In this document: one piece after another, positions 1 to 64,000 of the stretch
How positions within the stretch are numbered: position 1 is the stretch's first letter
Layout of the letters: every line of letters begins with the position of its first letter
Origin: Patescibacteria group bacterium
GTDB lineage: Bacteria; Patescibacteriota; Microgenomatia; JAMCZE01
Assembly (NCBI GenBank): GCA_023380635.1
Contig: JAMCRP010000002.1
Location: 42,458-106,457 of the forward strand
Length of the DNA: 64,000 nt
Reading direction: 5' to 3'
The notes under the pieces: model-generated
The model's database searches: none
Seen by the model: only the letters and a program-made list of their open reading frames with translations
Told to the model about the DNA's origin: nothing
Program-made: the position numbers and the translations under genes

Positions 1-2
1 TC

Positions 3-1166
3 TACTTCTATCTTTTGTCTGTCTTGGGAATTGCCGGGCTGGCAGTCATACTTTGGTTGACGGTTAAAATATTAATCATCACCAAAAATCATTTGTTGAC
101 CACTGATTCTCCTGTTGAGAAGGGGATCCTAGCCAGTCTGCTAATCAGCTTAATTCTTTTTGCCTTCTTTCCGGCACCGGCCGTATTAATCGTCAATTTT
201 TTTGCCGTTTTGGGGCTGTTGGCAGCCAAAATCGGTCAAAAACAAGAGTTAACTCTGGCAGCCGGCCCGGCCAAATTTGCTCCGGCGGCAGTGGCCATAA
301 TTGTGGTTATCTTTACCGGTTGGCACTTGAGCCGGTTTGTTTTGGCGGATTACTACTTTGCTCAGAGTCTGGCGGCGGCGGCGAAGAATCAAGGGACTCA
401 GACATATAACGACCAGATTAAGGCCATAAATTTAAACCCGGCCAACGATATTTATCATTTGTCTTATTCCCAAACTAATCTAGCCTTGGCGGACAGCTTG
501 GCGGGACAGCCAAATTTAACGGATCAGCAAAAGCAGGCTGTCGTTCAGTTGGTCCAGCAGTCGATCCGGGAGGGGAGAGCGGCGGTTACCCTGGCGCCTA
601 ACCGGGCAGCTAACTGGGAAAACCTGGCAGCTATTTACCAGGGGATAATTAATTTTGCTCAGGGAGCGGACCAGTGGAGTTTAACCAGTCTGAACCAGGC
701 TATTGCCCTAGACCCAACTAATCCGCGCATCCGGTTAGATCTGGGGGGACTCTATTTTGCCGGCAAAGACTACGCGACGGCAGCTCAGGTTTTCAATCAG
801 GCTATCAGTTTGAAATCGGATTTAGCCAATGCTCACTACAACCTGGCTGAGTCTCTTAAAAGTTTAAACCTGAAAGACCAGGCGCTTAAAGAACTGCAAC
901 TAACCGCCGGGCTGGTTTGTTCCGCCGGTCAGAAATCGGGGGCCAATACTGATTGCGACAAGGTTAACCAGGAAATTTCTGATCTTAATGCTGATCTGGC
1001 CAAAAATACGGCGACGCCGTCAGCCACCACCACACAGGGAGCTGCGCTGAATCCTGCGGCTCAACCTAAGCTAGCGACCCAATCGGCTCAGGATAAAAAT
1101 CTCCAGAATACCAAAATTACGCCCCCGGTGAAAATTGCTACCCCGTCAGGCAATATCCAGCCATAG
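3..1166 (+). CDS. TPR-repeat membrane protein, 5'-partial (reading frame open to the window edge)
   Basis: The ORF frame has no stop back to position 3 (the listed start at 15 is TTG). The N-terminal half has several hydrophobic helices and the C-terminal half has TPR-like repeats (e.g. AHYNLAESLKSLNLKDQALKEL). Possibly the tail of a Wzy/O-antigen-ligase-like protein. Confidence 0.55.
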   Translation, partial: YFYLLSVLGIAGLAVILWLTVKILIITKNHLLTTDSPVEKGILASLLISLILFAFFPAPAVLIVNFFAVLGLLAAKIGQKQELTLAAGPAKFAPAAVAIIVVIFTGWHLSRFVLADYYFAQSLAAAAKNQGTQTYNDQIKAINLNPANDIYHLSYSQTNLALADSLAGQPNLTDQQKQAVVQLVQQSIREGRAAVTLAPNRAANWENLAAIYQGIINFAQGADQWSLTSLNQAIALDPTNPRIRLDLGGLYFAGKDYATAAQVFNQAISLKSDLANAHYNLAESLKSLNLKDQALKELQLTAGLVCSAGQKSGANTDCDKVNQEISDLNADLAKNTATPSATTTQGAALNPAAQPKLATQSAQDKNLQNTKITPPVKIATPSGNIQP

Positions 1167-1189
1167 TAAACAGCAATTCAGGTTCCACA

Positions 1190-1224
1190 AAAAAGAGACC
1201 TGTGTTTCAAGGTCTCCTTTTTTA
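1190..1224. terminator. bidirectional rho-independent terminator hairpin between convergent genes
   Basis: aaaaagagacc-tgtgtttca-aggtctcctttttt: an 8-bp GC-containing stem with an A-run upstream and a T-run downstream. It sits between the stop of the TPR gene (1166) and the stop of the minus-strand zinc-ribbon gene (1237). Confidence 0.7.
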
Positions 1225-1236
1225 CGAAGGCCCGTT

Positions 1237-1566
1237 TTATTGGGCTTTCATCTGCTTAAAGCAATTGTTGCAGTAAATCGGTTTAACGGGTTCGCCGTTT
1301 TCGTTCAGTCTTGGCTGAAACGGAACCTGGCAATCCTGTCCGCAGTTGCTGCATTTTGCGGCGTACATCTGGCGCGGGCCAGCGTTGTAACCACCGCGGA
1401 AATTGCCGCCGCCCATCTGGGCTTTCTTGGCGGCGCGGCAGGCCGGGCAACGCACAGGGGCGTTAGCAAAGCCTTTTTCGGCGTAAAACTTCTGTTCAGA
1501 AGCTGTCCACACGAAAGAATTGCCGCAGTCGCGACAGGTTAGGGTTTGATCTTGGAAATTATCCAT
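1237..1566 (-). CDS. tandem zinc-ribbon (CxxC...CxxC) domain protein
   Basis: Two CxxC...CxxC units (CRDCGNSF...CPACR and CSNCGQDC...CNNCF) with FxW/EQKFY-type motifs typical of small duplicated zinc-ribbon proteins. Confidence 0.6.
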   Translation of the reverse strand: MDNFQDQTLTCRDCGNSFVWTASEQKFYAEKGFANAPVRCPACRAAKKAQMGGGNFRGGYNAGPRQMYAAKCSNCGQDCQVPFQPRLNENGEPVKPIYCNNCFKQMKAQ

Positions 1567-1593
1567 TTAGAGTTTCACCACCTTCCGTTGTTG

Positions 1594-1627
1594 ATTCCAG
1601 TGGTCTCAATCGCGCCTCCACTGGAAT
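1594..1627. promoter_or_regulatory. inverted repeat in the divergent leuS / zinc-ribbon promoter region (operator candidate)
   Basis: attccagtgg(1594-1603) ... ccactggaat(1618-1627) form perfect 10-bp arms with a 14-bp spacer; the flanks extend the palindrome (gaattcc). Confidence 0.35.
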
Positions 1628-1694
1628 TCCAGGAATAGGTCGAAAACGAGGACTGGTAGGTTAATTATGGCATAGAATATAATAGAATGCAAAC

Positions 1695-4319
1695 ATGACT
1701 AAATACGACCCGGCAAAAATTGAAGGGAAATGGCGGGAAGAGTGGGAAAAGACAGGTTTGTATCAGGCAATTGATTTTGATAAAAAGCCCAAATACTACG
1801 CTTTAACCGAATTTCCGTATCCTTCCGGCGAGGGCTTGCACATGGGCCATGTCTTTAGTTATGGCACCCCGGATATCTTTGCCCGCAAGAAGCGGATGGA
1901 AAGGTTTAATGTTCTTTTTCCGATCGGTTGGGATGCCTTTGGATTACCGACGGAAAACTACGCTGTCAAAACCGGGATTCAGCCGGTAGTCGTCACCAAA
2001 AATAACACTGATCGCTTCCGAGAGCAGATGAAATCGCTGGGTCTGTCCTTTGATTGGAGCCGGGAAATTAACACTACCGACCCCAACTATTATAAATGGA
2101 CCCAGTGGATTTTTACTCAGCTGTTTAAAAACGGTCTGGCCTACAAAAGCGAGACGCCGGTGGGGTGGTGCCCGTCATGCAAGATTATTCTGGCCAACGA
2201 GGAAATCGTTAACGGCAAGTGCGAGCGCTGCGGAACTGTTGCTCAGCAGCGAAAGCAGAGTCAATGGGTCCTGCGCATCACCTCCTACGCGGACAGGCTG
2301 GACAAGGAACTGGATCTGGTGGATTACCCGGACATGGTCAAAGCTTCCCAGCGCAACTGGATCGGGAGAAAAGAAGGTGCCAAGATAAGCTTTAAGATAC
2401 AAGATACAAGAAACAAGACACACGAGATAATGATCTTCACCACGCGGCCGGACACCATCTATGGCGCGACTTTTATTGTCTTGGCCCCCGAGCATCCTTT
2501 GGCCATTGAGCTCGCGAAAACCGATCAGAAGATCGCAGACTATATCAAAACGGTTAATCGGGAAGAAGTTAGTCTGGTAAAAACAGGGGTAGAAACAGAA
2601 CTAAAAGCCGTTAATCCGGCCAGCGATAAAGAAATTCCCGTTTGGGTTTCGGACTATGTTTTGGCCGAAGCGGGCACCGGAGCGATCATGGGAGTGCCGG
2701 CTCATGACGAGCGGGACTACGAGTTTGCCGGGAAATTTAATTTACCGATAATCAGGGTTGTAACTGGTCCGGATGGAAGTAACGCTCCAATTAACCAAGT
2801 GTCTGAGGTTTTCACGGGAACCGGGGAGATGATTAATTCAGATGATTATAACGGGCTGGAATCTCCTGTCGCTTTTGAGAAAATTGTGGAAGACTTAAAA
2901 AAGCGCGGTCTGGCGACATTTTCAACCACTTATCATTTGCGTGACTGGATTTTTTCCCGGCAGCATTACTGGGGAGAACCTATCCCCATGGTTTATTGCG
3001 AGAAATGCGCCAAGGGAGGAATTTCCTGGTGGGACACAAAGGAAGGTAAGGCCTTTAAGCCTCTGTTTAACCCTCTCGAGCCGGAGCATTTTGATAGCAG
3101 GGGGGTGCTGGTTAATTTGGCCGGCTGGTTCCCGGTCCCGGAGTCCAAACTGCCGGTGACGCTTCCGGAAGTGGAATACTATCAGCCCACGGATACCGGC
3201 GAATCTCCTCTGGCAAAGATCAAGAATTGGGTTGAAGTAGCTTGCCCTGAGTGTGGAGGACCTGCACGAAGGGAGACGGACACCATGCCCAACTGGGCCG
3301 GTTCCAGCTGGTATTATTTGCGCTTTTCCGACCCGACTGCTAAGACGGAATTGGCTGATCCGAAGAAGCTGAATTATTGGCAGCCGGTCGATGTTTATTT
3401 TGGTGGAGCAGAGCACAATACCTTACACTTGCTGTATTCCCGGTTCTGGCACAAATTTCTTAATGACCTAGGGAGAGTTCCGGGAAAAGAACCCTACAAA
3501 GCTCGCCGCCAGCATGGGCTTATCCTGGCCGAGGATGGAACGAAGATGAGTAAATCCAAAGGAAATGTGATCAATCCCGATCAAATGGTTTCAAAGTATG
3601 GCGCAGATGCGGTGCGCACCTTTCTGTCTTTTGTCGGACCCTACGACCAAACCTTGCCCTGGAGCACGGCCGGGGTCGAAGGTGTCCGGCGCTTCCTGAA
3701 TAGGGTCTGGACCATCTATCAAAACGACCAAAAGATTGCTAATTCGAGCTCACCGGAACTTATTGCCAAACTTAACTGGGCGATTAAGCGGACAGGCGAG
3801 GGGATTGATAACCTGAAGCAGAATACGGGAGTAGCGGCCTTGATGGAGTTTCTTAATCTTTGGGAAAAGACAGGAGCTTTAAGCCGAGAGGACGCCGGGA
3901 AATTCCTGCGGCTCCTGGCTCCTTTCGCTCCGTTTTTGGCGGAAGAGCTCTGGCAAAGATATGTTGCGGGTCCTGTCCCGCTTTATCCCTCCCGCCAGTG
4001 CTCGCCCGAAGAGCTGCGCGCTGTCGGGAGCCCTTCCAAGCGTGCCACCCGCATAAAGAAAATAAAATCTATACATCTCGAGCCTTGGCCTGAGGTCGAA
4101 GAAGGCGGCCTAGAGGAAAAAGAAGCGACGATCGCCATCTCAATTAACGGCAAAACCCGGGCAACTTTGCAAATTAGCGCTCCACAGGCTCAAGCGTTAG
4201 ATGAAGCACGGGTTGTCGCCATGGCCAAATCGGTCGAAAAGATCGCAGAATACCTAAAAGGTAAGAGCATTAAGAGGACCGTGTATGTCCCCGGCAAAAT
4301 TTTAAACTTCGTCGTCTAA
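1695..4319 (+). CDS. leuS: leucyl-tRNA synthetase
   Basis: Class I HIGH motif (HMGH) and KMSKS are present, with collinear LeuS architecture and an editing-domain region. Residues ~757-795 (YVAGPVPLYPSRQCSPEELRAVGSPSKRATRIKKIK) are an extra segment between the conserved EELWQR and SIHLEPWPEV blocks. Confidence 0.95.
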   Translation: MTKYDPAKIEGKWREEWEKTGLYQAIDFDKKPKYYALTEFPYPSGEGLHMGHVFSYGTPDIFARKKRMERFNVLFPIGWDAFGLPTENYAVKTGIQPVVVTKNNTDRFREQMKSLGLSFDWSREINTTDPNYYKWTQWIFTQLFKNGLAYKSETPVGWCPSCKIILANEEIVNGKCERCGTVAQQRKQSQWVLRITSYADRLDKELDLVDYPDMVKASQRNWIGRKEGAKISFKIQDTRNKTHEIMIFTTRPDTIYGATFIVLAPEHPLAIELAKTDQKIADYIKTVNREEVSLVKTGVETELKAVNPASDKEIPVWVSDYVLAEAGTGAIMGVPAHDERDYEFAGKFNLPIIRVVTGPDGSNAPINQVSEVFTGTGEMINSDDYNGLESPVAFEKIVEDLKKRGLATFSTTYHLRDWIFSRQHYWGEPIPMVYCEKCAKGGISWWDTKEGKAFKPLFNPLEPEHFDSRGVLVNLAGWFPVPESKLPVTLPEVEYYQPTDTGESPLAKIKNWVEVACPECGGPARRETDTMPNWAGSSWYYLRFSDPTAKTELADPKKLNYWQPVDVYFGGAEHNTLHLLYSRFWHKFLNDLGRVPGKEPYKARRQHGLILAEDGTKMSKSKGNVINPDQMVSKYGADAVRTFLSFVGPYDQTLPWSTAGVEGVRRFLNRVWTIYQNDQKIANSSSPELIAKLNWAIKRTGEGIDNLKQNTGVAALMEFLNLWEKTGALSREDAGKFLRLLAPFAPFLAEELWQRYVAGPVPLYPSRQCSPEELRAVGSPSKRATRIKKIKSIHLEPWPEVEEGGLEEKEATIAISINGKTRATLQISAPQAQALDEARVVAMAKSVEKIAEYLKGKSIKRTVYVPGKILNFVV

Positions 4320-4705
4320 AGTCGGAGTTACCTCGGAGTAATTACTATCACCAAAAGCGTCTGAGCAGGAATAATCACATTTAGCGACGCCAGGCAGGAA
4401 TAGAGATCCGCGAAAAGAGGTCCCGAGAAGCCTGAGCAAAACCAATCAAAATGCATCAATAGTTAGCTTCACGGATGGTTTCACAAAATAGAGCGGAGTA
4501 GGCAGGGAATTTTTCACGGATAGCGGGATAGAACATGGGGCATAGTACTATTATGGTGCGCCGAATGGTGCGAAAACCCAAGCAATTAACGCAAAGTAAT
4601 CGAGCGTATTTCCGCAAGATTACTGATGGCGAAAACAGGGCGAATAACCCTATCCAACCAGAACAATACCGATCAACGAAAGATTTTTAGGTCGGAGAGA
4701 TAAAA

Positions 4706-5962
4706 GTGTGCTACATTAGTCTTATGACCCGTTTTTATTTCCTGCTTTTGGGTCTTCTCCTTTTGCGGCTGGGTCTGTTCTTTACAGTTACGAGGTCACA
4801 GCAGACTTTACCGGTAGGAACCAAAGTCAGGCTTATAGGAATGCTGGAAGCCGAGCCGAAGGTGTCGGGGAGCCAGGCTAAGTATAGTCTCGGTGGTTAC
4901 ACAATCTTGACAGCGAAGGAGCCGGAAGTGCATTTCGGCGACCAGGTTGAACTTATCGGCAAAGTTGGCAACCAGGGCAGACTTTATTATCCGGAGGTCA
5001 AAATAGTTACTCCCGGCGCGACCGGTTTTTGGTGGAAGATAGCCGCTCAGATCCGTTCAAAAGTCATCAGAATATATCAACAAACCATGCCAAAAGCGGA
5101 AGCAGACCTGTTATCCGGCATTGTCCTGGGCAGTCAGTCACTGGACCGCAGCTTTAAGGCCAAACTGGCTCTGGTCGGGTTAACCCATGTGGTTGCTGCC
5201 TCAGGAATGAATGTCAGCTTCTTTTCGGTTGCCGTTTCCGGCCTGCTAAGCGGGATTTGTCCGGGAAAGAAGCTTAAGTTTCTACTTTCAGAGGTCTTTA
5301 TTCTTTTTTATACCACAATGACCGGGTTTGAACCGCCGATAGTGCGCGCGGCGCTTATGGCCGCCTTTTCTCATGTTCAGATTTTGACCGGGCGGAGTTC
5401 GAGCTCATTTGCCGGTTTGGGCGTAGCCGCCTTTCTAATGTTATGGGCCAGCCCGGATCTGGTTGTCAATCCGAGTTTTTTGCTCTCATTTTCCGCCATG
5501 ACGGGCCAGATTTGCCTTAGCAGCCTCAGGCTCAACCTGCCAAAAATTGCCGCTTCAATTACATCTGTAATTCTCCAGAGTTTAGCGGCCCTGGTGGCTA
5601 CTTTCCCTATAGTTTTAATCTTTTTTGCCAATTTTTCACTGATCGCTCTTTTCACAAACGCCGTGGTGCTTTGGACAATTGAGCCGCTAATGGTCCTCGG
5701 AACTGCCATTGCCACGCTCGGAATTTTTTTCATGCCGATTTCACAAGCGTTAGGCGTGCCTGCCCAGGGTCTGCTGGATTTTTTCCTTTGGGTCGTCAAC
5801 ACTTTCGGTCAGTCAGACCTGACCCAGCGGCTGCAGATAAGTTACACCTTCCAAGATAATCTCTCCGCCTTCTTCTTTGCCGCTGGATATTATACTTTAC
5901 TCGTAGGGGGTATTTGGTTCTGGCGCCAGAGAAGGGTACTCACTATAATAAAAATGAAATGA
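4706..5962 (+). CDS. comEC: ComEC/Rec2-like DNA-internalisation channel protein (competence domain only; no C-terminal metallo-beta-lactamase domain)
   Basis: Polytopic membrane protein with the ComEC competence-domain signature LLSGIVLGSQSLDRSFKAKLALVGLTHVVAASGMNVSF. The stop TGA (5960-5962) overlaps the argS start. Confidence 0.6.
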   Translation: MCYISLMTRFYFLLLGLLLLRLGLFFTVTRSQQTLPVGTKVRLIGMLEAEPKVSGSQAKYSLGGYTILTAKEPEVHFGDQVELIGKVGNQGRLYYPEVKIVTPGATGFWWKIAAQIRSKVIRIYQQTMPKAEADLLSGIVLGSQSLDRSFKAKLALVGLTHVVAASGMNVSFFSVAVSGLLSGICPGKKLKFLLSEVFILFYTTMTGFEPPIVRAALMAAFSHVQILTGRSSSSFAGLGVAAFLMLWASPDLVVNPSFLLSFSAMTGQICLSSLRLNLPKIAASITSVILQSLAALVATFPIVLIFFANFSLIALFTNAVVLWTIEPLMVLGTAIATLGIFFMPISQALGVPAQGLLDFFLWVVNTFGQSDLTQRLQISYTFQDNLSAFFFAAGYYTLLVGGIWFWRQRRVLTIIKMK

Positions 5963-7650
5963 TTACTCTCGACATAAGAAAAAAGATCCTTCAAGCTGCT
6001 AAGCAAGCATTTCCCCAAACAGAGATTAATGAGGAAGATATTAATCTCGAACATCCGGGACTGGATGAACATGGGGACTACAGCACCAATATTGCCCTGA
6101 GGCTGGGTAAGCAAGTCGGCATGAAACCGGTGGAAGTGGCAAAAAGAATTGTCCAGACCTTGTCAGACGCTGACAGGCTCTGGCAGAAAGTGGAGATTGC
6201 CGGGCCGGGATTTATTAACTTCACTCTATCTACCGCTACTCTTGTCGATCAAATGGAACAAGCGCTAAAGGGCGGCGAGCGCTACGGGAGTTCAGAGCAT
6301 GGGCAGGGGCTAACCATGGTAATAGACTATTCCGCTCCTAACATTGCCAAGCGGTTTGGGATCGGCCATCTGCGCTCTACAATCATTGGCCATGCCCTCT
6401 ATAACCTCTACCAATTCCAGGGCTACAAAACCATCGGCGACAACCATCTGGGCGACTGGGGGACACAGTTTGGCAAGATTTTATACATGATTGAAACGGA
6501 GAAGCCGAAAGAGCTAACAGTGGATAAACTAGAAGAACTGTATGTTAAGTTCCATCAACTAGCGGAAGCTGATCCGAAGCTGGAAGAAAAAGGGCGCGAG
6601 TGGTTTAAAAAGTTGGAAGATGGAGAGCCGAAGGCCAGAGAGTTATGGAAAAAATGCGTCGAAGTTTCCATGGCGGAATTTAACCGGATTTATGCTCTGC
6701 TCGGCGTCAAAATTGACTATGCCTACGGCGAAAGCTTTTACGAAAAAGAGATGCCGGGAGTCATTGCTGACGCCAAGGCTAAAGGATTGGCCAAACAAAG
6801 CGACGGGGCTACTATAATCGAAATTCCCGGACTGAAGGCGCCGTTGCTTCTGGTGAAAAGCGACGGAACCACTACCTACGCTACCAGAGACCTGGCGACC
6901 CTAAAATTCCGCAAAGAGACCTGGAACCCGGACCTAGTGATTTATGAAGTTGGGGCCGAGCAGGCGCTCCATTTTCAGCAGGTCTTTGTCGCGGCAAAAA
7001 TGTTGGGCTACCTTAAACCCGGTGAAGAGCTGAGGCACACCAAACACGGCTTGTACCGGTTGCCTTCCGGAAAATTTAGTACCCGCAAAGGCAACACTCC
7101 CAAGCTCGAAGAAATTTTAGACGAAGCGATCGACCGGGCGAAAAAACTGGGCAGCCAGGATCAAAAAACGGCCGAAGCCGTCGGTATCGGAGCAATAAAG
7201 TATTTTGACCTGATGCATAGTGTCCAAAGTGATATTATTTTTGATTGGGAAAAAATGTTTAATCTGCAAGGCGACTCGGGGCCATACCTTCAATACTCCT
7301 ACGCACGGGCAAGAAGCGTGCTGCGCAAAGCCGGACTACAGACTACGGACTACCGACTACAGAAAAATAATAAAACTGTAGACAGTAGTCAGTGGTCAGT
7401 AGTCAATGAAGAGCTGGCTGTTTTGCGCTACCTTTATCGTTTTCCCGAGGTGGTGGAGGCGGCGGCGCGAAGCTACAGTCCGAACCTGGTGGCCGGGTAT
7501 CTGTTTGAACTGGCCAAGCGCTACAATAATTTTTACAACAGCCAACCAATAATTGGTAATGACTTCAGGCTAGCCTTGACCGCGGCCACCGCCATTGTCC
7601 TCAAAAACGGCCTGAATTTATTGGGGATCGAGGTGCTTGACAAAATGTAA
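5959..7650 (+). CDS. argS: arginyl-tRNA synthetase
   Basis: DYSAPNIAKRFGIGHLRSTIIGHALYNLY (class I HIGH region of ArgS), with an anticodon-binding C-terminus. The proposed start ATG at 5959 (MITLDIRKK) forms an ATGA overlap with the comEC stop; the longest ORF starts at 5914. It contains an extra low-complexity segment (RLQKNNKTVDSSQWSVVN) encoded by an imperfect inverted repeat. Confidence 0.93.
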   Translation: MITLDIRKKILQAAKQAFPQTEINEEDINLEHPGLDEHGDYSTNIALRLGKQVGMKPVEVAKRIVQTLSDADRLWQKVEIAGPGFINFTLSTATLVDQMEQALKGGERYGSSEHGQGLTMVIDYSAPNIAKRFGIGHLRSTIIGHALYNLYQFQGYKTIGDNHLGDWGTQFGKILYMIETEKPKELTVDKLEELYVKFHQLAEADPKLEEKGREWFKKLEDGEPKARELWKKCVEVSMAEFNRIYALLGVKIDYAYGESFYEKEMPGVIADAKAKGLAKQSDGATIIEIPGLKAPLLLVKSDGTTTYATRDLATLKFRKETWNPDLVIYEVGAEQALHFQQVFVAAKMLGYLKPGEELRHTKHGLYRLPSGKFSTRKGNTPKLEEILDEAIDRAKKLGSQDQKTAEAVGIGAIKYFDLMHSVQSDIIFDWEKMFNLQGDSGPYLQYSYARARSVLRKAGLQTTDYRLQKNNKTVDSSQWSVVNEELAVLRYLYRFPEVVEAAARSYSPNLVAGYLFELAKRYNNFYNSQPIIGNDFRLALTAATAIVLKNGLNLLGIEVLDKM

Positions 7651-7675
7651 ATATAAGCCCTAATATTTAAGGCGT

Positions 7676-8002
7676 ATGAATGAACCAAAGGCTGATTCCA
7701 ACTTGAAACCCGGTGAACATCCCTTGCCTGACCTTAAAGCGGAATATCTGAGGATGACCAGAAAACAGACCGGGAGTGAGCCTTGGACGGAGGATGATGC
7801 CAAGTATCTTAATAATTTGAGAGCGGCGATGGAAACACCAACGGCCACTAGTCTTACCCCCCAAGAGCAGAGTGCGCTGAACCGACAAGGGGGAGCTTCC
7901 TTGGACAAGAATGTGGTCTGGAGTAAGGAAGATTTAGCGGCTGCGGGCCGGGCACACGATAAGCTAAACCAAGAGAAAAAAATAAGCCTCAAAGCTTCTT
8001 AG
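7676..8002 (+). CDS. hypothetical protein
   Basis: 108-aa ORF in a gene-dense co-directional context; charged, no recognisable motif. Confidence 0.4.
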   Translation: MNEPKADSNLKPGEHPLPDLKAEYLRMTRKQTGSEPWTEDDAKYLNNLRAAMETPTATSLTPQEQSALNRQGGASLDKNVVWSKEDLAAAGRAHDKLNQEKKISLKAS

Positions 8003-8040
8003 TCTTGACATACGAGCCTATAGTCTGCTAAGATACTGGT

Positions 8041-8346
8041 ATGAATTCTTTCAAAAATCACGAACTAATTCGTCTCTATCCTGACGCAATTTCAGTCCGG
8101 AAGGTTTCCGGTTTAAAAATGTTTTTTCGGGAACACCGGGAAGCAATTGGAAATACGGCGTTGGCAGGTTGCTTAATCTTAGGCTTCCTGGCCGGAGAAG
8201 GAATGTTGCATGTGAGTGTCGAAAACAACGCCCTTTTAACCGGTTTTCCGGAACTTAAGACACTGGCGCCGATTGTTCTTGGCTTAATGGCAGGAGCATT
8301 TACCGGCGGATCGATCCGTCAGGCTATTATTAAAAAAGATTCTTAA
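8041..8346 (+). CDS. hypothetical small membrane protein
   Basis: 101 aa with two hydrophobic helices (LAGCLILGFLAGEG, LAPIVLGLMAGAFTGG). Confidence 0.4.
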   Translation: MNSFKNHELIRLYPDAISVRKVSGLKMFFREHREAIGNTALAGCLILGFLAGEGMLHVSVENNALLTGFPELKTLAPIVLGLMAGAFTGGSIRQAIIKKDS

Positions 8347-8415
8347 AAGTAATAACTGCGTAACAACTTCGTTATCAGGATTGTAATTCTCATAAATGGC
8401 CGTTAAAATGGCGGC

Positions 8416-9675
8416 ATGTACTCCAAAACGGTACTTCCGACGGGACTTCGCTTAGTCTCTATTCCCATGCCCGCGGTCAAAACGGCCACGGCTTTAATTA
8501 TGGTCGAAGCCGGGAGCCGCTACGAAACGGCCCGAATCAACGGCATTTCCCATTTTCTGGAACACATGATTTTTAAGGGGACGAAAAACCGGCCCAACTC
8601 TTTGGCTATTAGCTCTCTGATTGACGGCATCGGCGGTTCGTTTAATGCTTTCACTTCCAAGGAATACACCGGTTTTTATGTGAAGGCGGAAAGCGCCCAT
8701 CTGCCGCTGGTTCTTGATGTCCTGTCAGATATGCTCCTGAACTCTTTATATAATCCTGAAGAACTGAACCGGGAACGGGGTGTCATTATTGAAGAAATAA
8801 ACATGTACGAAGACCAGCCCCAGGCTCGGGTCGGGGAATATTTTGAGGAGTTGCTTTATGACAACCATCCGCTGGCCCGCCAGGTGGTCGGAACCAAGGA
8901 AGTTATCGAAAAAGTGAGCCGGCAAGACATGGTGGATTATGTCAAAAAGATGTACCACAGCAAGGCGATTGTTGTGGGACTGGCAGGAGATATTGCTTCA
9001 AGTTCCAAACTGGCAGAGAAGTACTTTGACAATGTCCCGAAAGGAAATGAGAACGAATACCTGGCCGTGGAAGAAAACCAGACGAAGCCGGGCAGTCTAG
9101 TACATTACAAAAAAACTGACCAGGCGCATATGTGCGTGGGAGTGCGCGCATACGACATGAACCACCCGGACCGGTATGTGGTCGAAGTGCTGGCGACAAT
9201 TTTAGGCGGAAACATGAGCAGCCGAATGTTTATTGAAGTCCGGGAAAAACGAGGTTTGGCCTATTATGTCCACACGGATAACGAAGAATTTCATGATGCC
9301 GGGTACCTTATGACCCAGGCGGGAATCAGATTAAACAATGTCGACGAGGCGGTAAAAGTGATACTGGAGCAATATGGGAAGATCAGGGACATTAAAGTTA
9401 AAGAAGAAGAATTAAAAAGGGCGAAAGACTACGCGAAAGGCAAAATGGCTCTGGCTTTGGAGGATTCCTTCCGGGTGGCCAGCTTCTATACTTCCCAGGA
9501 ACTCCTGCGCAAGGAAATTGAAACGCCGGAAGAGGTTTTAAAAAAGATCGAAGCGGTGACGGCAGAAGACATTCAAAGGGTCGCAAAAGATATCTTTGTG
9601 AATCAAAAACTGAACCTGGCTATAATTGGACCTTTTGAAGACTCCAAACGCTTCGATTTGCTCTTGAAACTCTAA
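8416..9675 (+). CDS. M16-family (pitrilysin/insulinase-like) zinc peptidase
   Basis: Inverted zinc-binding motif HFLEHMIFKGT (HxxEH) near the N-terminus; ~420-aa two-domain M16 layout. Confidence 0.85.
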   Translation: MYSKTVLPTGLRLVSIPMPAVKTATALIMVEAGSRYETARINGISHFLEHMIFKGTKNRPNSLAISSLIDGIGGSFNAFTSKEYTGFYVKAESAHLPLVLDVLSDMLLNSLYNPEELNRERGVIIEEINMYEDQPQARVGEYFEELLYDNHPLARQVVGTKEVIEKVSRQDMVDYVKKMYHSKAIVVGLAGDIASSSKLAEKYFDNVPKGNENEYLAVEENQTKPGSLVHYKKTDQAHMCVGVRAYDMNHPDRYVVEVLATILGGNMSSRMFIEVREKRGLAYYVHTDNEEFHDAGYLMTQAGIRLNNVDEAVKVILEQYGKIRDIKVKEEELKRAKDYAKGKMALALEDSFRVASFYTSQELLRKEIETPEEVLKKIEAVTAEDIQRVAKDIFVNQKLNLAIIGPFEDSKRFDLLLKL

Positions 9676-9677
9676 CT

Positions 9678-9717
9678 TAAGTATCTTAAGATACTTAAGT
9701 TACTTAAGATTCGTAAG
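9678..9717. repeat. tandem 9-bp 'nnnCTTAAG' array (4 units) immediately upstream of ndk
   Basis: tatcttaag atacttaag ttacttaag attcgtaag; period 9; ends 1 bp before the ndk ATG. Confidence 0.8.
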
Positions 9718-10299
9718 ATGGAACGGACTGTAGTTCTTGTCAAACCTGATGGCGTCAAGCGTGGCCTCGTGGGGGAAATTGTGGGCCGCTTCGAGAAAGT
9801 CGGCCTCAAAATCGTGGCGATGAAAATGGTGTGGGTGGATGAGGAATTAGCTGGTAAACATTATCCCACCAGCCGGGCCGATTGGGTTAAAAAGGTCGGT
9901 GACAGGACTTTGGGTTCCTATAAAGAATACGGCCAGGACGCCAACGAGTTGTTGGGGACTATGGATCCGGTAGAAGTGGGGAAATTGGTTTGTAAGTGGT
10001 TGGTGGGATTTTTGACCGGCGGCCCGGTCGTGGCCATGGTTTTGGAAGGCCCGCACGCAGTGGAAATAGTTCGCAAAATGGTTGGACATACGTATCCGCT
10101 TAAAGCAAATCCTGGGACAATCCGCGGGGATTTAATGATCGACAGTCCGGCGGTTTCCAACACTAAAAAACGTGCCATCCAAAATCTGGTTCATGCATCC
10201 GGAAGCCCGGAAGAAGCGAAGTTTGAAATGGAACTGTGGTTCCATAAAAACGAGATTCACGACTACAAACGCGTTGATGAAGAATTAATGTTTGGCTAA
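9718..10299 (+). CDS. ndk: nucleoside diphosphate kinase (long form with a ~45-aa insertion)
   Basis: MERTVVLVKPDGVKRGLVGEIVGRFEKVGLKIVAMKM and the later NxxHASGS-type region; 193 aa versus ~140 aa in a typical Ndk. Confidence 0.9.
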   Translation: MERTVVLVKPDGVKRGLVGEIVGRFEKVGLKIVAMKMVWVDEELAGKHYPTSRADWVKKVGDRTLGSYKEYGQDANELLGTMDPVEVGKLVCKWLVGFLTGGPVVAMVLEGPHAVEIVRKMVGHTYPLKANPGTIRGDLMIDSPAVSNTKKRAIQNLVHASGSPEEAKFEMELWFHKNEIHDYKRVDEELMFG

Positions 10300-10305
10300 C
10301 TTTTG

Positions 10306-10377
10306 TCGGGGTGCCGAGAATTGGACTCGGTGCCTCTCGGTCCCGAACCGAGCGTTCTACCGATGAACTACACCCCG
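10306..10377 (-). tRNA. tRNA-Pro (anticodon CGG), CCA not encoded, atypical T-loop (TCCAATT)
   Basis: Hand fold of the minus strand: perfect 7-bp acceptor stem (cggggtg/caccccg), U8, 4-bp D-stem gttc/gaac with a GG-containing D-loop, 5-bp anticodon stem ctcgg/ccgag, loop ttCGGga (U33, G37), 5-bp T-stem ccgag/ctcgg with G53-C61. The T-loop has C at position 55 instead of the usual T/psi. Confidence 0.6.
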
Positions 10378-10395
10378 TGAGGACTAATTTTAGCA

Positions 10396-10446
10396 CAAAA
10401 CTTGCTTAAGAGTCTTAAGTGCCTTAAGATACTTAAGGAGCTTAGG
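10396..10446. repeat. tandem 9-bp 'nnnCTTAAG' array (5 units) upstream of an avd-like gene
   Basis: ttgcttaag agtcttaag tgccttaag atacttaag gagcttagg; period 9. Confidence 0.8.
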
Positions 10447-10454
10447 TTCGATTT

Positions 10455-11027
10455 ATGGTCTCCAAACTGCCGCCACACAAGTATCTTCTTTCTTACCGTT
10501 ACACAGAATTGACTCATGACGGGACAGTGCAGTTCACGGCAAGGTTTTTAAGCGATATTATCCATCGGCGGACGCGCGAACAGATGGACCAGGCAGCCCG
10601 TTCCGGTAAACAAAATATTGTTGAGGGTTTTGGGCGCGACCTGACTTCGAAAAAAAGCGAGATTACCTTGCTTGATGTTGCCCGGATGTCACTTGAGGAG
10701 CTGACAACTGATTATGAAGATTTTCTAAGACAGAGAAACTTGGCCATTTGGCCAAAAAATGACCCGCGGATAATGAGATTTCGGGAGCTTGGTTTTCGTC
10801 TAAGCAACGAGATAAATTTGGATAAATCAGGCACTTTTAAAGAGAAACTGGCTTTACCTGCTGATTCTGAAGTAGCTGCTAATTTAATGCTAACCTTGTG
10901 CCACCAAGCTTCTTATTTGCTTTTTCGTCAGATCAAGGCGGTGGAAAACCGGCTGATTCAGGAAGGGGGTTATTCGGAAAACCTGTATCGCCGGCGCGAA
11001 GAATTTCGTAGAAATAACCTTAAGTGA
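10455..11027 (+). CDS. four-helix-bundle protein (23S rRNA IVS protein / DGR Avd-like family), long form
   Basis: AARSGKQNIVEGFGRDLTSKKSEITLLDVARMSLEEL matches the family core (R-S-x-SI-x-NI-x-EG-x-GR ... FL-x-IA-x-GS-x-EL). Paralogous to 37211..37813. Confidence 0.7.
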   Translation: MVSKLPPHKYLLSYRYTELTHDGTVQFTARFLSDIIHRRTREQMDQAARSGKQNIVEGFGRDLTSKKSEITLLDVARMSLEELTTDYEDFLRQRNLAIWPKNDPRIMRFRELGFRLSNEINLDKSGTFKEKLALPADSEVAANLMLTLCHQASYLLFRQIKAVENRLIQEGGYSENLYRRREEFRRNNLK

Positions 11028-11084
11028 TAAAATGAGCGTAGCGAATTTTACTAACCGAACGAAAGTGAGGTGTTTAAAATTCAC

Positions 11085-11110
11085 TTAAGGAACTTAAGGC
11101 ACTTAAGTTG
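11085..11110. repeat. tandem 9-bp 'nnnCTTAAG' array (3 units) upstream of tRNA-Arg
   Basis: tcacttaag gaacttaag gcacttaag; ends 6 bp before the tRNA. Confidence 0.75.
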
Positions 11111-11115
11111 GATTT

Positions 11116-11191
11116 GCCCCCATAGCTCAAATGGAAAGAGCAATCCCGTCCTAAGGGAAAGATCTCCGTTCAATTCGGAGTGGGGGTACCA
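11116..11191 (+). tRNA. tRNA-Arg (anticodon CCT), CCA encoded
   Basis: Acceptor gccccca/tgggggt (G1-U72 wobble), D-stem gctc/gagc with loop aaatggaaa, anticodon stem tccc/ggga with loop gtCCTaa, T-stem ctccg/cggag with canonical T-loop ttcaatt, discriminator A plus CCA. Confidence 0.85.
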
Positions 11192-11869
11192 ATGAAAGCA
11201 GAAGTCTTCAAGGTTTTTGTCCTTCGCTGGATCGGAAATTTTCTGGTCCTCTCGGCAGTGGCGGCGGTGGTGCTCACTTTTGCTCCGGCGGTTCAGGCGG
11301 AAATTACTTACCGCGTCAACGTCGCCAGGAATGTTCATTATGTGGTGGCCGGAGATCTACCCCCGGCAAAGTTTGAAACGACCTCTACAAACCTTCTGGC
11401 AAAGTCAGAGACAATTTTAGAAATTAATCCGCTGTCAACAGAGTTTGGAATTGTGATTCCCAAAATCGGGGCCAATGCCAAGGTCATCCCGAATGTCGAT
11501 CCGGGAAACGAAACTGAATACTTGGCCGCCCTAAAAGAGGGTGTGGCCCACGCTGCCGGCACTGTCTTTCCTGGCCAGGTCGGCAACTCTTATCTTTTTG
11601 CCCATTCGGTCGGCAATTTCTGGGAAGTGTCCCGCTGGAACGCAGTGTTTTATTTATTAAAGGAACTGGAGCCGGGTGACGAAGTGGATTTGTTTTACAA
11701 AAATGTCCGTTATGTGTATGTTGTGTATGACAAAAAGGTGGTTGAGCCCGATGATACGCAATATCTTACGACCCAGGCTAACTTTCCGATGCTAACTCTT
11801 CAAACCTGCTGGCCGCCGGGGACAACTCTCAAAAGACTCCTGGTTTTTGGGAGACTGAAGAATATTTAA
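11192..11869 (+). CDS. sortase (transpeptidase) with N-terminal membrane anchor
   Basis: Catalytic LFAHS (His) and TLQTC (sortase TLxTC Cys motif) plus a downstream Arg. The start at 11192 (MKAEVFKV) lies just past the tRNA 3' end; the listed ORF start at 11180 overlaps the tRNA. Confidence 0.8.
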   Translation: MKAEVFKVFVLRWIGNFLVLSAVAAVVLTFAPAVQAEITYRVNVARNVHYVVAGDLPPAKFETTSTNLLAKSETILEINPLSTEFGIVIPKIGANAKVIPNVDPGNETEYLAALKEGVAHAAGTVFPGQVGNSYLFAHSVGNFWEVSRWNAVFYLLKELEPGDEVDLFYKNVRYVYVVYDKKVVEPDDTQYLTTQANFPMLTLQTCWPPGTTLKRLLVFGRLKNI

Positions 11870-11970
11870 GTTACGATAGTAACAATAGTTACGTTAGAGA
11901 AGAAGTTACGAAAGAAATTGTCTTAAAACTTATTGTCACTAATGTAACTGTTGTAACTTTGAGTTTGCCT

Positions 11971-13185
11971 TTATCGCAGATTAACAGTATAAAGATTCTG
12001 CGCCTGGGAATCTGTAGAGCCTAAATTCGTGAGGATAACCACCTTGCTCCAATTGGGCCAGACAAAGACGCTGGCCGGGCTAAAAGTGCCGTTAAACAGA
12101 ACAGCTTTGTTGGTGCCGTCGTATTCCATAACCGAAATCTGATTATTGTCGACTTCTAAAAGATGACGGCTGGAAGGAAACCAGCTAATCGGAGGGATTC
12201 CGGCAGGAACGGGGATTAAATAATTTCTATCTTCTTTCAGATCATATACATATGTGTTTCCCGGCTGGAGATTGCGGGTTTCGGGCGTCGGATCTGTCCC
12301 GGGTAAGTAAGTTAGCAGGTAAGCGGGCAAGTGAGCGGAAGCAGTGGCGGTGTACAAAATTTTAGTTTCGTCGGGGCTGAATTCCAAGGTGGCGGCACTG
12401 GTGGCCAATGTTGCCCGCAAGTTTTCCGGGAGCTTGGCCAGTTGGGCGGCATAACGCGCGGCAGTCAGAGCTTTCCAGCTGTCAAACAGGCTGGTTAACT
12501 GATTACTGGTTTCAGGAGTGGGATTGTCGTTTAACCTATCCGTATCCAGCAAGTAGGCAGCTGACGGAGTGGCCAAACTGCCGTAATAAGCCAAAACCTG
12601 CTTGCTGTCTGCCGACCAGGCAAAATTGGCGTCAGAGAGCGAAAGAGCCGGGGAGTTTATGAAAACCTGGCGGAAATCACCGCCGCCGGGAATAGGGGCC
12701 GGCAGAGTGCGGCTGGTGTCCATGACCCAAACACCATTACCGTCTCCGCCGTTAAGCCGGGCTGAAGCCGAAGCCACGCCGTAAACGATTTTAGTTTGGT
12801 CCGGCGAGACGACCGGATTAAGACTTCCGGTAAAAGTCAGCGGGCGCAAATCAGCCAGAGCCGGAAAGAGAAAGGCGTTGGTTTTAAACACTTCTTCTTT
12901 TTTAATTTCGACCTGTTTTTCCCAGGGACTGAAGCCGTCTTTTTGGATGCGGACCAGGTATTTACCGGGAGCGAGATTAATGGTGTTATTGGTGGCGGTT
13001 TCCAGTTTCCCGTTGATTAGGACTTCCGCGCCGTCGGGATCGGAAGTGGCCACGAGAATTCCAGTGGGAAGCAGGGTGCGGTTGGCAAAATCCGGCCGGT
13101 ACCCGCGGGCCAGAGCCACGGCAACTGCCAACCCGGCTAAAATAAAGAAAAAGGCCGTCAGAACAGCCAGTGTCGCCTTATTCAT
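11971..13185 (-). CDS. exported PEGA-domain / TolB-like beta-propeller protein
   Basis: N-terminal signal anchor; PEGA-like segment (GAEVLINGK...PGKYLVRIQKDGFSPWEKQVEIK); repeated SPD-x-TKI-xY motifs typical of TolB-type propeller blades. Confidence 0.55.
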   Translation of the reverse strand: MNKATLAVLTAFFFILAGLAVAVALARGYRPDFANRTLLPTGILVATSDPDGAEVLINGKLETATNNTINLAPGKYLVRIQKDGFSPWEKQVEIKKEEVFKTNAFLFPALADLRPLTFTGSLNPVVSPDQTKIVYGVASASARLNGGDGNGVWVMDTSRTLPAPIPGGGDFRQVFINSPALSLSDANFAWSADSKQVLAYYGSLATPSAAYLLDTDRLNDNPTPETSNQLTSLFDSWKALTAARYAAQLAKLPENLRATLATSAATLEFSPDETKILYTATASAHLPAYLLTYLPGTDPTPETRNLQPGNTYVYDLKEDRNYLIPVPAGIPPISWFPSSRHLLEVDNNQISVMEYDGTNKAVLFNGTFSPASVFVWPNWSKVVILTNLGSTDSQAQNLYTVNLR

Positions 13186-13236
13186 GGTATCCTGATTTTA
13201 TCACAGTTGCTATAATGTTCCTAATCGACCCTCTCA

Positions 13237-13345
13237 ATTTGAAATTTACAATTTACAATTTGAAATAAATATCAAATTTGAATTTTTTGAATTTGAAGAA
13301 TTGAAATTTCATTGAAAATTTCAAAGTTCAAATTTCAAATTTTGT
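13237..13345. repeat. A/T-rich 8-bp periodic 'AATTT(G/C)AA' array immediately upstream of mreB
   Basis: caatttgaaatttacaatttacaatttgaaat...gaatttgaagaattgaaatttcattgaaaatttcaaagttcaaatttcaaatttt. Confidence 0.8.
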
Positions 13346-13347
13346 GT

Positions 13348-14481
13348 ATGTTTGGTAAGCGCCTTGGTATCGATCTCGGCACCGCTAACTCTCTGGTTTA
13401 TGTCGTGGACCAGGGAGTTGTGGTTAATGAGCCGACGGTGGTGGCCGTGGCCGTTGACGACGGCAAAGTGCTGGCGGTTGGCAACGAAGCCAAGCAGATG
13501 ATGGGCCGAACCCCAGGAAATATCCGGGCGTCCCGGCCGATGCGCGACGGCGTCATTGCCGATTATATTGTTACCGAGGCAATGCTGCGCTATTTTCTCG
13601 ATCGGGTCTGCGGTTCGACGCGCTTTTTTAAGCCGGAAGTCATGATTTGCGTTCCGGCGGGGGTTACCCAGGTGGAGCGGCGGGCGGTGCTCGACGCGAC
13701 TTTAAGCGCCGGGGCCAAGGTGGCTTATTTAATTGACGAACCGCTGGCAGCGGCCATCGGCGCCAAAATTCCTATTGCCAACCCGAACGGGAACATGATC
13801 GTCGATATTGGCGGGGGCAGCACGGAAGCGGCGGTAATTTCCCTGGGTGGGGTGGTGGTTCACAAAAGTGCTCGGGTGGCCGGAAACAAAATTGACGAGG
13901 CGATTGCCAACTTCATTAAAAAAAAATATAACCTCTTAATCGGGGACACGACAGCGGAGGATATCAAGATTCAGATCGGGACAGCTGTGCCGCTTGGGAA
14001 GTCTCAGTCATCAGTTCTCGGTGGTCGGTTTTCGGAATCTGGTTCGTCAGTTAACCAGTTTTCAGTCCACAAAACTGAAAACAGAAAGACTGAAAAACCG
14101 GAAACTGAAGACAGACAACTGAAAACCGATAGCCGGACCATGGAAGTCCGGGGCCGGGACGCCGCGAGCGGCCTTCCAAGGATCATTGAATTCACTTCTG
14201 ATGAGGTAGTTGAGGCCGTCACACCAATACTTTCGCAAATTGTCACTGCTGTGAAGGGAGTGCTAGAGGAAACGCCCCCGGAATTGGCTTCAGACATAAT
14301 CGATAGGGGAATCGTGCTCAGCGGAGGTACTTCACTCCTTCGAAATTTGGATAAACTGATGACCCATACTATTGGTGTTCCGGTTCATACAGCCGATGAC
14401 CCTCTGTTTTGTGTGGTTAAGGGGTGCGGCATCGCCATGGAGAACATCGATTTATACAAACGGAGCATTAGCAAGAGGTAA
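13348..14481 (+). CDS. mreB: rod-shape-determining protein MreB (actin-like ATPase) with a low-complexity insertion
   Basis: GIDLGTANSLVYV, GVIADY and IDIGGGSTE actin-fold motifs. The listed ORF starts at 13312 inside the A/T repeat; the MreB-like start MFGKRLGIDLG is at 13348. A ~45-aa insertion (SQSSVLGGRFSESGSSVNQFSVHKTENRKTEKPETEDRQLKTDSRT) is encoded by an imperfect palindrome at ~14000-14140. Confidence 0.9.
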   Translation: MFGKRLGIDLGTANSLVYVVDQGVVVNEPTVVAVAVDDGKVLAVGNEAKQMMGRTPGNIRASRPMRDGVIADYIVTEAMLRYFLDRVCGSTRFFKPEVMICVPAGVTQVERRAVLDATLSAGAKVAYLIDEPLAAAIGAKIPIANPNGNMIVDIGGGSTEAAVISLGGVVVHKSARVAGNKIDEAIANFIKKKYNLLIGDTTAEDIKIQIGTAVPLGKSQSSVLGGRFSESGSSVNQFSVHKTENRKTEKPETEDRQLKTDSRTMEVRGRDAASGLPRIIEFTSDEVVEAVTPILSQIVTAVKGVLEETPPELASDIIDRGIVLSGGTSLLRNLDKLMTHTIGVPVHTADDPLFCVVKGCGIAMENIDLYKRSISKR

Positions 14482-14554
14482 CCCATAAGAATCTTCAGTC
14501 GCATTAGAAATTCTAGTTCTATAAACGGCATATTCACGCACGACAAAATGTACT

Positions 14555-14592
14555 CATTTTTGAAAATTTCGAATTTCAAATTTCAAATTGCG
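14555..14592. repeat. A/T-rich 8-bp periodic 'AATTT(G/C)AA' array downstream of mreB
   Basis: gaaaatttcgaatttcaaatttcaaattgcg. Confidence 0.7.
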
Positions 14593-15551
14593 ACTGGCCG
14601 ATAGCCGCGTGGTGGGGGAATGCGGGAAAATTTACCGGAAACTAGATCAAAATGTAGCAAGGGCAAAATTGAAAAAAACGCTTTTTGACCAGAAACCGGT
14701 AATAATTCCCAAAAATCTTCTAAACCCTATAATCTTTTGAAAAATTAAACGCTCTTTTTTGGCTTTTGAAACACCCGGTGGCAGATCTTCCGGCCGGTTT
14801 TGTTTCCTGTCTTTGGCAAAAATCGGAAAACAAAATGAAACAGTGGCAGGGAAGTGTCACAAACATTTAAGAACTGGCGAGAGTCAAGGCCGGTAAAGTA
14901 ACCTTCAAAGACAAAATGTCGAAATCCCTACATTGCCGTCGGTAATGACGGCTTTTCGAAATTAATTTCTCTCTTGCCGAGCCGAAGTTTCGAACGACGG
15001 CCGGCGGGCCACGGTTTTAGACTTCCAATAATTTGGAACCAAGCTTTAAAGCAAGGGGAAGACCTTATAGGACTATCGGTCTATTGTACAGGCGAAATAG
15101 AATTGTCTGTTTGGTGGCTAAAAAACTGCCGGAAAAGGGTTCCAGGTTAAAAGCGGTGACCAAAAAACAACTGAGATAGCCTTAAGATACTCTGATGCAC
15201 TACCATATATTAATATGTGGTCTGTTGCTTTGTCATCCGGCTTAAGGAATTTTTAACTCCAAACTCCAAAAAGACCTGGAACATGATATTTGAAATTTCC
15301 GATTTCCAGGGAATATGGGAGTTCTTTAATTTTTCACGGCTTTTCAGGACCAAGGTTTTTTGCCCGGAAACCCGGGAAAATTTTTCACTGAAGTCAATTG
15401 CTTCTTGACAGTAATCATTATTGTATGACTATACTTAATTAGGTCCCCGGAAGTCCCGGGAAGTCATCGAAAAGCTTGGCCTGAGAAGCTAAAAGCCATA
15501 AACGACGAAAAATTAATCTCTGTCTCAGAACTGATCGTTAAAGCCCGGTTA

Positions 15552-18500
15552 ATGGGTTTTGATTTTGGTTTCGGCAAGCCGGAACATGTTCTTCAATATT
15601 TTGGCAAGCTCGGTCTAATTCCCAAAACTGTCCGGATGCGCGTCGAGGGGATTAAGGGCCACACTGTCGGCTGCTACCCGGTCAGCACTCTGGACACCTT
15701 ACTGAAAATTCAAAAACTACGCCGCGAAGGGCGGTCTATGGCCCAGGTTCGAACCGAGATCACCGGAGAGCCGAATCCGCCAACTTTTGATCAGGAACAG
15801 CTTCAGTTGCCAAGCACGGAACTTGTCAGACGAGCTCAAGCCGCCGGTTTTGATTTTGGTCCGGGTAAGCCGGTTCATGTTCTCCAGTATTACAGCAAGC
15901 TTGGTCTCTTACCTAAAACGGTCAGACTCCGTCTAAACGGTATCAAAGGACATACAGTAGGCTGCTATCCGGCGGAAGCAGTAGAGACCCTGCTAAAAAT
16001 CCAGAAACTGCGCCGGGAAGGAGTGGCGGTTAAGGATATCGCCCAAACGCTGGGCAACGAAGGGATTAAGCCGGCAGCCCGGCGGGAGGAAGCCGAAACT
16101 TTGGAAATTCTCCGGGTCGCGGCCCAAGCCCCGGTCCGCTATCAAGCCGAAACCGAAGCCGGCAGGCTGGCCGGATATTTCCAACCCCCACCGCCAGAGA
16201 GACAAGAAACAAGATACAAGATACAAGAAACAAAGAAAACACAAGATGCAAAAGAAACAAAAGAGAAGAGAAGCTGGAAAAGCTTTGCTTACACTCTTCC
16301 GGCAGTTTTAGCTACTATCCTTCTGCTGTTAACTACCGGCCTGAATATATATATTACTTCCTATCAGAAGAAAGTGGCTTCTGACCGGAATTTGCAGGCG
16401 GTCTTGGCCGAAAGCAGCAGCCAAAACTTTTTAGACATCCGGGCGGATACCGATGTTTCCGGAAGACTGACCGTGTGGGGGAAAGATGTCTTAACAGAAG
16501 CGACTTTAGCTTCTTCTTCCCCCTACCTTAGCAACTTAAACCAAAGCCTCAGCACGACGGCCACTCCTACTTTTGCCAACCTTACCTTAACCGCCGGCAA
16601 GATTGTCCTGGAAGACAAAACGCAAACTTTAAAAAACAAATCGCTTTCGGGATCGGATAACACTTTTTCTAATATTCCCAACTCCGCTTTGGCTAACTCC
16701 AAAGTCACCGTGACGGCCGGCACCAACCTGACCGGGGGCGGGGATGTCGTCTTAGGTGACAGCACCACGATTGGTTTGAAGGACAACATTGCCTTAACGA
16801 CAGCGACTTTTTCTGGTCTACTGGGAGTGGGCGGGGACGCTTCTCTTTCAGCCGGATTGTACTTTTCCCTTGCCAGCCCAGTCATTGCCACGACAGACAT
16901 GCAATCCTTAACCTTAGGTAACAGCAATACCGGCAATATCCAGTTCTTTAACGCCTCAAACTATATTAATTCCGCCGGCAATTTAACTTTAGCTAATTCT
17001 TTGACGGTTAACACCACCACCAACTACACCGGCCTGGTTTTGCCAAACGGGGCCGGAATTAATTATGTCTTAACCACCGATGCTTTAGGCCATTCTTCCT
17101 GGACCAACCCCAACGGCCCGGGGACTTCCTTTAGCGGCTGGACCCTAACCGGCAACACCATTTACCCCAACGAAACCGCTTACGATCTGCTTTTAGGCAG
17201 CAGTAATGTTGTGGATGATGTGGCCAAATTCACCAACCTGGGCAGCACCCTGTTTAAGCCTTCAAATATTGCCAACCTAGCTAGCGGGGGAGATATCGGC
17301 ACGGCCGCAACCACGGTGGACATTTACACCACTTTTAATTTAAACCAGACAACATCCGGGCAAACAATCACTTTGCCCAACCCCACTAACACTACGGCCG
17401 GCCGCTTAGTCTATTTAGCCAACACCGGAACCACGCCTTTTAATTTCTTAAACAGTACGGTTTTAACCGGAACGACCACTCAAGCCATATGGAACGGGAC
17501 GGCCTGGACACTGGCTGGCTCCATGGCTGGTCTTCCGGCCGGAACTGTTGATAATTCAACGATGTATTGGGATAACGCCACTTCCCGGTGGCTGGAAAAC
17601 TCGAAACTTCTTTCCAACCCCTTGGGCACCATGCCGGTGGCTTCCGTAGCCGGAACCACTTCTTTTGCCGGGCTGGTAGTCGACAACACCATTGGGGACC
17701 TGTTTACGGCCAGTTCTTCAGGGAAGTCCCGCTTTACGATCACTCAAAACGGGAATGTCGGCGTGGGGATGGTTACTCCGACCGCTTTGTGGCAGGTTTT
17801 TGGCAATTCGACTGTCCAGGTGGCCAGTGTCTCGGCTTCTACCGGGAACGCGGCTCTTCTGGTTGACAACACCATTGGCGACCTCTTTACCGCGTCTTCT
17901 TCCGGAATGTCCCGGTTTGTGATTACGCAAAGCGGCAATGTCGGCATCGGAACGACGAATCCGGGCAATTTATTAGAAGTTGACGCAAACAGTAGCAATT
18001 ATGGCATAACCGTCAATGCGAATAATAGCGCGTTATCTCAAGCTGGGCTGAGACTTATTGCCGGTAACGGAAGTACTTCCCGGGCTGCTCGTTTGGATTT
18101 TCTTAACGTTCCGGCAAGCACATCCGTGCCACGGTGGACTTTTATTAATGACTATGACCAAAACGGTACAAATGACTTTAGATTTGTGAATAGTGATGGT
18201 TCAACGTCGGTCTTAACTTTATTGCAGGGCGGCAACGTCGGCATCGGGACGACGGGACCGGCGGCAACTTTGCAAGTTAACGCACCATATACTACCGCAG
18301 CACCACTGACGTGGGGCGCAACCGCTGGTCAAATTTTCAGAAATGAAAATTCGGAACTGGCCGTGGGACTGCTCAACAGTTCTCCATACCCGCTGTATTT
18401 ACAAGGTCGTACCAATACCAGTACTGCTCGTGACATTGTCATGAATCCAAGTGGTGGCAGCGTCGGCATCGGGACGACGGGGCCAAATTCGAAACTGACG

Positions 18501-20261
18501 GTAAACAACACAGGTTCTTATACAAATTTATCCTCGGCTTTCTCTGTTTGGGGCGGATCGACTACCTATACTATCGGCTCCTATTCCTATCCTGCCGAGA
18601 TACAGACAACTAGTAATAATCTTGGCCGCCTGCAATTTGCCGGCTACCGGAAATACAACCCGTATTATGACTGGGGAGGAACCGGGTTCAGAATTCAATA
18701 TGCTGTAGATAATTCGTTTACTGACGGTTCTTTGGCTTATCTATATTTAGGCACGGCGAATAATTACGCTGGACAGATATCCTTTGGAGTAGGCGGAGCG
18801 GATCGGGTAACGATAGACAACAGCGGCAATGTTTCTCTCAACACGGGAAATATTAACATGATTTCCGGAAATTCTAATACGACCATTATGGCCGACGGCA
18901 GCAATTATCTTTACCACACTTTTGCGGCAGGTAACGGGACCACGGGCGGTTATTATTTTTGTACCACCAACAATATAAGTCTCTGCCAAACCACTGGAAA
19001 CAACAACCGGGTTGCCTTCATAGATTCAATAGGAGACTTCTTTATCCGGAAAACTCTGACTCAGAATTGGGGCAGCGATTTGGCTGAAGGCGTTAAGGTA
19101 AACGACCCGGTTATTAATGAAGGCGATCTTTTGGTATTGCCGGTTACTCCAGCGAGTCCGGCCGGCCAGTTTGTGGCTACCAGAACGACCCGGGCCTACC
19201 AGGGTAATATCGCGGGCGTGGTTTCAACCAAACCGGGGATATACATGAATTCCCCAATACTGCCGGGCGATAAAGAGCCTAGTATGCCGGATATTCGGCC
19301 CCTGGCGCTATCCGGCCGGGTGCCGGTAAAAGTTTCCACCATAAACGGGCCGGTAACTGCCGGCGATTTGGTCACATCCTCAGAACTTGCCGGGATCGGT
19401 ATGAAAGCCAGCGTTCCCGGAGTGGTTGTGGGAAGAGCCTTACAGAGTCTGGATGTTTCCGCCTGCCAGCCGGTAGCTTCAGCTGCTGACATTGTCTGGC
19501 CTTCCGGAGATGACGGGAGCGATACTTTCAAGCGGCCTTGTTTCGAACTGCCGGACGGAACATATATCGGCAAAGTCATGGTGCTTGTTAACCTTGGTTG
19601 GCAGGATCCAACAAACGCTCAGCAAACGGAAATTGCTTCCCAGTCAGTTGATATTGCCACCATATCCGCGACTTTAGCTTCCTGGAATGATCTTTTGGGC
19701 ACCCCGTCAGCAACTTTGGCGGATTCGGTGGCCCACCTGGACGGTTTATCCCAGGATATTTCCTCTCTTATGGCCGATAACCTCCAGATTAAGTCCGATA
19801 TCCAGCTTCTTAAAGACCAGATGGCTTCGGTTTCGGCTAATCTTGCCCAGGTCCAAAGCCAAACGGCGTCTAATTCTGCCCAGTTGGCTTTGGGGTTAGG
19901 GGGTAACTTAACCATTACTTCGGATTTGGAAGTCTCGACTGTCAGTGCTTCCTTTGCCAACTTTTCTGATACCTTAAAAGTGGTCGGCAAGACCGAACTA
20001 GCTGAGACCAACATTGGAGGGAGTTTGACTGTCGGGCTATTAAGGTTTGACGATTTGAAAGCGGAGATCTCTTCCTTAACCGGAACGGTCACCGTTAACA
20101 GTAATTTGCAGGTGGCCGGAGATGCCACCGTGTCGGGAACGCTGCAGTCGGATAAGGTTAAAACTGGGGGGATTACCATCAAAGATAAGGTGACCGGCGA
20201 GCCATACTGCGTTACCGTCGAAAACGGAGTATTATTGAATACTAAAGGAGAATGTCAGTAA
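15552..20261 (+). CDS. giant membrane-anchored fibre-like protein (1569 aa): tandem divergent MerR-type HTH modules, single TM helix, large extracellular region with tail-fibre-like repeats
   Basis: The N-terminus has two copies of GFDFG-x-GKP-x-HVLQY(Y/F)-x-KLGL(L/I)PKTVR-x-R-x-GIKGHTVGCYP ... LLKIQKLRREG, matching MerR TLRYYE-GLL ... recognition-helix/wing layout. Then KKRSWKS, a TM helix (FAYTLPAVLATILLLLTTGLNIYITSY), and a S/T/N/G-rich region with four GNVGIGTT(N/G)P motifs. The N-terminal (~180 aa) and C-terminal (~210 aa) modules are shared with the 4697-aa paralogue. The first HTH helix appears to be encoded upstream of this ATG (see findings). Confidence 0.8.
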   Translation: MGFDFGFGKPEHVLQYFGKLGLIPKTVRMRVEGIKGHTVGCYPVSTLDTLLKIQKLRREGRSMAQVRTEITGEPNPPTFDQEQLQLPSTELVRRAQAAGFDFGPGKPVHVLQYYSKLGLLPKTVRLRLNGIKGHTVGCYPAEAVETLLKIQKLRREGVAVKDIAQTLGNEGIKPAARREEAETLEILRVAAQAPVRYQAETEAGRLAGYFQPPPPERQETRYKIQETKKTQDAKETKEKRSWKSFAYTLPAVLATILLLLTTGLNIYITSYQKKVASDRNLQAVLAESSSQNFLDIRADTDVSGRLTVWGKDVLTEATLASSSPYLSNLNQSLSTTATPTFANLTLTAGKIVLEDKTQTLKNKSLSGSDNTFSNIPNSALANSKVTVTAGTNLTGGGDVVLGDSTTIGLKDNIALTTATFSGLLGVGGDASLSAGLYFSLASPVIATTDMQSLTLGNSNTGNIQFFNASNYINSAGNLTLANSLTVNTTTNYTGLVLPNGAGINYVLTTDALGHSSWTNPNGPGTSFSGWTLTGNTIYPNETAYDLLLGSSNVVDDVAKFTNLGSTLFKPSNIANLASGGDIGTAATTVDIYTTFNLNQTTSGQTITLPNPTNTTAGRLVYLANTGTTPFNFLNSTVLTGTTTQAIWNGTAWTLAGSMAGLPAGTVDNSTMYWDNATSRWLENSKLLSNPLGTMPVASVAGTTSFAGLVVDNTIGDLFTASSSGKSRFTITQNGNVGVGMVTPTALWQVFGNSTVQVASVSASTGNAALLVDNTIGDLFTASSSGMSRFVITQSGNVGIGTTNPGNLLEVDANSSNYGITVNANNSALSQAGLRLIAGNGSTSRAARLDFLNVPASTSVPRWTFINDYDQNGTNDFRFVNSDGSTSVLTLLQGGNVGIGTTGPAATLQVNAPYTTAAPLTWGATAGQIFRNENSELAVGLLNSSPYPLYLQGRTNTSTARDIVMNPSGGSVGIGTTGPNSKLTVNNTGSYTNLSSAFSVWGGSTTYTIGSYSYPAEIQTTSNNLGRLQFAGYRKYNPYYDWGGTGFRIQYAVDNSFTDGSLAYLYLGTANNYAGQISFGVGGADRVTIDNSGNVSLNTGNINMISGNSNTTIMADGSNYLYHTFAAGNGTTGGYYFCTTNNISLCQTTGNNNRVAFIDSIGDFFIRKTLTQNWGSDLAEGVKVNDPVINEGDLLVLPVTPASPAGQFVATRTTRAYQGNIAGVVSTKPGIYMNSPILPGDKEPSMPDIRPLALSGRVPVKVSTINGPVTAGDLVTSSELAGIGMKASVPGVVVGRALQSLDVSACQPVASAADIVWPSGDDGSDTFKRPCFELPDGTYIGKVMVLVNLGWQDPTNAQQTEIASQSVDIATISATLASWNDLLGTPSATLADSVAHLDGLSQDISSLMADNLQIKSDIQLLKDQMASVSANLAQVQSQTASNSAQLALGLGGNLTITSDLEVSTVSASFANFSDTLKVVGKTELAETNIGGSLTVGLLRFDDLKAEISSLTGTVTVNSNLQVAGDATVSGTLQSDKVKTGGITIKDKVTGEPYCVTVENGVLLNTKGECQ
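16270..16790. repeat. 521-bp block 100% identical to 21964..22484 (shared TM plus proximal ectodomain module of the two giant genes)
   Basis: Direct base-by-base comparison of the two regions (constant offset 5694) shows no mismatch from gaagctggaaaag to ggacaacatt. Confidence 0.9.
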
Positions 20262-20300
20262 AATTTTCAATTTGAAATTTAAAATTTGAAATTAGGTTTG
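20262..20300. repeat. A/T-rich 8-bp periodic 'AATTT(G/C)AA' array between the giant gene 1 stop and the tagA-like start
   Basis: aaattttcaatttgaaatttaaaatttgaaattaggtttgaatt. Confidence 0.75.
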
Positions 20301-20302
20301 AA

Positions 20303-21097
20303 TTGTCTCTAATGAGAAAAGTTGTCTTGGGCGTTAATATTGATGATATTTCGAAAGAAGAAGCCCTTAGTCTGGTCAGTAGTTGGTTAACTGGTAAACT
20401 AGAGACTAGTAAACCAGCGACCAGCAAACTGGTGTTCACTCCCGGGCCGGAGTTTTTAGTAACGGCGGACAAAGACGCGGAATTTAAAAAAGTTTTAAAC
20501 TCTTCAGACTTGAATCTTCCGGACGGTTTTGGGTTAAAACTTTTGGGTGGCGTGGAGCATACCATTGCCGGGGTCGACTTTGTCAGAGTTCTTTGCCAAC
20601 TGGCAGCTAAAAACGGCTGGACTGTCGGCCTGCTGGGCGGACAAACCGGCATTGCCCGGCTGGCGGCTAAAAATTTGCAAAAAAGCTATCCCGGGTTAAA
20701 AGTTACTTTCGCTTTTGACGGGCCCGCAGCTGACAAAATCCTGACACATTCCGACACATTGCCATATAGTGATATTCTGTTTGTAGCCTTTGGACACCCT
20801 GCTCAAGAAAAATTTCTCGCAGAGCAGAAAGCGTCAAGCGTAAAGCGTAAAGAAGGAAGACTTGACGCTAAACGCTTTCCGCTAAACGCCATCCCGTTCC
20901 GCATCGGTATAGGTGTCGGCGGCAGCTTTGATTTTATTTCCGGGACTGTGCCCGAACCGCCGGTTATGTTAAAGAGATTAGGACTAAAATGGTTAGGCCG
21001 GCTTCTGAGCAGGCCGGCTTATATGGCCCCTAAAGTTTTCCGGGCCATTGTTTCTTACCCCCTTTTGATATTGAATTCCCGTCTCTGTAGCCGTTAA
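20303..21097 (+). CDS. WecB/TagA/CpsF-family glycosyltransferase (N-acetylmannosaminyltransferase-like)
   Basis: GVNIDDISKEEALSLV...TPGPEF...DLNLPDGFGLKLLGG...RVLGVDFV...GWTVGLLGGQTGIA...YPGLKV: collinear with the WecB/TagA fold family. Carries an extra SSVKRKEGRLDAKRFPLNAIPFR segment. Confidence 0.7.
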   Translation: MSLMRKVVLGVNIDDISKEEALSLVSSWLTGKLETSKPATSKLVFTPGPEFLVTADKDAEFKKVLNSSDLNLPDGFGLKLLGGVEHTIAGVDFVRVLCQLAAKNGWTVGLLGGQTGIARLAAKNLQKSYPGLKVTFAFDGPAADKILTHSDTLPYSDILFVAFGHPAQEKFLAEQKASSVKRKEGRLDAKRFPLNAIPFRIGIGVGGSFDFISGTVPEPPVMLKRLGLKWLGRLLSRPAYMAPKVFRAIVSYPLLILNSRLCSR

Positions 21098-21227
21098 AAG
21101 TAAAAAGCCTCAGTTTTTTTGGATAGAGCTTTAATGCTTGATGCCTTTGGTTTAGCACTCAAAAAGTGAGAGTGATAGATGGTGTTTTCAGGCTCGAAAA
21201 AATCTATACATTCACCTCATTTTCCCC

Positions 21228-24200
21228 TTGACAAATCTGTTCAAATCTCCGCATACTGATTATGCTGTGAAAAAAAGCACTGACGCCGGACTTTTAAAAA
21301 TTGGTGACGCTGCAAAGTTTCTTAATGTTTCTATCCAGACTCTTCGTCGTTGGGATGAGAGCGGAAAACTGAAACCGGTGGTGACTCCTGGAGGAACAAG
21401 ATTCTACGAAAAACAGGCCTTAAAAAATATCCGGGTCGGAAACGGAGTAAGGGAAACAGATGGTACGGGAGAAATGAAGTCGGAGCAGCAAGTAACAAAA
21501 AAGACGGGGAAATTCAGTAAGCGAGGACTGGTGAAGATTGGGACGGCAGCAAAACTACTGGGGATTTCAATTCCTACCTTGCGACGCTGGGACGAGATGG
21601 GCAAACTCCGGGCTGTGGTCAGCCCTGGCGGGACGCGTCTGTATTCTAAAGATTCCCTGGCGGCAATCAACCCGGCTTTATCCGAATATAAAATTCTCAA
21701 GAGCGAGGAACCCGAGATTAAACCAGCCAAACAATTTATTAAGGAAGTCGTATCTGAGGTTCTCCACCAGCAAAAGGCGGTTTTGCAGCTGCCGCCACCG
21801 GTTAATCCCATTCAAACTATCTCAGAGTGGAGCCAAGAGCCGGTACACTATCGGGCAGAAACGGAAGCAGGGAGAATAGCCGGATACTTCCAAAAACCGC
21901 CCCCGGAAGATACAAGAAACAAGATACAAGAAACAAGAGAAACACCGAATACAAGAAAGAAGCGAAGCTGGAAAAGCTTTGCTTACACTCTTCCGGCAGT
22001 TTTAGCTACTATCCTTCTGCTGTTAACTACCGGCCTGAATATATATATTACTTCCTATCAGAAGAAAGTGGCTTCTGACCGGAATTTGCAGGCGGTCTTG
22101 GCCGAAAGCAGCAGCCAAAACTTTTTAGACATCCGGGCGGATACCGATGTTTCCGGAAGACTGACCGTGTGGGGGAAAGATGTCTTAACAGAAGCGACTT
22201 TAGCTTCTTCTTCCCCCTACCTTAGCAACTTAAACCAAAGCCTCAGCACGACGGCCACTCCTACTTTTGCCAACCTTACCTTAACCGCCGGCAAGATTGT
22301 CCTGGAAGACAAAACGCAAACTTTAAAAAACAAATCGCTTTCGGGATCGGATAACACTTTTTCTAATATTCCCAACTCCGCTTTGGCTAACTCCAAAGTC
22401 ACCGTGACGGCCGGCACCAACCTGACCGGGGGCGGGGATGTCGTCTTAGGTGACAGCACCACGATTGGTTTGAAGGACAACATTAGCGTTACTTCGGTCA
22501 CCAGTTCCGCTCTAACAGTTAATGGAGACGCGGCTATTACCGGAAATTTGAATGTGGGCGGAGGCTTGCAATTTTCTAGCCTGGCGGTGACGGGGACAAG
22601 CGGAACAGCTCCGGTGGCTTCCATTTCCGGTAAAACGTCCTTTGCCGCCGTGGTGGTGGATAATTCCGGCTCAGGTGACTTGTTCACCGCTTCCACTGCC
22701 GGCCAGCCCCGCTTTACGGTTAATTCCAACGGCGACCTTTTACCCGGCATAACCAGTCATCAAAGTATCGGTTCTCCCACTCAGGTCTGGGACACCATCT
22801 ATGCCAATAATCTTTCCGGCACAAACTGGTCAGGAAACATCATCGGTACTCAATATGGCGGCACGGGTCAAGATTGGCACCTGACGGCTCAGGGCAATGT
22901 GCCTTATTTTTCAGCTTCCGGAACCATGAACACCCTGGCGCCCGGCACCAACCATCAGGTTTTTGTGACCCAGGGGGTTGGCGCCAATCCCAAATGGGAA
23001 GACCTGGTCAATTTGTTGACGCCGGGGACGGACATCACTCTGGGGGGAACTAATGTGGTCACTATTAATGACGCTTCCACTTTACAATCGGTTACCGGTC
23101 GGGGGGCGGCAACAACTAATCCCATCACTTTGAATTTAACCGGAGGTAATGCCTATTTTGGTTCCGGTAATGCTTCAGCCCTGGTCGATCTAAGTTCTAC
23201 CTCCAAGGGGTTCTTGACGCCACGCATGACTCAGGCCCAACGGGATGCAATTAGCACTCCGGCACCGGGGTTGCTAATCTATAATACTGATACAAACCAA
23301 TTCAATGTGTATAACAGTTCTACTTGGGGGGCTATTGCTGGAGCGGGGGCGGCGTACTGGGGAGATAATATCGGCGCGTTATATCCGCTATACCTCAACA
23401 GTGATTTATTAATCGGATCTGACGCCACGGCTTCCGCTTTAATCCGGCTTGAGGGCACCACGGGCTATATAACGGCTAACCGGATCAACGGCAACAAAAT
23501 CGCGACCGGATCAGGGAATGTGGCGGTTTCGGCGACTTTGCCTTTGGCCGTCGATACCAACGGCAACATGACTTTGGCCTATACCTCAAACCTGAAAGTG
23601 ACCTCAAGCCAACTGGATACGGCGCAAAACATTGGCCCGAGCGCCTCGCCGCAATTCGTCAGTCTGACGCTCGGGTCAGGAACTACCGGCACTCTCCAAA
23701 CAGCAGCGCTGACTGGCAGTCGCACTTGGACATTGCCAGACAACACCGGAGAAATATGCACGACCTATGGCAATTGTATCGGGGGCGTCGGGGGATCCGT
23801 TGGCGGTTCCGGTACCAATACCAAAATTGCCATGTTCACTCCTGACGGAACCCATATCGGCGATTCCCACATTACCGACACCGGAACTCAGATCCAGTTT
23901 TTTAATACTAGCAATTACATTGATTCCAGCGGCAATTTCTATTTAAACGGTTCATTATTTGCCTCCGGTAACGAGGCGGGTTTTTGGCAGCGGCAGAGTG
24001 GAGTGTTAGCTCCTAAGAATATCACCGATTCTTTGATAATTGGTGGTAACGCGACTGGATCCGGACAGCTACAGGTTTATGGTTTGAACTCGCAAATGCC
24101 GGTGGCGTCAATTTCCGCCCAGACACCCTGGGCAGCCCTGGTCGTGGATAATGCGACCGGTGACCTTTTCACAGCCAGTTCATCAGGAATGACCCGTTTC

Positions 24201-27200
24201 ACGGTTGGTAATACCGGTAATTTGACGGCCGGGACCTATAACACTGCCACTATCACCGGGGGGTCGCTCTCGGCCACGGCCGTAAATGGCGTGGCCACGG
24301 CCAACATTTTAACCACCGGCACCACTTTTGCCGGGGATGTTGGCGGCAGTTACAACAATTTGGCTATCGGGACGGGGAAGGTAACTAACCCCATGCTTTC
24401 CGGGCCGGTGGACACAACCCACGGAGGAACGGGCAATGACTGGCATCTGACGGCTCAGGGCAATGTGCCTTATTTCTCCGCGGCCGGAACGATGGGTCTC
24501 CTGGCGCCCGGGACAGCGTCGCAGGTTTTAACTACCGGTGGGGGCGGCGCGGATCCAGCTTGGACTAACATGGCCAGTTTGGTTACCGGAGCTGGTAACA
24601 TCACTGTCACAGGAACACAAACTCTATCAATTAACACGGTTAACAACCCCACTTTTAGCACTTCGGTCACGACACCGCTTTTGACAAACTCCGGTAATTT
24701 ATTAATTAACCCTACCGGTAATGTTGGGATCGGAACCACCAGCCCGGCGGCTTTGCTTTCGGTGGGGACAAATTCTGATTTACGGGTAAACGGCACCGGG
24801 GACATTGTCGCCCGGACTTACAACGGCAATATTATTGCCACCGGTTCCGGGACTTTAACTTTGGGATCCGCCTCGTTAAACATTGGTACCGGCGGAACAT
24901 TGAATACGGGCGCTTACGCCGATATTTCTTTGTACGCGCCCTTGGCCAGCCCGACTTTTACCGGCACCGTGACGATTCCCACTTCATTTGTTTTGGGCGC
25001 CACGACGGTCACCACGACCGGGACCCAACTGAACTACTTAAACGCTGCCACGGGAACCACGGGAAACACCAACTCCAACCTGGTTTTTTCCAACGGGCCG
25101 ACCTTAACTTCGCCGGCCTTTTCTACCATCGTCAATGTCGGCACTTTAACCCTGCCAACTACTTCTGATACGCTGGTTGGCCGGGCCACGACCGATACTT
25201 TTACCAACAAAACTTTTGACACGGCCGGGACCGGGAATATCCTGAGGATTAACGGCACCCAAGTCTCCGCCGTCACCGGCACGGGTTCCGTGGTTTTAGC
25301 TTCGGCGCCCACCATTAGCAACCCGATTATTACCAATATTAACCCCGGAGCCGATTTCACTTTAACCCAAAACAGCGTGACTCCTTTTATTTCCTATAAT
25401 TCCGGGGCGTTGGCCAACACTTTGGTCTTAAGCGCCGGCAGTGTGGGCATCGGGGTAACGAATCCGGGGGCTAAATTGGATGTGGCCGGCGCCGCTTCGA
25501 TTTCCGGCATTCTTACCTTAAACAACGGAGTGACCACCCAAATTAACGCTACCAATGACCGCAGTCTCGATTTGGGTTTTGCCAACACCGGCCGGGTCAA
25601 CTTTTTAACCACGAGCAGCTATATTGATGCTAACGGCAATTTTTCAACCAACGGCCAAATCCAGGTGGGAAGTTTTGCCAGTGCCCCGACGGCCCTCGGA
25701 GCCGGGAGCATGTATTACAACTCCACCGAAAACCGTCTTTACGCTTATAACGGCACGAACTGGAGCCCGCTGGGGGAGCAAAGCACGGTGGTGGTCACCA
25801 ATAATTCCGGCACCACTTTAAATCCAAAAGACCTGGTCATTTTTGACTCTTCGGCAAACAATGCGGTCACGACAACCACGACTGCCTACAAAAAGGGTGT
25901 GGTTTATGGTGTGGTGGTTGATGCCTCATGCGCCAGCGGGGCGACCAACTGTAAAGTCCAGATTTCCGGCAAGGTAGATGTCTCGGTCACAAATTCTAAC
26001 GCCGCCAAGGGGGATTATGTTTTCACCTCGACAACCGCGGCCAAAGGCGTCACTTCGGCCAAACTTTTTGACGGGTTGATCGGGATTGTGACCGATAACA
26101 CCAATGCCGGATCAGGCTATGTGACGATCATTTTCCAGCCGCAGGCCCAGGTGTTGGCCGGAGTGGTGATGGACAAAATCAGCAGACATAATGACTATAA
26201 AATTTATTCCAATATCTACACTCCCATCAATGAGGGTTCGGTTTTTAGTCCCAATTTAACCGCCCGGGGAATTTCTTTTGACAACTTTTTAGACCAGACC
26301 AAGGTTGATGCTGCTTTAACAACGGTCGGATCAACCATGTCTGCCCAGATCCAGTCACCAACAGCCCAGACCAGTGCGCCGTTTAGAATGGGGCTAACGG
26401 GCGGGCAAACCTACAATACCACTAACACCGATAACGCCGGTAACGCCTATTTAGGCTCCAACACGGTCAACAAAGTCTTTTATTACGACCGGACCCGCGA
26501 TTCCATCCCGCAAGTTCAAGTAGAGTTAGGAATTGACCCGAACTGGTACAACGGTGTCACTTTGTCCGTCGCTTCTACTTCAGCCCAATTCTCGCAAGCG
26601 GATACGATCACTAAACCCAATCCCAATCTTTCCACGGCTTACAACGGAAGTTTGGTCAAGGTTTCCGGAACCTATCCGACCCAGGCGGCGACCAGAACCA
26701 TCTATTTGACGATTACCTCGCCGACGCAATTCACCTGGTCCGACGGCGCCGTCGGCGCTAACAATGTCTCCATTAATCCCGGTGTTTCTCAGGCTTTGGG
26801 CACGACGGGTGTTTCCGTGACTTTCACCAATGTTAAATATAACCCCGGTGATGTCTTCCGGATTGCCTCCTGGGTCGTCGAGCCGGCCTCATCAACCCGC
26901 GGTTCCAAAGCCCAGTTCCCGGAAAGAAGCTATGTGATCGGGACAGCTTCCTCTGTCGATATTATTGACGCGGATACGAATAAACTTTGGATGCGCTTTA
27001 CCATAAATGCGACATCCTGGGCCGTCACTACCATGCTTATTGACGCTTCGTCAAGCGTGACTGCCCTGAATGGAACAATCTATTCTTCCCAAGGAGCCAG
27101 CGGTCTTTTGAAAATAGTTTTTGACCGAGATACCGGTTTTGGTTTTACAACCGACTGGACCAATTACGGCGGAACATTTAGAGGCGGTATCGCCCAGAGA

Positions 27201-30200
27201 AACACCCAGAATGGTTACGCTCAAAATGTCCCTCTAAACATTGTCAATAACACTGTTAACGATATCTCTGCCGCCGTCATTCCCAACCAGCCGACCCAAA
27301 CCGTGACGACAAGCGGGTGGGGATATATGTACCTTAATGCTGCGGGCTCGAATTACGAAGTCGTAAATCTTCCGTATAAATTTAACGATATACCGAAAGT
27401 GGTTATATCCGCATCAGCCGAACGGGCCACAGCACCAACTAATTACGGTGATTGTTCGTGGGGTATATCAACCAACTTTGTTGCCAACACCTATTCGGCT
27501 ACCACCAGTAACTTCGGGGCAACAATAGCTACTCCGGGCAGCGGAACCACCACCGGCTATATTTGTTACACCTGGACCGCCACCGGCGTTGTTTCCCCGA
27601 GACAATATGTGGCGGTGGGAACTAATCAAGGCGTTACCGTGATTAATGAGACGGATCAAAGTGGTGTGAACTATAGTACAGTAAGTTCTGGGGACCATAA
27701 TGTAGGAAGTGTTTTCTTAACCTCTAATGACAACCTTTACTTTAGTTATCCCTGGTCTTACCCAACAGACGTAAAAGTTGCTGTCCAATATGGCGTTGCG
27801 GGGGTTACTTCAAATGTCGCCTGGGACAGTTGGAGCGGAAATTATGCGTCAATTGGAAATAGCTGGAGCAATAAAGGTCCAACGCCATTACAGAGCTCAA
27901 CAAACTATCAGATTTTCGTTACTTCTGGAACTTCAACCATTGATGGAAAGAGCAATACAATTTATGTATCCGGTTCCAATGGTTTGACGGTTATCCAAGA
28001 AAAACAAGCCGGACGTTTTGGTACTGCTGAATCCTATGTTCCGTCAGATGAAAATAATGGCTCTGTTAAATACTACACCAAAGACTACATTTCCGAAGAA
28101 ATGGTCGGGGACATTCGGGGCATGTGGCCGCTTAATGGAACGCTTTCTGATGCTTCAGTTAAAGGCAATACGCTAACAGATGGTGGCATAGCTTTTGGAA
28201 CTGGTGTTCGGGGCCAAGGAGCGGTCATTTCCGGATTGAGCTTTCTTTACTGCACGGATGCCAGTTGCGGCGGGACGAGTAAGTTGGATTCTGGAGGTAC
28301 TGCCTGGAGTTTTGGAGCCTGGTTTAAGACTACTTCGACAGGAGGGACAATTATTTCTAAATATAACGGCGGAGTTAGCGGCGCATATTTTTTAGCAGTT
28401 GACGGTAGCGGAAAACTCTCCGGAGATATCGAACAAAGTCCATATACTTTCACCGGAAACAAAATTGTGAATGACGGTAATTGGCATTTTGGTGTCGTGA
28501 CATACGACGGAGTGTCGGCAAAGATTTACGCTGATGGTCAACTTGACAGTTTGGTCGCCATGACAGGAAACATTCCTGACACTACTGCTAACTTTGCGAT
28601 TGGCGCTCGATATACCGGCGGCAGCGTTTCTAACATTTTACTCGGTTCTATTGATGAACCCTTTGTTTCCGCTACAGCTTTAACGGCCAACCAGATTAAA
28701 CACATGTACGAAGTCGGCGCCCGGGCGCTTCAATCACATAGTGCTTCTTTGGGTGGCGGGGCGGCAGACGCTAATCAAAAGCTAGGGACAAATGTGGCTT
28801 CCGTGTCAGCCGCAGCGGTTGATTACAACAACCAGTTTATGTATGTTGGGGCTAATGACTCGACCAATGGCGGCGTTTCTAAAATTGATTTAAACAGCGA
28901 CACAAATATCCGGACTATCCAAACCGCCAACACTCCGGTCGGCGGCACGGTCTTGCCGGCCAAAACCGTCTCTTCTCTTGCTGCCGGGTACAATTTGGAA
29001 GTTGTGGGCACGGGAACCGGGGCTATCGGCATGGCTCCGGATGACAACGCCAACAACCTGAGTGGGACTCTTTACAGCAAAACTTTAACGACTCCGGAAA
29101 GTTTCTCCCAAGCCTATATCTGGAGCCAACAGGTGACGGACGCGGCCGACGCAGCCAACACGGTCACCGTCTGGGCATCTAATGACGGCGGGTCAAACTA
29201 TTACCAATGCAACCAAACGAATACAGATTCTACCCAGACGCCAACGGAATATGAGTATTTTTGCCAGTTTAATGCCGTTGGAAGTTCTTTAAAGATTAAG
29301 GAGGTTTTTGCCAGGGGTTCGACGAAAACGAACACTTATGTCACCAGGTATGGCGTGGCTTGGATTGATAGTAGTAACGCTATCGGGTCTAATCCTTTGG
29401 GTAACGGAATGTATACCAATAACGCGACCGTGGCGGACAGTTCGTACCTTGAGGTGGCCCACAACCAAAACACCGCCGACGCCGTGGCTAATGCCTGGAT
29501 TTCTTCGGAGTCAAAGTGGAAACAGTTGGATGCCACCTATAAACCGGTCGCCGCTTATGACGGACTTTCCGGCGTCTTAAGTGAGTACCATGATCTAGCC
29601 GCAAACTACAAAACCGGGGATTTAGTTTCCACCCCTTCGGGAATACTTTTTGATACTTTTAAGGACATTACCAAAACCGCTTCGGCCGCCAGCACCTTGT
29701 CTTTGGATTTTGGCAAAAACCGGGTAGGCCTAATGGGCGGACAAACTTTTAACACCACCAATACCGACTCTGACGGCAACGCATTGTTGGGCTCCAACAC
29801 GGTTAACAAGGTTTTCTATTATGACCGGATAAACAAAGATTCCTCGCCCCAAGTGCAGGTGGAACTGGGCGTTGATCCGAACTGGTATAACGGGGTAACC
29901 TTGTCAGTTGCCACCACCTCTGCCCAGATGAGCCAGTCGGAAACAACTGTTCCTGCCGGCAAGAATCCCAACCTTTCAACCACCTATAACGGCTCTCTGG
30001 TTAAAGTCACCGGGACTTACGCTACGACAGCCGCGGCCAGGCCAATTTGGATTACGATTTCTGACAACTCTTCGTTTGTTTGGACAGACTATAACGGCAA
30101 CGGCGGGACAGCCAGCCTTCAGCAGGGTGTCACGCAGGCTTTGGGATCAACCGGCGTTTCCGTGACCTTCACGGGGACAAAATATAACATCGGCGATGTC

Positions 30201-33200
30201 TTTAAGATTGCCTCCTGGTTCGTCGAAAAACCTTCCGCCACCAGAGGCTCAAAACAGCAATTCCCAGAGAGAAGTTATGTCGTTGCTACCGCCGCCTCAG
30301 TAGACATTATTGACGCCGATACCAACAAGTTATGGATGAGATTTACTGGGGCAGACGGCAATATTATCCATTTCCCAACAGGATTTACATATAATGTCCC
30401 ATCTGTCACAGCGCTTAACGGAACTTTGTATGCAGGCATACAACGGACGAATGGAGCTTGGGGTAACTTAACTAGTGTCTACTTCTCACGGGATTCTTCT
30501 TCTGGAATAACTAGCGGCAGTACTTTCCCCTATCCTGGCGTGATTTCTCAGAGAAACAGCGCACTCGGATATCCGCTAGCCTTGAGCACTGTAACCATAG
30601 CCAACAGTTACGTTAACGATGTCTCCGCCGCGGTCATTCCCAACCAGCCGACCCAGACGGTAACTGTGAGCGGGTGGGGGTATATCCAAGGAAACGGGTC
30701 CACGCCTTATGTATCCGAAACAGTCAATTTCCCTTATAAATTCAACAATCTTCCCGTTGTAAATATTAATTTTTCCGGAGGCACCAGCACTACCGCTCCG
30801 ACAAAATTATCGGATTGTGCTGCAAACTGGCGAGTCGAAGCACATGCTGAAAGTATAGGAAATAATAGCTTTACGGCTAAGACAGCACTCACGGAAACCG
30901 GCGACGGCAATACCAGCGCTACCGGTTATTACTGTTACACCTGGACCGCGACAGGGCAAGTTTCGCCGAGACAATATGTAGGGGTAGCAACTAACGGCGG
31001 AGCGACTTTAATTAACGAGACGGACCAAAGTGCGGTTAATTACGGCGACACGGCTCAGTTTAGCCGGATCGCCTTAACCTCCAAGAGCCATATGTATATT
31101 GCCAGAGATAGTAATGTGGGAGAAATAAGAGTCTTTAATAATGCCGCCGGATTGGGGGCTGGTTTTAGCTCAGATATGCTGCTTTTTCCCACAAGTAGTT
31201 GCACAAACCAGCCTTGTTATTTGGCTGAAGCCGCCGGCGGTAATGGTCATGGTCCAACCAGCTTGTTTGTTACTGACGGAACTTCAACGGTAAATGGGAG
31301 TGCCGATACAGTTTATGTCGGTACTGCTGTTGGACTCTCGGTATTTCAATTAAATAATACGAACGCTAATTTAGGTGACGGCCAGGGGGAAATCCAAAGT
31401 TCTTCAGTAAAATATTACACCAAAGACTACATTTCCGAAGAAATGGTCGGGGACATTCGGGGCATGTGGCCGTTTAATGGCAGCGGGGCCATAACTCAAA
31501 ACAGCACAACCTTTACTGATGCCTCAGTAAAGGCCGATCCTTTGGTTTCTAAAGGCACCGGGGCGGCATACGCCAGCGGTGTTCGGGGGACTGGTGTTTC
31601 GCTTAACGGCACTAATGATTATTTCTGCCCGAATGGAGGCAGCGGATCGACCTGTACGGATGTTTCTTCTTTAAAGATTACCGGAAACAGCATATCCGTC
31701 GGAGCCTGGATGAAATCCTCGGCAACTTGCTCTGTCTTTCAGGATGTCATAAGCAAGGAAGATAATACTACTGGAAATTCCTGGCGGATTACAATGGACA
31801 GTGGTAACCACGCAAGATTTGATACTACCTTTGCGCCGGTATATGGTGTGGCCGCAACGGGAACAACAAATATTTGTGACGGCAAGTGGCATTACCTTGT
31901 GGGAGTCTATAACAATGGTGACACACAAAAAATCTATGTTGACGGCAGACTGGAAGGGACCGGGGCCGCACAATCAGCGACAGTCAGAGATGTGACGGCT
32001 CCGGTAGCAGTTGGTGCTGAATTTAATAACGGTACGCCAGGGAATTATTTTAAGGGGACAATCGACGAACCGTTTGTGACAGCCACGACTCTTTCGGCCA
32101 ACCAGATTAAGCATATGTATGAAGTCGGCGCCCGGGCGCTTCAGAGCCATTCCGCCTCTTTAGGCGGCGGGGCGGCGGACAAAAACCAGCAACTGGCCGG
32201 AGCTGCCGGTAACCCCACAAATTTAGTCAAAGCAGTAGGGGTGGATTACAACAACCAATACATGTATGTTTCCAACTCCGAAGCCGGGCTTAACCAAAAC
32301 AACGGCGGAGTTTCCAAGATCGATCTTAATTCTGATACCAATGTTTACACTTATAAAAACGGTTCCACCCCGGCCCAGTTGGATAGTGAGATATCCTCTC
32401 TGGCAGTTGGTTACAACCTTGAAGCCATGTCTTCGACAGCTTCCGGCGTCCTCAACCCCGGTATTGACGCTTTTGCCAGTGCTACTTCCGGTTCCTTCTT
32501 CTCAAATACTTATGTTTTACCAAAGCCCATTGCCTCGGCCGTCATCTGGACCAGCGCTTACAAAGACACTGCCGATTCCGGTTCGACGCAGACGATTAAA
32601 GCCAGTGTTGACGGCGGGAGTACATACGCCACCTGTAATTTGCTTAGTACTGACTACAATCCGGCCACCCCTGAACGGGCCTATGGTTGCGAATTTGCCG
32701 CTTCCGGTCAAAACTTGAAAGTCGAGTTTGATTTAGCCCGAACCAGCGTCAAGTCCAACAATTATGTTTCACAATACGGGATTACCTGGCTGGGACAAAA
32801 CGGGTTCAGAGTGGAACAGACCAATAACAACACAGTCAGACTGTATAACTATTCCGGCGAATCGGCTAATGTCCGGTTGGATGTCATTACCGGCGGCCTG
32901 GGGAGAAATGCCGGGACGATTTCTCTGGCCCCCAGCGCGGCAGATGTTGATGCCCAGAATAATTCCAATTCCCTGTGGATAAACAAAACGGGGGCGGGAG
33001 GGAATTTATTAAAACTTCAGGTCAGCGGGGCTGACAAACTCACCTTGGATGCTAACGGCCTGATGACCTTGACTGGGAACTTTGTTCCGGGAGCGGACAA
33101 CACCTATGATTTGGGCGCCTCGTCATCAGCCAGGTTTAGAAACTTGTATCTTGGACCCGGCTCGCTTCATATTCAGTCAAAATCCACAGACACGGGTTAC

Positions 33201-35321
33201 CCGGCGCTGGGGCTGGATTATGCCCTAGGCATTAACCCTGCCGGGAGCTTGGTGACCAGTCTGAACGGGACCTCGAACGCCTTGATGGCTATTACCCAGG
33301 ATGGTAAAGTCGGCATCGGGACAACTGCGCCCACGGCTCTTCTTCAGGTTTTTGGTAACGGCACCACTCAGGTGGCCAGTGTCTCGGCTTCTACCGGGAA
33401 AGCGGCTCTTTTGGTTGACAACACCGTTGGCGACCTCTTTACCGCGTCTTCTTCCGGAATGTCCCGGTTTGTGATTACGCAAAGCGGCAACGTCGGCATC
33501 GGGACAACGGGGCCAGGAGATAAACTCCATGTCGCAGGGGGCAATATTATAATTGAAGGATCTGGAGCTGGTGCAAGTCCTCGTGGTATTAAAACCCGTT
33601 ACACATCAAGTGACTCTTATTCTGGTAGTTTAGGTTGGAATGGTCTACAGCTTGGCAATAATGGACCAAATTATATTGTCGCTGGTAATTCAGCAACAGG
33701 TGGAAGTCTGAATTTCATTGTAAATAATTCTAATAGCTTGGGGACTGGAACAGATTATGGGACTGCTAATGGAACAAATGCAATGACAATATTAAGCAGT
33801 GGTAATGTCGGCATCGGGACAACGGGGCCAAATAAATTACTTGATGTATATAAATCTCAAAGCAGTGTCACCGACGAGTCGCAAGCGGCAGCGGCTTTCG
33901 GTGTCACTACGACGGGAGGTATCTATGGATATATCACTCCTAATCAGACTGGAAAAACAGTCACATTCGCTGGAGTTCGAGGCGGTCAGGCTAACGACGT
34001 ATCGCTGCTCTTTAACCCAGCTGGCGGCAACGTCGGCATCGGGACGACGGGACCTTTGGGCAAGTTAGATGTCGGCAACCAAATGTATGTTCAGTCAAAC
34101 GGAACCATCGAGAGTCCAGGCAGCAAGAACACGACTAACGGAATGATTGAAACATACTATAATGCTGGTGACAGATATGGTTTAGGTCAACTTTCCAATG
34201 GAGTAACAGCTTTGTACACATCCGATGCTTACAGCCCCAGCTCAATACAGTTTGGAAGAATAGACAGCAGCAACAATTTCATCTCTCTGATGGATATTAC
34301 CCATGGTGGCAATGTCGGCATCGGGACGACGAGTCCGGGCTATCTTTTAACCGTTAACTCCAGCACCCCAGGCTGCAACGGGTGTACCGCCTGGACAAAC
34401 TACTCTGATATCCGCCTAAAGGAAAACATTGCTTCCGTCTCCGGGGGAATTTTAGACAAAATTTTGCAACTAAACCCGGTGACTTTTAACTACAACGACA
34501 CCTACTATACCCAAACGGGTTATTCCCGCCCTGATGGCCAAACACCAACTTACACTGGCTTTATTGCCCAGCAGTTGCAAACGATTTTTCCGGAAATGGT
34601 TTCCACCTCCAGTAATGGTTATCTTGACACCAACCTTTCCAACTTGCAGATCTATCTGGTTAAAGGTATGCAGGAACAACAGGGAGAAATTGCTTCCCAG
34701 TCAGCCCAAATTGCCACCATGTCGGCCACACTTTCGGCCTGGAACGACCTTCTGGGGACCCCCTCAGCCTCTTTAGCCGAGTCTGTCGCCCGCCTAGACG
34801 GGTTATCAGCCGATATTTCCTCTTTAATGGCCGATAACCTCCAGATTAAATCCGATATCCAGCTTCTTAAAGAGCAAATGGCCACAGTTTCGGCTAACTT
34901 GGCTCAGGTTTCTTCCCAAACCGCTTCCAATTCCGCTTCTCTGGCTTCCTTAAGTCCCTTAAGTAACTTAAGCATCTTAAGTGATCTGGAAGTCTCGACG
35001 GTTTCGGCTTCCTTTGCCAACTTTTCTGACACTCTCAAGGTCGTGGGCAAGACCCAGCTGGCTGATACTAACATCGGGGGCAGCTTGACCGTGGGGTTGC
35101 TGCACTTTGACGATTTGAAAGCGGAGATATCCAGCTTAACCGGCACGGTTACCATTAACAGCAATTTGCAGGTGGCCGGAGACGCCACGGTGTCGGGAAC
35201 GCTCAAAACCGCCACGGCAGAAACTGACGGAATCAGTCTTAAAGATGAGGTGACGGGGGATTACTATTGTATTCGGATGCACAGTGGCGAGATTGCCAAA
35301 ACCCCCGGGAAATGCCAGTAG
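21228..35321 (+). CDS. giant membrane-anchored fibre-like protein (4697 aa): 2x MerR-type HTH, single TM, tail-fibre-like repeats, 2x ConA/LamG-like lectin domains, C-terminal peptidase-S74 intramolecular-chaperone domain
   Basis: Two N-terminal copies of LLKIGDAAKFLNVSIQTLRRWDESGKLKPVVTPGGTRFYEKQAL (MerR/HTH_17 pattern IGExAKxxGVSxxTLRxYExxGLLxPxRxxxGYRxY). TM helix identical to giant gene 1. Seven GNVGIGTT(S/G)P-type motifs. LamG/ConA-like jelly-roll domains at ~28.12-28.73 kb and ~31.46-32.15 kb (AWSFGAWFKTT...NWHFGVVTYDG...KIYADGQL). S74 domain at ~34.40-34.69 kb (SDIRLKENI...LNPVTFNYN...TGFIAQQLQTIFPEMV...YLDTNLSNLQIYLVKGMQEQQ). The start is ambiguous: TTG at 21228 or GTG at 21267. Confidence 0.85.
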   Translation: MTNLFKSPHTDYAVKKSTDAGLLKIGDAAKFLNVSIQTLRRWDESGKLKPVVTPGGTRFYEKQALKNIRVGNGVRETDGTGEMKSEQQVTKKTGKFSKRGLVKIGTAAKLLGISIPTLRRWDEMGKLRAVVSPGGTRLYSKDSLAAINPALSEYKILKSEEPEIKPAKQFIKEVVSEVLHQQKAVLQLPPPVNPIQTISEWSQEPVHYRAETEAGRIAGYFQKPPPEDTRNKIQETRETPNTRKKRSWKSFAYTLPAVLATILLLLTTGLNIYITSYQKKVASDRNLQAVLAESSSQNFLDIRADTDVSGRLTVWGKDVLTEATLASSSPYLSNLNQSLSTTATPTFANLTLTAGKIVLEDKTQTLKNKSLSGSDNTFSNIPNSALANSKVTVTAGTNLTGGGDVVLGDSTTIGLKDNISVTSVTSSALTVNGDAAITGNLNVGGGLQFSSLAVTGTSGTAPVASISGKTSFAAVVVDNSGSGDLFTASTAGQPRFTVNSNGDLLPGITSHQSIGSPTQVWDTIYANNLSGTNWSGNIIGTQYGGTGQDWHLTAQGNVPYFSASGTMNTLAPGTNHQVFVTQGVGANPKWEDLVNLLTPGTDITLGGTNVVTINDASTLQSVTGRGAATTNPITLNLTGGNAYFGSGNASALVDLSSTSKGFLTPRMTQAQRDAISTPAPGLLIYNTDTNQFNVYNSSTWGAIAGAGAAYWGDNIGALYPLYLNSDLLIGSDATASALIRLEGTTGYITANRINGNKIATGSGNVAVSATLPLAVDTNGNMTLAYTSNLKVTSSQLDTAQNIGPSASPQFVSLTLGSGTTGTLQTAALTGSRTWTLPDNTGEICTTYGNCIGGVGGSVGGSGTNTKIAMFTPDGTHIGDSHITDTGTQIQFFNTSNYIDSSGNFYLNGSLFASGNEAGFWQRQSGVLAPKNITDSLIIGGNATGSGQLQVYGLNSQMPVASISAQTPWAALVVDNATGDLFTASSSGMTRFTVGNTGNLTAGTYNTATITGGSLSATAVNGVATANILTTGTTFAGDVGGSYNNLAIGTGKVTNPMLSGPVDTTHGGTGNDWHLTAQGNVPYFSAAGTMGLLAPGTASQVLTTGGGGADPAWTNMASLVTGAGNITVTGTQTLSINTVNNPTFSTSVTTPLLTNSGNLLINPTGNVGIGTTSPAALLSVGTNSDLRVNGTGDIVARTYNGNIIATGSGTLTLGSASLNIGTGGTLNTGAYADISLYAPLASPTFTGTVTIPTSFVLGATTVTTTGTQLNYLNAATGTTGNTNSNLVFSNGPTLTSPAFSTIVNVGTLTLPTTSDTLVGRATTDTFTNKTFDTAGTGNILRINGTQVSAVTGTGSVVLASAPTISNPIITNINPGADFTLTQNSVTPFISYNSGALANTLVLSAGSVGIGVTNPGAKLDVAGAASISGILTLNNGVTTQINATNDRSLDLGFANTGRVNFLTTSSYIDANGNFSTNGQIQVGSFASAPTALGAGSMYYNSTENRLYAYNGTNWSPLGEQSTVVVTNNSGTTLNPKDLVIFDSSANNAVTTTTTAYKKGVVYGVVVDASCASGATNCKVQISGKVDVSVTNSNAAKGDYVFTSTTAAKGVTSAKLFDGLIGIVTDNTNAGSGYVTIIFQPQAQVLAGVVMDKISRHNDYKIYSNIYTPINEGSVFSPNLTARGISFDNFLDQTKVDAALTTVGSTMSAQIQSPTAQTSAPFRMGLTGGQTYNTTNTDNAGNAYLGSNTVNKVFYYDRTRDSIPQVQVELGIDPNWYNGVTLSVASTSAQFSQADTITKPNPNLSTAYNGSLVKVSGTYPTQAATRTIYLTITSPTQFTWSDGAVGANNVSINPGVSQALGTTGVSVTFTNVKYNPGDVFRIASWVVEPASSTRGSKAQFPERSYVIGTASSVDIIDADTNKLWMRFTINATSWAVTTMLIDASSSVTALNGTIYSSQGASGLLKIVFDRDTGFGFTTDWTNYGGTFRGGIAQRNTQNGYAQNVPLNIVNNTVNDISAAVIPNQPTQTVTTSGWGYMYLNAAGSNYEVVNLPYKFNDIPKVVISASAERATAPTNYGDCSWGISTNFVANTYSATTSNFGATIATPGSGTTTGYICYTWTATGVVSPRQYVAVGTNQGVTVINETDQSGVNYSTVSSGDHNVGSVFLTSNDNLYFSYPWSYPTDVKVAVQYGVAGVTSNVAWDSWSGNYASIGNSWSNKGPTPLQSSTNYQIFVTSGTSTIDGKSNTIYVSGSNGLTVIQEKQAGRFGTAESYVPSDENNGSVKYYTKDYISEEMVGDIRGMWPLNGTLSDASVKGNTLTDGGIAFGTGVRGQGAVISGLSFLYCTDASCGGTSKLDSGGTAWSFGAWFKTTSTGGTIISKYNGGVSGAYFLAVDGSGKLSGDIEQSPYTFTGNKIVNDGNWHFGVVTYDGVSAKIYADGQLDSLVAMTGNIPDTTANFAIGARYTGGSVSNILLGSIDEPFVSATALTANQIKHMYEVGARALQSHSASLGGGAADANQKLGTNVASVSAAAVDYNNQFMYVGANDSTNGGVSKIDLNSDTNIRTIQTANTPVGGTVLPAKTVSSLAAGYNLEVVGTGTGAIGMAPDDNANNLSGTLYSKTLTTPESFSQAYIWSQQVTDAADAANTVTVWASNDGGSNYYQCNQTNTDSTQTPTEYEYFCQFNAVGSSLKIKEVFARGSTKTNTYVTRYGVAWIDSSNAIGSNPLGNGMYTNNATVADSSYLEVAHNQNTADAVANAWISSESKWKQLDATYKPVAAYDGLSGVLSEYHDLAANYKTGDLVSTPSGILFDTFKDITKTASAASTLSLDFGKNRVGLMGGQTFNTTNTDSDGNALLGSNTVNKVFYYDRINKDSSPQVQVELGVDPNWYNGVTLSVATTSAQMSQSETTVPAGKNPNLSTTYNGSLVKVTGTYATTAAARPIWITISDNSSFVWTDYNGNGGTASLQQGVTQALGSTGVSVTFTGTKYNIGDVFKIASWFVEKPSATRGSKQQFPERSYVVATAASVDIIDADTNKLWMRFTGADGNIIHFPTGFTYNVPSVTALNGTLYAGIQRTNGAWGNLTSVYFSRDSSSGITSGSTFPYPGVISQRNSALGYPLALSTVTIANSYVNDVSAAVIPNQPTQTVTVSGWGYIQGNGSTPYVSETVNFPYKFNNLPVVNINFSGGTSTTAPTKLSDCAANWRVEAHAESIGNNSFTAKTALTETGDGNTSATGYYCYTWTATGQVSPRQYVGVATNGGATLINETDQSAVNYGDTAQFSRIALTSKSHMYIARDSNVGEIRVFNNAAGLGAGFSSDMLLFPTSSCTNQPCYLAEAAGGNGHGPTSLFVTDGTSTVNGSADTVYVGTAVGLSVFQLNNTNANLGDGQGEIQSSSVKYYTKDYISEEMVGDIRGMWPFNGSGAITQNSTTFTDASVKADPLVSKGTGAAYASGVRGTGVSLNGTNDYFCPNGGSGSTCTDVSSLKITGNSISVGAWMKSSATCSVFQDVISKEDNTTGNSWRITMDSGNHARFDTTFAPVYGVAATGTTNICDGKWHYLVGVYNNGDTQKIYVDGRLEGTGAAQSATVRDVTAPVAVGAEFNNGTPGNYFKGTIDEPFVTATTLSANQIKHMYEVGARALQSHSASLGGGAADKNQQLAGAAGNPTNLVKAVGVDYNNQYMYVSNSEAGLNQNNGGVSKIDLNSDTNVYTYKNGSTPAQLDSEISSLAVGYNLEAMSSTASGVLNPGIDAFASATSGSFFSNTYVLPKPIASAVIWTSAYKDTADSGSTQTIKASVDGGSTYATCNLLSTDYNPATPERAYGCEFAASGQNLKVEFDLARTSVKSNNYVSQYGITWLGQNGFRVEQTNNNTVRLYNYSGESANVRLDVITGGLGRNAGTISLAPSAADVDAQNNSNSLWINKTGAGGNLLKLQVSGADKLTLDANGLMTLTGNFVPGADNTYDLGASSSARFRNLYLGPGSLHIQSKSTDTGYPALGLDYALGINPAGSLVTSLNGTSNALMAITQDGKVGIGTTAPTALLQVFGNGTTQVASVSASTGKAALLVDNTVGDLFTASSSGMSRFVITQSGNVGIGTTGPGDKLHVAGGNIIIEGSGAGASPRGIKTRYTSSDSYSGSLGWNGLQLGNNGPNYIVAGNSATGGSLNFIVNNSNSLGTGTDYGTANGTNAMTILSSGNVGIGTTGPNKLLDVYKSQSSVTDESQAAAAFGVTTTGGIYGYITPNQTGKTVTFAGVRGGQANDVSLLFNPAGGNVGIGTTGPLGKLDVGNQMYVQSNGTIESPGSKNTTNGMIETYYNAGDRYGLGQLSNGVTALYTSDAYSPSSIQFGRIDSSNNFISLMDITHGGNVGIGTTSPGYLLTVNSSTPGCNGCTAWTNYSDIRLKENIASVSGGILDKILQLNPVTFNYNDTYYTQTGYSRPDGQTPTYTGFIAQQLQTIFPEMVSTSSNGYLDTNLSNLQIYLVKGMQEQQGEIASQSAQIATMSATLSAWNDLLGTPSASLAESVARLDGLSADISSLMADNLQIKSDIQLLKEQMATVSANLAQVSSQTASNSASLASLSPLSNLSILSDLEVSTVSASFANFSDTLKVVGKTQLADTNIGGSLTVGLLHFDDLKAEISSLTGTVTINSNLQVAGDATVSGTLKTATAETDGISLKDEVTGDYYCIRMHSGEIAKTPGKCQ
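26270..32790. repeat. diverged internal tandem duplication (~3.1-3.4 kb unit x2) within giant gene 2
   Basis: Copy A ~26270-29390 and copy B ~29640-32790 are collinear at protein level (G(I/L)(S/L)FD-x-F-x-D-x-TK ... NTVNKVFYYDR ... QVQVELG(I/V)DPNWYNGVTLSVA ... SSVKYYTKDYISEEMVGDIRGMWP ... HMYEVGARALQSHSASLGGGAAD ... VDYNNQ-x-MYV ... GGVSKIDLNSDTN). There is a 56-nt exact DNA match at 28075-28130 versus 31417-31472. Confidence 0.85.
34938..34985. repeat. in-frame tandem 9-bp 'nnnCTTAAG' array inside giant gene 2
   Basis: tcccttaag taacttaag catcttaag tgatctgga encoding SLSPLSNLSILSDLE; the same unit family as the intergenic arrays at 9.7, 10.4, 11.1 and 38.8 kb. Confidence 0.7.
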
Positions 35322-35365
35322 AATTTGAAATTTGAAATTTACAATTTGAACTGAATTTGCAATTT
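35322..35365. repeat. A/T-rich 8-bp periodic 'AATTT(G/C)AA' array between the giant gene 2 stop and an avd-like gene
   Basis: gaatttgaaatttgaaatttacaatttgaactgaatttgcaatttaaatg. Confidence 0.75.
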
Positions 35366-35367
35366 AA

Positions 35368-35733
35368 ATGCCTCAATTTAAAAATAACTATGATTTAGAA
35401 GAGAGGACGGTTCGGTTCTCCGAGAGTCTTGTAGATTTTCTGAAGGCGTGTCCAAAAACAGTAATTACTATTCCTTTAATTGATCAAGGACTGCGAGCGG
35501 GAACCAGTATTGGGGCTAACTATCGGGAAGCAAACGGAGCTTCTTCTAAAAAGGATTTTAAAAACAAAATATTTATTTGTAAAAAGGAGGCAAAAGAGAC
35601 AATCTATTGGTTAAGATTGTTAGGCAGAGTGCTAGGTGATGGTAATCTGAAACAAAAGTGCAGAAACTTATACCAAGAAGCCAGCGAATATGTCTTAATT
35701 TTCGGAAAAATTGCCAGTAGTTGTAGAGAATAG
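35368..35733 (+). CDS. four-helix-bundle protein (Avd-like / 23S rRNA IVS protein family), canonical short form
   Basis: LRAGTSIGANYREANGASSKKDFKNKIFICKKEAKETIYWLRLL is the textbook family signature (R-x-G-x-SI-x-AN-x-x-EA ... KDF ... KEA-x-ET-x-YWL-x-LL). Confidence 0.8.
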   Translation: MPQFKNNYDLEERTVRFSESLVDFLKACPKTVITIPLIDQGLRAGTSIGANYREANGASSKKDFKNKIFICKKEAKETIYWLRLLGRVLGDGNLKQKCRNLYQEASEYVLIFGKIASSCRE

Positions 35734-35754
35734 TTTAAAAACTTAAAATTGATT

Positions 35755-35800
35755 AAGTGAATATTAATTTCAAATTTTAAATTGTAAATTTCAAATTGGA
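35755..35800. repeat. A/T-rich 8-bp periodic 'AATTT(G/C)AA' array upstream of the GalT-like gene
   Basis: attaatttcaaattttaaattgtaaatttcaaattgg. Confidence 0.75.
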
Positions 35801-35802
35801 GT

Positions 35803-36672
35803 ATGGCCAAATTTGTTCCCGATATTAAAACCAACCGCTGGGTGGTGATTGCCCCGGCCAGAATTTCCCGGCCGCATGACAACACTCCGTTTGCCGTCCA
35901 GGCGCCTCAGGCGCCGGTCTGTCCCTTTTGCCCGGGGCAGGAAAGTCTGAACAAAGAACTATTTAGAGTCGGCGATCCTTGGAAAGTCCGGGTCATTGCT
36001 AATAAGTATCCGATAACCGATTATCACGAGGTCATTATCCATTCTCCGGATCATACTCACGACCTGGATACTTTGCCCATCAACCAGGTGGAGTTAATCC
36101 TAACCACCTACCGGCAGCGTTATAACTTCCATAAAAATTCGGAGCATGACGGCCAGGTGATGATTTTTAATAATCATGACATTCACGCCGGGGCGAGTCT
36201 CGCGCACCCACATTCCCAAATTGTGGTTGTTCCCAAGCAAATTAACCTGGATACCGTTCAGAAGGAGCCGGTCCAAAATGAAGTGGTCAGAACAAACTTT
36301 TTTGTGGCTTATTGTCCGGATTTTTCCCAGTGGCCCTACGAAATTTGGATTGCGCCATTAATCGAAGGCAAAAATTACGGCGAAATTTCCGACGAGGAAA
36401 TCAAGGATCTGGCGCCATTAATGCAAAAGCTTATCGGGTTTATTAATAATAAATTCAAAGAAGAGGTTAAGCTTCACCAGCCGATGGAAAAGTCGGACGA
36501 AACGGGGGAGACGCCTTACAATTATTATATTTACCACGGCCAGGACTGGTATCTGCGTATTATTCCCAGACTGGTTCACCGGGCGGGATTTGAGTTGGGA
36601 ACAGGGCTCTCTGTAAATATAATTGACCCGAGTGTTGCGGCGCGGGAGTACCGAGAGGGAATTGCGTCCTGA
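35803..36672 (+). CDS. GalT-like HIT-superfamily nucleotidyltransferase (galactose-1-phosphate uridylyltransferase-like)
   Basis: N-terminal zinc knuckle CPFCPG and His-x-His motif AHPHSQIVVVP (GalT HPH-type active site); ~290-aa two-half HIT-like layout. Confidence 0.6.
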   Translation: MAKFVPDIKTNRWVVIAPARISRPHDNTPFAVQAPQAPVCPFCPGQESLNKELFRVGDPWKVRVIANKYPITDYHEVIIHSPDHTHDLDTLPINQVELILTTYRQRYNFHKNSEHDGQVMIFNNHDIHAGASLAHPHSQIVVVPKQINLDTVQKEPVQNEVVRTNFFVAYCPDFSQWPYEIWIAPLIEGKNYGEISDEEIKDLAPLMQKLIGFINNKFKEEVKLHQPMEKSDETGETPYNYYIYHGQDWYLRIIPRLVHRAGFELGTGLSVNIIDPSVAAREYREGIAS

Positions 36673-36828
36673 TTGCGAGCGAATGAAATGAGCATGGCAA
36701 TCTCATAAGATTGGGGCACTACAGATTGTCAGTACAGCATTGATAGCAGTAAATGTTACTCGGATTTAAGAGGCCTCTTATTCTATGAGATCGCCACACT
36801 CTTCGGGCTCGCGATAACGAAGTAGCTA

Positions 36829-36858
36829 TTGACAAGCCGTGTACACCTTTGATATAAC
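36829..36858 (+). promoter_or_regulatory. sigma-70-type promoter for the excisionase-like HTH gene
   Basis: TTGACA(36829-36834), an 18-nt spacer, then an extended -10 TGaTATAAC(36850-36858), about 24 nt upstream of the ATG at 36882. Confidence 0.55.
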
Positions 36859-36881
36859 CGGACACAGTAAATCATATTCTC

Positions 36882-37088
36882 ATGCCTGGGCTTAATCAAA
36901 ATATCTCAATCGAAAACTTACCCGATCTTCTGACCGTCAAAGAAGTCGCCCAACTTCTTCGCGTTTCTGTCCTTACCATCAAACGCTGGGGCAAAAGAGG
37001 AAAATTGCCCGCCATCCGCATTAATTCAAGAGGGGACAGACGATATAAGAAAGAGGCGGTTTTGTGGCTATTGGGAATGGGTAAATAA
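36882..37088 (+). CDS. excisionase/MerR-superfamily HTH (HTH_17-type) DNA-binding protein
   Basis: LLTVKEVAQLLRVSVLTIKRWGKRGKLPAIRINSRGDRRYKKEAV is the same HTH type as the N-terminal modules of giant gene 2. Confidence 0.7.
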   Translation: MPGLNQNISIENLPDLLTVKEVAQLLRVSVLTIKRWGKRGKLPAIRINSRGDRRYKKEAVLWLLGMGK

Positions 37089-37191
37089 TCCAACTCTTCA
37101 CGCAAGCTCTTTCTTGCGATCCTCCTTCACTTTGCTCAGTCCGGGTCTAAAAAAGGAGGCGGTTCTTTGGTTGCTCGGTATGGGTAAGTAA
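37047..37191. repeat. duplicated gene 3' end: the last 13 codons plus stop of the HTH gene recur ~65 bp downstream with synonymous changes only
   Basis: aag aaa gag gcg gtt ttg tgg cta ttg gga atg ggt aaa taa (37047-37088) versus aaa aag gag gcg gtt ctt tgg ttg ctc ggt atg ggt aag taa (~37150-37191). Both translate to KKEAVLWLLGMGK*. The spacer carries the hairpin cgcaag-ctcttt-cttgcg (37101-37118). Confidence 0.8.
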
Positions 37192-37210
37192 AACCTGCTA
37201 CTATAAATTA

Positions 37211-37813
37211 GTGGCAAAAGCTGGTTTCGAATATCTTCTTGCCTACAAAATCACGGTGCCGATCTACGATTACACTGTGGCTTTCTGCAATTGTTACCCG
37301 CCGTTAGCTCCTAATCATCCTAATTTCTCCAATTTTTCCTATCCTCGTCTCTCTTCAACCCGAACCTATGACCAAATGATTCAGTCGGCACGGTCGGGGA
37401 TGACTAATTTGGCTGAAGGTCATCAGCAGCAAAGCCTTGAAGGCTATATTAAACTTTCAGGAGTTAACAGAGCCTCATTAGAAGAACTTTTAAAAGATTA
37501 TTTAGCTTTTGCCAGACAGAACCATCTAGAGGTCTGGCCAAAAGAGAGATCAAGAAGAGAAATTCGAGAAATTGGAGAAATATGGGGAATCTTAACAAGA
37601 ACTTCGACACTGCCGGACAACCCAAATTTTCCGCCGCTTCCAAACGACCCAACCAAAGCGGCGAATTTTATGATTACTCTGATTAATCAAGCCAATTACC
37701 TGCAGGATCGTTTGAATCTTGCTTTAGAAGACAAATTTGTTAAGGAAGGCGGTTTTCGGGAGAATCTTTTCAAAAAACGGATGGCTTACCGCAATAAAAA
37801 AAGTCCCGCTTAA
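37211..37813 (+). CDS. four-helix-bundle protein (Avd-like family), long form; paralogue of 10455..11027
   Basis: MIQSARSGMTNLAEGHQQQSLEGYIKLSGVNRASLEELLKDYLAF and C-terminal EGGFRENLFKKRMAYRNKK; collinear with the 10455 gene (EGGYSENLYRRREEFRRN). Confidence 0.7.
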   Translation: MAKAGFEYLLAYKITVPIYDYTVAFCNCYPPLAPNHPNFSNFSYPRLSSTRTYDQMIQSARSGMTNLAEGHQQQSLEGYIKLSGVNRASLEELLKDYLAFARQNHLEVWPKERSRREIREIGEIWGILTRTSTLPDNPNFPPLPNDPTKAANFMITLINQANYLQDRLNLALEDKFVKEGGFRENLFKKRMAYRNKKSPA

Positions 37814-37826
37814 GCGGGACTTTCTC
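37795..37826. terminator. bidirectional rho-independent terminator between the convergent avd-like gene and rplL; the loop contains the TAA stop of the avd-like gene
   Basis: aaaaaaagtcccgc-ttaa-gcgggactttctc: a perfect 9-bp stem (aagtcccgc/gcgggactt) flanked by A- and T-runs. Confidence 0.75.
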
Positions 37827-37853
37827 TAATTACTCTTATTGCTCTAATTGCTC

Positions 37854-38237
37854 TTATTTCAATTCTGCAGTGGCTCCGGCAGCCTCCAGTTTTTTCTTAG
37901 CTTCTTCTGCAGTGGCTTTGTTCACTCCTTCGACGACATTCTTGGGAGCGGATTCCACCAAAGTCTTCGCTTCAGCCAGGCCCAGGGTCGGGACGACTTC
38001 GCGAACGGCTTTAATGACGGAAATCTTGTTGGCACCGGCGTTAGTCAGAACAACATTGAAAGTTGTCTGTTCCTCAGCGGGACCCGCCTCCGCTGAAGCT
38101 CCGGCGGGCGAAGCCGCTACTGAAACCGCGGCAGCGCTCACACCAAACTTTTCCTCGAGAGCTTTGACGAGCTCAGCCACCTCGAGAACAGTCATTTTTT
38201 CGACTTCGTCAACGATTTTTTGAGTTTTATCAGACAT
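37854..38237 (-). CDS. rplL: 50S ribosomal protein L7/L12
   Basis: [33 protein letters not shown]...Ala-rich hinge...[31 protein letters not shown]...ELK. Confidence 0.95.
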
Positions 38238-38239
38238 TT

Positions 38240-38320
38240 ATAGTCACCTCCAGGAAAATTTGAAATTTACAATTTTAAATTTGAAAATTCAATTCAAATT
38301 TCGAATTTCAAATTGAGAAT
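38240..38320. repeat. A/T-rich 8-bp periodic 'AATTT(G/C)AA' array between rplJ and rplL (upstream of rplL)
   Basis: ggaaaatttgaaatttacaattttaaatttgaaaattcaattcaaatttcgaatttcaaattgagaatt. Confidence 0.8.
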
Positions 38321-38784
38321 TATTTTTTAACTTGTGTCAGTAAGTATGCTAGTTTCTGAGTATTCGCGTTAAGAGTAAACATGAGCTGGGCGATTAAGCC
38401 TTCTTTTGACGGCAAACTGGCGATCCGGGTAGTTTCAGCCGCGTCATATTCAGTCCCGCCCAAAACGCTCATTTTGACCGCCGGTTTGGAATTAGTTTTA
38501 ATAAATTTGACCAATTCCCGAAGCGGAGCAAATTCGTCTTCATAAGCTAACAGGACAGCAGTCGGGCCGACGCTGGTGACTGGTTTCTGGTTTCTGGTAG
38601 AGGCAATGTTTAGCAGGCTGTTTTTGACCACAACATATTCCGCGCCGGCTTTTTTGACGCTTTTGTGCAGGTCTTCCATCTGTTTGTGGGTGAGACCCTG
38701 ATAGTCGGTTAAAACCAGGCCCTTGGCTTTTTTGAGCTTTTCTTCCAGTTTTCCGACGGTTTCGATGTTTTTAGCTTTAGGCAT
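38320..38784 (-). CDS. rplJ: 50S ribosomal protein L10 (short form)
   Basis: N-terminal KxxxxVxxLxExLxKAxGxVLTDYQGLT...MxxLRxxVKKAGAEYxVVKNSL pattern; position between rplA and rplL. Confidence 0.9.
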   Translation of the reverse strand: MPKAKNIETVGKLEEKLKKAKGLVLTDYQGLTHKQMEDLHKSVKKAGAEYVVVKNSLLNIASTRNQKPVTSVGPTAVLLAYEDEFAPLRELVKFIKTNSKPAVKMSVLGGTEYDAAETTRIASLPSKEGLIAQLMFTLNANTQKLAYLLTQVKK

Positions 38785-38810
38785 TAAAAAACTCGGTCAA
38801 AGACCGAGCG

Positions 38811-38850
38811 AAACTTAAGTAACTTAAAATTCTTAAGAAACTTATGATGC
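38811..38850. repeat. tandem 9-bp 'nnnCTTAAG' array in the rplJ leader region
   Basis: aaacttaag taacttaaa attcttaag aaacttatg; ~30 bp upstream of the rplJ start on the minus strand. Confidence 0.75.
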
Positions 38851-38931
38851 TCCTGGGTGGGTCTTAGCTTTGTGCCCACTGTCTTTGGAACTGATACTAT
38901 TATATAGGTTCTGCCTCCGGTTCGTCAATAA

Positions 38932-39759
38932 CTAAACGGCCACTTTCACTGCCGGACCCATGGTGGGTTTGACGAAGGCGGTTTTAATTTTGTCTTTGCC
39001 GACGGCTTTAGTCAGGGCGGCAAAGTTGTCCTCGAGCTTTTTGGGTTCGAAAGAGACCTTACCGATAATCGTATGGATAATCGGGAAGTCAGCTTCGGTT
39101 TTCCAGTTAATCTGGCCCTTGGACAAAGTTTCCACTAATTTTTCCGGATTTTCGCCTATCGTGCCGGTTTTGGGGTTGGGCATCAAACCTTTTGGTCCCA
39201 GGATCTTGGCCACTCGGGCCAATTTGGGCATCATGCTCGGATGGGCCACCAAAATATCAAAATCGATCGAACCGCCCTTAGATAAATTCTCGATTAGGGC
39301 GTCATCAGCAACTTTTACTTTGATTTGTTTGCCGGTGCCGTGGGGCAAAGCCACCATCCCGCGCAGGCCCTTTTCGGTGACATTAAGATGCAATTCTACT
39401 GTGCCGTCGAACTTCGAATAAGAAGTTTTCTTGACTAAATCGAGAGCCTCTTTAAGAGAGTAAACCTTTTTCTTGTCAACTAAACCCCGAACTTCGAGAT
39501 ATTTTTTACCTCGGATATTCTTGACGGCGGAAAGCGGATTTTTTTGATCTTGATGTTTTAATGTCTTGATCTCTTGATCTGATTTTTCTGCTTTCAAGGG
39601 TTCCTGGTCAAGAGTTCTGTCTTCTGTCTTCAAAACATCCTTTTTAGGAACTTTGGCAGCTTTCTCGGCTTTTTTTTGAGCGCGTTTGGCTTCCGCCTTT
39701 TTGCGGGCGGCTTCTTCAGCTTCAATATCTCCCATGATGGCGGTTTTTACTTTACCCAT
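38932..39759 (-). CDS. rplA: 50S ribosomal protein L1 with a ~65-aa Lys/Ala/Glu-rich N-terminal extension
   Basis: GKKYLEVRGLVDKKKVYSLKEALDLVKKTSYSKFDGTVELHLNV aligns with the canonical L1 N-terminus. It is preceded by MGKVKTAIMGDIEAEEAARKKAEAKRAQKKAEKAAKVPKK... with no alternative in-frame ATG before the L1 core. Confidence 0.9.
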   Translation of the reverse strand: MGKVKTAIMGDIEAEEAARKKAEAKRAQKKAEKAAKVPKKDVLKTEDRTLDQEPLKAEKSDQEIKTLKHQDQKNPLSAVKNIRGKKYLEVRGLVDKKKVYSLKEALDLVKKTSYSKFDGTVELHLNVTEKGLRGMVALPHGTGKQIKVKVADDALIENLSKGGSIDFDILVAHPSMMPKLARVAKILGPKGLMPNPKTGTIGENPEKLVETLSKGQINWKTEADFPIIHTIIGKVSFEPKKLEDNFAALTKAVGKDKIKTAFVKPTMGPAVKVAV

Positions 39760-39760
39760 A

Positions 39761-40195
39761 TTATTCGTTTTTAATACCCATACTGCGGGCGGTGCCTTGG
39801 ACTATTTTAGTGGCGGCATCGACATCGGTGGTATTCAAATCTTCCAGTTTGGTTTCCGCGATTTTACGGGCCTGGGCGGCAGTTAGGGTTCCGGCAGACT
39901 CTCTTCCGGCAAAGCCTGCGCCATGCTCGAGTTTGAGCTCTTTCTTGATAAGTTCTGAAACGGGGGGAAGCTTGGTGATAAATGAGAAAGTTCTATCCTC
40001 AAAAACCGTGATAACAGCAGGAATAACCTGGCCTTTCTTGTCCGCGGTTTTTTCATTGTAGGCCCGGACAAAGTCCATAATCGGCAGACCGTGCTGACCA
40101 AGAGCGGGACCAACCGGCGGAGCAGGAGTTGCTTCGCCCGCGGGAAGATTTAACTTAATAACGGTTTTAATCTTTTTAGCCATACGCTTTTTCAA
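39761..40195 (-). CDS. rplK: 50S ribosomal protein L11
   Basis: MAKKIKTVIKLNLPAGEATPAPPVGPALGQHGLPIMDFVRAYN (the L11 PPVGPALG motif). Confidence 0.95.
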   Translation of the reverse strand: MKKRMAKKIKTVIKLNLPAGEATPAPPVGPALGQHGLPIMDFVRAYNEKTADKKGQVIPAVITVFEDRTFSFITKLPPVSELIKKELKLEHGAGFAGRESAGTLTAAQARKIAETKLEDLNTTDVDAATKIVQGTARSMGIKNE

Positions 40196-40274
40196 GCTCC
40201 CACCCAGCCAAATGCTGCTTGGTAAGTTAATTTTATCTGATATCGGTAAGAAAGTAAAGTCGCAGTAGTCGAGT

Positions 40275-40556
40275 CTACTCCTGAGATTTGGCGGGTCCGG
40301 AGTAAAGTGACGGCATCGGGGCCTTTAGGCTATTAGCATCGGGCCGGCGCTCCGGTACGACTTGCTGACCGAAAAAGTTCAACCGGCCTTTTGTGGGGGC
40401 ACGCAGATTGGTCAGGGTTTCCTGGCTAATTTCATCATCGGGGGAAGCCGGGATGGGCTTGGGATCACCGGTCGGAACGGCAGGAAGCTGGTTATTCCTA
40501 ACCATGACCGGAATTATTAATCCGAAAATATCAGCAAATTCTTTGGTCTTGGCCAT
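40275..40556 (-). CDS. hypothetical protein between nusG and rplK
   Basis: 93-aa ORF in-operon on the correct strand; no recognisable motif. Confidence 0.3.
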   Translation of the reverse strand: MAKTKEFADIFGLIIPVMVRNNQLPAVPTGDPKPIPASPDDEISQETLTNLRAPTKGRLNFFGQQVVPERRPDANSLKAPMPSLYSGPAKSQE

Positions 40557-40636
40557 ACTCTTTAAAGCTTCCGGCTAGGCCCGGTAGATTTCGGGTAAAA
40601 TGGTAGATGAACTATACTAATTTTCATTAAAATCTT

Positions 40637-40861
40637 CTATTCGCAAGTCGATCTGGCCTGAGAATGCCTGGCACTATCGACACCTTCCCAAGGGTAGGGT
40701 CCGTGGTTATTAGATCTTTTTGTGACCCAATGCCTGGTCTCTCTTGGCTTATCCCGGCGTATTTGAATTTCCAGTCTGACCTCATCTTCGTCGCTTAGCG
40801 GTTCAAGACCTTCTAATAACTGATCAATACCGGCATCATGAGTAATTTCTGATTTGGTCAT
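40637..40861 (-). CDS. possible small ORF (74 aa from internal ATG) downstream of nusG
   Basis: The listed 163-aa ORF overlaps nusG in another frame; only the part beyond the nusG stop, starting at MTKSEITHDAGIDQLLEG, could be real. It may instead be the L11 mRNA leader. Confidence 0.2.
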   Translation of the reverse strand: MTKSEITHDAGIDQLLEGLEPLSDEDEVRLEIQIRRDKPRETRHWVTKRSNNHGPYPWEGVDSARHSQARSTCE

Positions 40862-40865
40862 ATTT

Positions 40866-41423
40866 TTAAAGCTTGCTAACCTGGAGGAAATCGAGCTCAA
40901 CCGGAGTTTCCCGGCCAAAGATGCTGACCAGGACTTTGATCTTGCCGCGGGCTTCATCAACAGATTCCACACTGCCCAGGAAGTCGGCAAACGGCCCGTC
41001 AACAATCTTGACAGCTTCACCGACAGAGATACTGGTCTTGAACTTTGGCGCGGCCAGCTGCGAGAATTTGGTAATGGCGTCAACTTCTTTGGGAGATAGA
41101 GGGGTCGGACGGTTGCCGATACCCACAAAAGAAGTAACTCCGGGAGTAGTGCGAACGATTAACCACGAGTCGTCGTCTAAAATCATTCTCACCAAAATAT
41201 ACCCCGGAAATATTTTCTCTTTTATTTCTTCTTTCTTGCCTCTTTTGACGGTGACAGTATCCCGGGTGGGAACGAGGACATCAAATACCCGGTTGGCGAT
41301 GTTCATCGCCTCCGAGCGCTGTTTAATCGCCGCGGCCACTTTGTTCTCATGGCCGGAGTAGGTATGCAGAACATACCACTTGGCGTTTTCCGGAACATTT
41401 TGCTGAGTTGTTTGATCGTCCAT
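40866..41423 (-). CDS. nusG: transcription termination/antitermination factor NusG
   Basis: NGN domain (KWYVLHTYSGHENKV) and C-terminal KOW (VGEAVKIVDGPFADFLGSVESVD...KVLVSIFGRETPVELDF). Confidence 0.9.
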   Translation of the reverse strand: MDDQTTQQNVPENAKWYVLHTYSGHENKVAAAIKQRSEAMNIANRVFDVLVPTRDTVTVKRGKKEEIKEKIFPGYILVRMILDDDSWLIVRTTPGVTSFVGIGNRPTPLSPKEVDAITKFSQLAAPKFKTSISVGEAVKIVDGPFADFLGSVESVDEARGKIKVLVSIFGRETPVELDFLQVSKL

Positions 41424-41437
41424 GTGATAAATCTAAT

Positions 41438-41656
41438 TTACTGTTTTAATAAAAGTTCTATCAGTCTGGTAAAAACATAATCCAAACCCCCAAGATACAC
41501 GCCGACTATTATAGAGACCCCAATAACGACCCCTGTCAGTCTGACCACTTCCGGTCGAGTTGGCCAAGCTACTTTGGCTAGTTCCGAGCGGACTTCTTTA
41601 ATAAAGACGACCGGATTTTTGCCAAAGTCCGGAGCCGTGATCGTAAAGTCTTTCAT
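41438..41656 (-). CDS. secE: preprotein translocase subunit SecE
   Basis: 72 aa with FIKEVRSELAKVAWPTRPEVVRLTGVVIGVSIIVGVYLGGLD (the SecE KVxWP motif plus a single TM); located directly upstream of nusG. Confidence 0.85.
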   Translation of the reverse strand: MKDFTITAPDFGKNPVVFIKEVRSELAKVAWPTRPEVVRLTGVVIGVSIIVGVYLGGLDYVFTRLIELLLKQ

Positions 41657-41860
41657 GAAACTAGCTTAGCACAAAAAAGACATTGTAACTACAAAAAAAC
41701 AGTCTTCGCCGGACTGTCAAGGGGATTGTAGCAAACTTATCTATTCTTTGTAAAGGGGAAGCTTCAGCCTTATCTGCGGCTGGAGCAGCTTGATCCTTCA
41801 CAGGTCGGAAGTTCTGACTGCAGACTTAGGGGTTACAAGGCTATTTTTTAAAGAAAGGGT

Positions 41861-41892
41861 CGTTCTTATAAAGAATCGTTCTTGTAAAGAAT
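41861..41892. promoter_or_regulatory. tandem 16-bp near-palindromic repeat in the divergent secE / 41976-gene promoter region (operator candidate)
   Basis: cgttcttataaagaat cgttcttgtaaagaat; each unit contains the palindrome ttcttNtaaagaa. Confidence 0.4.
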
Positions 41893-41975
41893 TATTCTTT
41901 TTGTCCTTTGGTGTTTTTAGGTTTTTTGGGGCCGGACCAGCCCTTGCAATTGGCGCGGCTAATTTATTACACTGA

Positions 41976-43241
41976 ATGTGTATGCCCTTCGGGAAGAAGA
42001 AGCTTTTGGTGGTATTTCTGGAGAAAGATAATCTCAAACTCCTGTCTTATGAAGTTGGTGGGTTGAAGTCGGCGGCGACGCGGTTGTTTGCCGGCCAGAT
42101 TACCTTTTCTCCGGAAGTGCTAAGGGATGGGTTTATTGCTGATGCCGCCAAATTTTCCGGGCAAGTGAAGATGGCGTTTGCCCAGAAAGACCAGCTTCGC
42201 GACGCGGCAGAGGTTTTGCTTTTTGTCAGTCCGGACAAAGTTTTTACCAAGACCTTGCCGGCAGCCGATTCCGTTGACATTTTTATTCACGGCCTGCCAT
42301 ATTTTAAGGAAGAACTGGTTATCAACACGGAAGAGTCCAAGGTAAAAGGGAAGGGCGACAGAGTTACCTACACGGCTTTTGAGAAGAAGCTGGTAGAGGA
42401 TTTAGAGCGTCCGTTTCAGGAGCTGGGTAAAAAAATAATCGGGGTCAAAAGCCCGGCTAACGCTCTGGTAGAAAAGTTTCCTCAGGCGGGAAAATACCTC
42501 TTTTTAATTCCTCAGGAACGCGAAATAGTGATGGTGGCGGCGGAAAATGGAGAGATTTTGGATTTAGCGGTGGTCAAAAACGATGTTTTTGTGGCCCGGC
42601 TGGAAGAGTTCCGGGCGAATCATGATCTGGGAAACGCTCCAACCTATTCTGTTGGGGTCTTCCCATCGCACTTCAATTTGCAGACCGTTAATTTGGCCCA
42701 AACCGACATTTATGATCTCATTGTTAACTCATCTTCAACCACAAAAGCGGGTTTCGAGCTGCCGCTATTTTTAAATCGTCTGAACCCCCGTTATCTTTTC
42801 CTGATAGGAGCGGCAACTGTGGGTATTCTTTTAGTATTATTAATAGTCAAAAATCTCCACCGCCTGCCGGGTTTAGGCAGACCGGCCAAAACAGAAATTA
42901 CCTCGCCCGTGGCACCAACTCCACCCCCGCCGCCCGCGCCGGAGCCAAAGCCGGCTGATTATCCTGTGGAGATACTAAACGGAACCCTCATCACCGGCGA
43001 GGCCGGGAAGTTAGCAGACAAGCTTAAAGCTGAAGGCTTTGATATTACCGACACGAAAAATGCTACCTCGGCCGGGTTTGCGGCAACGCGCCTGCGGGCG
43101 ACCAAAGAGGTGCCGGATAAGATTTTGACCGAACTTAAAACAACTCTTCTGGAGACTTATGAATCTGTCACTGACGAGCTTCTGGCCACCCCTTCCGGTA
43201 AAGCTGACATCCAAATAATTATCGGGAAAAAGAAAACATAA
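41976..43241 (+). CDS. membrane protein with a C-terminal LytR_C (LytR/CpsA/Psr C-terminal) domain and a Pro-rich linker
   Basis: TM at ~aa 270-290, then PTPPPPPAPEPKP, then YPVEILNGTLITGEAGKLADKLKAEGFDITDTKNAT...ADIQIIIGKK (LytR_C-like pattern V-x-V-LNGTG-x-GLA ... GF). Confidence 0.5.
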   Translation: MCMPFGKKKLLVVFLEKDNLKLLSYEVGGLKSAATRLFAGQITFSPEVLRDGFIADAAKFSGQVKMAFAQKDQLRDAAEVLLFVSPDKVFTKTLPAADSVDIFIHGLPYFKEELVINTEESKVKGKGDRVTYTAFEKKLVEDLERPFQELGKKIIGVKSPANALVEKFPQAGKYLFLIPQEREIVMVAAENGEILDLAVVKNDVFVARLEEFRANHDLGNAPTYSVGVFPSHFNLQTVNLAQTDIYDLIVNSSSTTKAGFELPLFLNRLNPRYLFLIGAATVGILLVLLIVKNLHRLPGLGRPAKTEITSPVAPTPPPPPAPEPKPADYPVEILNGTLITGEAGKLADKLKAEGFDITDTKNATSAGFAATRLRATKEVPDKILTELKTTLLETYESVTDELLATPSGKADIQIIIGKKKT

Positions 43242-43305
43242 ACTAATTGCTAAATTGTTTCATTGTTACATTGTTAAATTATTAGCAATGTAGCCATGTA
43301 GCAAT

Positions 43306-44586
43306 ATGACAATGGAGGGATTGGCTAATAAAAAAATCTTAGCGGCAATAGCTATCAGCCTTATTTTGGTTGCGGGTTTGGTGGCGGGGGTTGTTCTGGT
43401 GAAGCGTCAGCAGGATATCCGGTCCAAAGCGGCGTCGGCCGGTTGTACTAATGCCCGCTGGCCGGCTGACCCGAATACTGCCTGTGGTAAAAGCACTCAG
43501 CAACCAGCCCAAAGTGCCACCGGAGTTTCCTTAACTCCGGACTTTGCTTGGGGTTATGGCGGCTATCGTCCTGAAGATAATGGGCAGTGTACCACGGATT
43601 TTGGTTGTTCCCACCAAAATTACGGCGTTTCTGTTTACCTATTTGAAGGTAACCAGGCGACGACAGCTTTTGCCCGGGCCGACAGTATGAATGTTCCCAT
43701 ACTGCCAACTTCAATGAGTTTTAGCAAGTTCAAAAAGTGCGACGGTTCGCCGTCTTGTCATACTGACGGCCAACCGGCTATCACCGCTTTAAAGGCCAAT
43801 ACCGTTTATACCTGGCGAGTAACGCCTTATTATGAAGATGCAAACGGACAATTAATTGTCCATGCGGAACAGACTTATAATTACAACTTTACTACCGGAG
43901 CTCCCCAACCGCCAAATTGCGTCAGTTTAACTACCACGGCTGATCTGACTAATTTGCAGGTTGGCAGTCAGTACACTTTCTCGCTGACAGCCAGCGGGAC
44001 AGTGACGGACGTTTCTTTGAGTGCTTATACCGGCAGCTGTCCTAGTTCGCCGCCGGAAATTGACAAGCAGTCAGCCAGTGCCGGAACTTATTCCTTAAAG
44101 TGGACGCCGACGGCGGCCGGAACGTACACCGTTTTTGGCCGGGTCTGGAATGACAGCCAGGTCGAATGCCGCGCCGACTGTGTTGACGGGCCGCCACGGA
44201 TTCTTTGTGATGGCGCATCTGCCTGCAAACTGACGGCGACGGTTAAAACTCCTCCGGTCCCGCCGGCAGTGACCGCCGCTTGCCAAAATGTCCAGGCTGA
44301 TAAGGATTTATCTACCCTCAAAGTCGGTGACACAGTTACTTTTACCGGTCGGGGAACGCTTACTAACAATCAGACAGCTGGCAGCGCCATTGACAAAATT
44401 AAATTTATTGTCCTTAAGGACGGAACGGAAGTTTTAAACACTGATGTAAATACGACTCAGGAAACAGGTGCTAATGATGTCGTTCAGACTTGGAAAGCGA
44501 GCCAAGCCTACACGATTACTGCTGCCGGAACTTACTCAGTTCGCATCAAAGTCCATTGGAATACACAAGATATTTGGCTCGAATAA
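43306..44586 (+). CDS. exported/membrane-anchored hypothetical protein (Ig/Fn3-like beta-rich, Cys-containing)
   Basis: N-terminal signal anchor (ILAAIAISLILVAGLVAGVVLV); T/S/G-rich beta-strand-like repeats; paired cysteines. Confidence 0.45.
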   Translation: MTMEGLANKKILAAIAISLILVAGLVAGVVLVKRQQDIRSKAASAGCTNARWPADPNTACGKSTQQPAQSATGVSLTPDFAWGYGGYRPEDNGQCTTDFGCSHQNYGVSVYLFEGNQATTAFARADSMNVPILPTSMSFSKFKKCDGSPSCHTDGQPAITALKANTVYTWRVTPYYEDANGQLIVHAEQTYNYNFTTGAPQPPNCVSLTTTADLTNLQVGSQYTFSLTASGTVTDVSLSAYTGSCPSSPPEIDKQSASAGTYSLKWTPTAAGTYTVFGRVWNDSQVECRADCVDGPPRILCDGASACKLTATVKTPPVPPAVTAACQNVQADKDLSTLKVGDTVTFTGRGTLTNNQTAGSAIDKIKFIVLKDGTEVLNTDVNTTQETGANDVVQTWKASQAYTITAAGTYSVRIKVHWNTQDIWLE

Positions 44587-44598
44587 GACTTTGTCTTA

Positions 44599-45618
44599 AT
44601 GAACAATAAAGTTTCGTTTATCGCCGGAATTTTGATAACCGCTATTATTGCGGTCGGAGCGGTCCTGGCTATTACGATTGCTATTCGGACTAATACCACA
44701 GCCCCGGTTGCCCCAACTGTGCCACAGGCGAAACCCAAAGCAGCCGAGCCGACGACCCCCACAACAACCAGTGCCTGCAGCCTAAGTTTTACGGTCGCCG
44801 CTCTGCCGGTCACGCCGCTAAGTTGTGACTCGATTACGCTTAGCCCCAACGATTTAATAGCGACAGCAGCGGCTGCCAAGACCTTAACAGTTACCGGTAC
44901 CGGGAGTGGAACACTGACATATAGCTGGAGCGTGACCAGCAGCGGGACGAATGTGGGAACTCTTTCCTCGCCAACCAGCCAGACAACTACCTGGACGGCT
45001 CCGGCTACCCTTTCTGCTGACCAAACCTGGACGATTTCGGCGGGGGTAGGAGACAGCTCCGGCAAAGTCGCTGGCGGAGATAAATGTGTCGTAACTTTGA
45101 CTTATACAGCCCAGCCGAAACCGAGTCCGACCTGCAACACCTCCTGCACGAATTCTGCTGATTGTCCCAATGATCTGGCCTGTGTGGATGGTCGGTGCCG
45201 CAATGCCGCCTGTACCAACCAGTCAGATTGCCAATGCCCACCACCGCTTAAGACCTGTAACCAGTCCTGCGTTAAGACGGAGGAGTGCGGTAATGGCCTG
45301 ATCTGCGCCGGGGGAAATTGCCGTAATTCCGCTTGTATTACTGAGCCGAGTTGCTCCTGTCCGGCGCCAGCACCTGCCCCGACACCGGCGCCCGCGCCAG
45401 CACCTGCCCCAGTAGTGGTCGCAATGCATAAAACTTGCCAGAATAATGCCTGTGTCACTGTAAACGGAGCGGGAAGGAATACCTGCACTTCGGATGTCAG
45501 CTGTCAGCCGAAAGCTGCCCCACCGCCGATTCCTAAATCCGGTGTGGAACTGCCGACAATCGCGGCGATTGTGGGAGGAATAGGCTTGATTCTGCTGGGG
45601 TTGTTGGCCATCTTTTAA
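44599..45618 (+). CDS. secreted Cys-rich repeat protein with a C-terminal TM anchor
   Basis: Signal anchor; a four-fold C-x(3)-C-x(n)-C-x-DG-x-C-R-N-(A/S)-AC module (CNTSCTNSADCPNDLACVDGRCRNAAC ... CNQSCVKTEECGNGLICAGGNCRNSAC); (AP)n linker; C-terminal hydrophobic tail GVELPTIAAIVGGIGLILLGLLAIF. Confidence 0.5.
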   Translation: MNNKVSFIAGILITAIIAVGAVLAITIAIRTNTTAPVAPTVPQAKPKAAEPTTPTTTSACSLSFTVAALPVTPLSCDSITLSPNDLIATAAAAKTLTVTGTGSGTLTYSWSVTSSGTNVGTLSSPTSQTTTWTAPATLSADQTWTISAGVGDSSGKVAGGDKCVVTLTYTAQPKPSPTCNTSCTNSADCPNDLACVDGRCRNAACTNQSDCQCPPPLKTCNQSCVKTEECGNGLICAGGNCRNSACITEPSCSCPAPAPAPTPAPAPAPAPVVVAMHKTCQNNACVTVNGAGRNTCTSDVSCQPKAAPPPIPKSGVELPTIAAIVGGIGLILLGLLAIF

Positions 45619-46241
45619 CTTTCTTTTGATAAAGCTTCCTGGTAGTTTTTTTCTGCCTGGGCCCAGTTGACCAGATACCACCAATTCTTCACATAATCCG
45701 TTCGCTTGTTCTGGTACTTCAGATAATATGCGTGTTCCCAGACATCCAGGCCGATAATGGGTGTGTGTCCGAGGGTAAGCGGCGAGTCCTGATTAGCGGT
45801 TTCGGTAATCATGATTCCTTCCGCAGTATTTACCAGCCAAGCGTAACCGGAACCAAAGTGTGAAGTAGCGACCTTGCTAAACCGTTCCTGGAAAGCGGTA
45901 AAACTGTCAAAGACTTTATCGATAGCGGCCGCTAATTTTCCGGTTGGCAGCGGCAGGACATCTTCATGGTTGGGAGCCATCACTTCCCAATATAATTCGT
46001 GATTAACCACGCCCCCGGCATTATTACGGATTTTGGTTTTAATGTCCGCCGGAATGTCTTCCAAATTTATTAATAAATCTTCAGGACTTTGGGCTTCCAG
46101 ATCAGGATAACTCGCCACGGCCTCGTTCAGGTTTTTAACATAAGTTGCCTGATGGCCGTCATGGTGGATCCGCACGGTTTTTTCGTCAATGTAGGGTTCC
46201 AGTGCGGCAAAATCATATGGCAGCGGTTTTAAGATATACAT
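45615..46241 (-). CDS. Fe/Mn-family superoxide dismutase
   Basis: LPYDFAALEPYIDEKTVRIHHDGHQATYV and C-terminal DVWEHAYYLKYQNKR (metal ligands). Confidence 0.92.
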   Translation of the reverse strand: MYILKPLPYDFAALEPYIDEKTVRIHHDGHQATYVKNLNEAVASYPDLEAQSPEDLLINLEDIPADIKTKIRNNAGGVVNHELYWEVMAPNHEDVLPLPTGKLAAAIDKVFDSFTAFQERFSKVATSHFGSGYAWLVNTAEGIMITETANQDSPLTLGHTPIIGLDVWEHAYYLKYQNKRTDYVKNWWYLVNWAQAEKNYQEALSKES

Positions 46242-46247
46242 ATTAAT

Positions 46248-46700
46248 TTACCCCCGCGGGTACTCCGGGGAATAGAGTCCGACCAGTTCAGCCCGGGCAA
46301 TGACGGCATTTTTTATCGCTTCTTCGAGTTCGTCGCGGTCGGCGCCCGGTTCCAGAGTTAAAAGTTTATTTAACGCGGACAACATGAAACGATAATGATG
46401 AACGCCTTCCGGCGGGCAAGGGGGGATATATCCGGTTTTTCGGGCGGAATTGGTGCCGGCTACCGCTTCGGCCGGAGTAGTTCCTTCAGGAATTTCCGTG
46501 ATCGTGGGGTTAATATTCCAGAGCAGCCAGTGGTCAAAAGTGCCGTTAGGCGCGTCAGGGTCGTCAACAATCAGGACCAGACTTTGGGCTTCGGCCGGGA
46601 CATCGGAAATTTCCAAGGGAGGATTAATACCGTCACCGTCGCAGGTGTAGATGGGGGGAATTGCTTCCTGGTTAGCAAAAGCCGGAGAGCTTATTTGCAT
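46248..46700 (-). CDS. PEBP-family protein (YbhB/YbcL-like)
   Basis: IPPIYTCDGDGINPPLEI...LVLIVDDPDAPNGTFDHWLLWNI...PPCPPEGVHHYRFMLSAL. Confidence 0.85.
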   Translation of the reverse strand: MQISSPAFANQEAIPPIYTCDGDGINPPLEISDVPAEAQSLVLIVDDPDAPNGTFDHWLLWNINPTITEIPEGTTPAEAVAGTNSARKTGYIPPCPPEGVHHYRFMLSALNKLLTLEPGADRDELEEAIKNAVIARAELVGLYSPEYPRG

Positions 46701-46755
46701 ATTCTTACGATTTTATCTTTAAATTGTAAAAACATAAACGGAGAATGGTTAAGAT

Positions 46756-47220
46756 ATGGATTTAGTTTTGGCCGCAATTCTGGCCGCTGCGATTATTTTT
46801 TCCGCCTGGAAAGGAGGAACTCCGTTGCAGAAATTTTTTGAAGCGCCGCTGACAGACATTGCCAATAATCAAAGTCCTACGCTTCCCGGCGGGGCGCCGC
46901 TGGCTAATCCCTGGATTTATCCCGGAGCCACGCAAATTGATAATTCTAGCGGAGTAGTGACTTACGAAACTACCGACGAACCTTCCGCCGTAACTTCGTG
47001 GTACCAGGACCAGATTGCCAGAGGGGGGATGACCGTCACCTCGTACATTGTTACTAACACCAATGACAATGTGATCAACCGCCTGGTTGGCGCCAGTGCG
47101 GATGGCAGTGAAATTGAAGTGGAAATTGTCCGCCTGGCGGGAAGCAGTTACACGACGATTAGCCTTGGTGGAAGCGGAAACAGTACTACTATTCCGGGGC
47201 AAAATGCCCAGTCTATTTAA
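46756..47220 (+). CDS. hypothetical exported protein
   Basis: N-terminal TM/signal (LVLAAILAAAIIFSAW); 154 aa. Confidence 0.4.
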   Translation: MDLVLAAILAAAIIFSAWKGGTPLQKFFEAPLTDIANNQSPTLPGGAPLANPWIYPGATQIDNSSGVVTYETTDEPSAVTSWYQDQIARGGMTVTSYIVTNTNDNVINRLVGASADGSEIEVEIVRLAGSSYTTISLGGSGNSTTIPGQNAQSI

Positions 47221-47229
47221 CCACCCGTT

Positions 47230-47781
47230 ATGATGCGCAAATTAATAATCGTGGCAGCAGTCCTCGGACTATTAGTAATAGCCGGGGGTAAATGGCTTAG
47301 CAGCCGCGCCAAACAAACTACGGTCGCCGATGCCACCAGCGTTACCGCTCAAGCCTCCGATGCTCCACTAAAATCAACCGAGATTAACCGGGAGTTTAGT
47401 TTTCCCATGCTGGATGCCAGCGGAAACGAAATTACCAAATTAAGCTATACGATCCAGTCGGCAGAGTTGCGAAATAATATTATCCTGCGCGGCCAGGAAG
47501 CGACAGCGGCTCCGGGCAAGGTGTTCTTAATTTTTAATTTGAAACTGCGCAATGGCTCTCCGGCCGGCGTGCAGCTTAACACGGCCGACTATTTGCGCTT
47601 AAATGTGAACGACAGTTCTGACTGGGTAGCTGCCGAAATTACCAACGATCCGGTAACGGTGCCGGCGATTTCCACTAAATTCACCCGGGTCGGTTTTCCC
47701 ATCAGTACTTCCGATAAAGATTACAAATTACAGGCTGGGGAAATAAAGGGCAGCAAAACCGTTATTCCCGTGAACTTCTAA
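47230..47781 (+). CDS. hypothetical exported protein (DUF4352-like beta-sandwich suspected)
   Basis: Signal anchor; GKVFLIFNLKLRNGSPAGVQLNTADYLRLNV resembles a DUF4352-type core. Inference only. Confidence 0.4.
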   Translation: MMRKLIIVAAVLGLLVIAGGKWLSSRAKQTTVADATSVTAQASDAPLKSTEINREFSFPMLDASGNEITKLSYTIQSAELRNNIILRGQEATAAPGKVFLIFNLKLRNGSPAGVQLNTADYLRLNVNDSSDWVAAEITNDPVTVPAISTKFTRVGFPISTSDKDYKLQAGEIKGSKTVIPVNF

Positions 47782-47921
47782 ATATAAATTCCCGTTCCTT
47801 CTTACATCTTCTTACTTTCCTTTCAACCGGTTCTCGTCAGAATCAGTTACTATCGGCCTCGAAGTGTCCTCGGTAGTTTAAGGCTACCGATTGCATTCTC
47901 AAAAAGGGAGGGGGTGAAATA

Positions 47922-49181
47922 ATGATTAAAGCAAAAATAGGAGCTATCCTCGCTTCAGGAGCCCTGCTTCTTTCCACTGCTATGCCAGCTTTTGCTCAGG
48001 GAACAACCAATCTAACGGTCTCTGATAATGGGGCTGACACGAACAATGTTATCAACAGTGATGTTACCAAGACCAATACTGTCGTGCAAAATAATACCGC
48101 GACAGTGACTAACGCGGTAACAGTAACCGGCGATACCGGCGGCAATGATGCCAACAAAAACACCGGCGGGTCCGTTTCCATTCAAACCGGAGACGCGACT
48201 TCCCGGGTTACCTTGAGCACTAAAGCCAATGTGAATGTGGCGACAACGCCGGATTGTAACGGATGCAGCGGGACTCTTAACGGATCAATTTCCGGAAATG
48301 GAGCAGACTCATATAACCATATTAATGCCAGTCAGACGACCACCAATTCGGTCTTCCAGAATAATCTGGCGGATATTACTAATGCCGTGACCACGGATTT
48401 GACGACCGGTGACAACCGGGCGAATGAAAATACCGGAGGAACTAGCGGCAAAGATGTGGCCATTATGACCGGCAATGCCGGATCAGAAGTAACCGTCAAT
48501 AACCGGGCTAATGCCAATCTGGCTAATCTCGGCGGCGGAACCGGGGCGGGCGGCAGTTCGACGACCAATTTGACGATTAGTCAAAACGGCGCGGACAGCA
48601 ACAGCACGATTAACCGTTCCAACATGCGGACAGACACGATTACCCAGAGCAATCTGGCGGATATTTCTAACGCCTTGACCCTTAGTGGCGGTACCGGCGG
48701 AAACCGGGCTGACGAAAATACCAATGACAGTGTTTTTGTCGGAACCGGAGACACGGCAGCTATCGCTACGGTCATGAACCGAGCCAATTTCAACGCGGCG
48801 ACGACCGATTGTGGCTGTCTTCTGACGGACAACAAAACAATTTCCGGAAATGGGGCAGACTCGTATAACCAGGTGAACCAAAGCCTTGCTGACAGTTTAA
48901 TGCTGTTTCAGGGCAGTGGTGACGAGCATCAAGCCGGCAACGGGGCCATGTTTAGTAATGCACTAACTATTGATCCTGTCACCGGGACAAACCACACTAA
49001 CGAGAATACCGGCACGACCGGGGCTAACGGAGTGGCGGTTTTAACCGGTAATTCCGGCAGTTTGGCGACGATTAACAATACGACCGGCGCCAATGTTTTC
49101 GGAAGTCTGACTCTACCCAACGGAACCGACCTGGGTCTTTCCTTTGACATGGGCGGTCTCTTTGGTTTTTTAGGGGTCTAA
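47922..49181 (+). CDS. secreted repeat protein (4x ~95-aa N/T/G-rich repeats)
   Basis: Signal peptide (ASGALLLSTAMPAFAQG). Repeats of the form SxNGADxNxxINxSxxxTxxVxQxNxAxxTNAxTxxxxTGxNxAxxNTGG...xTGxA. RBS agggaggggg upstream. Confidence 0.6.
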   Translation: MIKAKIGAILASGALLLSTAMPAFAQGTTNLTVSDNGADTNNVINSDVTKTNTVVQNNTATVTNAVTVTGDTGGNDANKNTGGSVSIQTGDATSRVTLSTKANVNVATTPDCNGCSGTLNGSISGNGADSYNHINASQTTTNSVFQNNLADITNAVTTDLTTGDNRANENTGGTSGKDVAIMTGNAGSEVTVNNRANANLANLGGGTGAGGSSTTNLTISQNGADSNSTINRSNMRTDTITQSNLADISNALTLSGGTGGNRADENTNDSVFVGTGDTAAIATVMNRANFNAATTDCGCLLTDNKTISGNGADSYNQVNQSLADSLMLFQGSGDEHQAGNGAMFSNALTIDPVTGTNHTNENTGTTGANGVAVLTGNSGSLATINNTTGANVFGSLTLPNGTDLGLSFDMGGLFGFLGV

Positions 49182-49242
49182 GTTTTTCCGGGTAGGTCTC
49201 CCGGTGTGCGGCACTTCCGCCGGGAGCCTGCCAGAAATAAAA

Positions 49243-51444
49243 ATGATTAAATTTTCAATTAAAAAGAAAATAGCCGTCATCTTTTTAGCAATACTTTTAT
49301 TAGTACCGAGCAGTTATCCGGTATTGGCTGAAGAGACCAGTCCGGCGGCTCCGACAGCACCGAGTGCTCCTTCAGCTCCAACCGCGCCGTCTGAACCAAG
49401 TGCCCCGTCTGCACCGTCAACGCCCAGCGCACCCACTGCTCCGTCAACGCCCGAATCTCCGGCAGCAACAACGCCGGCTCCGGCCACAGATACCGTTTCT
49501 GCTAATCCCTCACCAGCCGCCGATCCGGCGCCGGCGACGCCAACTCAGCCACCGGCAACAACAACCCCGGTCCCGACTACCACGGCTGCCTCTACTGATC
49601 CGGCTCCAACAGCGAATACTACAAGTTCCGGAAGTCAGATTGCCACCGGCGGGACAGGTGAAACCAATTTAACAACCGCGCCGGCAACCACAACCGTAAC
49701 CGGAGTAGTTGACGGAAATACAAATTTAGCAAATCCCTCGTCCGGTAACTCGGCAACAGGAAGCGCAGACGATCCGGCAAACACGAATAACGGAGCGGGG
49801 TCCAATAACACCGCCAACGATACCAGTACTGCAACTAATAATGCTACCCAAACAAATACGGCGGCGGTTGATAATACCGTGACCGCCGCTTCAGTGACCG
49901 GGAACAATATCGCTTCCAAAAATACCGGCGGCGATACCAACTTAACCACCGGTGACGCCAATGTTTCCGGAACTCTTTTAACCACTGTCAACACGAATGC
50001 GGCCGGGGCGACAGTGGCGACTTTTAATGTGGCGGACAATCACACCGGGGATATTATTCTTGATCCCGGCAATGCCAGTGTTGTCAGTAACGGCAGTAAC
50101 CAAAGTAGCCTCAGTAACCAAAGTAACGGCGGCGGCTCGACAAATACCGTGGGGGCAGCTTCTACTGACACGGCAAATACTTTCCAAAACAATGTCGCCA
50201 CAGTCGGCGGCAGTTTAATTCTCACCGCCAATTCCGGTACCAACCAGGCGAATCTCAACACTGACGGGAATACCGGCGTAACAACGGGCAATGCCAATGT
50301 CGCCGGCAATGTTTTAAATTTCGTGAACAACAACATTGCGGGGAATGTTCTTTATAATGTCGTTAATATTTACGGCAAGTTAACCGGCGATATTATTTTG
50401 CCCGCATTGGCAGGCAGCAGTAACAACAGTGACCAAAGTAACCTCAGTAACCAAAGTAACGGCGATGGTTCGACAAATTCGGCAACAACCTCGGCAGAAA
50501 CTTCTGACGCGACTTTCCAAAATAATTCCGCAGACATTACCAATAATTTAGTATTAACCGCCACGACCGGCAGCAACAATAATAACCTCAATACCGGGGG
50601 CGACACGGCGGTTAAAAGCGGCACAGCGTCTGTCGATGCCAAAACGGTGACGGTGGCCAACACTAATGTGTCGGCCGGACAAACTGTTTGGCTGGTCCTG
50701 GTAAATGAAGCCGGCAAATGGGTGGGGCATATTTTGGGGATGGATCCGGGAACCAATGTCGCTGCTTCTTCAGGAACCACGGTAACCAATTCCGGAAACG
50801 GAGCAGACAGCATCAATGTGACCAACAGCAGTAACACCAGTAACAATTTAGTTGAACAAACCAACCTGTCAAAAGTGGTAAACAATCTTTTATTGTCGGC
50901 CAATACCGGCGGTAACCAGGCTAATAAAAACACCGGAGGAAACTCCACGATTTCCACGGGAAATGCCCAAATTATTGCCAATGTGGTGAATTTTGTGAAT
51001 GACAATATTGCCGGCGACGCCCGGCTGGTAGTCACTGTCGTGAATGTCTTTGGCAGCTGGTTCGGGGACTTTGTGACGCCGGGACAAACCAAAGAAAAAC
51101 CGACCGATCCGCCGGCGCCCGCGGAAAACAACCAGGAACAAATTACCGCTCAAAATACAGAAAGCCAAAACCAGCAGCCGCAAACAACCACGACGGTTAC
51201 TCAGACAGAAGAGAGTGTCACCCAGTTCGTCCATTCAGTCTTTTCTTCGCAGAACTTTCAGTCGGTCGCCGGAGCTAACACGGCGGAGCAGTCGGGACCA
51301 AATCTGGTAGCGGCGGCGCACGCTCTGTCTCTGCCGGCCAACTCCACCGCCCGGCGGATGGTAACAATTAATCTGGCTTATCTTCTGGGGTTAATTCCGC
51401 TAATTCTTGCAGGATTATGGCTAAAGCGCTATGCTCGAAAATAA
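49243..51444 (+). CDS. secreted repeat surface protein with a P/S/T/A linker and a C-terminal hydrophobic anchor plus basic tail
   Basis: Signal peptide MIKFSIKKKIAVIFLAILLLVPSSYPVLA (the longest ORF starts at 49204); (PSAPxAPS)n linker; the same N-x-A-x-I-x-N ... NTGG ... TGNA repeat family as 47922; C-terminal SLPANSTARRMVTINLAYLLGLIPLILAGLWLKRYARK. Confidence 0.6.
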   Translation: MIKFSIKKKIAVIFLAILLLVPSSYPVLAEETSPAAPTAPSAPSAPTAPSEPSAPSAPSTPSAPTAPSTPESPAATTPAPATDTVSANPSPAADPAPATPTQPPATTTPVPTTTAASTDPAPTANTTSSGSQIATGGTGETNLTTAPATTTVTGVVDGNTNLANPSSGNSATGSADDPANTNNGAGSNNTANDTSTATNNATQTNTAAVDNTVTAASVTGNNIASKNTGGDTNLTTGDANVSGTLLTTVNTNAAGATVATFNVADNHTGDIILDPGNASVVSNGSNQSSLSNQSNGGGSTNTVGAASTDTANTFQNNVATVGGSLILTANSGTNQANLNTDGNTGVTTGNANVAGNVLNFVNNNIAGNVLYNVVNIYGKLTGDIILPALAGSSNNSDQSNLSNQSNGDGSTNSATTSAETSDATFQNNSADITNNLVLTATTGSNNNNLNTGGDTAVKSGTASVDAKTVTVANTNVSAGQTVWLVLVNEAGKWVGHILGMDPGTNVAASSGTTVTNSGNGADSINVTNSSNTSNNLVEQTNLSKVVNNLLLSANTGGNQANKNTGGNSTISTGNAQIIANVVNFVNDNIAGDARLVVTVVNVFGSWFGDFVTPGQTKEKPTDPPAPAENNQEQITAQNTESQNQQPQTTTTVTQTEESVTQFVHSVFSSQNFQSVAGANTAEQSGPNLVAAAHALSLPANSTARRMVTINLAYLLGLIPLILAGLWLKRYARK

Positions 51445-52025
51445 TTATTCTCCTCCTCTTAATCGTTGGGTCTGGCCCTGGTTTCGCGCTGGCGGAATCT
51501 AATTCTGATATTTCCGGCAATGGGACCGGCACCACTAACGACATTTCTTCGGCGGTGACTTCGCAAACAACAGTGGTTCAGGCGTCGCCGGTAACTAAAA
51601 TTGAAAATATAATAAGTTTGGGCGCGGATACCGGCGGAAACAAGGCCAGCAAAAATATCGGTGAGGTTTCGATTGAAACGGGGAGTATTACGCAGGAAGT
51701 AAAAATTGAAAATAAAGCCAACGCCAATGTTACTGTTACTCCGCCCTGTCCGCCGTCTCCACCTCCGCCCGGACCACCGCCTCCTGGTCCGCCTCAGCCC
51801 CCAATCCTCCCTTCCGGAGGAGGGGAAAATAATAACAATACCAGTAGCAACACGACAGTAACGGAAACCAGCAGTTCCGGCAATAATACCGGTTCGTCTC
51901 CAAATAGCCCTGAAGTTCTTGGAGCCAGTACCGGGGAAATTTTGCCGGCAACCGGAAACAACTGGTACCCTGCGGTAGTTTTGCTATGGTTCGTTTTAAT
52001 CTCACTTGGCTTGGCAATTCGCTGA
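51417..52025 (+). CDS. LPXTG-type (LPATG) cell-wall-sorting-signal surface protein
   Basis: Signal peptide; the same repeat family; C-terminal EILPATG + NNWYPAVVLLWFVLISLGLAI + R is a canonical sortase sorting signal. Confidence 0.7.
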   Translation: MAKALCSKIIILLLLIVGSGPGFALAESNSDISGNGTGTTNDISSAVTSQTTVVQASPVTKIENIISLGADTGGNKASKNIGEVSIETGSITQEVKIENKANANVTVTPPCPPSPPPPGPPPPGPPQPPILPSGGGENNNNTSSNTTVTETSSSGNNTGSSPNSPEVLGASTGEILPATGNNWYPAVVLLWFVLISLGLAIR

Positions 52026-52534
52026 TTGCCCTGGGTCTGGCAGGGATAATTTTCACTTTTTATCCGCTGTTTGCTGTTTATTTCGCCAAACCGCCTCCGG
52101 TTCCCGCTGCCGACTCGGGAATTTATTTAAGTATTCCTAAAATTAATGCGGTTGCCCCGATAGTTTTAGGAGTTAATTCTCAGAATCCCGCGGCTTATCA
52201 AAAAGCTCTAGAACACGGGGTAGCTCAAGCGGCAGGAACTGCTCTTCCGGGTCAGCCGGGGACAATATATATATTTGCCCACTCTTCAGATCTACCTTGG
52301 CGTTTGACCCGCTACAACGCCGTATTTTTGCGCCTGGGAGAACTGACTAACGGGGATAAAATCACCATTACGGATAACGGTGTCGTATACAAGTACACTG
52401 TCTTTGATAAAAAAGTCGTCTGGCCAAACCAGGGACAATACTTACATCAGACTGCGAGTCAGCTTATTCTTCAGACTTGTACACCTCCCGGCACGGCCCT
52501 GGAGCGCCTTCTCATCTTCGCTCGGCCTGATTAA
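51986..52534 (+). CDS. sortase, adjacent to and overlapping its LPATG substrate gene
   Basis: N-terminal TM; IFAHS (His) and LILQTC (TLxTC) motifs; paralogue of 11192..11869. Confidence 0.8.
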   Translation: MVRFNLTWLGNSLIALGLAGIIFTFYPLFAVYFAKPPPVPAADSGIYLSIPKINAVAPIVLGVNSQNPAAYQKALEHGVAQAAGTALPGQPGTIYIFAHSSDLPWRLTRYNAVFLRLGELTNGDKITITDNGVVYKYTVFDKKVVWPNQGQYLHQTASQLILQTCTPPGTALERLLIFARPD

Positions 52535-52966
52535 TTAAGAAGTTTTTTCTGCGATCTTACTGATCTGTCCGGCCGTAAAGTTAAATTGAAAAAGGACATG
52601 GGGATAGATGTTAACTATTGACCGATAAAGACTGGCAGGAGAAGTAAAATCCAGATTTTTGGAAAGCAGCTGGGTGTCAATTTCCACATTTTGGGAAGCC
52701 TGGCAGATTTGGTCAGTCCCGTTTGGAGCCGTCTGGCAATTTTGATTAAAAATGCCTGACGGATTATCGACCGGAGCGATTGTCATATTAACCATGGCAT
52801 TATTAAACGAGATATTTTTGATATACCCGGAAGCAACCGGCGGGATCGGCGCGGGAATTATGGCTCTGGCAGGTTCAAGAGATAACCAGCCGAACGCTGC
52901 CAGGATACCGGCAATTATTAAAACAATAAAAATTCCCAGCAAGACAAAGGTGAAGTTCTTCAGCAT
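52535..52966 (-). CDS. hypothetical membrane-anchored protein
   Basis: N-terminal TM (FVLLGIFIVLIIAGILAAFGWL); 143 aa. Confidence 0.4.
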   Translation of the reverse strand: MLKNFTFVLLGIFIVLIIAGILAAFGWLSLEPARAIIPAPIPPVASGYIKNISFNNAMVNMTIAPVDNPSGIFNQNCQTAPNGTDQICQASQNVEIDTQLLSKNLDFTSPASLYRSIVNIYPHVLFQFNFTAGQISKIAEKTS

Positions 52967-53079
52967 AGTTCCATACTATTCTCGAAAAATTAAATTTCTG
53001 AAAGAGCATGACCGAGCCTTGCCCCTTTCTTACAAAATTTTAGCCCCTTTTTTGTGCCTGAGCATTACCTTTAGACCCA

Positions 53080-53412
53080 ATGCTTGATATACCAGATAGG
53101 CAAAATATTACGGTTGACCATCAGGAGATTGCCGCTTGGGCGCAAAAGTTTAACGGCCGGCCGCAGCGAATCGGAGAAAATGGTTACAGTTCCATCCGCA
53201 TCGATTTTCCTGGTCACGGTGATGACACTTTTTTCAGTTCCGATAAACGCCCCGTGAACATCAGTTGGGACGAATTTTTCCGGATATTTGAAGAACAGCA
53301 CTTGGCTTTTATTCACGAAGACAAGGATGTTTTCGACCCCAGTCTGGCTTATCACTTCATTAAACGGGAAAACGCTTTCGAGGAAGAAACTATCGATCAC
53401 ATCTTCGGCTGA
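53080..53412 (+). CDS. hypothetical protein (ambiguous; a fully overlapping minus-strand ORF 53071..53400 exists)
   Basis: Charged, soluble-looking sequence (ISWDEFFRIFEEQHLAFIHEDKD). The antisense ORF has a GTGA overlap with the upstream phosphoesterase gene, so strand assignment is unresolved. Confidence 0.3.
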   Translation: MLDIPDRQNITVDHQEIAAWAQKFNGRPQRIGENGYSSIRIDFPGHGDDTFFSSDKRPVNISWDEFFRIFEEQHLAFIHEDKDVFDPSLAYHFIKRENAFEEETIDHIFG

Positions 53413-54122
53413 TTTTTAACCTCATACAGATAAAACGACTTCGGCGGCGACAGGTGACGCAGAACATCCAAGGCGACATTATGAACAGGAACCCCTTTTG
53501 GGGTTTTTCCCTGAAACTTTCCGTGGTGGGAATGACCGTGGAAGACGATGGTCGCGCCTAAATTATCAATGGGTTCGACTAACCGTGAGGAGCCTAAAAA
53601 TGGATAAACTTCCAACGATTCGCCTTCAATCGTCTCGGTGATCGGAGCATAGTGCAGCAGGACTATTTTTATTTTGGTCTCCAGATGGGATAGAGCCCGC
53701 TCCAGTTTTAGAGTCTCACCGATATCATCCGTGGCAAAAACTTTTATCGCCGGTTCCCCCCAGGGCGGCAGGTGGTGGGGGGCAAAGCCCCCGCCAAAGC
53801 CCTTGGCCCCGGCAAAACCCACACCGTCTTTAACGACCCAGTCGCCATCAAGAACCTGGACCCGTTCGCTTTCAATAATTTTTGTGACTTCCTCGATTTG
53901 GTCGCTCTCGAAGTCATGATTGCCTAGAACAGCCAGGACGGGGATGGAACAGTCTTTAAGCTGAGCTGCCAGGACTTTAGCCTCCGAAGGCTCGCCATGG
54001 TCGGTCAGGTCGCCGCCTAAAAGAAGAATATCCGCTTTTCCGGACACTTCCTTAAAAATTTCCCGGCAACTGTCGGGCTCGGATATTTTGGTGTGCAAAT
54101 CGGCAAGAGCAGCAATAATCAA
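53397..54122 (-). CDS. calcineurin-like metallophosphoesterase
   Basis: LLLGGDLTDHG, VLGNHD and a GHSHH-type motif in canonical order. Confidence 0.8.
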   Translation of the reverse strand: MIIAALADLHTKISEPDSCREIFKEVSGKADILLLGGDLTDHGEPSEAKVLAAQLKDCSIPVLAVLGNHDFESDQIEEVTKIIESERVQVLDGDWVVKDGVGFAGAKGFGGGFAPHHLPPWGEPAIKVFATDDIGETLKLERALSHLETKIKIVLLHYAPITETIEGESLEVYPFLGSSRLVEPIDNLGATIVFHGHSHHGKFQGKTPKGVPVHNVALDVLRHLSPPKSFYLYEVKNQPKM

Positions 54123-54222
54123 TTTGAAATTTGAACTTTGAAATTTGAAATCAATTTTAAAATTTAAAATTAATCAATTTCAAATTCAATTCAAATTTAG
54201 AATTTCAAATTAAAAATTAGTG
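54110..54222. repeat. A/T-rich 8-bp periodic 'AATTT(G/C)AA' array (largest copy), upstream of the phosphoesterase gene
   Basis: aatcaatttgaaatttgaactttgaaatttgaaatcaattttaaaatttaaaattaatcaatttcaaattcaattcaaatttagaatttcaaattaaaaatt. Confidence 0.8.
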
Positions 54223-54939
54223 TGTGATGTCTTTATATCCCCATTTTTCGATATCAATGCGGTAATCTGTTGTCGAGATAATAGACCCCCGGGTCACTCT
54301 ATTTTGCGGGGGATTGGTCCCAAACTGTTGTTCCAATCGGCTGGCCAGTTCCTTCATAACCCACTCCGGTACCAGATTGCGTTCGGAAGGGTAGATATAG
54401 CGAAACAAGATAAGGTGGATAAGCAAGATTTCCCAATTGCGTTCCAGAGTGCTCAAAAGATATTTCCAGTCAATATTTTTACTCTGTTTTAAGATTAAGT
54501 GGGCAATATCCGGACCTTCAAATTTCTCCCGTTCCACCCGGTAAATTCGGCTAATAATTAAATCGGATACCGATGGAACCCGTAAATCAAGGCCCAGGAT
54601 TTTGGCCGGTTGGGACCATTGAAACCAGCCGTCATTGACCTGCCAGGTGCCCTGAATGGAGCCGAAAACCAAATCGGCGATATTTTTGCGGCTGGTTTTG
54701 CCAAAAATTTTAGCCAGCCAACGGACATCCCAAACAGTAGTGGGAAATTTCCGGTCAGTAAATATTTTCAGAATTTTTGGGGAATCACTGGCTTTACAAA
54801 AGATGTCGATGTCTTTTGTCGGCCGCTCGATGCCGGTATAGTGCCGGACAGCAAAAGTCCCGCCGATCAGAAACGGGATGTCGGTTTTAGTCAGGATTTT
54901 CAGGACCTGCCGATAAAACCTTTCTGGTCCTTCGGCCAT
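54217..54939 (-). CDS. putative nucleotidyltransferase-fold protein
   Basis: IGGTFAVRHYTGIERPTKDIDIF (a GG/GS...D-x-D-like minimal NTase motif). Weak assignment. Confidence 0.35.
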   Translation of the reverse strand: MAEGPERFYRQVLKILTKTDIPFLIGGTFAVRHYTGIERPTKDIDIFCKASDSPKILKIFTDRKFPTTVWDVRWLAKIFGKTSRKNIADLVFGSIQGTWQVNDGWFQWSQPAKILGLDLRVPSVSDLIISRIYRVEREKFEGPDIAHLILKQSKNIDWKYLLSTLERNWEILLIHLILFRYIYPSERNLVPEWVMKELASRLEQQFGTNPPQNRVTRGSIISTTDYRIDIEKWGYKDITH

Positions 54940-54951
54940 GGGTGGAGTCTA

Positions 54952-55836
54952 CTACTTCGAAGCTTGAGTGCGAGTAAAATTCTGGTAATAATAATCTAAT
55001 ATAATCTGGGCGTTACTGATCCGGGCGCAAGTCTTTTGCAGCGCCTGATCGTCCTCAGGAGTCGGAGTAATGGTTTTGCTTTGAAAAGCATACATTAATG
55101 CCTGCGGGTCGCTCACATGGTCCATATTCAGGGCGTGTCCCAGTTCGTGAGCCAGAGTATGAATCAGTTCGTCCTTGGAATTAACATAATAAATAGAAAT
55201 AGTCTGGTTTTGGCCGTCAAACAGGCCCGATTCGGGTTTCTGAGCGATCACGGCATTAAAGGTATTCACGGTATTATTTAGTTGGTCGACCTGAAAGTTA
55301 TAATTATTGATGGAGATTTTTAAGCTGGCGGCTTCGGTCCGCAGGCTGTTTTCTTCAGTTTTCAGGGCTTGCTGACGGGAAATCAGACTGTCATAAACAT
55401 CTTTCGGAGCGCCCCCTTTGGCGTTCCAACTATCAATTTCGCTGTTTAGAGCCGCCACGCGGGCGGCAAAGTCATTCAGCTTGGCCTGAAACTGAGCTAC
55501 TTTGGAGTCTAAGGCTGTCCGGTCCGTATTGGTACCGCTTTCCATGTTTTGCACTTGAGAAGACAACTGCTGGCGCTCGTCATAAACAAAATTAATGATT
55601 AATTTCGCCTGTGGGTCTTCTTTTAAAACCGGCTTGCCCCAAGCCTGGTTCCAGATATCGGCTGCCTGAGTAATATCAGCCTCGGCAGCAGAGCTGGTTA
55701 GATTAAACCGGGGGTCAATAACGCCTAATTTATAGTCCACCGGGTGATCGCAGGGGTAATAATAGCTGTTATTCAAACACCAGATCACTCCCAACCCACT
55801 CAGCAGAGTTAAGACTAATATCCCCAAAGTTTTCAT
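54952..55836 (-). CDS. secreted zinc metalloprotease (metzincin-like HExxHxxNxxH) with a coiled-coil insertion
   Basis: Signal peptide; HELGHALNMDH; Met-turn-like ALMYAF downstream; central Q/N/S-rich coiled-coil segment. Confidence 0.6.
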   Translation of the reverse strand: MKTLGILVLTLLSGLGVIWCLNNSYYYPCDHPVDYKLGVIDPRFNLTSSAAEADITQAADIWNQAWGKPVLKEDPQAKLIINFVYDERQQLSSQVQNMESGTNTDRTALDSKVAQFQAKLNDFAARVAALNSEIDSWNAKGGAPKDVYDSLISRQQALKTEENSLRTEAASLKISINNYNFQVDQLNNTVNTFNAVIAQKPESGLFDGQNQTISIYYVNSKDELIHTLAHELGHALNMDHVSDPQALMYAFQSKTITPTPEDDQALQKTCARISNAQIILDYYYQNFTRTQASK

Positions 55837-56014
55837 GGCTATCTATATTCAAGCACTCTGCCGGCCGGGTAGCAAGATCAGATAATTTGATCCTCTTCCA
55901 TAAATGGCAACGAACAAGTAATATTTAGGCCGTAACGATTAAAAACCGGATGAACTGGAATTTCGCCGACTTTGGACACTAATTGGATTTTAATTTTTTG
56001 AGTTAGGGGGGATA

Positions 56015-57085
56015 ATGGTAACGGTGAAAAGAAAGCTACTTCTTTTTCTGGTTATCGGCTTGGCAGTGATTGCGGGAATAGTTGAATGGCGCTTTGTGGT
56101 TCGAAGCAAGCCGATCTTGCTCTCAGATAACATTTCGCAAGTGACTAGCGGAACAATCCGGGGTTACAGCTATTGGGTTTTTAACCAGGGGGATTTTCCC
56201 TGCGGGAAGCAGGGCGATCACCAGTTTATGGTGATTCAAAAAGGAGCAGCGAGGAACAATCGCAATCTTCTGGTGCGTTTTACCGGCGGTTTTGCCGGTT
56301 TTTTCTACCCCAATGGCCAAGGTAACAAGAATTATTTTCCTGATTCGGGGTTGGAATCTTTGCTTTCGGCGGATTCCTATTTTAAAGAGCCATCACTGGC
56401 CGGTTTGGACCGGCTCGTTGTTGATACTTCCGGCTGGAGGCTGGTGGCGCCCAGTTATTGCTCCCATGATTTTTACTTAGGGACAGGTCAATATAACAGC
56501 GAAGATGGTTTCGCCCGTTGGGGAAAAAGCGCGGACGAACAAGCTTTAACTTTTGTCGAAAAGAATTTTCCCACCGATAAGATCGTTACCTACGGCACTT
56601 CCGCCGGCGCCATGGGCGCGTATATCGAAGGAATTTCTCACAATAATGTCGTTGGTATTGTTATGGATTCTTTTGCCGGAGATTTAAGTTCCGTTGCTAC
56701 CGCTTGCGAAAAGGGGATTCAACCTTACCTTTCCTCCTGGCCCTGTACCTGTAATGGCCAAACCTGTGTCCGGACCCTGGCCTCCCGAATCGGGTTTAAT
56801 CTGGGCGATGAGCCTTACCGGGCGGTTTCGGCGGGTCAGATAAAAGTTCCCCTATACCTGATATGGGATCAAAACGATTATATCTATAATTCCCACACCG
56901 ATTTGCAGTTTAATCCGCTGGCCCAGGCTATAAAAAAAGCTAATCCCGGCGGCAAATCGGAAGCGGTGGAAATTTGTGTCGATAATCCCCAAACCGGGCA
57001 AAAATGCGGGATGCATTCGCCGACTCTGGCGGACAACCCCGCCACGAGGCAGGTTTATGACTGGGTTTTGTCGGTGACTAAGTAA
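56015..57085 (+). CDS. secreted alpha/beta-hydrolase-fold esterase (GxSxG)
   Basis: Signal anchor; nucleophile elbow YGTSAGAMGAY; pectin-acetylesterase/notum-like layout suspected. Confidence 0.45.
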   Translation: MVTVKRKLLLFLVIGLAVIAGIVEWRFVVRSKPILLSDNISQVTSGTIRGYSYWVFNQGDFPCGKQGDHQFMVIQKGAARNNRNLLVRFTGGFAGFFYPNGQGNKNYFPDSGLESLLSADSYFKEPSLAGLDRLVVDTSGWRLVAPSYCSHDFYLGTGQYNSEDGFARWGKSADEQALTFVEKNFPTDKIVTYGTSAGAMGAYIEGISHNNVVGIVMDSFAGDLSSVATACEKGIQPYLSSWPCTCNGQTCVRTLASRIGFNLGDEPYRAVSAGQIKVPLYLIWDQNDYIYNSHTDLQFNPLAQAIKKANPGGKSEAVEICVDNPQTGQKCGMHSPTLADNPATRQVYDWVLSVTK

Positions 57086-57800
57086 GCCTGGTCACGGCGA
57101 AGATGAGGGCGGCGCCGAGGATTGTTAATAAAATAGTCTTGTACGATGAGCGTTCACTGTGGGCTTCAGGCAAAATTTCGGCGGCGCCGATGTAAAGCAG
57201 GAATCCGGCAAAAAAGCCAAGATATAAGAGTAAAATATTCGGCGGCAGGGTAAAAAACTTGGTAGCTAAAGCCCCCAGAACCGGAGCCAGCGCGTCTAAA
57301 AATAATAACCTTAAAGCCCGGCCGCGGGAATTTTTGTGGACCAAGACTAACGATACCGTATTCAAGCCGTCGGAAAAGTCGTGGGCAATAACAGCCAGAG
57401 AAACTAATATTCCGATGGCAACGGAGACCTGAAAGCCCAGCCCGATGCCCACACCGTCAAGGAACGAGTGTCCGGATAGCGCCAGAGCTGAAAGAATTCC
57501 CACCGTCGGGTGTTTATGATGGCCATATATTTCTTCCTGTTCGTGATGAATAAGAAGGACCTTTTCGGTGATATGAAAGATGAGAAACCCCGCGACCAGG
57601 GCTAGCATGGGAAAAATGGCATCAGTTTGTAAAGCGGAAGTCAGGCGGATAATTTCCGGAAAAATGTCAAAAGTCACGACACCCAATAACACTCCGGCGG
57701 TAAAGCCAAGAATCAGATGCAATTTGTCCTGATGCCGTAAACCAAACAGGCCGCCGCAAAAGGTGGAGACAAAAGTCAGGAGGGCAATAAAAACTACCAT
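57078..57800 (-). CDS. ZIP-family metal (Zn/Fe) transporter
   Basis: His-rich loop (HHEQEEIYGHHKHP) and conserved HDFSDG / GLALSGHSFLDGVGIG motifs. Confidence 0.8.
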   Translation of the reverse strand: MVVFIALLTFVSTFCGGLFGLRHQDKLHLILGFTAGVLLGVVTFDIFPEIIRLTSALQTDAIFPMLALVAGFLIFHITEKVLLIHHEQEEIYGHHKHPTVGILSALALSGHSFLDGVGIGLGFQVSVAIGILVSLAVIAHDFSDGLNTVSLVLVHKNSRGRALRLLFLDALAPVLGALATKFFTLPPNILLLYLGFFAGFLLYIGAAEILPEAHSERSSYKTILLTILGAALIFAVTRLT

Positions 57801-57878
57801 AAATCAGCAAAAGTATATCATACAGGCCTCTTATCTTCCGTTCACTTTATTCTAACCTCTTCGAACTAGAGGTAAGAC

Positions 57879-58568
57879 ATGTTTGAGGATCGTCAGGATG
57901 CCGGACAGAAACTGGCCAAAAAACTCGCGGAATTAGATTTAAAAGACCCACTGATCATTGCTTTGCCGCGCGGCGGCGTGCCGGTGGGGTTCGAGGTGGC
58001 TAAACAGATGAGAGCGCCCCTCGAGGTCCTAATCGTGCGTAAGTTGGGGGTGCCGGGCAATCCGGAGTTTGGTTTTGGGGCGCTGGCGTCAGACGGCACT
58101 CTCATAGTTGACCAAAATATCATCGACCAGCTGGACTTAACCGGCGAAGAGATTAAATTTGTCTTGAGTCGAGAGATGGCTGAACTGGCTCGGCGCCAAA
58201 AGCTTTACCAATTGCCGGACCATTCTCCGGCTGTAGCCGGGCGGGAAGTCGTTTTGGTGGATGACGGTCTGGCGACCGGGGTTTCGATGCGGGCGGCCGT
58301 CCAGGCGGTTTTAAAGCAAAATCCTCAAAAACTGGTGGTAGCGATCCCGGTGTGCAGTCTCGACGCAACAACCGGGATTCGTAGCCAATTGCGGCCTCAG
58401 GATGAAATAATTTGCCTGGCGACGCCGCTGGACTTTTCGGCCGTCGGGATGTGGTATCAGCATTTTCCACAGACGACCGACGAAGAAGTCATTAATTTAT
58501 TAAATTTGGCGCGAAAAAGGCTTGAGGGAGGCAGGAAATATGGACATCCGGGTAAAGCGGGTTTATGA
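57879..58568 (+). CDS. phosphoribosyltransferase-domain protein
   Basis: IIALPRGGVPVGFEVA...VVLVDDGLATGVSMRAA (PRPP-binding motif). Confidence 0.7.
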   Translation: MFEDRQDAGQKLAKKLAELDLKDPLIIALPRGGVPVGFEVAKQMRAPLEVLIVRKLGVPGNPEFGFGALASDGTLIVDQNIIDQLDLTGEEIKFVLSREMAELARRQKLYQLPDHSPAVAGREVVLVDDGLATGVSMRAAVQAVLKQNPQKLVVAIPVCSLDATTGIRSQLRPQDEIICLATPLDFSAVGMWYQHFPQTTDEEVINLLNLARKRLEGGRKYGHPGKAGL

Positions 58569-58878
58569 ACCGCCGGAAGAAAGCGACGGAAGGCGGATCC
58601 TTGTGGATCGTTTATGGCCCAGAGGCTTGACTAAACAAAAAGCCAAAGTCGATTTATGGCTTAAGGATCTGGGGCCAAGCACACCGCTTCGGCAATGGTT
58701 TAATCACGAGCCGGCCAAATGGGATGAGTTTCAAAAACGCTACCGGGAGGAGCTAAAGGGCAAAAAGGATCTTTTAAACCGGATTCCCAGAGACGAAAAG
58801 GTAACTTTGATATACGGCGCCAGAGACAAATTGCATAATGAAGCTTTGGTCCTCAAGAACTTCTTGACAAAACATTAG
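58540..58878 (+). CDS. DUF488 (YeaO-like) family protein
   Basis: MDIRVKRVYEPPEESDGRRILVDRLWPRGLTK...WLKDLGPSTPLRQWFNHEPAKWDEF. Confidence 0.7.
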   Translation: MDIRVKRVYEPPEESDGRRILVDRLWPRGLTKQKAKVDLWLKDLGPSTPLRQWFNHEPAKWDEFQKRYREELKGKKDLLNRIPRDEKVTLIYGARDKLHNEALVLKNFLTKH

Positions 58879-58897
58879 TATCTGCTAATATATATTT

Positions 58898-59164
58898 ATG
58901 AAATCATCCGTTTTGTCCGCTCTGACAAATCCGGTCAGGCTGAAACTGATTAGTTGCCTTTCCAAGGGTTCAAAGAATGTGACCGAATTAATTGGTAATT
59001 GCGGCCTTTCTCAATCAGCAGTCTCCCAGCATCTGGAAAAGCTGCGGGGGGCGGGTTTGGTAAAAACCAGGCGGGACGGAAAAGAGATTTACTACCAATT
59101 AACCAGTAAAAAGACGGCTAAGGTTAGTTATTTACTCCAGAAATATTTAACGGAGGCCAGATGA
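58898..59164 (+). CDS. ArsR/SmtB-family transcriptional regulator
   Basis: LTNPVRLKLISCLSKGSKNVTELIGNCGLSQSAVSQHLEKLRGAGLV. Confidence 0.8.
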   Translation: MKSSVLSALTNPVRLKLISCLSKGSKNVTELIGNCGLSQSAVSQHLEKLRGAGLVKTRRDGKEIYYQLTSKKTAKVSYLLQKYLTEAR

Positions 59165-59406
59165 AAATAAAGCTCTATTCCACCCATACCTGTCCGTATT
59201 GCATGTTGGAAAAAGCGTGGCTGGAAGCCAACAAAGTTACTTTTGAAGTCGTCTATGTGGACACAAACCAGCAGGAGGCGATAGATATGGTCCAAAAAAC
59301 CGGCCAAATGGGAGTGCCGGTGACGGAAATCCAGCTTGAGGGTAAAGAACCGGAGTATGTTGTCGGTTTCGATCAGGCAAGACTAAGTTCCGTTTTGAGG
59401 GTATAA
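59161..59406 (+). CDS. glutaredoxin-like protein (NrdH/thioredoxin-fold, CPYC)
   Basis: MKIKLYSTHTCPYCMLEKAWLEANKVTFEVVYVD. Confidence 0.8.
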   Translation: MKIKLYSTHTCPYCMLEKAWLEANKVTFEVVYVDTNQQEAIDMVQKTGQMGVPVTEIQLEGKEPEYVVGFDQARLSSVLRV

Positions 59407-59448
59407 TATTTGCGCTTTAGATACCGTTAACCTGAGAACCAATCACGA

Positions 59449-59964
59449 GTGAAGATTAGCTGGTTAGATCCTCTTATCTTTCTCTTTGCCGCCATCGGCG
59501 GTTTTTTTCTTATTCCCCGGCATGTCTTTTTTGAAAACTTCGCGGTTCTGGCTTGGATATATCTTCCCTTTTTTGCCCTGACGATTACCTGTCTGGCCAG
59601 AAACCTTCTTGCTAGAGCCAGGGCAGCAAGAAATGCCGGCAGTTCTTTTTTGGGGATAGTTTCTACGGCGGTAGGGATTACCGCATTGCAAGCCTGTGGC
59701 TTGGGAATGCCGGCCTGCGGGTCAGCTTTGGGAGTCTTTTTTGGCTTGGCACTTGTTCCTGGTTTTGTGGCAGCTTTTGTCCGGGACTACGCCCCGCTGC
59801 TGATTTTTATCTCCATCATTTTTCAGGCAATCGCCCTATACAGTCTTGGCTGCTTTAACCGCTTCGCTCACCTGCATCCAGAAAATCGCCCAGAGCCAGA
59901 CGCCAAGAATATAAACCAGCGGTATAGGGGCCGGCATAAACCAGCCGGTAAAAGCCAGGAGTGA
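59449..59964 (+). CDS. hypothetical Cys-containing membrane protein (GTG start) in the ArsR-NrdH operon
   Basis: 4-5 TM helices; CGLGMPACG motif. Its 3' end overlaps the convergent ATPase gene by ~129 nt, so the end is uncertain. Confidence 0.35.
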   Translation: MKISWLDPLIFLFAAIGGFFLIPRHVFFENFAVLAWIYLPFFALTITCLARNLLARARAARNAGSSFLGIVSTAVGITALQACGLGMPACGSALGVFFGLALVPGFVAAFVRDYAPLLIFISIIFQAIALYSLGCFNRFAHLHPENRPEPDAKNINQRYRGRHKPAGKSQE

Positions 59965-62175
59965 AGCCACCAGCTGGGTAAGAGTGGTGGCAATAATAAC
60001 TTCATTGCTCGGTAAAAATTTCCACCAGCGCTGCTTCGTATGCGCCACATAAATCAGGAGGTGTCCGGAAACCGTCAGTTTAAGAAAATAAATTGTCTGG
60101 ACTACGGGCAGGGAAATGTGAAAAACTCCGACTAACAGGAAAAATAAAATCAGACTGTTAGCCACTCCAACCAGTCCGTATAACGAACTTAAGATAAACC
60201 GTTTCCTGATATTCAGTTTGGCCGGGCTGGTAGTGTTTTCTACCCGGTCATAGGCCAGAGAAATAATCGGAATATCATTTAACAAAGCAATAAGAATTAT
60301 CTGCAAAGGAGTCAGAGGATAGGATTTATAAATTAATCCGAGAATTACAATAGTGACAATCAGGCGAAAGCTTTCGGACAGGCGGTAGACGGAATAGGAA
60401 TAAAGCCGCGAGAAAATTTTCCGGCTTTCAATAATGGCGTCCTTAATAACGGAAATGCCGTTAGAGAGAAGGACAATGTCCGCGGCTTCCTTTAGAGCAA
60501 TGACAGCGTTCTCGACGGCAAAGCCGACATTGGCTGCTTTGACGGCCGGCAAATCGTTAACCCCGTCGCCGTTAGTGGCCACGACGAAATATTTTTTAGC
60601 ATCCTGAACCAGTCTGAGTTTATCTTCAGGGTAAATCTCGGCAAAGGCCTGAACGCTTCTGTAAAAATTAATATCCAACCCCTGCCAGTTCGTCTTCTCC
60701 AGATCGCTTCGGGTGATAATTTTGTTTCCCGGGATGGCCAGTTTTTTGGCAATTTCGCCGGCAATAACCCGGTTGTCGCCGGTGACCATCGCTACTTCAA
60801 TCTGTTCACTGGTGAGGAATTGAATAACATCGGAAGCCTCCGGCCGGAGCTCATCGGATAAGGCTAAAAGGCCGACCAAGGTCATCTCTTTTTCTTCCTT
60901 TCCGGTCGCGACAGCCAGACTTCGGTAGCCTTCCTGCCCCAAATCGGCAATGTCCTTTTCGACTTTATTTTTTTGCGTTGGCGACAAGGCGCAAAGATCA
61001 AGAATAACCTGCGAAGCTCCGGCCGTGACATAGATTTTTCCCTCGCCGTCTTTAACCTGAGCCGTCGTTCTTTTTTTGACCGAATCGCCGGGAACGAAAC
61101 TGTAAACCGTGTAGTCAACGGGTAAAGCGGCCAGCTCACCGGCCTTGCTGATAATCGCTTGACTGATTAAATTCCGGCTATCCTGATAGGAAGCCAGGTA
61201 GGCATCGGCAATAACATTTTTGTCGGTGTAGTAATTGTAGGGAATTATCCGGTCAATAACAATTTTATTTTCAGTCAGCGTCCCGGTCTTATCCGTCAGC
61301 AGTAAATTAACATTGGCTAAATCTTCCAGGGCGCTAAGCCTGCGGACCACGACCTGTTTTTTAGAAAGATCGAGAACTCCAAGAGCAATAATTAAGGTCA
61401 TAACGGTTGGCAAACTGACGGGGATCCCGGCGATAATCAGGCTAAGATCTAAGGTCAGAAGATCAATAACGGGCGCATGCTGGAGAATAAAGAAGACGCT
61501 TAAAACAGCTACGCCAATAAGGCTGAGGGCGGAAAGAAATTTAGAGATGCGGATAATATCCGTTTCCAGAAAACTTTTGCCTTTTTGGGTTTCAACGGAA
61601 AAAATCACTTTGCCGAATTTAGTGTTTTTGCCGGTGGCAGTAATTTTTAAGGTGGCAATGCCGGTAGCAATAAATGAGCCGGAATAAAGAGCGTCGTTCA
61701 GGTTCTTGTCATTGGGCAAAGATTCGCCGGTTAAGGCCGATTCGTTTACGGAGACATTTTTGTTATCAATTAAGAGGCCGTCGGCGGGAACGATTTCGCC
61801 GGCAGTCAATTGAATAATATCCTCAGGAACTAACTCCCGGGTATCAACATCTTGCCATTGTCCGTCGCGAAAAGTTCTAACCCGGCTTTTTAAATTTTCG
61901 TTGAGCTTGGCGATGGCGTTGTCTGCCTTGGCTTCCTGCCAGGCGGAGACGCCGATATTTAACAGGAGCAGGGTCAGAATAAAATAACCGTCAAAAGTTT
62001 TAGCGCTGACAAAGGATAAGCCCGAAGCCAGAAGAAGCATGAGAGAAATGGGGGAGAAGAATTGTTTAAAGATTTTTACGAATAACGGGGTCTTTTTCTC
62101 GGGAATTTCGTTGGGGCCGGTCTCCCGTAGACTTTGGGTTGCCTGGACGGAAGTCAAACCGGAAAAACTTTCCAT
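59836..62175 (-). CDS. P-type cation-transporting ATPase (type II/III-like)
   Basis: DKTGTLT phosphorylation site, TGDN, GDGVNDLPAVKAANVGFAV (GDGxNDxPAL), and an N-terminal GLT...EA...R...GPNE... actuator-region pattern. Confidence 0.9.
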   Translation of the reverse strand: MESFSGLTSVQATQSLRETGPNEIPEKKTPLFVKIFKQFFSPISLMLLLASGLSFVSAKTFDGYFILTLLLLNIGVSAWQEAKADNAIAKLNENLKSRVRTFRDGQWQDVDTRELVPEDIIQLTAGEIVPADGLLIDNKNVSVNESALTGESLPNDKNLNDALYSGSFIATGIATLKITATGKNTKFGKVIFSVETQKGKSFLETDIIRISKFLSALSLIGVAVLSVFFILQHAPVIDLLTLDLSLIIAGIPVSLPTVMTLIIALGVLDLSKKQVVVRRLSALEDLANVNLLLTDKTGTLTENKIVIDRIIPYNYYTDKNVIADAYLASYQDSRNLISQAIISKAGELAALPVDYTVYSFVPGDSVKKRTTAQVKDGEGKIYVTAGASQVILDLCALSPTQKNKVEKDIADLGQEGYRSLAVATGKEEKEMTLVGLLALSDELRPEASDVIQFLTSEQIEVAMVTGDNRVIAGEIAKKLAIPGNKIITRSDLEKTNWQGLDINFYRSVQAFAEIYPEDKLRLVQDAKKYFVVATNGDGVNDLPAVKAANVGFAVENAVIALKEAADIVLLSNGISVIKDAIIESRKIFSRLYSYSVYRLSESFRLIVTIVILGLIYKSYPLTPLQIILIALLNDIPIISLAYDRVENTTSPAKLNIRKRFILSSLYGLVGVANSLILFFLLVGVFHISLPVVQTIYFLKLTVSGHLLIYVAHTKQRWWKFLPSNEVIIATTLTQLVASLLAFTGWFMPAPIPLVYILGVWLWAIFWMQVSEAVKAAKTV

Positions 62176-62438
62176 GAAAACATTTTAGACGCTGTGGCGG
62201 AAGTTGCCAAGTTTTTTGCAGAGCTAAGAACGGGCCGGATTTTTCTTCTCCCGTTTTCTTTTGGCGGCCGCGATAGCCTCAAGAATTTGCCGTTCAGTTA
62301 AAGTTTCTGACATTAGGGATATTCTAACCGAATAGTTTACCCGAATGTGCTTCAATTAACAGTCCTCAATTTTTACGCTTAAAATCCCGCTTTCTTTACG
62401 AATGTAACCCGCAAGTTATGTGATATATTAGTTAACAA

Positions 62439-62909
62439 GTGATTAATCTGCTGATTGTTTTTACTGCCCAATATGCTTTTCTGGTTAGTGTTTTGGTTTT
62501 GTTGATTTTTCTGGTAAAAACAAGTGGTCAAACTAGAAAAAGATTAATAATTTTGGCGCTAATGTCATTTATTTTTTCCTATCTTTTGGCTAAAATTTCA
62601 GCAATGTTCATTTACGATCCCCGCCCATTTGTGACTTCGCATGTCCAACCGCTATTTCCTCACACTCCCGATAATGGTTTCCCTTCAGATCATACCCTTT
62701 TAACCACAGCCATTGCCGCCGTGATTTTTGCTTTTAACAAGAGGTTGGGGGCATTTCTTTTTGCCTTGGCTCTGGTTATTGGTTTGGCTCGGATTTTGGC
62801 TCATGTCCACCAACCATTGGATATTATTAGCTCGGTTCTTATTGCTGTTGGGATGACCTTAGTTTCAAACCGATTATTAGACCGGCTGATGAAAGCGCCA
62901 AAGCAGTAA
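62439..62909 (+). CDS. PAP2-family lipid phosphatase (undecaprenyl-diphosphatase-like)
   Basis: PSDHT and SR...H...D (ARILAHVHQPLD) phosphatase motifs; polytopic membrane protein. Confidence 0.7.
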   Translation: MINLLIVFTAQYAFLVSVLVLLIFLVKTSGQTRKRLIILALMSFIFSYLLAKISAMFIYDPRPFVTSHVQPLFPHTPDNGFPSDHTLLTTAIAAVIFAFNKRLGAFLFALALVIGLARILAHVHQPLDIISSVLIAVGMTLVSNRLLDRLMKAPKQ

Positions 62910-63339
62910 TAACTGGTCCAATGGAAGGAATTGGCAGCAGGAAAAATACATCTTTATCTAAAAGATTTCTGGGCCAGCCTGCCAAAAACCAAAGGGCGGC
63001 GTAATAAAAAATGTCCCAGAAAGAAAAAGCAATCAGGAAATTTCCCAGCCGTTCCCGAAATGTTTTTCCGCTAAGGTAAGCGAGGGAAATTAAGACTATT
63101 AAGGTAGATATTTCCCGGTAAATCTCCGCTGCCGCGATGTTAAAATCGGGAATAATTGTGACCTGTGACCGAACAAAAGCAACAAACCCTAGGTTTAAAA
63201 CGGTGGTAAACTGCGGCCAGGGAGTGTTAAAACCATAATGAAGCAGTTGACGCAGATAGTAAACTACCGCGGCTTCATCAATGGCAAAACCCAGGGAAAA
63301 TAAGAAGATAAAAAATAATTTTTTGCCAGATAATCGCAT
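62839..63339 (-). CDS. hypothetical polytopic membrane protein
   Basis: 166 aa with 4-5 TM helices; convergent ~70-nt overlap with the PAP2 gene. Confidence 0.35.
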   Translation of the reverse strand: MRLSGKKLFFIFLFSLGFAIDEAAVVYYLRQLLHYGFNTPWPQFTTVLNLGFVAFVRSQVTIIPDFNIAAAEIYREISTLIVLISLAYLSGKTFRERLGNFLIAFSFWDIFYYAALWFLAGWPRNLLDKDVFFLLPIPSIGPVITALALSSAGLIIGLKLRSSQQQ

Positions 63340-63362
63340 CTAACATATAATAACTCGAAATG

Positions 63363-64000
63363 GATTTAAAGAAAATTCTGACAACTCAACTAGCCCGTAA
63401 AGTTCCCGAGATTATTGCCCTGTTTTGGATAATTAAACTTTTAACAACAGCTCTGGGGGAATCGGTTTCTGATTATTTAGTCCACACGATTAATCCGGTT
63501 ATTGCCGTGTTATTAGGAGCGGTGGGGTTGGCTGTGGCTATTGTTCTTCAGTTCTGGGCAAAAAAGTATATTGCCGGGATTTATTGGCTGGCTGTGGTGA
63601 TGGTTGCTATTTTTGGAACCATGGCGGCGGATGTGGTCCATATTGTTTTGGGTGTGCCGTATTTAATCTCCACCATCTTTTTTTCCATCTGTCTAGTTAT
63701 CATTTTCAATATTTGGTACAAGACTGAGCATAGCTTATCCATCCACACCATTAATAACCCGGGCAGGGAAGTGTTTTATTGGACAACAGTCATGATTACT
63801 TTTGCCTTGGGAACTGCTGCCGGAGACATGACAGCGATTACGTTGGGTTGGGGCTATCTGGCATCCGGGATACTCTTTATAATACTTTTTCTTATGCCGC
63901 TATTCGCCAGAAAATTCTTTAAGGCCAACGAAACCTTGACTTTTTGGCTGGCTTACATCGTCACCCGGCCGTTGGGCGCCTCTTTTGCCGACTATTTTGG
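63363..64000 (+). CDS. hypothetical polytopic membrane protein, 3'-partial (runs off the window)
   Basis: ATG at 63363 (MDLKKILTTQLARKVPEI...) with an open frame to the window end and multiple TM helices. Confidence 0.45.

What the first reader, a model, noticed from the sequence alone, without database searches (positions are those of the whole stretch)
28120..32160. Two ConA/LamG-like lectin-fold domains embedded in a 3-kb internal tandem duplication of the giant gene
Segments ~28.12-28.73 kb and ~31.46-32.15 kb each encode a ~200-aa unit (AWSFGAWFKTTSTGGTIISK ... GNWHFGVVTYDGVSAKIYADGQLD ... EPFV-x-A-x-LTANQIKHMYEVGARAL) with the hallmark pattern of LamG/ConA-like jelly-roll carbohydrate-binding domains. 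They sit inside a diverged tandem duplication (copy A ~26.27-29.39 kb, copy B ~29.64-32.79 kb) that retains patches of exact DNA identity (56 nt at 28075-28130 and 31417-31472). The duplication-then-divergence pattern suggests diversifying ligand specificity of an adhesin.
Basis: seen in the sequence. Interest (0 to 1): 0.6.

Follow-up and report, generated by a model that had tools for sequence, protein, structure and literature searches.

The report
Duplicated lectin module in giant fibre
A 4,697-residue surface-fibre gene of an ultra-small (Patescibacteria) bacterium carries two old tandem copies of a ~1,050-residue propeller-plus-lectin module, each with a LamG domain. This is a real but fairly ordinary case of a giant lectin-bearing adhesin, and the LamG cores look like swappable specificity cassettes.

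Summary
ORF 21228-35321 (4,697 aa, no stops) contains two collinear copies of a ~1,050-aa module: A at 26259-29366 and B at 29631-32798. They share 51% aa identity. Each copy has a Laminin_G_3 domain (E 2e-18 and 2e-20), and a 57-nt exact repeat sits at the 5' edge of both LamG domains.

The gene encodes an N-terminally anchored fibre: two MerR-type HTH domains, one TM helix, a phage-tail-fibre-like C-terminus and a Peptidase_S74 chaperone. The host is a Patescibacteria MAG.

The module occurs once per gene in about 45-50 database proteins and 25 genomes. Only this window (2 copies) and one other genome (3 or more) have tandem copies.

The duplication is old. Synonymous sites are saturated, so dN/dS cannot be computed.

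Across the family the LamG core is the least conserved part, and its identity is uncorrelated with scaffold identity. In one close pair, dS is saturated only in the LamG core. This favours cassette replacement over simple in-place divergence.

Adhesin function is inferred, not shown. Interest is moderate.

The parts
21228..35321 (+). Giant ORF, 4,697 aa. The listed start is TTG; the true start codon was not verified.
21291..21671 (+). Two N-terminal MerR/excisionase-type HTH domains (aa 22-70 and about 100-148), predicted to be cytoplasmic.
   Evidence: Pfam MerR E 1.6e-22, MerR_1 and HTH_17. NCBIfam BldC and excisionase-type hits.
21987..22055 (+). The single hydrophobic transmembrane segment (aa ~254-276). 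It is preceded by RKKRSWK, which implies an N-in anchor.
   Evidence: Kyte-Doolittle maximum. All 24 Cys lie after it, in 12 close pairs.
26259..29366 (+). Module copy A (aa 1678-2713). It comprises an N-terminal beta domain, a WD40-like beta-propeller with H-lectin-like and LamG inserts, and a C-terminal beta sandwich.
29367..29630 (+). 88-aa spacer between the copies, containing a degenerate tail of unit A. The repeat period is about 1,125 aa.
29631..32798 (+). Module copy B (aa 2802-3857), collinear with A.
   Evidence: AlphaFold model pLDDT 74.6, pTM 0.77, with the same order of secondary-structure elements.
28131..28727 (+). LamG/ConA-like domain of copy A. The Pfam-matched core is 28296-28700. 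There are 173 aa between the GMWP and IDEPFV junction motifs.
31473..32111 (+). LamG/ConA-like domain of copy B. The Pfam-matched core is 31638-32111. There are 196 aa between the junction motifs, and it has two more Cys pairs than A.
28074..28130 (+). 57-nt exact repeat, copy A. It encodes YTKDYISEEMVGDIRGMWP, the family-invariant junction just before the LamG insert.
31416..31472 (+). 57-nt exact repeat, copy B.
27276..27608 (+). H-type-lectin-like insert of copy A, with a conserved Cys pair at 2076/2113.
   Evidence: Pfam H_lectin E 0.72 only for copy A; 8 of 14 family copies hit at E<=1. Homologue P0020 passes the Pfam cutoff.
30630..30974 (+). H-type-lectin-like insert of copy B.
   Evidence: Pfam H_lectin E 0.003, 17.9 bits, below the 24-bit cutoff.
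33276..34339 (+). GNVGIGTT-type repeats. This is the phage-tail-fibre-like distal shaft.
   Evidence: the repeat finder families D1 and D3. PHROG tail-fibre families: phrog_9942 E 4e-30, phrog_1980 and phrog_18345.
34404..34601 (+). Peptidase_S74 intramolecular chaperone domain, carrying SDIRLK (Ser4393, Lys4398).
   Evidence: Pfam E 1.7e-14, 54.3 bits against a cutoff of 22. Motif position. The Ser/Lys dyad with this spacing is described in PMC3742443.

Best explanation
The region is an old tandem duplication of a ~1,050-aa ligand-binding module inside the gene for a giant cell-surface fibre of a Patescibacteria (CPR) bacterium.

Protein architecture (shown at the domain level):
- Two cytoplasmic MerR-type HTH domains.
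- One N-in transmembrane anchor.
- A long Thr/Gly/Ser-rich stalk.
- Module A and module B.
- A phage-tail-fibre-like shaft.
- A Peptidase_S74 intramolecular chaperone with an intact Ser/Lys dyad.
- A C-terminal tail.

By analogy with S74-bearing tail fibres, the S74 domain probably drives trimerisation of the extracellular part and then cuts itself off. This step is inferred.

Module architecture: each module is a WD40-like beta-propeller scaffold. It carries two inserted lectin-type domains, an H-type-lectin-like domain and a LamG/ConA-like jelly roll, and it has N- and C-terminal beta domains.

Proposed function (inferred): the conserved propeller presents the variable lectin inserts to glycans or glycoproteins on a partner or host cell. 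Two modules with unlike LamG cores (33% identity; 173 against 196 aa) would give the fibre two binding specificities and more valency.

Evolution (partly shown):
- The duplication is ancient.
- Across the family the LamG core behaves as a cassette whose relatedness is decoupled from the scaffold.
- The likely mechanism is recombination at the two strongly conserved junction motifs.
- The 57-nt identical tract at the 5' junction is most simply a short gene-conversion tract between A and B.
For: Duplication and LamG domains.

H-lectin insert: homologue P0020 passes the Pfam cutoff at the homologous site, and 8 of 14 copies hit weakly.

Surface-fibre architecture: Pfam MerR and S74. One TM segment, paired extracellular Cys, and the SDIRLK motif. 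Tail-fibre PHROGs on the C-terminal 840 aa. The S74 mechanism is described in PMC3742443.

Organism: the window's LeuRS is 100% identical to a 'Patescibacteria group bacterium' protein. Housekeeping genes flank the giant gene. All full-module homologues are in Patescibacteria MAGs, or in MAGs carrying other or uninformative labels.

Family architecture: there is one module per gene in 49 database proteins. These often carry an N-terminal Phage_int_SAM-like domain and a C-terminal S74. Tandem copies occur only here and in L001.

Age of the duplication: pS is 0.76, which is saturated. The scaffold tree gives (A, L002) 87% and (A, L002, L020) 83% bootstrap.

Cassette behaviour:
- The LamG core is the least conserved segment family-wide.
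- LamG identity is uncorrelated with scaffold identity over 210 module pairs (Spearman 0.13).
- L015 and L016 share 79% scaffold identity but only 27% LamG-core identity, with sharp block boundaries at the junction motifs.
- In that pair dS is about 0.8-1.0 in the flanks but saturated in the LamG core. The fraction of identical codons among identical residues is 0.37 in the core against 0.66 in the flanks (Fisher p 4e-4), and dN/dS is 0.17.

Gene conversion.

Literature: lectin/ConA-like surface proteins are already proposed as attachment factors in Patescibacteria and DPANN (PMC12911398; PMC7443923). Lectin-like envelope proteins are essential for epibiotic growth of a Saccharibacterium (PMC10633639).
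Against: - No ligand, localisation, trimerisation or cleavage has been shown; all are inferred from domain homology.
- H-lectin assignment in the two window copies is below the Pfam threshold.
- The most conserved residues of the family are charged residues in the N-terminal domain and first blades (R214, D237, R314, D335 in module numbering). This would also fit a catalytic or conserved-ligand site rather than a passive scaffold.
- The LamG-core tree is poorly supported (at most 74% bootstrap). The incongruence therefore rests mainly on the loss of well-supported scaffold clades and on the single L015/L016 pair.
- Alignment error in regions of about 30% identity inflates pS.
- A and B share derived residues at the 3' junction (90% aa identity against 80% or less to the others). 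This could instead mean a lineage-specific duplication with fast divergence of B.
Confidence: 0.6

Rival explanations
1. Simple duplicate-then-diverge. The module duplicated within this lineage. The two LamG cores then diverged in place under positive (diversifying) selection for new ligand specificity, without recombination from outside.
For: A and B are mutual best matches in the N-terminal domain (72%), the first blades (64%) and the 3' junction (90%). The LamG core is the most diverged part. A weak scaffold clade (A, B, L002, L020) appears at 56% bootstrap. The single-module relative L039 runs from an A-like module directly into the segment that follows B in the window, consistent with B being an added copy.
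Against: Synonymous sites between A and B are saturated everywhere except the 57-nt tract, so no dN/dS above 1 can be shown. The scaffold of A groups with L002 and L020 to the exclusion of B at 83-87% bootstrap. The C-terminal part of A is 65-68% identical to L002, L020 and L001_1 but only 44% identical to B. In the one close pair available, the LamG block has saturated dS and dN/dS of 0.17. That pattern indicates replacement, not in-place positive selection.
Confidence: 0.2
2. The module is an enzyme rather than, or as well as, an adhesin. In this reading it is a glycan-degrading depolymerase: the propeller is catalytic and LamG and H-lectin act as carbohydrate-binding modules, as in sialidases, GH43 arabinanases and phage tailspikes.
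For: The best whole-chain Foldseek matches are propeller-plus-lectin glycosidases: GH43 AbnA (5ho2) and T. cruzi trans-sialidase. The family-invariant residues are charged or aromatic and lie in the N-terminal domain and first blades: D198, W205, R214, E222, D237, D239, R314, D335. This region is more conserved than the lectin inserts. The C-terminus is tail-fibre/tailspike-like.
Confidence: 0.15
3. The protein is a structural envelope component, such as an S-layer-like coat or a spacer. The lectin-fold domains would then bind the cell's own glycans and would not recognise a partner cell.
For: A WecG/TagA-family glycosyltransferase sits immediately upstream, between two paralogous fibre genes. 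LamG folds are generic protein- or glycan-binding scaffolds.
Against: Hypervariable, mosaic lectin inserts on a conserved scaffold are typical of molecules that face a changing external ligand, not a self ligand. The family is rare and patchy, with about 25 of 185,579 species genomes, which is unlike a core envelope component.
Confidence: 0.08
4. The gene is a prophage or phage-derived tail-fibre gene, or the duplication is an assembly artefact.
For: The C-terminal 840 aa hit phage tail-fibre PHROGs and S74. Three viral contigs share a short piece of the module. The repeat lies in a metagenome-assembled genome.
Against: The neighbours are housekeeping genes (LeuRS, ArgRS, MreB, L1, L10, NusG, SOD), and none of the flanking ORFs scanned with Pfam matched a phage family. 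The protein has an N-terminal HTH and a membrane anchor. The module itself hits no PHROG. The copies are only 54% identical in nucleotides, with one continuous frame, which an assembler cannot create by collapse or expansion.
Confidence: 0.03

Closest known systems
Giant LamG/ConA-like surface proteins of ultra-small symbionts. Examples are the SPEARE proteins of Ca. Nanohaloarchaeum antarcticus, the LamG/PKD secreted proteins of Ca. Nanohalobium, and the 'concanavalin' lectins noted in Patescibacteria genomes.
   Same: These are very large, lineage-specific extracellular proteins. They carry LamG/ConA-like domains, occur in reduced-genome episymbionts, and are proposed to mediate host attachment (PMC7443923; PMC12911398).
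   Different: None of the serine-protease or restriction-endonuclease domains that give SPEARE its name was found here. The LamG domain here is nested in a beta-propeller module together with an H-lectin-like insert. The fibre ends in a phage-type S74 chaperone and begins with cytoplasmic HTH domains.
Phage tail fibres and tailspikes with a C-terminal Peptidase_S74 intramolecular chaperone, for example K1F endosialidase.
   Same: The S74 domain has the Ser/Lys dyad motif. The shaft is tail-fibre-like with GNVGIGT-type repeats. The receptor-binding parts show a mosaic, cassette-like pattern of variation.
   Different: This protein is chromosomal and cellular. It is anchored by an N-terminal TM helix rather than attached to a baseplate. 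The propeller/lectin module has no PHROG match.
Sialidases and trans-sialidases, and GH43 AbnA (beta-propeller plus ConA-like lectin or CBM domain).
   Same: Both combine a propeller with a ConA-like jelly roll followed by a helix. Foldseek gives E of about 1e-9 to 1e-10.
   Different: The propeller here resembles 7-bladed WD40 propellers. There is no sequence match to any glycosidase family. The lectin domain is inserted within the propeller rather than appended to it.
MYRF-type membrane-bound transcription factors (DNA-binding domain plus S74 ICA domain plus TM).
   Same: Both combine a DNA-binding-type domain, a single TM segment and an S74 domain in one polypeptide (PMC3742443).
   Different: The topology differs. 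Here the HTH domains and S74 lie on opposite sides of the membrane, about 4,100 residues apart. S74 cleavage therefore cannot release the HTH domains. This is a resemblance in parts list only.
Multi-LamG giant proteins. In a library of 1.84e9 representatives, 23,289 match the module profile at E<=1e-10, most of the listed ones through several LamG-region stretches (up to 25 per protein).
   Same: They show repeated LamG_3 domains in very large extracellular proteins.
   Different: In those proteins the LamG domain itself is the repeat. Here the repeat is a ~1,050-aa composite module. Only about 45-50 proteins carry the full module, and they carry it once.

Membership tests
Laminin_G_3 / ConA-like lectin-glucanase superfamily (Pfam PF13385) | Profile HMM score above Pfam's gathering threshold | tested here: met
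   Copy A scores 67.2 bits and copy B 74.3 bits against a cutoff of 27.6.
Laminin_G_3 / ConA-like lectin-glucanase superfamily (Pfam PF13385) | Two-sheet jelly-roll beta-sandwich fold | tested here: met
   The model of module A matches 5hon_A (TM 0.72, 21% id), 6er3_A CBM40 (TM 0.72), BoNT Hc and neurexin LNS. It also matches phage LamG proteins at TM about 0.7.
Laminin_G_3 / ConA-like lectin-glucanase superfamily (Pfam PF13385) | Carbohydrate or protein ligand binding on the concave face or loop rim, often Ca2+-dependent | not testable with these tools
   There is no ligand or metal-site analysis. The loops are the hypervariable part.
H-type lectin (Pfam PF09458) | Profile HMM score above the gathering threshold (24 bits) | tested here: inconclusive
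   Copy B scores 17.9 bits (E 0.003) and copy A 10.5 bits (E 0.72). The homologous insert of P0020 scores 28.6 bits, which passes. Of 14 family copies, 8 hit at E<=1. A profile search against PDB sequences found nothing.
Peptidase_S74 intramolecular chaperone (Pfam PF13884) | Profile HMM above threshold, plus the catalytic Ser and the Lys five residues downstream | tested here: met
   The score is 54.3 bits against a cutoff of 22. S4393-D-I-R-L-K4398 is present. The dyad spacing matches MYRF S578/K583 (PMC3742443).
Peptidase_S74 intramolecular chaperone (Pfam PF13884) | Trimerisation-dependent autocleavage | not testable with these tools
   Requires biochemistry.
WD40-like beta-propeller (structural class) | Toroidal arrangement of about seven four-stranded blades | tested here: met
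Diversity-generating retroelement (DGR) target gene | A nearby reverse transcriptase and a template repeat matching the variable region with adenine-specific mismatches | tested here: not met
   No extra copy of any part of 26259-32792 exists elsewhere in the window. No RT family was hit among the ORFs scanned. Only a 23S_rRNA_IVP-like small ORF lies nearby, and it scores below threshold.
SPEARE proteins (Nanohaloarchaeota) | Serine protease, adhesion and restriction-endonuclease domains in one giant protein | tested here: not met
   Pfam and NCBIfam scans of the whole protein show no endonuclease, and no protease other than S74. It is an analogue, not a member.
Phage tail fibre / receptor-binding protein | Encoded in a phage or prophage structural module and attached to a virion baseplate | tested here: not met
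   Only the C-terminal 840 aa hit tail-fibre PHROGs. The flanks are housekeeping genes. The protein has an N-terminal membrane anchor.

The most novel reading that the evidence does not exclude
The LamG cores, and probably the H-lectin inserts, may be exchangeable host-specificity cassettes in a phage-tail-fibre-like adhesin of CPR bacteria. In this reading they are swapped by homologous recombination at two junction motifs that are nearly invariant in protein sequence (SVKYYTKDYISEEMVGDIRGMWP and IDEPFV...QIK.MY.VG.RAL). Tandem modules such as A and B would then give one fibre two specificities and an in-gene donor for conversion. The 57-nt identical tract would be the footprint of such an event. 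A further, more speculative layer concerns the cytoplasmic N-terminal DNA-binding-type domains, which are MerR HTH here and integrase SAM-like domains in homologues. They might couple fibre state to DNA or gene regulation.
Probability: 0.2. Interest if true: 0.7.

Novelty: new variant of a known kind. Interest (0 to 1): 0.4.

Why it matters
How ultra-small episymbiotic bacteria recognise their hosts is largely unknown. This locus gives a concrete, testable candidate: a conserved propeller scaffold presenting two hypervariable lectin-type inserts on a probably trimeric, tail-fibre-like surface fibre.

The locus carries two unlike LamG cores in one protein. Family-wide evidence suggests these cores are exchanged like phage host-range cassettes. 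If that holds, LamG-core typing could predict partner specificity in uncultured Patescibacteria. Domain swaps could then test that prediction in the genetically tractable Saccharibacteria.

As a bare observation, two LamG domains in an internal repeat of a giant adhesin-like gene is ordinary.

Tried and rejected
pS is 0.76, which is saturated in nearly every 40-codon window. Only the 57-nt tract window has a low pS, 0.41.
- DGR-type diversification: rejected. There is no template-like repeat and no RT hit.
- RNA structure in the 57-nt tract: rejected. z-scores are -0.2 and -0.04.
- Cross-species nucleotide constraint on the tract: only a modest excess of synonymous identity after correcting for amino-acid composition (O/E 1.21, the highest in the module). 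It is driven by a few Lys, Glu and Thr codons, and the module pairs are not independent. It is not enough to claim a nucleotide-level element.
- Sequence search of module A, and of an H-lectin-insert profile, against PDB: nothing useful.
- PHROGs on module A: no hit.
- Independent assembly of the giant gene through exact-protein look-ups (the GalT-like neighbour and the giant ORF): not on record. The first LeuRS look-up failed, apparently because I left out the stop codon. It succeeded through P0191, but that Logan contig ends before the giant gene.
- Metagenome scan for close relatives with the A-B junction, intended to give unsaturated dS: it found only one partial, single-module locus.
- A first representative-library job failed because the profile exceeded 1,200 positions. 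It was rerun with a three-sequence alignment.
- Literature searches for S74 domains in Patescibacteria found nothing. The giant-gene preprint does not treat CPR LamG proteins.

Full report
**1.

The window has one very long ORF, 21228-35321 on the + strand, 4,697 codons with no stop. Chunked self-BLASTP gives a single long off-diagonal line. It joins aa 1678-2713 to aa 2802-3855, at an offset of 1115-1145 aa, with 40-61% identity and E down to 4e-91. An 88-aa spacer lies between the copies.

At the DNA level, the repeat finder and blastn recover the same register in patches of 66-95% identity. They find no third copy anywhere in the window.

The exact DNA repeat is 57 nt, 28074-28130 = 31416-31472. 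Among 489 aligned codons with the same degenerate amino acid, only 43% are the same codon. All 16 in the tract are identical. The local probability is about 2e-6, a permutation test gives p = 1.5e-4, and the next-longest exact run is 23 nt.

**2. What the repeated unit is**

The LamG domain is only about one fifth of the unit. I modelled both copies with AlphaFold2 on alignments of 26-30 family members. Copy A gave pLDDT 71.2 and pTM 0.75. Copy B gave pLDDT 74.6 and pTM 0.77. The two models have the same order of secondary-structure elements.

- GH43 AbnA domain 4 (5hon_A, TM 0.72).
- CBM40 (6er3_A, TM 0.72).
- The lectin domain of trans-sialidase, BoNT Hc and neurexin LNS.
- Many phage LamG structural proteins.

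From the order of the structural elements I infer the following layout in module numbering:
- An N-terminal beta domain (~70-220).
- Propeller blades (~220-940).
- An insert at ~345-445.
- The LamG insert at ~615-805, followed by a long helix.
- A C-terminal beta sandwich (~943-1035).

The first insert is H-type-lectin-like. Pfam H_lectin is sub-threshold in copy B (17.9 bits) and very weak in copy A (10.5 bits). It passes the threshold at the homologous site of homologue P0020 (28.6 bits), and 8 of 14 family copies hit it. I call this probable, not established.

**3. The gene and the organism**

The whole protein has the following parts:
- Two N-terminal MerR/excisionase-type HTH domains (Pfam E 1.6e-22; NCBIfam).
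- A single hydrophobic segment at aa ~254-276, preceded by basic residues.
- All 24 cysteines downstream of that segment, in 12 close pairs. This fits an N-in anchor with a ~4,400-residue extracellular part.
- A C-terminal 840 aa that match phage tail-fibre PHROGs (phrog_9942, E 4e-30).
- A Peptidase_S74 intramolecular chaperone domain (54.3 bits) with the Ser-x4-Lys dyad motif (S4393, K4398). This is the arrangement that mediates trimerisation-dependent self-cleavage in endosialidases and MYRF (PMC3742443).

The flanking genes are housekeeping genes: LeuRS, ComEC, ArgRS, MreB, L1, L10, NusG and SOD. The LeuRS is 100% identical to a protein of a 'Patescibacteria group bacterium'.

This is therefore a chromosomal gene of a CPR bacterium, not a prophage gene.

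**4. The family**

A word-indexed search of 5.8e9 proteins and an exhaustive HMMER search of 1.84e9 cluster representatives find only about 45-50 proteins with the full module. By contrast, 23,289 representatives match the profile at E<=1e-10. Among the hits listed that lack the full module, most match through several LamG-region stretches, up to 25 per protein.

A scan of 185,579 species genomes finds the full module in about 25. They are Patescibacteria of the Microgenomates group, Dojkabacteria and Saccharibacteria, plus some MAGs with other or uninformative labels.

Typical members are 2,500-3,300 aa. Those with an annotated N-terminus carry a Phage_int_SAM-like domain there, they have one module, and several have S74. 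None of 49 database proteins with the module's N-terminal domain has two modules. Among the genomic loci, only L001 has tandem copies, with at least three. Tandem duplication of the whole module is thus a rare state of a rare family.

**5. Age and mode of the duplication**

Over 996 aligned codons, A and B are 51% identical in protein and 54% in DNA. pS is 0.76, which is saturated, and dN is 0.49.

On scaffold columns (642 sites without the lectin inserts), copy A groups with single-copy modules of two other genomes: (A, L002) at 87% and (A, L002, L020) at 83% bootstrap. B lies outside these groups.

Segment by segment the picture is mosaic:
- A and B are mutual best matches in the N-terminal domain, the first blades and the 3' LamG junction (90% aa).
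- The C-terminal part of A is 65-68% identical to L002, L020 and L001_1, but only 44% identical to B.
- The H-lectin insert of B is closest to that of L002.

A Hainich groundwater contig (L039) has a single A-like module. It is followed by the segment that follows B in the window.

I conclude that the duplication is old. It was later overlaid by exchange or conversion of segments, and the 57-nt tract is the most recent such event.

**6. The LamG core as a cassette**

The A-against-B identity profile tracks the family-wide conservation profile. The LamG core is the least conserved stretch, with mean pairwise identity of 0.16-0.39. The junction motifs on either side are among the most conserved, at 0.65-0.68.

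Over 210 pairs of modules, LamG-core identity is uncorrelated with scaffold identity (Spearman 0.13).

The clearest case is the pair L015 and L016, two MAGs labelled Saccharibacteria:
- Scaffold identity is 79% and LamG-core identity is 27%.
- The whole-gene profile shows a background of 80-95% identity, broken by sharply bounded blocks of 20-45%. These blocks coincide with the H-lectin insert, some blades and the LamG core (module-level coordinates), plus a stalk segment and the region after the module.
- In the flanks dS is about 0.8-1.0. In the LamG core it is saturated.
- The fraction of identical codons among identical residues is 0.37 in the core against 0.66 in the flanks (Fisher p 4e-4). 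dN/dS in the core is 0.17.

Higher dS inside the block than beside it is what replacement by a divergent allele predicts. It is not what in-place positive selection predicts.

There are caveats. This is one pair, alignment is uncertain at about 30% identity, and the LamG tree is weakly supported.

**7. Function**

Nothing here shows binding. The inference rests on three points:
- Two lectin-type folds sit on a conserved scaffold.
- The protein has an extracellular, probably trimeric, tail-fibre-like architecture.
- The variation is of the kind seen in receptor-binding proteins.

This fits published proposals that ConA/LamG-like surface proteins mediate attachment in Patescibacteria and DPANN (PMC12911398; PMC7443923). 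It also fits Tn-seq evidence that lectin-like envelope proteins are essential for epibiotic growth of a Saccharibacterium (PMC10633639).

The main functional rival is an enzymatic, depolymerase-like module. The best whole-chain Foldseek matches are propeller-plus-lectin glycosidases. The family-invariant residues are charged and lie in the first blades. Against this, no glycosidase family is hit, and the propeller looks like a seven-bladed WD40 type.

**8. Verdict**

The simple duplicate-then-diverge history is probably incomplete.

The locus is a new variant within a known kind, the giant lectin-bearing surface proteins of ultra-small symbionts. It has three less usual features:
- A nested propeller/H-lectin/LamG module.
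- Cassette-like LamG cores.
- A frame consisting of an S74 tail-fibre C-terminus and an N-terminal HTH anchor.

Interest is moderate (0.4).

Noticed in passing
window 15552-20261 (+), with 20303-21097 between it and the giant gene: The upstream 1,569-aa ORF is a paralogue of the giant gene at both ends. Its aa 147-436 match giant aa 151-441 at 74% identity, including an identical TM segment. Its aa 1357-1569 match the post-S74 tail at 77%. It lacks the LamG modules and has different N-terminal HTH repeats. A WecG/TagA-family glycosyltransferase gene sits between the two fibre genes.
   Followed up: partly
window 21291-21671; homologues P0014, P0019, P0020 and L001 6065-7300: These giant extracellular fibres carry cytoplasmic N-terminal DNA-binding-type domains. 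In the window they are two MerR/excisionase HTH domains. In most homologues they are one or two Phage_int_SAM-like domains without an integrase catalytic domain. Their role is unexplained.
   Followed up: partly
L001 (JAJYKS010000007.1) 10001-18991: This is the only other locus with tandem modules, at least three, and the gene runs off the contig. A 531-nt block in the N-terminal domain is 90-93% identical between copies, while the rest is about 70-80% identical or undetectable. This indicates strong local concerted evolution.
   Followed up: partly
P0010 aa ~722-1043; P0013 N-terminal region: Two homologues carry inteins (Pfam Intein_splicing). In P0010 the intein sits inside the module, right after VNDVS..., at the site where other members carry the H-lectin-like insert.
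   Followed up: no
L025 (CP070801.1, Ca. Aenigmatarchaeota archaeon) 9536-10747; P0009: A DPANN archaeal genome encodes the pre-module domain (56% identity) and the module's N-terminal domain (37% identity). This suggests transfer of fibre parts between CPR bacteria and DPANN archaea, or a binning error.
   Followed up: no
window 37211-37813 (+); L001 5402-5902; L026 3206-3736: A small ORF with a weak 23S_rRNA_IVP hit (four-helix-bundle family) lies near the giant gene here. It has homologues next to the giant gene in L001 (35% identity, immediately upstream) and in L026 (58% identity). No reverse transcriptase was found nearby.
   Followed up: partly
window 22536-23069 vs 24021-24635 (giant aa 437-614 vs 932-1136); 33276-34339: The stalk contains further internal repeats. 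One is a ~180-aa unit duplicated at 45% identity, part of which recurs near aa 4040-4094. The others are GNVGIGTT-type repeats before the S74 domain.
   Followed up: no
L036-L038 (IMG/VR contigs of 95-195 kb): Three viral contigs encode proteins that match only module residues ~183-300 (the GDVFRIASW...VDIIDADT... segment, which is the end of the N-terminal domain and the first blade) at 33-40% identity. This part of the scaffold is therefore shared with phage proteins.
   Followed up: no
Genome-contig loci L003, L004, L009, L014, L017 and others: Several MAG records that hold this Patescibacteria-type fibre gene are titled 'uncultured Gammaproteobacteria' or 'Pseudomonadales'. These are probably mislabelled TPA bins.
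   Followed up: no

What the first reader, a model, noticed from the sequence alone, without database searches (positions are those of the whole stretch)
34400..34690. C-terminal peptidase-S74 intramolecular-chaperone (auto-cleaving) domain in giant gene 2 indicates a phage tail-spike/fibre-like trimeric beta-helical ectodomain
The segment YSDIRLKENIASVSGGILDKILQLNPVTFNYNDTYY...TGFIAQQLQTIFPEMV...NGYLDTNLSNLQIYLVKGMQEQQ matches the S74 CIMCD consensus (SDxRLKxNI ... L-x-PVxYxY ... GFIAQEvqevxPExV ... YxxLxxLL-x-AIQEL). In phage endosialidases and tail fibres this domain chaperones trimer folding and then auto-cleaves at the Ser of SD(I/R)RLK. Here it sits ~215 aa before the C-terminus, so a released ~24-kDa coiled-coil fragment (conserved in giant gene 1) is predicted. 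Together with the repeated GNVGIGTT(S/G)P-x-x-L-x-V motifs (11 copies across the two genes), the ectodomains look like domesticated phage tail-fibre/tailspike modules used as cellular surface fibres.
Basis: partly seen in the sequence, partly recalled or inferred. Interest (0 to 1): 0.75.

Follow-up and report, generated by a model that had tools for sequence, protein, structure and literature searches.

The report
Phage-type self-cleaving domain in giant fibre
A 4,697-residue membrane-anchored surface protein of an uncultured Patescibacteria bacterium does contain the self-cleaving folding domain of phage tail fibres; cell-owned fibres of this kind are already known from Bdellovibrio, so this is an unusual variant (the domain is not at the end and is followed by a conserved tail), not a new kind of system.

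Summary
Gene 2 (21228-35321, 4,697 aa) has a Peptidase_S74 intramolecular-chaperone domain at aa 4393-4458 (Pfam E 1.7e-14, 54 bits against a cutoff of 22). The Ser4393/Lys4398 dyad is intact. The predicted fold matches MyRF ICA, GA-1 gp12 and endoNF chaperones. All 11 GNVGIGTT motifs are present, and their regions hit phage tail-fibre families even without S74.

Corrections:
- The cut would release 305 aa (32 kDa), not 24 kDa. Only the last 212 aa are shared with gene 1.
- The host is a Patescibacteria MAG and the neighbourhood is housekeeping genes.
- Phage S74 domains are about 30% identical, against 50-80% for cellular ones.
- Only the distal ~400 aa look tail-fibre-like. The middle is a duplicated ~1,100-aa unit with LamG lectin domains.

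Cellular S74 fibres are already proven in Bdellovibrio (MAT family).

What differs here:
- A cytoplasmic tandem MerR/BldC-type HTH plus one transmembrane anchor.
- Giant size.
- An internal S74 followed by a coiled coil and a conserved 118-aa Cys-clamped module that is absent from viral contigs.
- Gene 1 has a weak phi29-gp12-type (G2-like) chaperone signal in the equivalent position.

Verdict: a new variant of a known kind, of moderate interest.

The parts
21228..35321 (+). Giant gene 2: 4,697-aa ORF with a TTG start. Predicted N-in single-pass membrane protein with a ~4,400-aa ectodomain.
   Evidence: ORF list and translation. There is one hydrophobic segment only. All 24 Cys lie in the ectodomain, in 12 close pairs.
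21297..21668 (+). Two tandem MerR/BldC/excisionase-type helix-turn-helix domains (aa 24-70 and 104-147), predicted cytoplasmic.
   Evidence: Pfam MerR E 1.6e-22, MerR_1 and HTH_17, two stretches each. NCBIfam BldC-type 1.5e-12 and excisionase domain 4.5e-9.
21978..22049 (+). Single transmembrane helix FAYTLPAVLATILLLLTTGLNIYI, identical in gene 1.
   Evidence: It is the only Kyte-Doolittle window above 1.8 in either protein. Coordinates.
21678..22550 (+). Conserved 'stem' (aa 151-441) shared with gene 1: 74% amino-acid identity, with a 300-nt block 96% identical at the DNA level.
   Evidence: blastp. Direct repeat D1, 16237-16536 vs 21931-22230. 226 relatives in the exhaustive HMMER search.
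26259..32792 (+). Tandem internal duplication (aa 1678-2713 and 2802-3855, 43-57% identity). Each copy contains a Laminin_G_3 / ConA-like lectin domain.
   Evidence: Self-blast, DNA repeats D8-D13, Pfam Laminin_G_3 E 1.2e-31 with 2 stretches.
33159..34403 (+). Distal tail-fibre-like region (aa 3978-4392) with five G(N/K)VGIGTT.P...L.V 'capping-loop'-type motifs. The last is at aa 4361-4378, followed by a CxxC (C4383/C4386).
   Evidence: PHROG tail-fibre families phrog_9942 (E 4.6e-21) and phrog_18345 (E 3.6e-18) with S74 excluded. The motif aligns with the MyRF beta-helical stalk. Motif list.
34401..34406 (+). Predicted autocleavage site between Tyr4392 and Ser4393. The catalytic partner Lys4398 is at nt 34419-34421.
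   Evidence: S, D and K are nearly invariant in 94 homologs. They are equivalent to endoNF S911/K916 and MyRF S587/K592 (PMC8326128). The dyad is kept in 25/25 internal and 109/109 terminal S74 domains.
34404..34712 (+). Peptidase_S74 C-terminal intramolecular chaperone domain. The Pfam core is aa 4393-4458; the full domain, including its helix, runs to about aa 4495.
   Evidence: Pfam 54.3 bits. 8jov aligns to within two residues of that chain's end (residue 437 of 439) at query aa ~4495. The model and Foldseek hits are 7dc3, 3gud and 3gw6.
34635..34949 (+). Long helical segment (aa 4470-4574) that continues the S74 C-terminal helix; a putative trimeric coiled-coil stalk of ~100 residues.
   Evidence: AlphaFold helices 131-171 and 175-235 of the slice, pLDDT mostly >90. 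The same helices appear in the gene 1 model. Only coiled-coil-type weak Pfam hits were found.
34965..35318 (+). Conserved 118-aa C-terminal module (…LKVVGKTQLA.T.IGG.LTVGLLHFDDLKAEISSLTG… C-x14-C-Q). No known family.
   Evidence: 22 invariant columns in 18 sequences, including both Cys. No Pfam, PHROG or NCBIfam family. Only 11 database homologs. Absent from IMG/VR.
15552..20261 (+). Giant gene 1 (1,569 aa; MCL4398055.1), a paralog with the same TM, stem and C-terminal tail but no S74.
19074..19619 (+). Gene 1 aa 1175-1356: candidate phi29-gp12/Peptidase_G2-type autochaperone domain, starting 'GS|DLAEG'. It occupies the position that S74 has in gene 2.
   Evidence: A profile of 5 copies hits the Dpo31 tailspike chaperone domain 28nb (E 2e-4) and the phi29 pre-neck appendage 3gqh (E 0.019), starting at chain residues 1-6. 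Homolog P0067 hits PF11962 at 22 bits, below the cutoff of 25. The fold test failed.
19620..20258 (+). Gene 1 tail (aa 1357-1569): coiled coil plus conserved C-terminal module, 77% identical to gene 2 aa 4484-4697.
   Evidence: blastp, alignment A2.
20303..21097 (+). WecG/TagA-family glycosyltransferase gene between the two giant genes. Possibly functionally linked (cell-surface glycopolymer); membership in the system is uncertain.
   Evidence: Pfam Glyco_tran_WecG E 2.5e-31.

Best explanation
Gene 2 encodes a giant cell-surface fibre of a Patescibacteria (CPR) cell, not a phage part.

Topology (inferred from the sequence): two cytoplasmic MerR/BldC-type HTH domains, one transmembrane helix, then about 4,400 extracellular residues.

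Architecture (shown by homology): the ectodomain is mosaic. It has a conserved membrane-proximal stem, then a duplicated lectin-bearing body, then a distal ~400-aa tail-fibre-like segment with capping-loop motifs that runs directly into a genuine S74 intramolecular-chaperone domain.

Mechanism (inferred by analogy with endoNF, T5 pb1, MyRF and Bdellovibrio Bd3182): after export, three chains are brought into register from their C-terminal ends by the S74 domain and the ~100-residue coiled coil that extends its last helix. This templates the intertwined beta-helix upstream. Once the trimer is formed, the Ser4393-Lys4398 dyad cuts the chain before Ser4393.

Consequence (inferred): the mature fibre (aa 1-4392) stays anchored in the membrane. 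A trimeric 305-aa (32 kDa per chain) fragment is detached, made of chaperone, coiled coil and the conserved 118-aa Cys-clamped module.

Role of the tail (the weakest step): I read the post-S74 tail as an extension of the disposable assembly/registration device rather than as the adhesive tip. It is the most conserved part of the protein. It is shared with gene 1, where it follows a different (G2-like) chaperone-type domain. The variable lectin-bearing body is the more plausible binding part.
For: Domain identity:
- Pfam S74, 54 bits against a cutoff of 22.
- PHROG tail-fibre C-termini.
- PDB sequence hits 8jov and 7dc3.
- Model with pLDDT >90, and Foldseek hits 7dc3 (E 7e-6, TM 0.60), 3gud and 3gw6.

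Catalytic competence:
- S4393, D4394 and K4398 fall in nearly invariant columns.
- The Ser/Lys dyad is kept in 25/25 internal S74 domains as well as in 109/109 terminal ones.
- The literature shows the dyad is indispensable, acts only in the trimer, and that the C-terminal coiled coil drives trimerisation (PMC8326128).

Cellular fibre:
- Housekeeping neighbours and a Patescibacteria MAG.
- N-terminal HTH plus a single TM.
- 12 Cys pairs, confined to the ectodomain.

Tail-fibre-like distal part: PHROG hits without S74 and the MyRF stalk alignment of the motif.

The architecture recurs:
- P0135, P0156, P0170 and P0177 have HTH plus S74 placed 301-431 aa from the end.
- L002, L003 and L005 also have an internal S74.

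Tail as a conserved, portable module:
- 77% identity between the paralogs, against 31-41% for the fibre body.
- 22 invariant columns.
- It follows S74, or the G2-like domain, or both in tandem in L003.

Precedent: Bdellovibrio MAT fibres on a predator's surface, with proven S74 cleavage (PMC10769870).
Against: - Trimerisation, cleavage and release are all inferred.
- In phages, and in most homologs, S74 is terminal (median 120 aa from Ser to the end). The behaviour of an internal S74 with 200 extra residues is therefore untested.
- The tail also occurs in short signal-peptide proteins with no chaperone domain (P0003, P0063). That fits a general anchoring or trimerising module at least as well as an extension of the chaperone.
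- The tail's beta-rich part was not modelled confidently in either run, so its fold is unknown.
- In endoNF, cleavage depends on an upstream Arg in the beta-helix. No equivalent residue was identified here.
Confidence: 0.55

Rival explanations
1. The S74 domain works mainly as a permanent trimerisation joint. Either it does not cut, or the cut fragment stays bound. On this reading the coiled coil plus the Cys-clamped module is the functional distal tip (adhesin or cap) of the fibre.
For: The tail has a fibre-like layout: coiled coil, then a beta-rich segment, then a small disulfide-closed knob. It lies at the end furthest from the membrane anchor. There is a weak PHROG tail-needle hit (E 0.0076). 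Several relatives carry other, different domains after S74 (P0002, P0013, P0024 and L005 end in '...NWWIV'), as exchangeable tips would.
Against: The catalytic Ser/Lys pair is conserved in every internal S74 examined, which would not be needed for a non-cleaving joint. The tail is the most conserved part, whereas receptor-binding tips are normally the most variable. In endoNF, T5 and Bd3182 the chaperone leaves after cleavage.
Confidence: 0.2
2. The conserved C-terminal module is a sorting or cell-envelope-anchoring signal, and S74 cleavage removes it. The fibre's far end would be held at the cell surface until it matures. This would parallel Bacteroidota proteins in which S74 is followed by a T9SS C-terminal sorting domain.
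For: Among homologs with more than 200 aa after the Ser, P0049, P0058 and P0062 carry PF18962 (the T9SS sorting domain) together with S74. The tail module also ends small secreted proteins with unrelated N-terminal parts (P0003, P0063), as sorting signals do. It sits strictly at the C-terminus and has invariant Cys residues. It is absent from viral contigs.
Against: Genes 1 and 2 already have an N-terminal membrane anchor and presumably use Sec. No dedicated secretion or sortase-like partner was found in the window. Patescibacteria lack an outer membrane, so a T9SS-type logic does not transfer directly (general knowledge).
Confidence: 0.13
3. MyRF-like membrane-tethered transcription factor: S74 self-cleavage frees the N-terminal HTH domains so that they can act on DNA.
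For: The same three ingredients as in MyRF are present: a DNA-binding domain, a transmembrane helix and an S74 domain.
Against: The order is wrong for this mechanism. [quoted passage not shown] Here the TM helix and about 4,100 extracellular residues separate the HTH domains from S74. A cut at Ser4393 therefore leaves the HTH domains membrane-bound.
Confidence: 0.03
4. It is a genuine phage or prophage tail-fibre gene, or an assembly chimera between phage and host DNA.
For: S74 and the capping-loop region match phage tail-fibre families. One viral contig has a 55%-identical junction.
Against: No phage genes flank it; the neighbours are LeuRS, ArgRS, MreB, NDK and ribosomal protein L1. GC content is uniform. 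A 14-kb uninterrupted ORF with an HTH-plus-TM N-terminus is not a virion-protein design. The same HTH-to-S74 architecture recurs on other cellular contigs. In the nearest viral relative S74 is terminal.
Confidence: 0.02

Closest known systems
Bdellovibrio bacteriovorus MAT (mosaic adhesive trimer) fibres, S74 subgroup, e.g. Bd3182 (Caulton et al. 2024, PMC10769870)
   Same: Both are chromosomally encoded, cell-surface, tail-fibre-like proteins of a bacterium that lives on other bacteria. Both have multiple paralogs with mosaic bodies. Both have an S74 domain with the SDxxxK motif after a beta-helix carrying V-G-…-P-x-x-x-L capping loops, which are also seen in MyRF. Some paralogs lack S74, as gene 1 does.
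   Different: MAT proteins have a signal peptide and a conserved ~130-aa N-terminal beta-rich domain, are roughly 1,000 aa long where lengths are given (Bd2133 1,031, Bd3182 at least 922), and terminate in S74. Gene 2 has cytoplasmic HTH domains and a TM anchor, is 4,697 aa long, and has 212 further residues (coiled coil plus conserved module) after S74.
Phage C-terminal intramolecular chaperone domains: K1F endosialidase endoNF (3gw6), T5 L-shaped tail fibre pb1, GA-1 gp12 (3gud)
   Same: Same Pfam family, same Ser-Lys dyad, same fold by Foldseek, and the same position directly after a beta-helical segment.
   Different: In phages the domain forms the last ~100-150 residues (133 in T5 pb1; ~115 in viral contig L006). 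Deposited phage records are 28-31% identical in the listed rows (all 68 below 60%). The carrier here is a membrane protein of a cell.
MyRF / MrfA ICA domain (7dc3)
   Same: It is the best structural match (E 7e-6). The alignment extends into the upstream G.VGI.T..P…L.V stalk motif. S74 is also non-terminal, and the protein also has a DNA-binding domain and a TM helix.
   Different: In MyRF the order is DNA-binding domain, then ICA, then TM, and cleavage frees the transcription factor. Here the order is HTH, then TM, then ectodomain, then S74, so cleavage cannot free the HTH domains.
Uncharacterised bacterial 'tail fiber domain-containing proteins' (the NCBI name for PF13884-bearing proteins), including Bacteroidota forms with a T9SS sorting domain
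   Same: These are the closest sequence relatives of the S74 region (50-80% identity). They occur in Omnitrophota, Moraniibacteriota, Bacteroidia, Thermodesulfobacteriota and others. Some have extra C-terminal domains after S74.
   Different: Most are 200-630 aa long with S74 at the end. None of those listed combines HTH, TM, a giant body and this tail module. No function is known for any of them.
phi29 gp12 pre-neck appendage / Peptidase_G2 autochaperone, and the Dpo31 tailspike chaperone domain (relevant to gene 1)
   Same: Gene 1's domain aligns from the first residues of the released chaperone chains (D-F/Y-A-E-Y against S|DLAEG) and shares the hVGLhGQhPVKV block.
   Different: The support is sub-threshold only: PF11962 at 22 bits against a cutoff of 25 in a homolog, and no direct Pfam hit for gene 1. 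The fold test failed. A shared tail follows the domain.

Membership tests
Peptidase S74 / C-terminal intramolecular chaperone domain (PF13884) | Sequence match to the family model above the curated threshold | tested here: met
   54.3 bits against a gathering cutoff of 22, E 1.7e-14, model positions 1-57 of 58.
Peptidase S74 / C-terminal intramolecular chaperone domain (PF13884) | Catalytic Ser-Lys dyad with S-x4-K spacing (endoNF S911/K916, MyRF S587/K592) | tested here: met
   S4393-D-I-R-L-K4398. S, D and K fall in columns conserved in at least 90% of 94 homologs. The dyad is intact in 134/134 aligned domains. The defining residues are taken from PMC8326128.
Peptidase S74 / C-terminal intramolecular chaperone domain (PF13884) | Characteristic fold: a beta-rich cleavage module followed by a long trimerising helix | tested here: met
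   The monomer model has pLDDT >90 over the domain. The top Foldseek hits are 7dc3 (E 7e-6, TM 0.60), 3gud and 3gw6.
Peptidase S74 / C-terminal intramolecular chaperone domain (PF13884) | Lies directly downstream of a triple-beta-helix or fibre segment | tested here: inconclusive
   The upstream capping-loop motif aligns with the MyRF stalk, and the upstream 440 aa hit tail-fibre PHROGs. A trimeric beta-helix could not be modelled (monomer prediction only; pLDDT 44-79 upstream).
Peptidase S74 / C-terminal intramolecular chaperone domain (PF13884) | Homotrimerisation and autoproteolysis at the Ser | not testable with these tools
   This needs expression of the C-terminal fragment with and without S4393A, or proteomics.
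Phage-type CIMCD arrangement | The domain forms the extreme C-terminus (~100-150 aa from the Ser to the stop) | tested here: not met
   305 aa from Ser4393 to the end, against a median of 120 in 103 homologs. The figure is 133 in T5 pb1 and ~115 in viral contig L006.
Bdellovibrio MAT superfamily | Signal peptide followed by the conserved ~130-aa N-terminal beta-rich domain | not tested
   Gene 2 instead starts with HTH domains and a TM helix.
Bdellovibrio MAT superfamily | Beta-helical fibre with capping loops, ending in S74 or an alternative tip | tested here: inconclusive
   A motif of the same type occurs 11 times and S74 is present, but S74 is not terminal. The structural equivalence of the loops was not tested.
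MyRF-type membrane-bound transcription factors | [quoted passage not shown] | tested here: not met
   HTH at aa 24-147, TM at aa 251-274, S74 at aa 4393.
Peptidase_G2 IMC domain (PF11962), for gene 1 | Match to the family model above threshold | tested here: not met
   Gene 1 gave no hit even at E<=10. Its homolog P0067 scored 22 bits against a cutoff of 25. The profile hits to 28nb (E 2e-4) and 3gqh (E 0.019) are suggestive only.

The most novel reading that the evidence does not exclude
The HTH / TM / giant fibre / internal S74 / conserved tail proteins could form a Patescibacteria-specific contact apparatus. In that reading, an extracellular tail-fibre-like filament is physically coupled through the membrane to DNA-binding domains. 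S74-driven shedding of a trimeric 32-kDa cap (chaperone + coiled coil + Cys-clamped module) would be a regulated maturation or deployment step, not just folding quality control. Examples would be unmasking the fibre end on host contact, or releasing a diffusible trimer. Interchangeable S74-type and G2-type chaperones would serve the same shed module.
Probability: 0.1. Interest if true: 0.8.

Novelty: new variant of a known kind. Interest (0 to 1): 0.45.

Why it matters
Patescibacteria are ultrasmall bacteria, and all cultivated members live attached to other microbes. How they recognise and hold on to hosts is largely unknown beyond type IV pili (abstract of PMC11623550).

A family of giant, membrane-anchored, tail-fibre-like proteins with lectin domains is a concrete candidate for that role. 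It parallels the Bdellovibrio MAT fibres, which would suggest that phage-style fibre assembly has been adopted by cells in at least two unrelated bacterium-dependent lifestyles.

The internal S74 gives a sharply testable prediction: a cut before Ser4393 that yields a 32-kDa fragment. The tail module and the cytoplasmic HTH domains have no described counterpart in the S74 systems compared here, and could reveal how a 4,700-residue chain is trimerised outside the cell.

The core claim, S74 in a cellular fibre, is not new. S74-bearing bacterial proteins are routinely named 'tail fiber domain-containing protein' in public annotation.

Tried and rejected
1. Word-indexed homolog search with the TM + stem segment found nothing, although relatives exist (L004; 226 hits by exhaustive HMMER). 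I treat this as a tool limitation, not as absence.
2. Exact look-up of gene 2 with an M start found no record, so its public name is unknown. Gene 1 is MCL4398055.1, 'helix-turn-helix domain-containing protein'.
3. The AlphaFold model of gene 1's G2-like domain + coiled coil + tail was too poor to use: mean pLDDT 51.8, and below 50 over the G2-like part. I ran no fold search on it.
4. Direct Pfam, PDB and PHROG searches of gene 1's pre-tail region gave nothing significant. Only a 5-sequence profile gave hits to chaperone domains.
5. Pfam, PHROG and NCBIfam scans of the tail gave only coiled-coil noise.
6. Two literature searches found no report of S74 in Patescibacteria or CPR. A third surfaced the giant-gene preprint 10.1101/2023.11.21.568195, which does not mention S74 or tail fibres.
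7. The prophage explanation was rejected on gene context and uniform composition.
8. MyRF-like release of the HTH domains was rejected on domain order.
9. The first attempt at dyad counting used the wrong alignment columns. It was corrected.

Full report

- Pfam places Peptidase_S74 (PF13884, 'chaperone of endosialidase') at aa 4393-4458, covering model positions 1-57 of 58, with E 1.7e-14 and 54.3 bits against a gathering score of 22.
- Thirteen PHROG families match the same stretch at their own C-terminal ends; 10 of them are tail or tail-fibre families (best E 6e-17).
- PDB sequence search finds a phage tail fibre (8jov) and the MyRF ICA domain (7dc3).
- An AlphaFold model of aa 4340-4697, built on a 94-sequence alignment, has pLDDT >90 over the domain. 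Its best Foldseek hits in the PDB are 7dc3 (E 7e-6, TM 0.60), 3gud (GA-1 gp12 chaperone) and 3gw6 (endoNF chaperone).

The motif count is also right: 11 G(N/S/K)VG(I/V)G…P…L.V motifs, four in gene 1 and seven in gene 2.

**2. Corrections to the geometry**

The predicted scissile bond is Tyr4392|Ser4393 (nt 34401-34406). From Ser4393 to the stop is 305 aa, or 32.2 kDa, not about 24 kDa. By the 8jov alignment, which runs to within two residues of that chain's end, the chaperone domain ends near aa 4495. What gene 1 shares is only the last 212-214 aa (21.8 kDa, 77% identity). Gene 1 has no S74.

**3. Who carries it, and in what context?**

Exact-sequence look-up identifies the contig as a 174.7-kb Patescibacteria MAG. 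Its LeuRS is MCL4398044.1. Gene 1 is MCL4398055.1, named 'helix-turn-helix domain-containing protein'. The neighbours are LeuRS, ComEC, ArgRS, an M16 peptidase, NDK, two tRNAs, a PEGA protein, MreB, a WecG/TagA glycosyltransferase (between the two giant genes), ribosomal protein L1 and a P-type ATPase. GC content is even across the window. This is not a prophage.

**4. Anatomy of the two proteins**

Both proteins begin with two tandem MerR/BldC/excisionase-type HTH domains. These are followed by a single, identical hydrophobic helix and a conserved 'stem'. The stem is 74% identical at the amino-acid level, and a 300-nt block is 96% identical in DNA. With no signal peptide and a folded N-terminal domain, an N-in, C-out topology is the natural reading. 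Consistent with that, all 24 Cys of gene 2 lie beyond aa 844 and fall into 12 close pairs.

The body of gene 2 is not uniformly tail-fibre-like.
- The first ~1,100 ectodomain residues hit no phage family.
- aa 1678-2713 and 2802-3855 are a diverged tandem duplication (43-57% identity). Each copy carries a Laminin_G_3 lectin-type domain.
- Only aa ~3950-4390, and aa 681-1000 of gene 1, match tail-fibre PHROGs without help from S74 (E 5e-21 and 2e-17).

[quoted passage not shown] It is the same kind of element that Caulton et al. describe as capping loops shared between Bdellovibrio fibres and MyRF (PMC10769870).

**5. What follows S74?**

The model continues the last S74 helix into about 100 helical residues, with high confidence. 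Next comes a beta-rich stretch that a monomer prediction cannot resolve, then a confident small hairpin knob closed by Cys4681/Cys4696.

The last 118 aa form a sharply conserved module, with 22 invariant columns in 18 sequences.
- It matches no Pfam, PHROG or NCBIfam family.
- It has only 11 database homologs and five loci among 185,579 species genomes.
- It has no representative in 2.9 million viral contigs.

The module is portable and occurs in several contexts:
- after S74 plus coiled coil (gene 2, P0006, P0014, P0025, P0056, L002);
- after the gene 1-type domain (gene 1, P0015, P0067/L004);
- after both in tandem (L003);
- at the end of small signal-peptide proteins (P0003, P0063).

Close S74 relatives carry other domains after S74 instead: P0001, P0002, P0013, P0024 and L005, the last four ending in '…NWWIV'.

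**6. Is an internal S74 unusual, and is it still catalytic?**

In 103 homologs with a recognisable motif, the median distance from the Ser to the C-terminus is 120 aa. Nine exceed 200 aa. Three of those nine are Bacteroidota-type proteins with a T9SS sorting domain.

An exhaustive HMMER search with the stem returned 226 relatives, and 15 of the top 150 are longer than 2,000 aa. Among those 150:
- 32 have the N-terminal HTH and 15 have S74;
- the four with both (1,585-4,057 aa) all place S74 301-431 aa from the end, as gene 2 does;
- the relatives without the HTH have a terminal S74 (93-139 aa from the end).

The Ser and Lys are retained in 25/25 internal and 109/109 terminal domains. Published work shows this dyad is indispensable, acts only in the trimer, and that the C-terminal coiled coil drives trimerisation (PMC8326128). 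I conclude that cleavage competence is maintained by selection in the internal class. That is an inference, not a demonstration.

**7. Is it phage-derived?**

The nearest deposited phage S74 domains are 28-31% identical in the listed rows (68 records, all below 60%). IMG/VR contigs are mostly 27-41% identical, with one at 55% (L006). In L006 the protein stops ~115 aa after the Ser and is followed by small phage-like ORFs. Uncultured cellular bacteria reach 50-80%. The homology with phage fibres is real, but this copy belongs to a resident cellular lineage. Neither the direction nor the age of any transfer can be read from these data.

P0135 combines a gene 1-type N-terminus (82% identity) with a gene 2-type C-terminal 590 aa (82%). 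This shows ongoing module exchange between these fibre genes.

**8. Gene 1**

At the position where gene 2 has S74, gene 1 has a ~180-aa domain beginning 'GS|DLAEG'. A 5-sequence profile of this domain hits the chaperone domain of tailspike Dpo31 (28nb, E 2e-4) and the phi29 pre-neck appendage autochaperone (3gqh, E 0.019). Both alignments start at the first residues of those released chains. A homolog scores 22 bits on Peptidase_G2, below the cutoff of 25. Gene 1 itself gives no direct hit, and the structure model failed. This remains a lead. If it is true, both paralogs would use a phage-type self-cleaving chaperone ahead of the same tail.

**9. Most likely mechanism**

Shown: domain identity, dyad, fold, architecture and its recurrence.

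Inferred:
- The protein is an N-in membrane-anchored surface fibre.
- After export, three chains are registered from the C-terminal end by S74 plus the extended coiled coil.
- The distal beta-helix zips up.
- The dyad cuts before Ser4393, and a trimeric 305-aa fragment leaves.

I favour reading the tail as part of the disposable assembly or registration device. It is the most conserved part and it accompanies chaperone-type domains, while the variable lectin-bearing body is the likelier binding surface. This is the weakest link, because the module also ends small proteins that have no chaperone domain. The rivals, a retained tip or a sorting/anchoring signal analogous to S74 + T9SS-CTD proteins, are not excluded. 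A MyRF-like release of the HTH domains is excluded by domain order. A prophage origin is excluded by context.

**10. Comparison with what is known, and verdict**

Cellular, surface-displayed, tail-fibre-like proteins with S74 are established in Bdellovibrio. The MAT family has 21 members, 13 of which end in S74, and Bd3182 cleavage is abolished by S782A. NCBI already names many such bacterial proteins 'tail fiber domain-containing protein'. I found no report of S74 in Patescibacteria or CPR.

The finding is therefore a correct domain call in a new variant of a known kind. Its distinguishing features are the cytoplasmic HTH + TM anchor, the giant size, the internal S74 followed by a lineage-specific conserved tail, and a paralog with a possible G2-type chaperone.

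Interest is moderate at 0.45. The locus is useful for CPR host-attachment biology and gives a sharp biochemical prediction, but it is neither a surprise in principle nor a new mechanism on present evidence.

Noticed in passing
window 21297-21668 (gene 2) and 15552-16100 (gene 1): Both giant surface proteins start with two tandem MerR/BldC/excisionase-type HTH domains on the cytoplasmic side of a single TM helix. The HTH subtype differs between the two genes, while the TM and stem are identical. 32 of the top 150 stem relatives have such an N-terminal HTH. Why a surface fibre should carry DNA-binding-type domains is unexplained.
   Followed up: partly
window 19074-19619 (gene 1 aa 1175-1356): Candidate phi29-gp12/Peptidase_G2-type autochaperone domain at the position that S74 occupies in gene 2. 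Profile hits are to 28nb (E 2e-4) and 3gqh (E 0.019), and the hit in a homolog is below the Pfam threshold. Locus L003 carries S74 and this domain in tandem before the tail.
   Followed up: partly
window 26259-29366 and 29631-32792: A ~3.35-kb tandem duplication inside gene 2 (43-57% amino-acid identity). Each copy carries a Laminin_G_3 lectin-type domain. One 77-nt block is still 95% identical (28062-28138 vs 31404-31480).
   Followed up: partly
window 16237-16536 vs 21931-22230: A 300-nt stretch covering the TM helix and the start of the stem is 96% identical between genes 1 and 2, far above the rest of the genes. This suggests recent gene conversion. Such repeats are also a risk for assembly errors.
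   Followed up: no
protein P0135 (1,612 aa): A relative from another sample combines a gene 1-type N-terminus (82%) with a gene 2-type C-terminal 590 aa including S74 (82%). The family is mosaic, with very variable body length (1,612 vs 4,697 aa) between conserved ends.
   Followed up: partly
window 34374-34385 (gene 2 Cys4383/Cys4386): A CxxC pair (PGCNGCTAW) sits 7-10 residues before the cleavage Ser. It is shared by the closest relatives (P0001, P0002, P0135, L003), while other homologs have GQPGANGYTAF at this position. A possible disulfide next to the scissile bond.
   Followed up: no
window 20303-21097: A WecG/TagA/CpsF-family glycosyltransferase gene sits between the two giant genes on the same strand. 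MreB and a PEGA-domain protein lie just upstream of gene 1. This may be a cell-envelope gene cluster.
   Followed up: no
L004 6840-9395 and 9398-10297: In another Patescibacteria MAG, the HTH-TM-stem part (851 aa) and the G2-like + tail part (299 aa, P0067) are adjacent ORFs in different frames with a 2-nt gap. This could be a frameshift, a sequencing error, or a genuinely split gene.
   Followed up: no
protein P0056 (399 aa): A homolog with S74 and the tail has an intein-type sequence (…VWDIEVEGSRNFVGNGILAHNT, PF14890 precomputed) at its N-terminal end. This suggests an intein inside a fibre gene of this family.
   Followed up: no
window 10455-11027 and 37211-37813: Two ORFs give sub-threshold hits to the 23S rRNA intervening-sequence protein family (PF05635; 28.5 and 25.8 bits against a cutoff of 33.8). 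One of them lies between two tRNA genes.
   Followed up: no
window 54952-55836 (- strand): A 293-aa protein has a matrixin-type metalloprotease hit (Peptidase_M10, 31 bits) and a sub-threshold FlgK helical-domain hit. This is an odd combination for an organism of this group.
   Followed up: no
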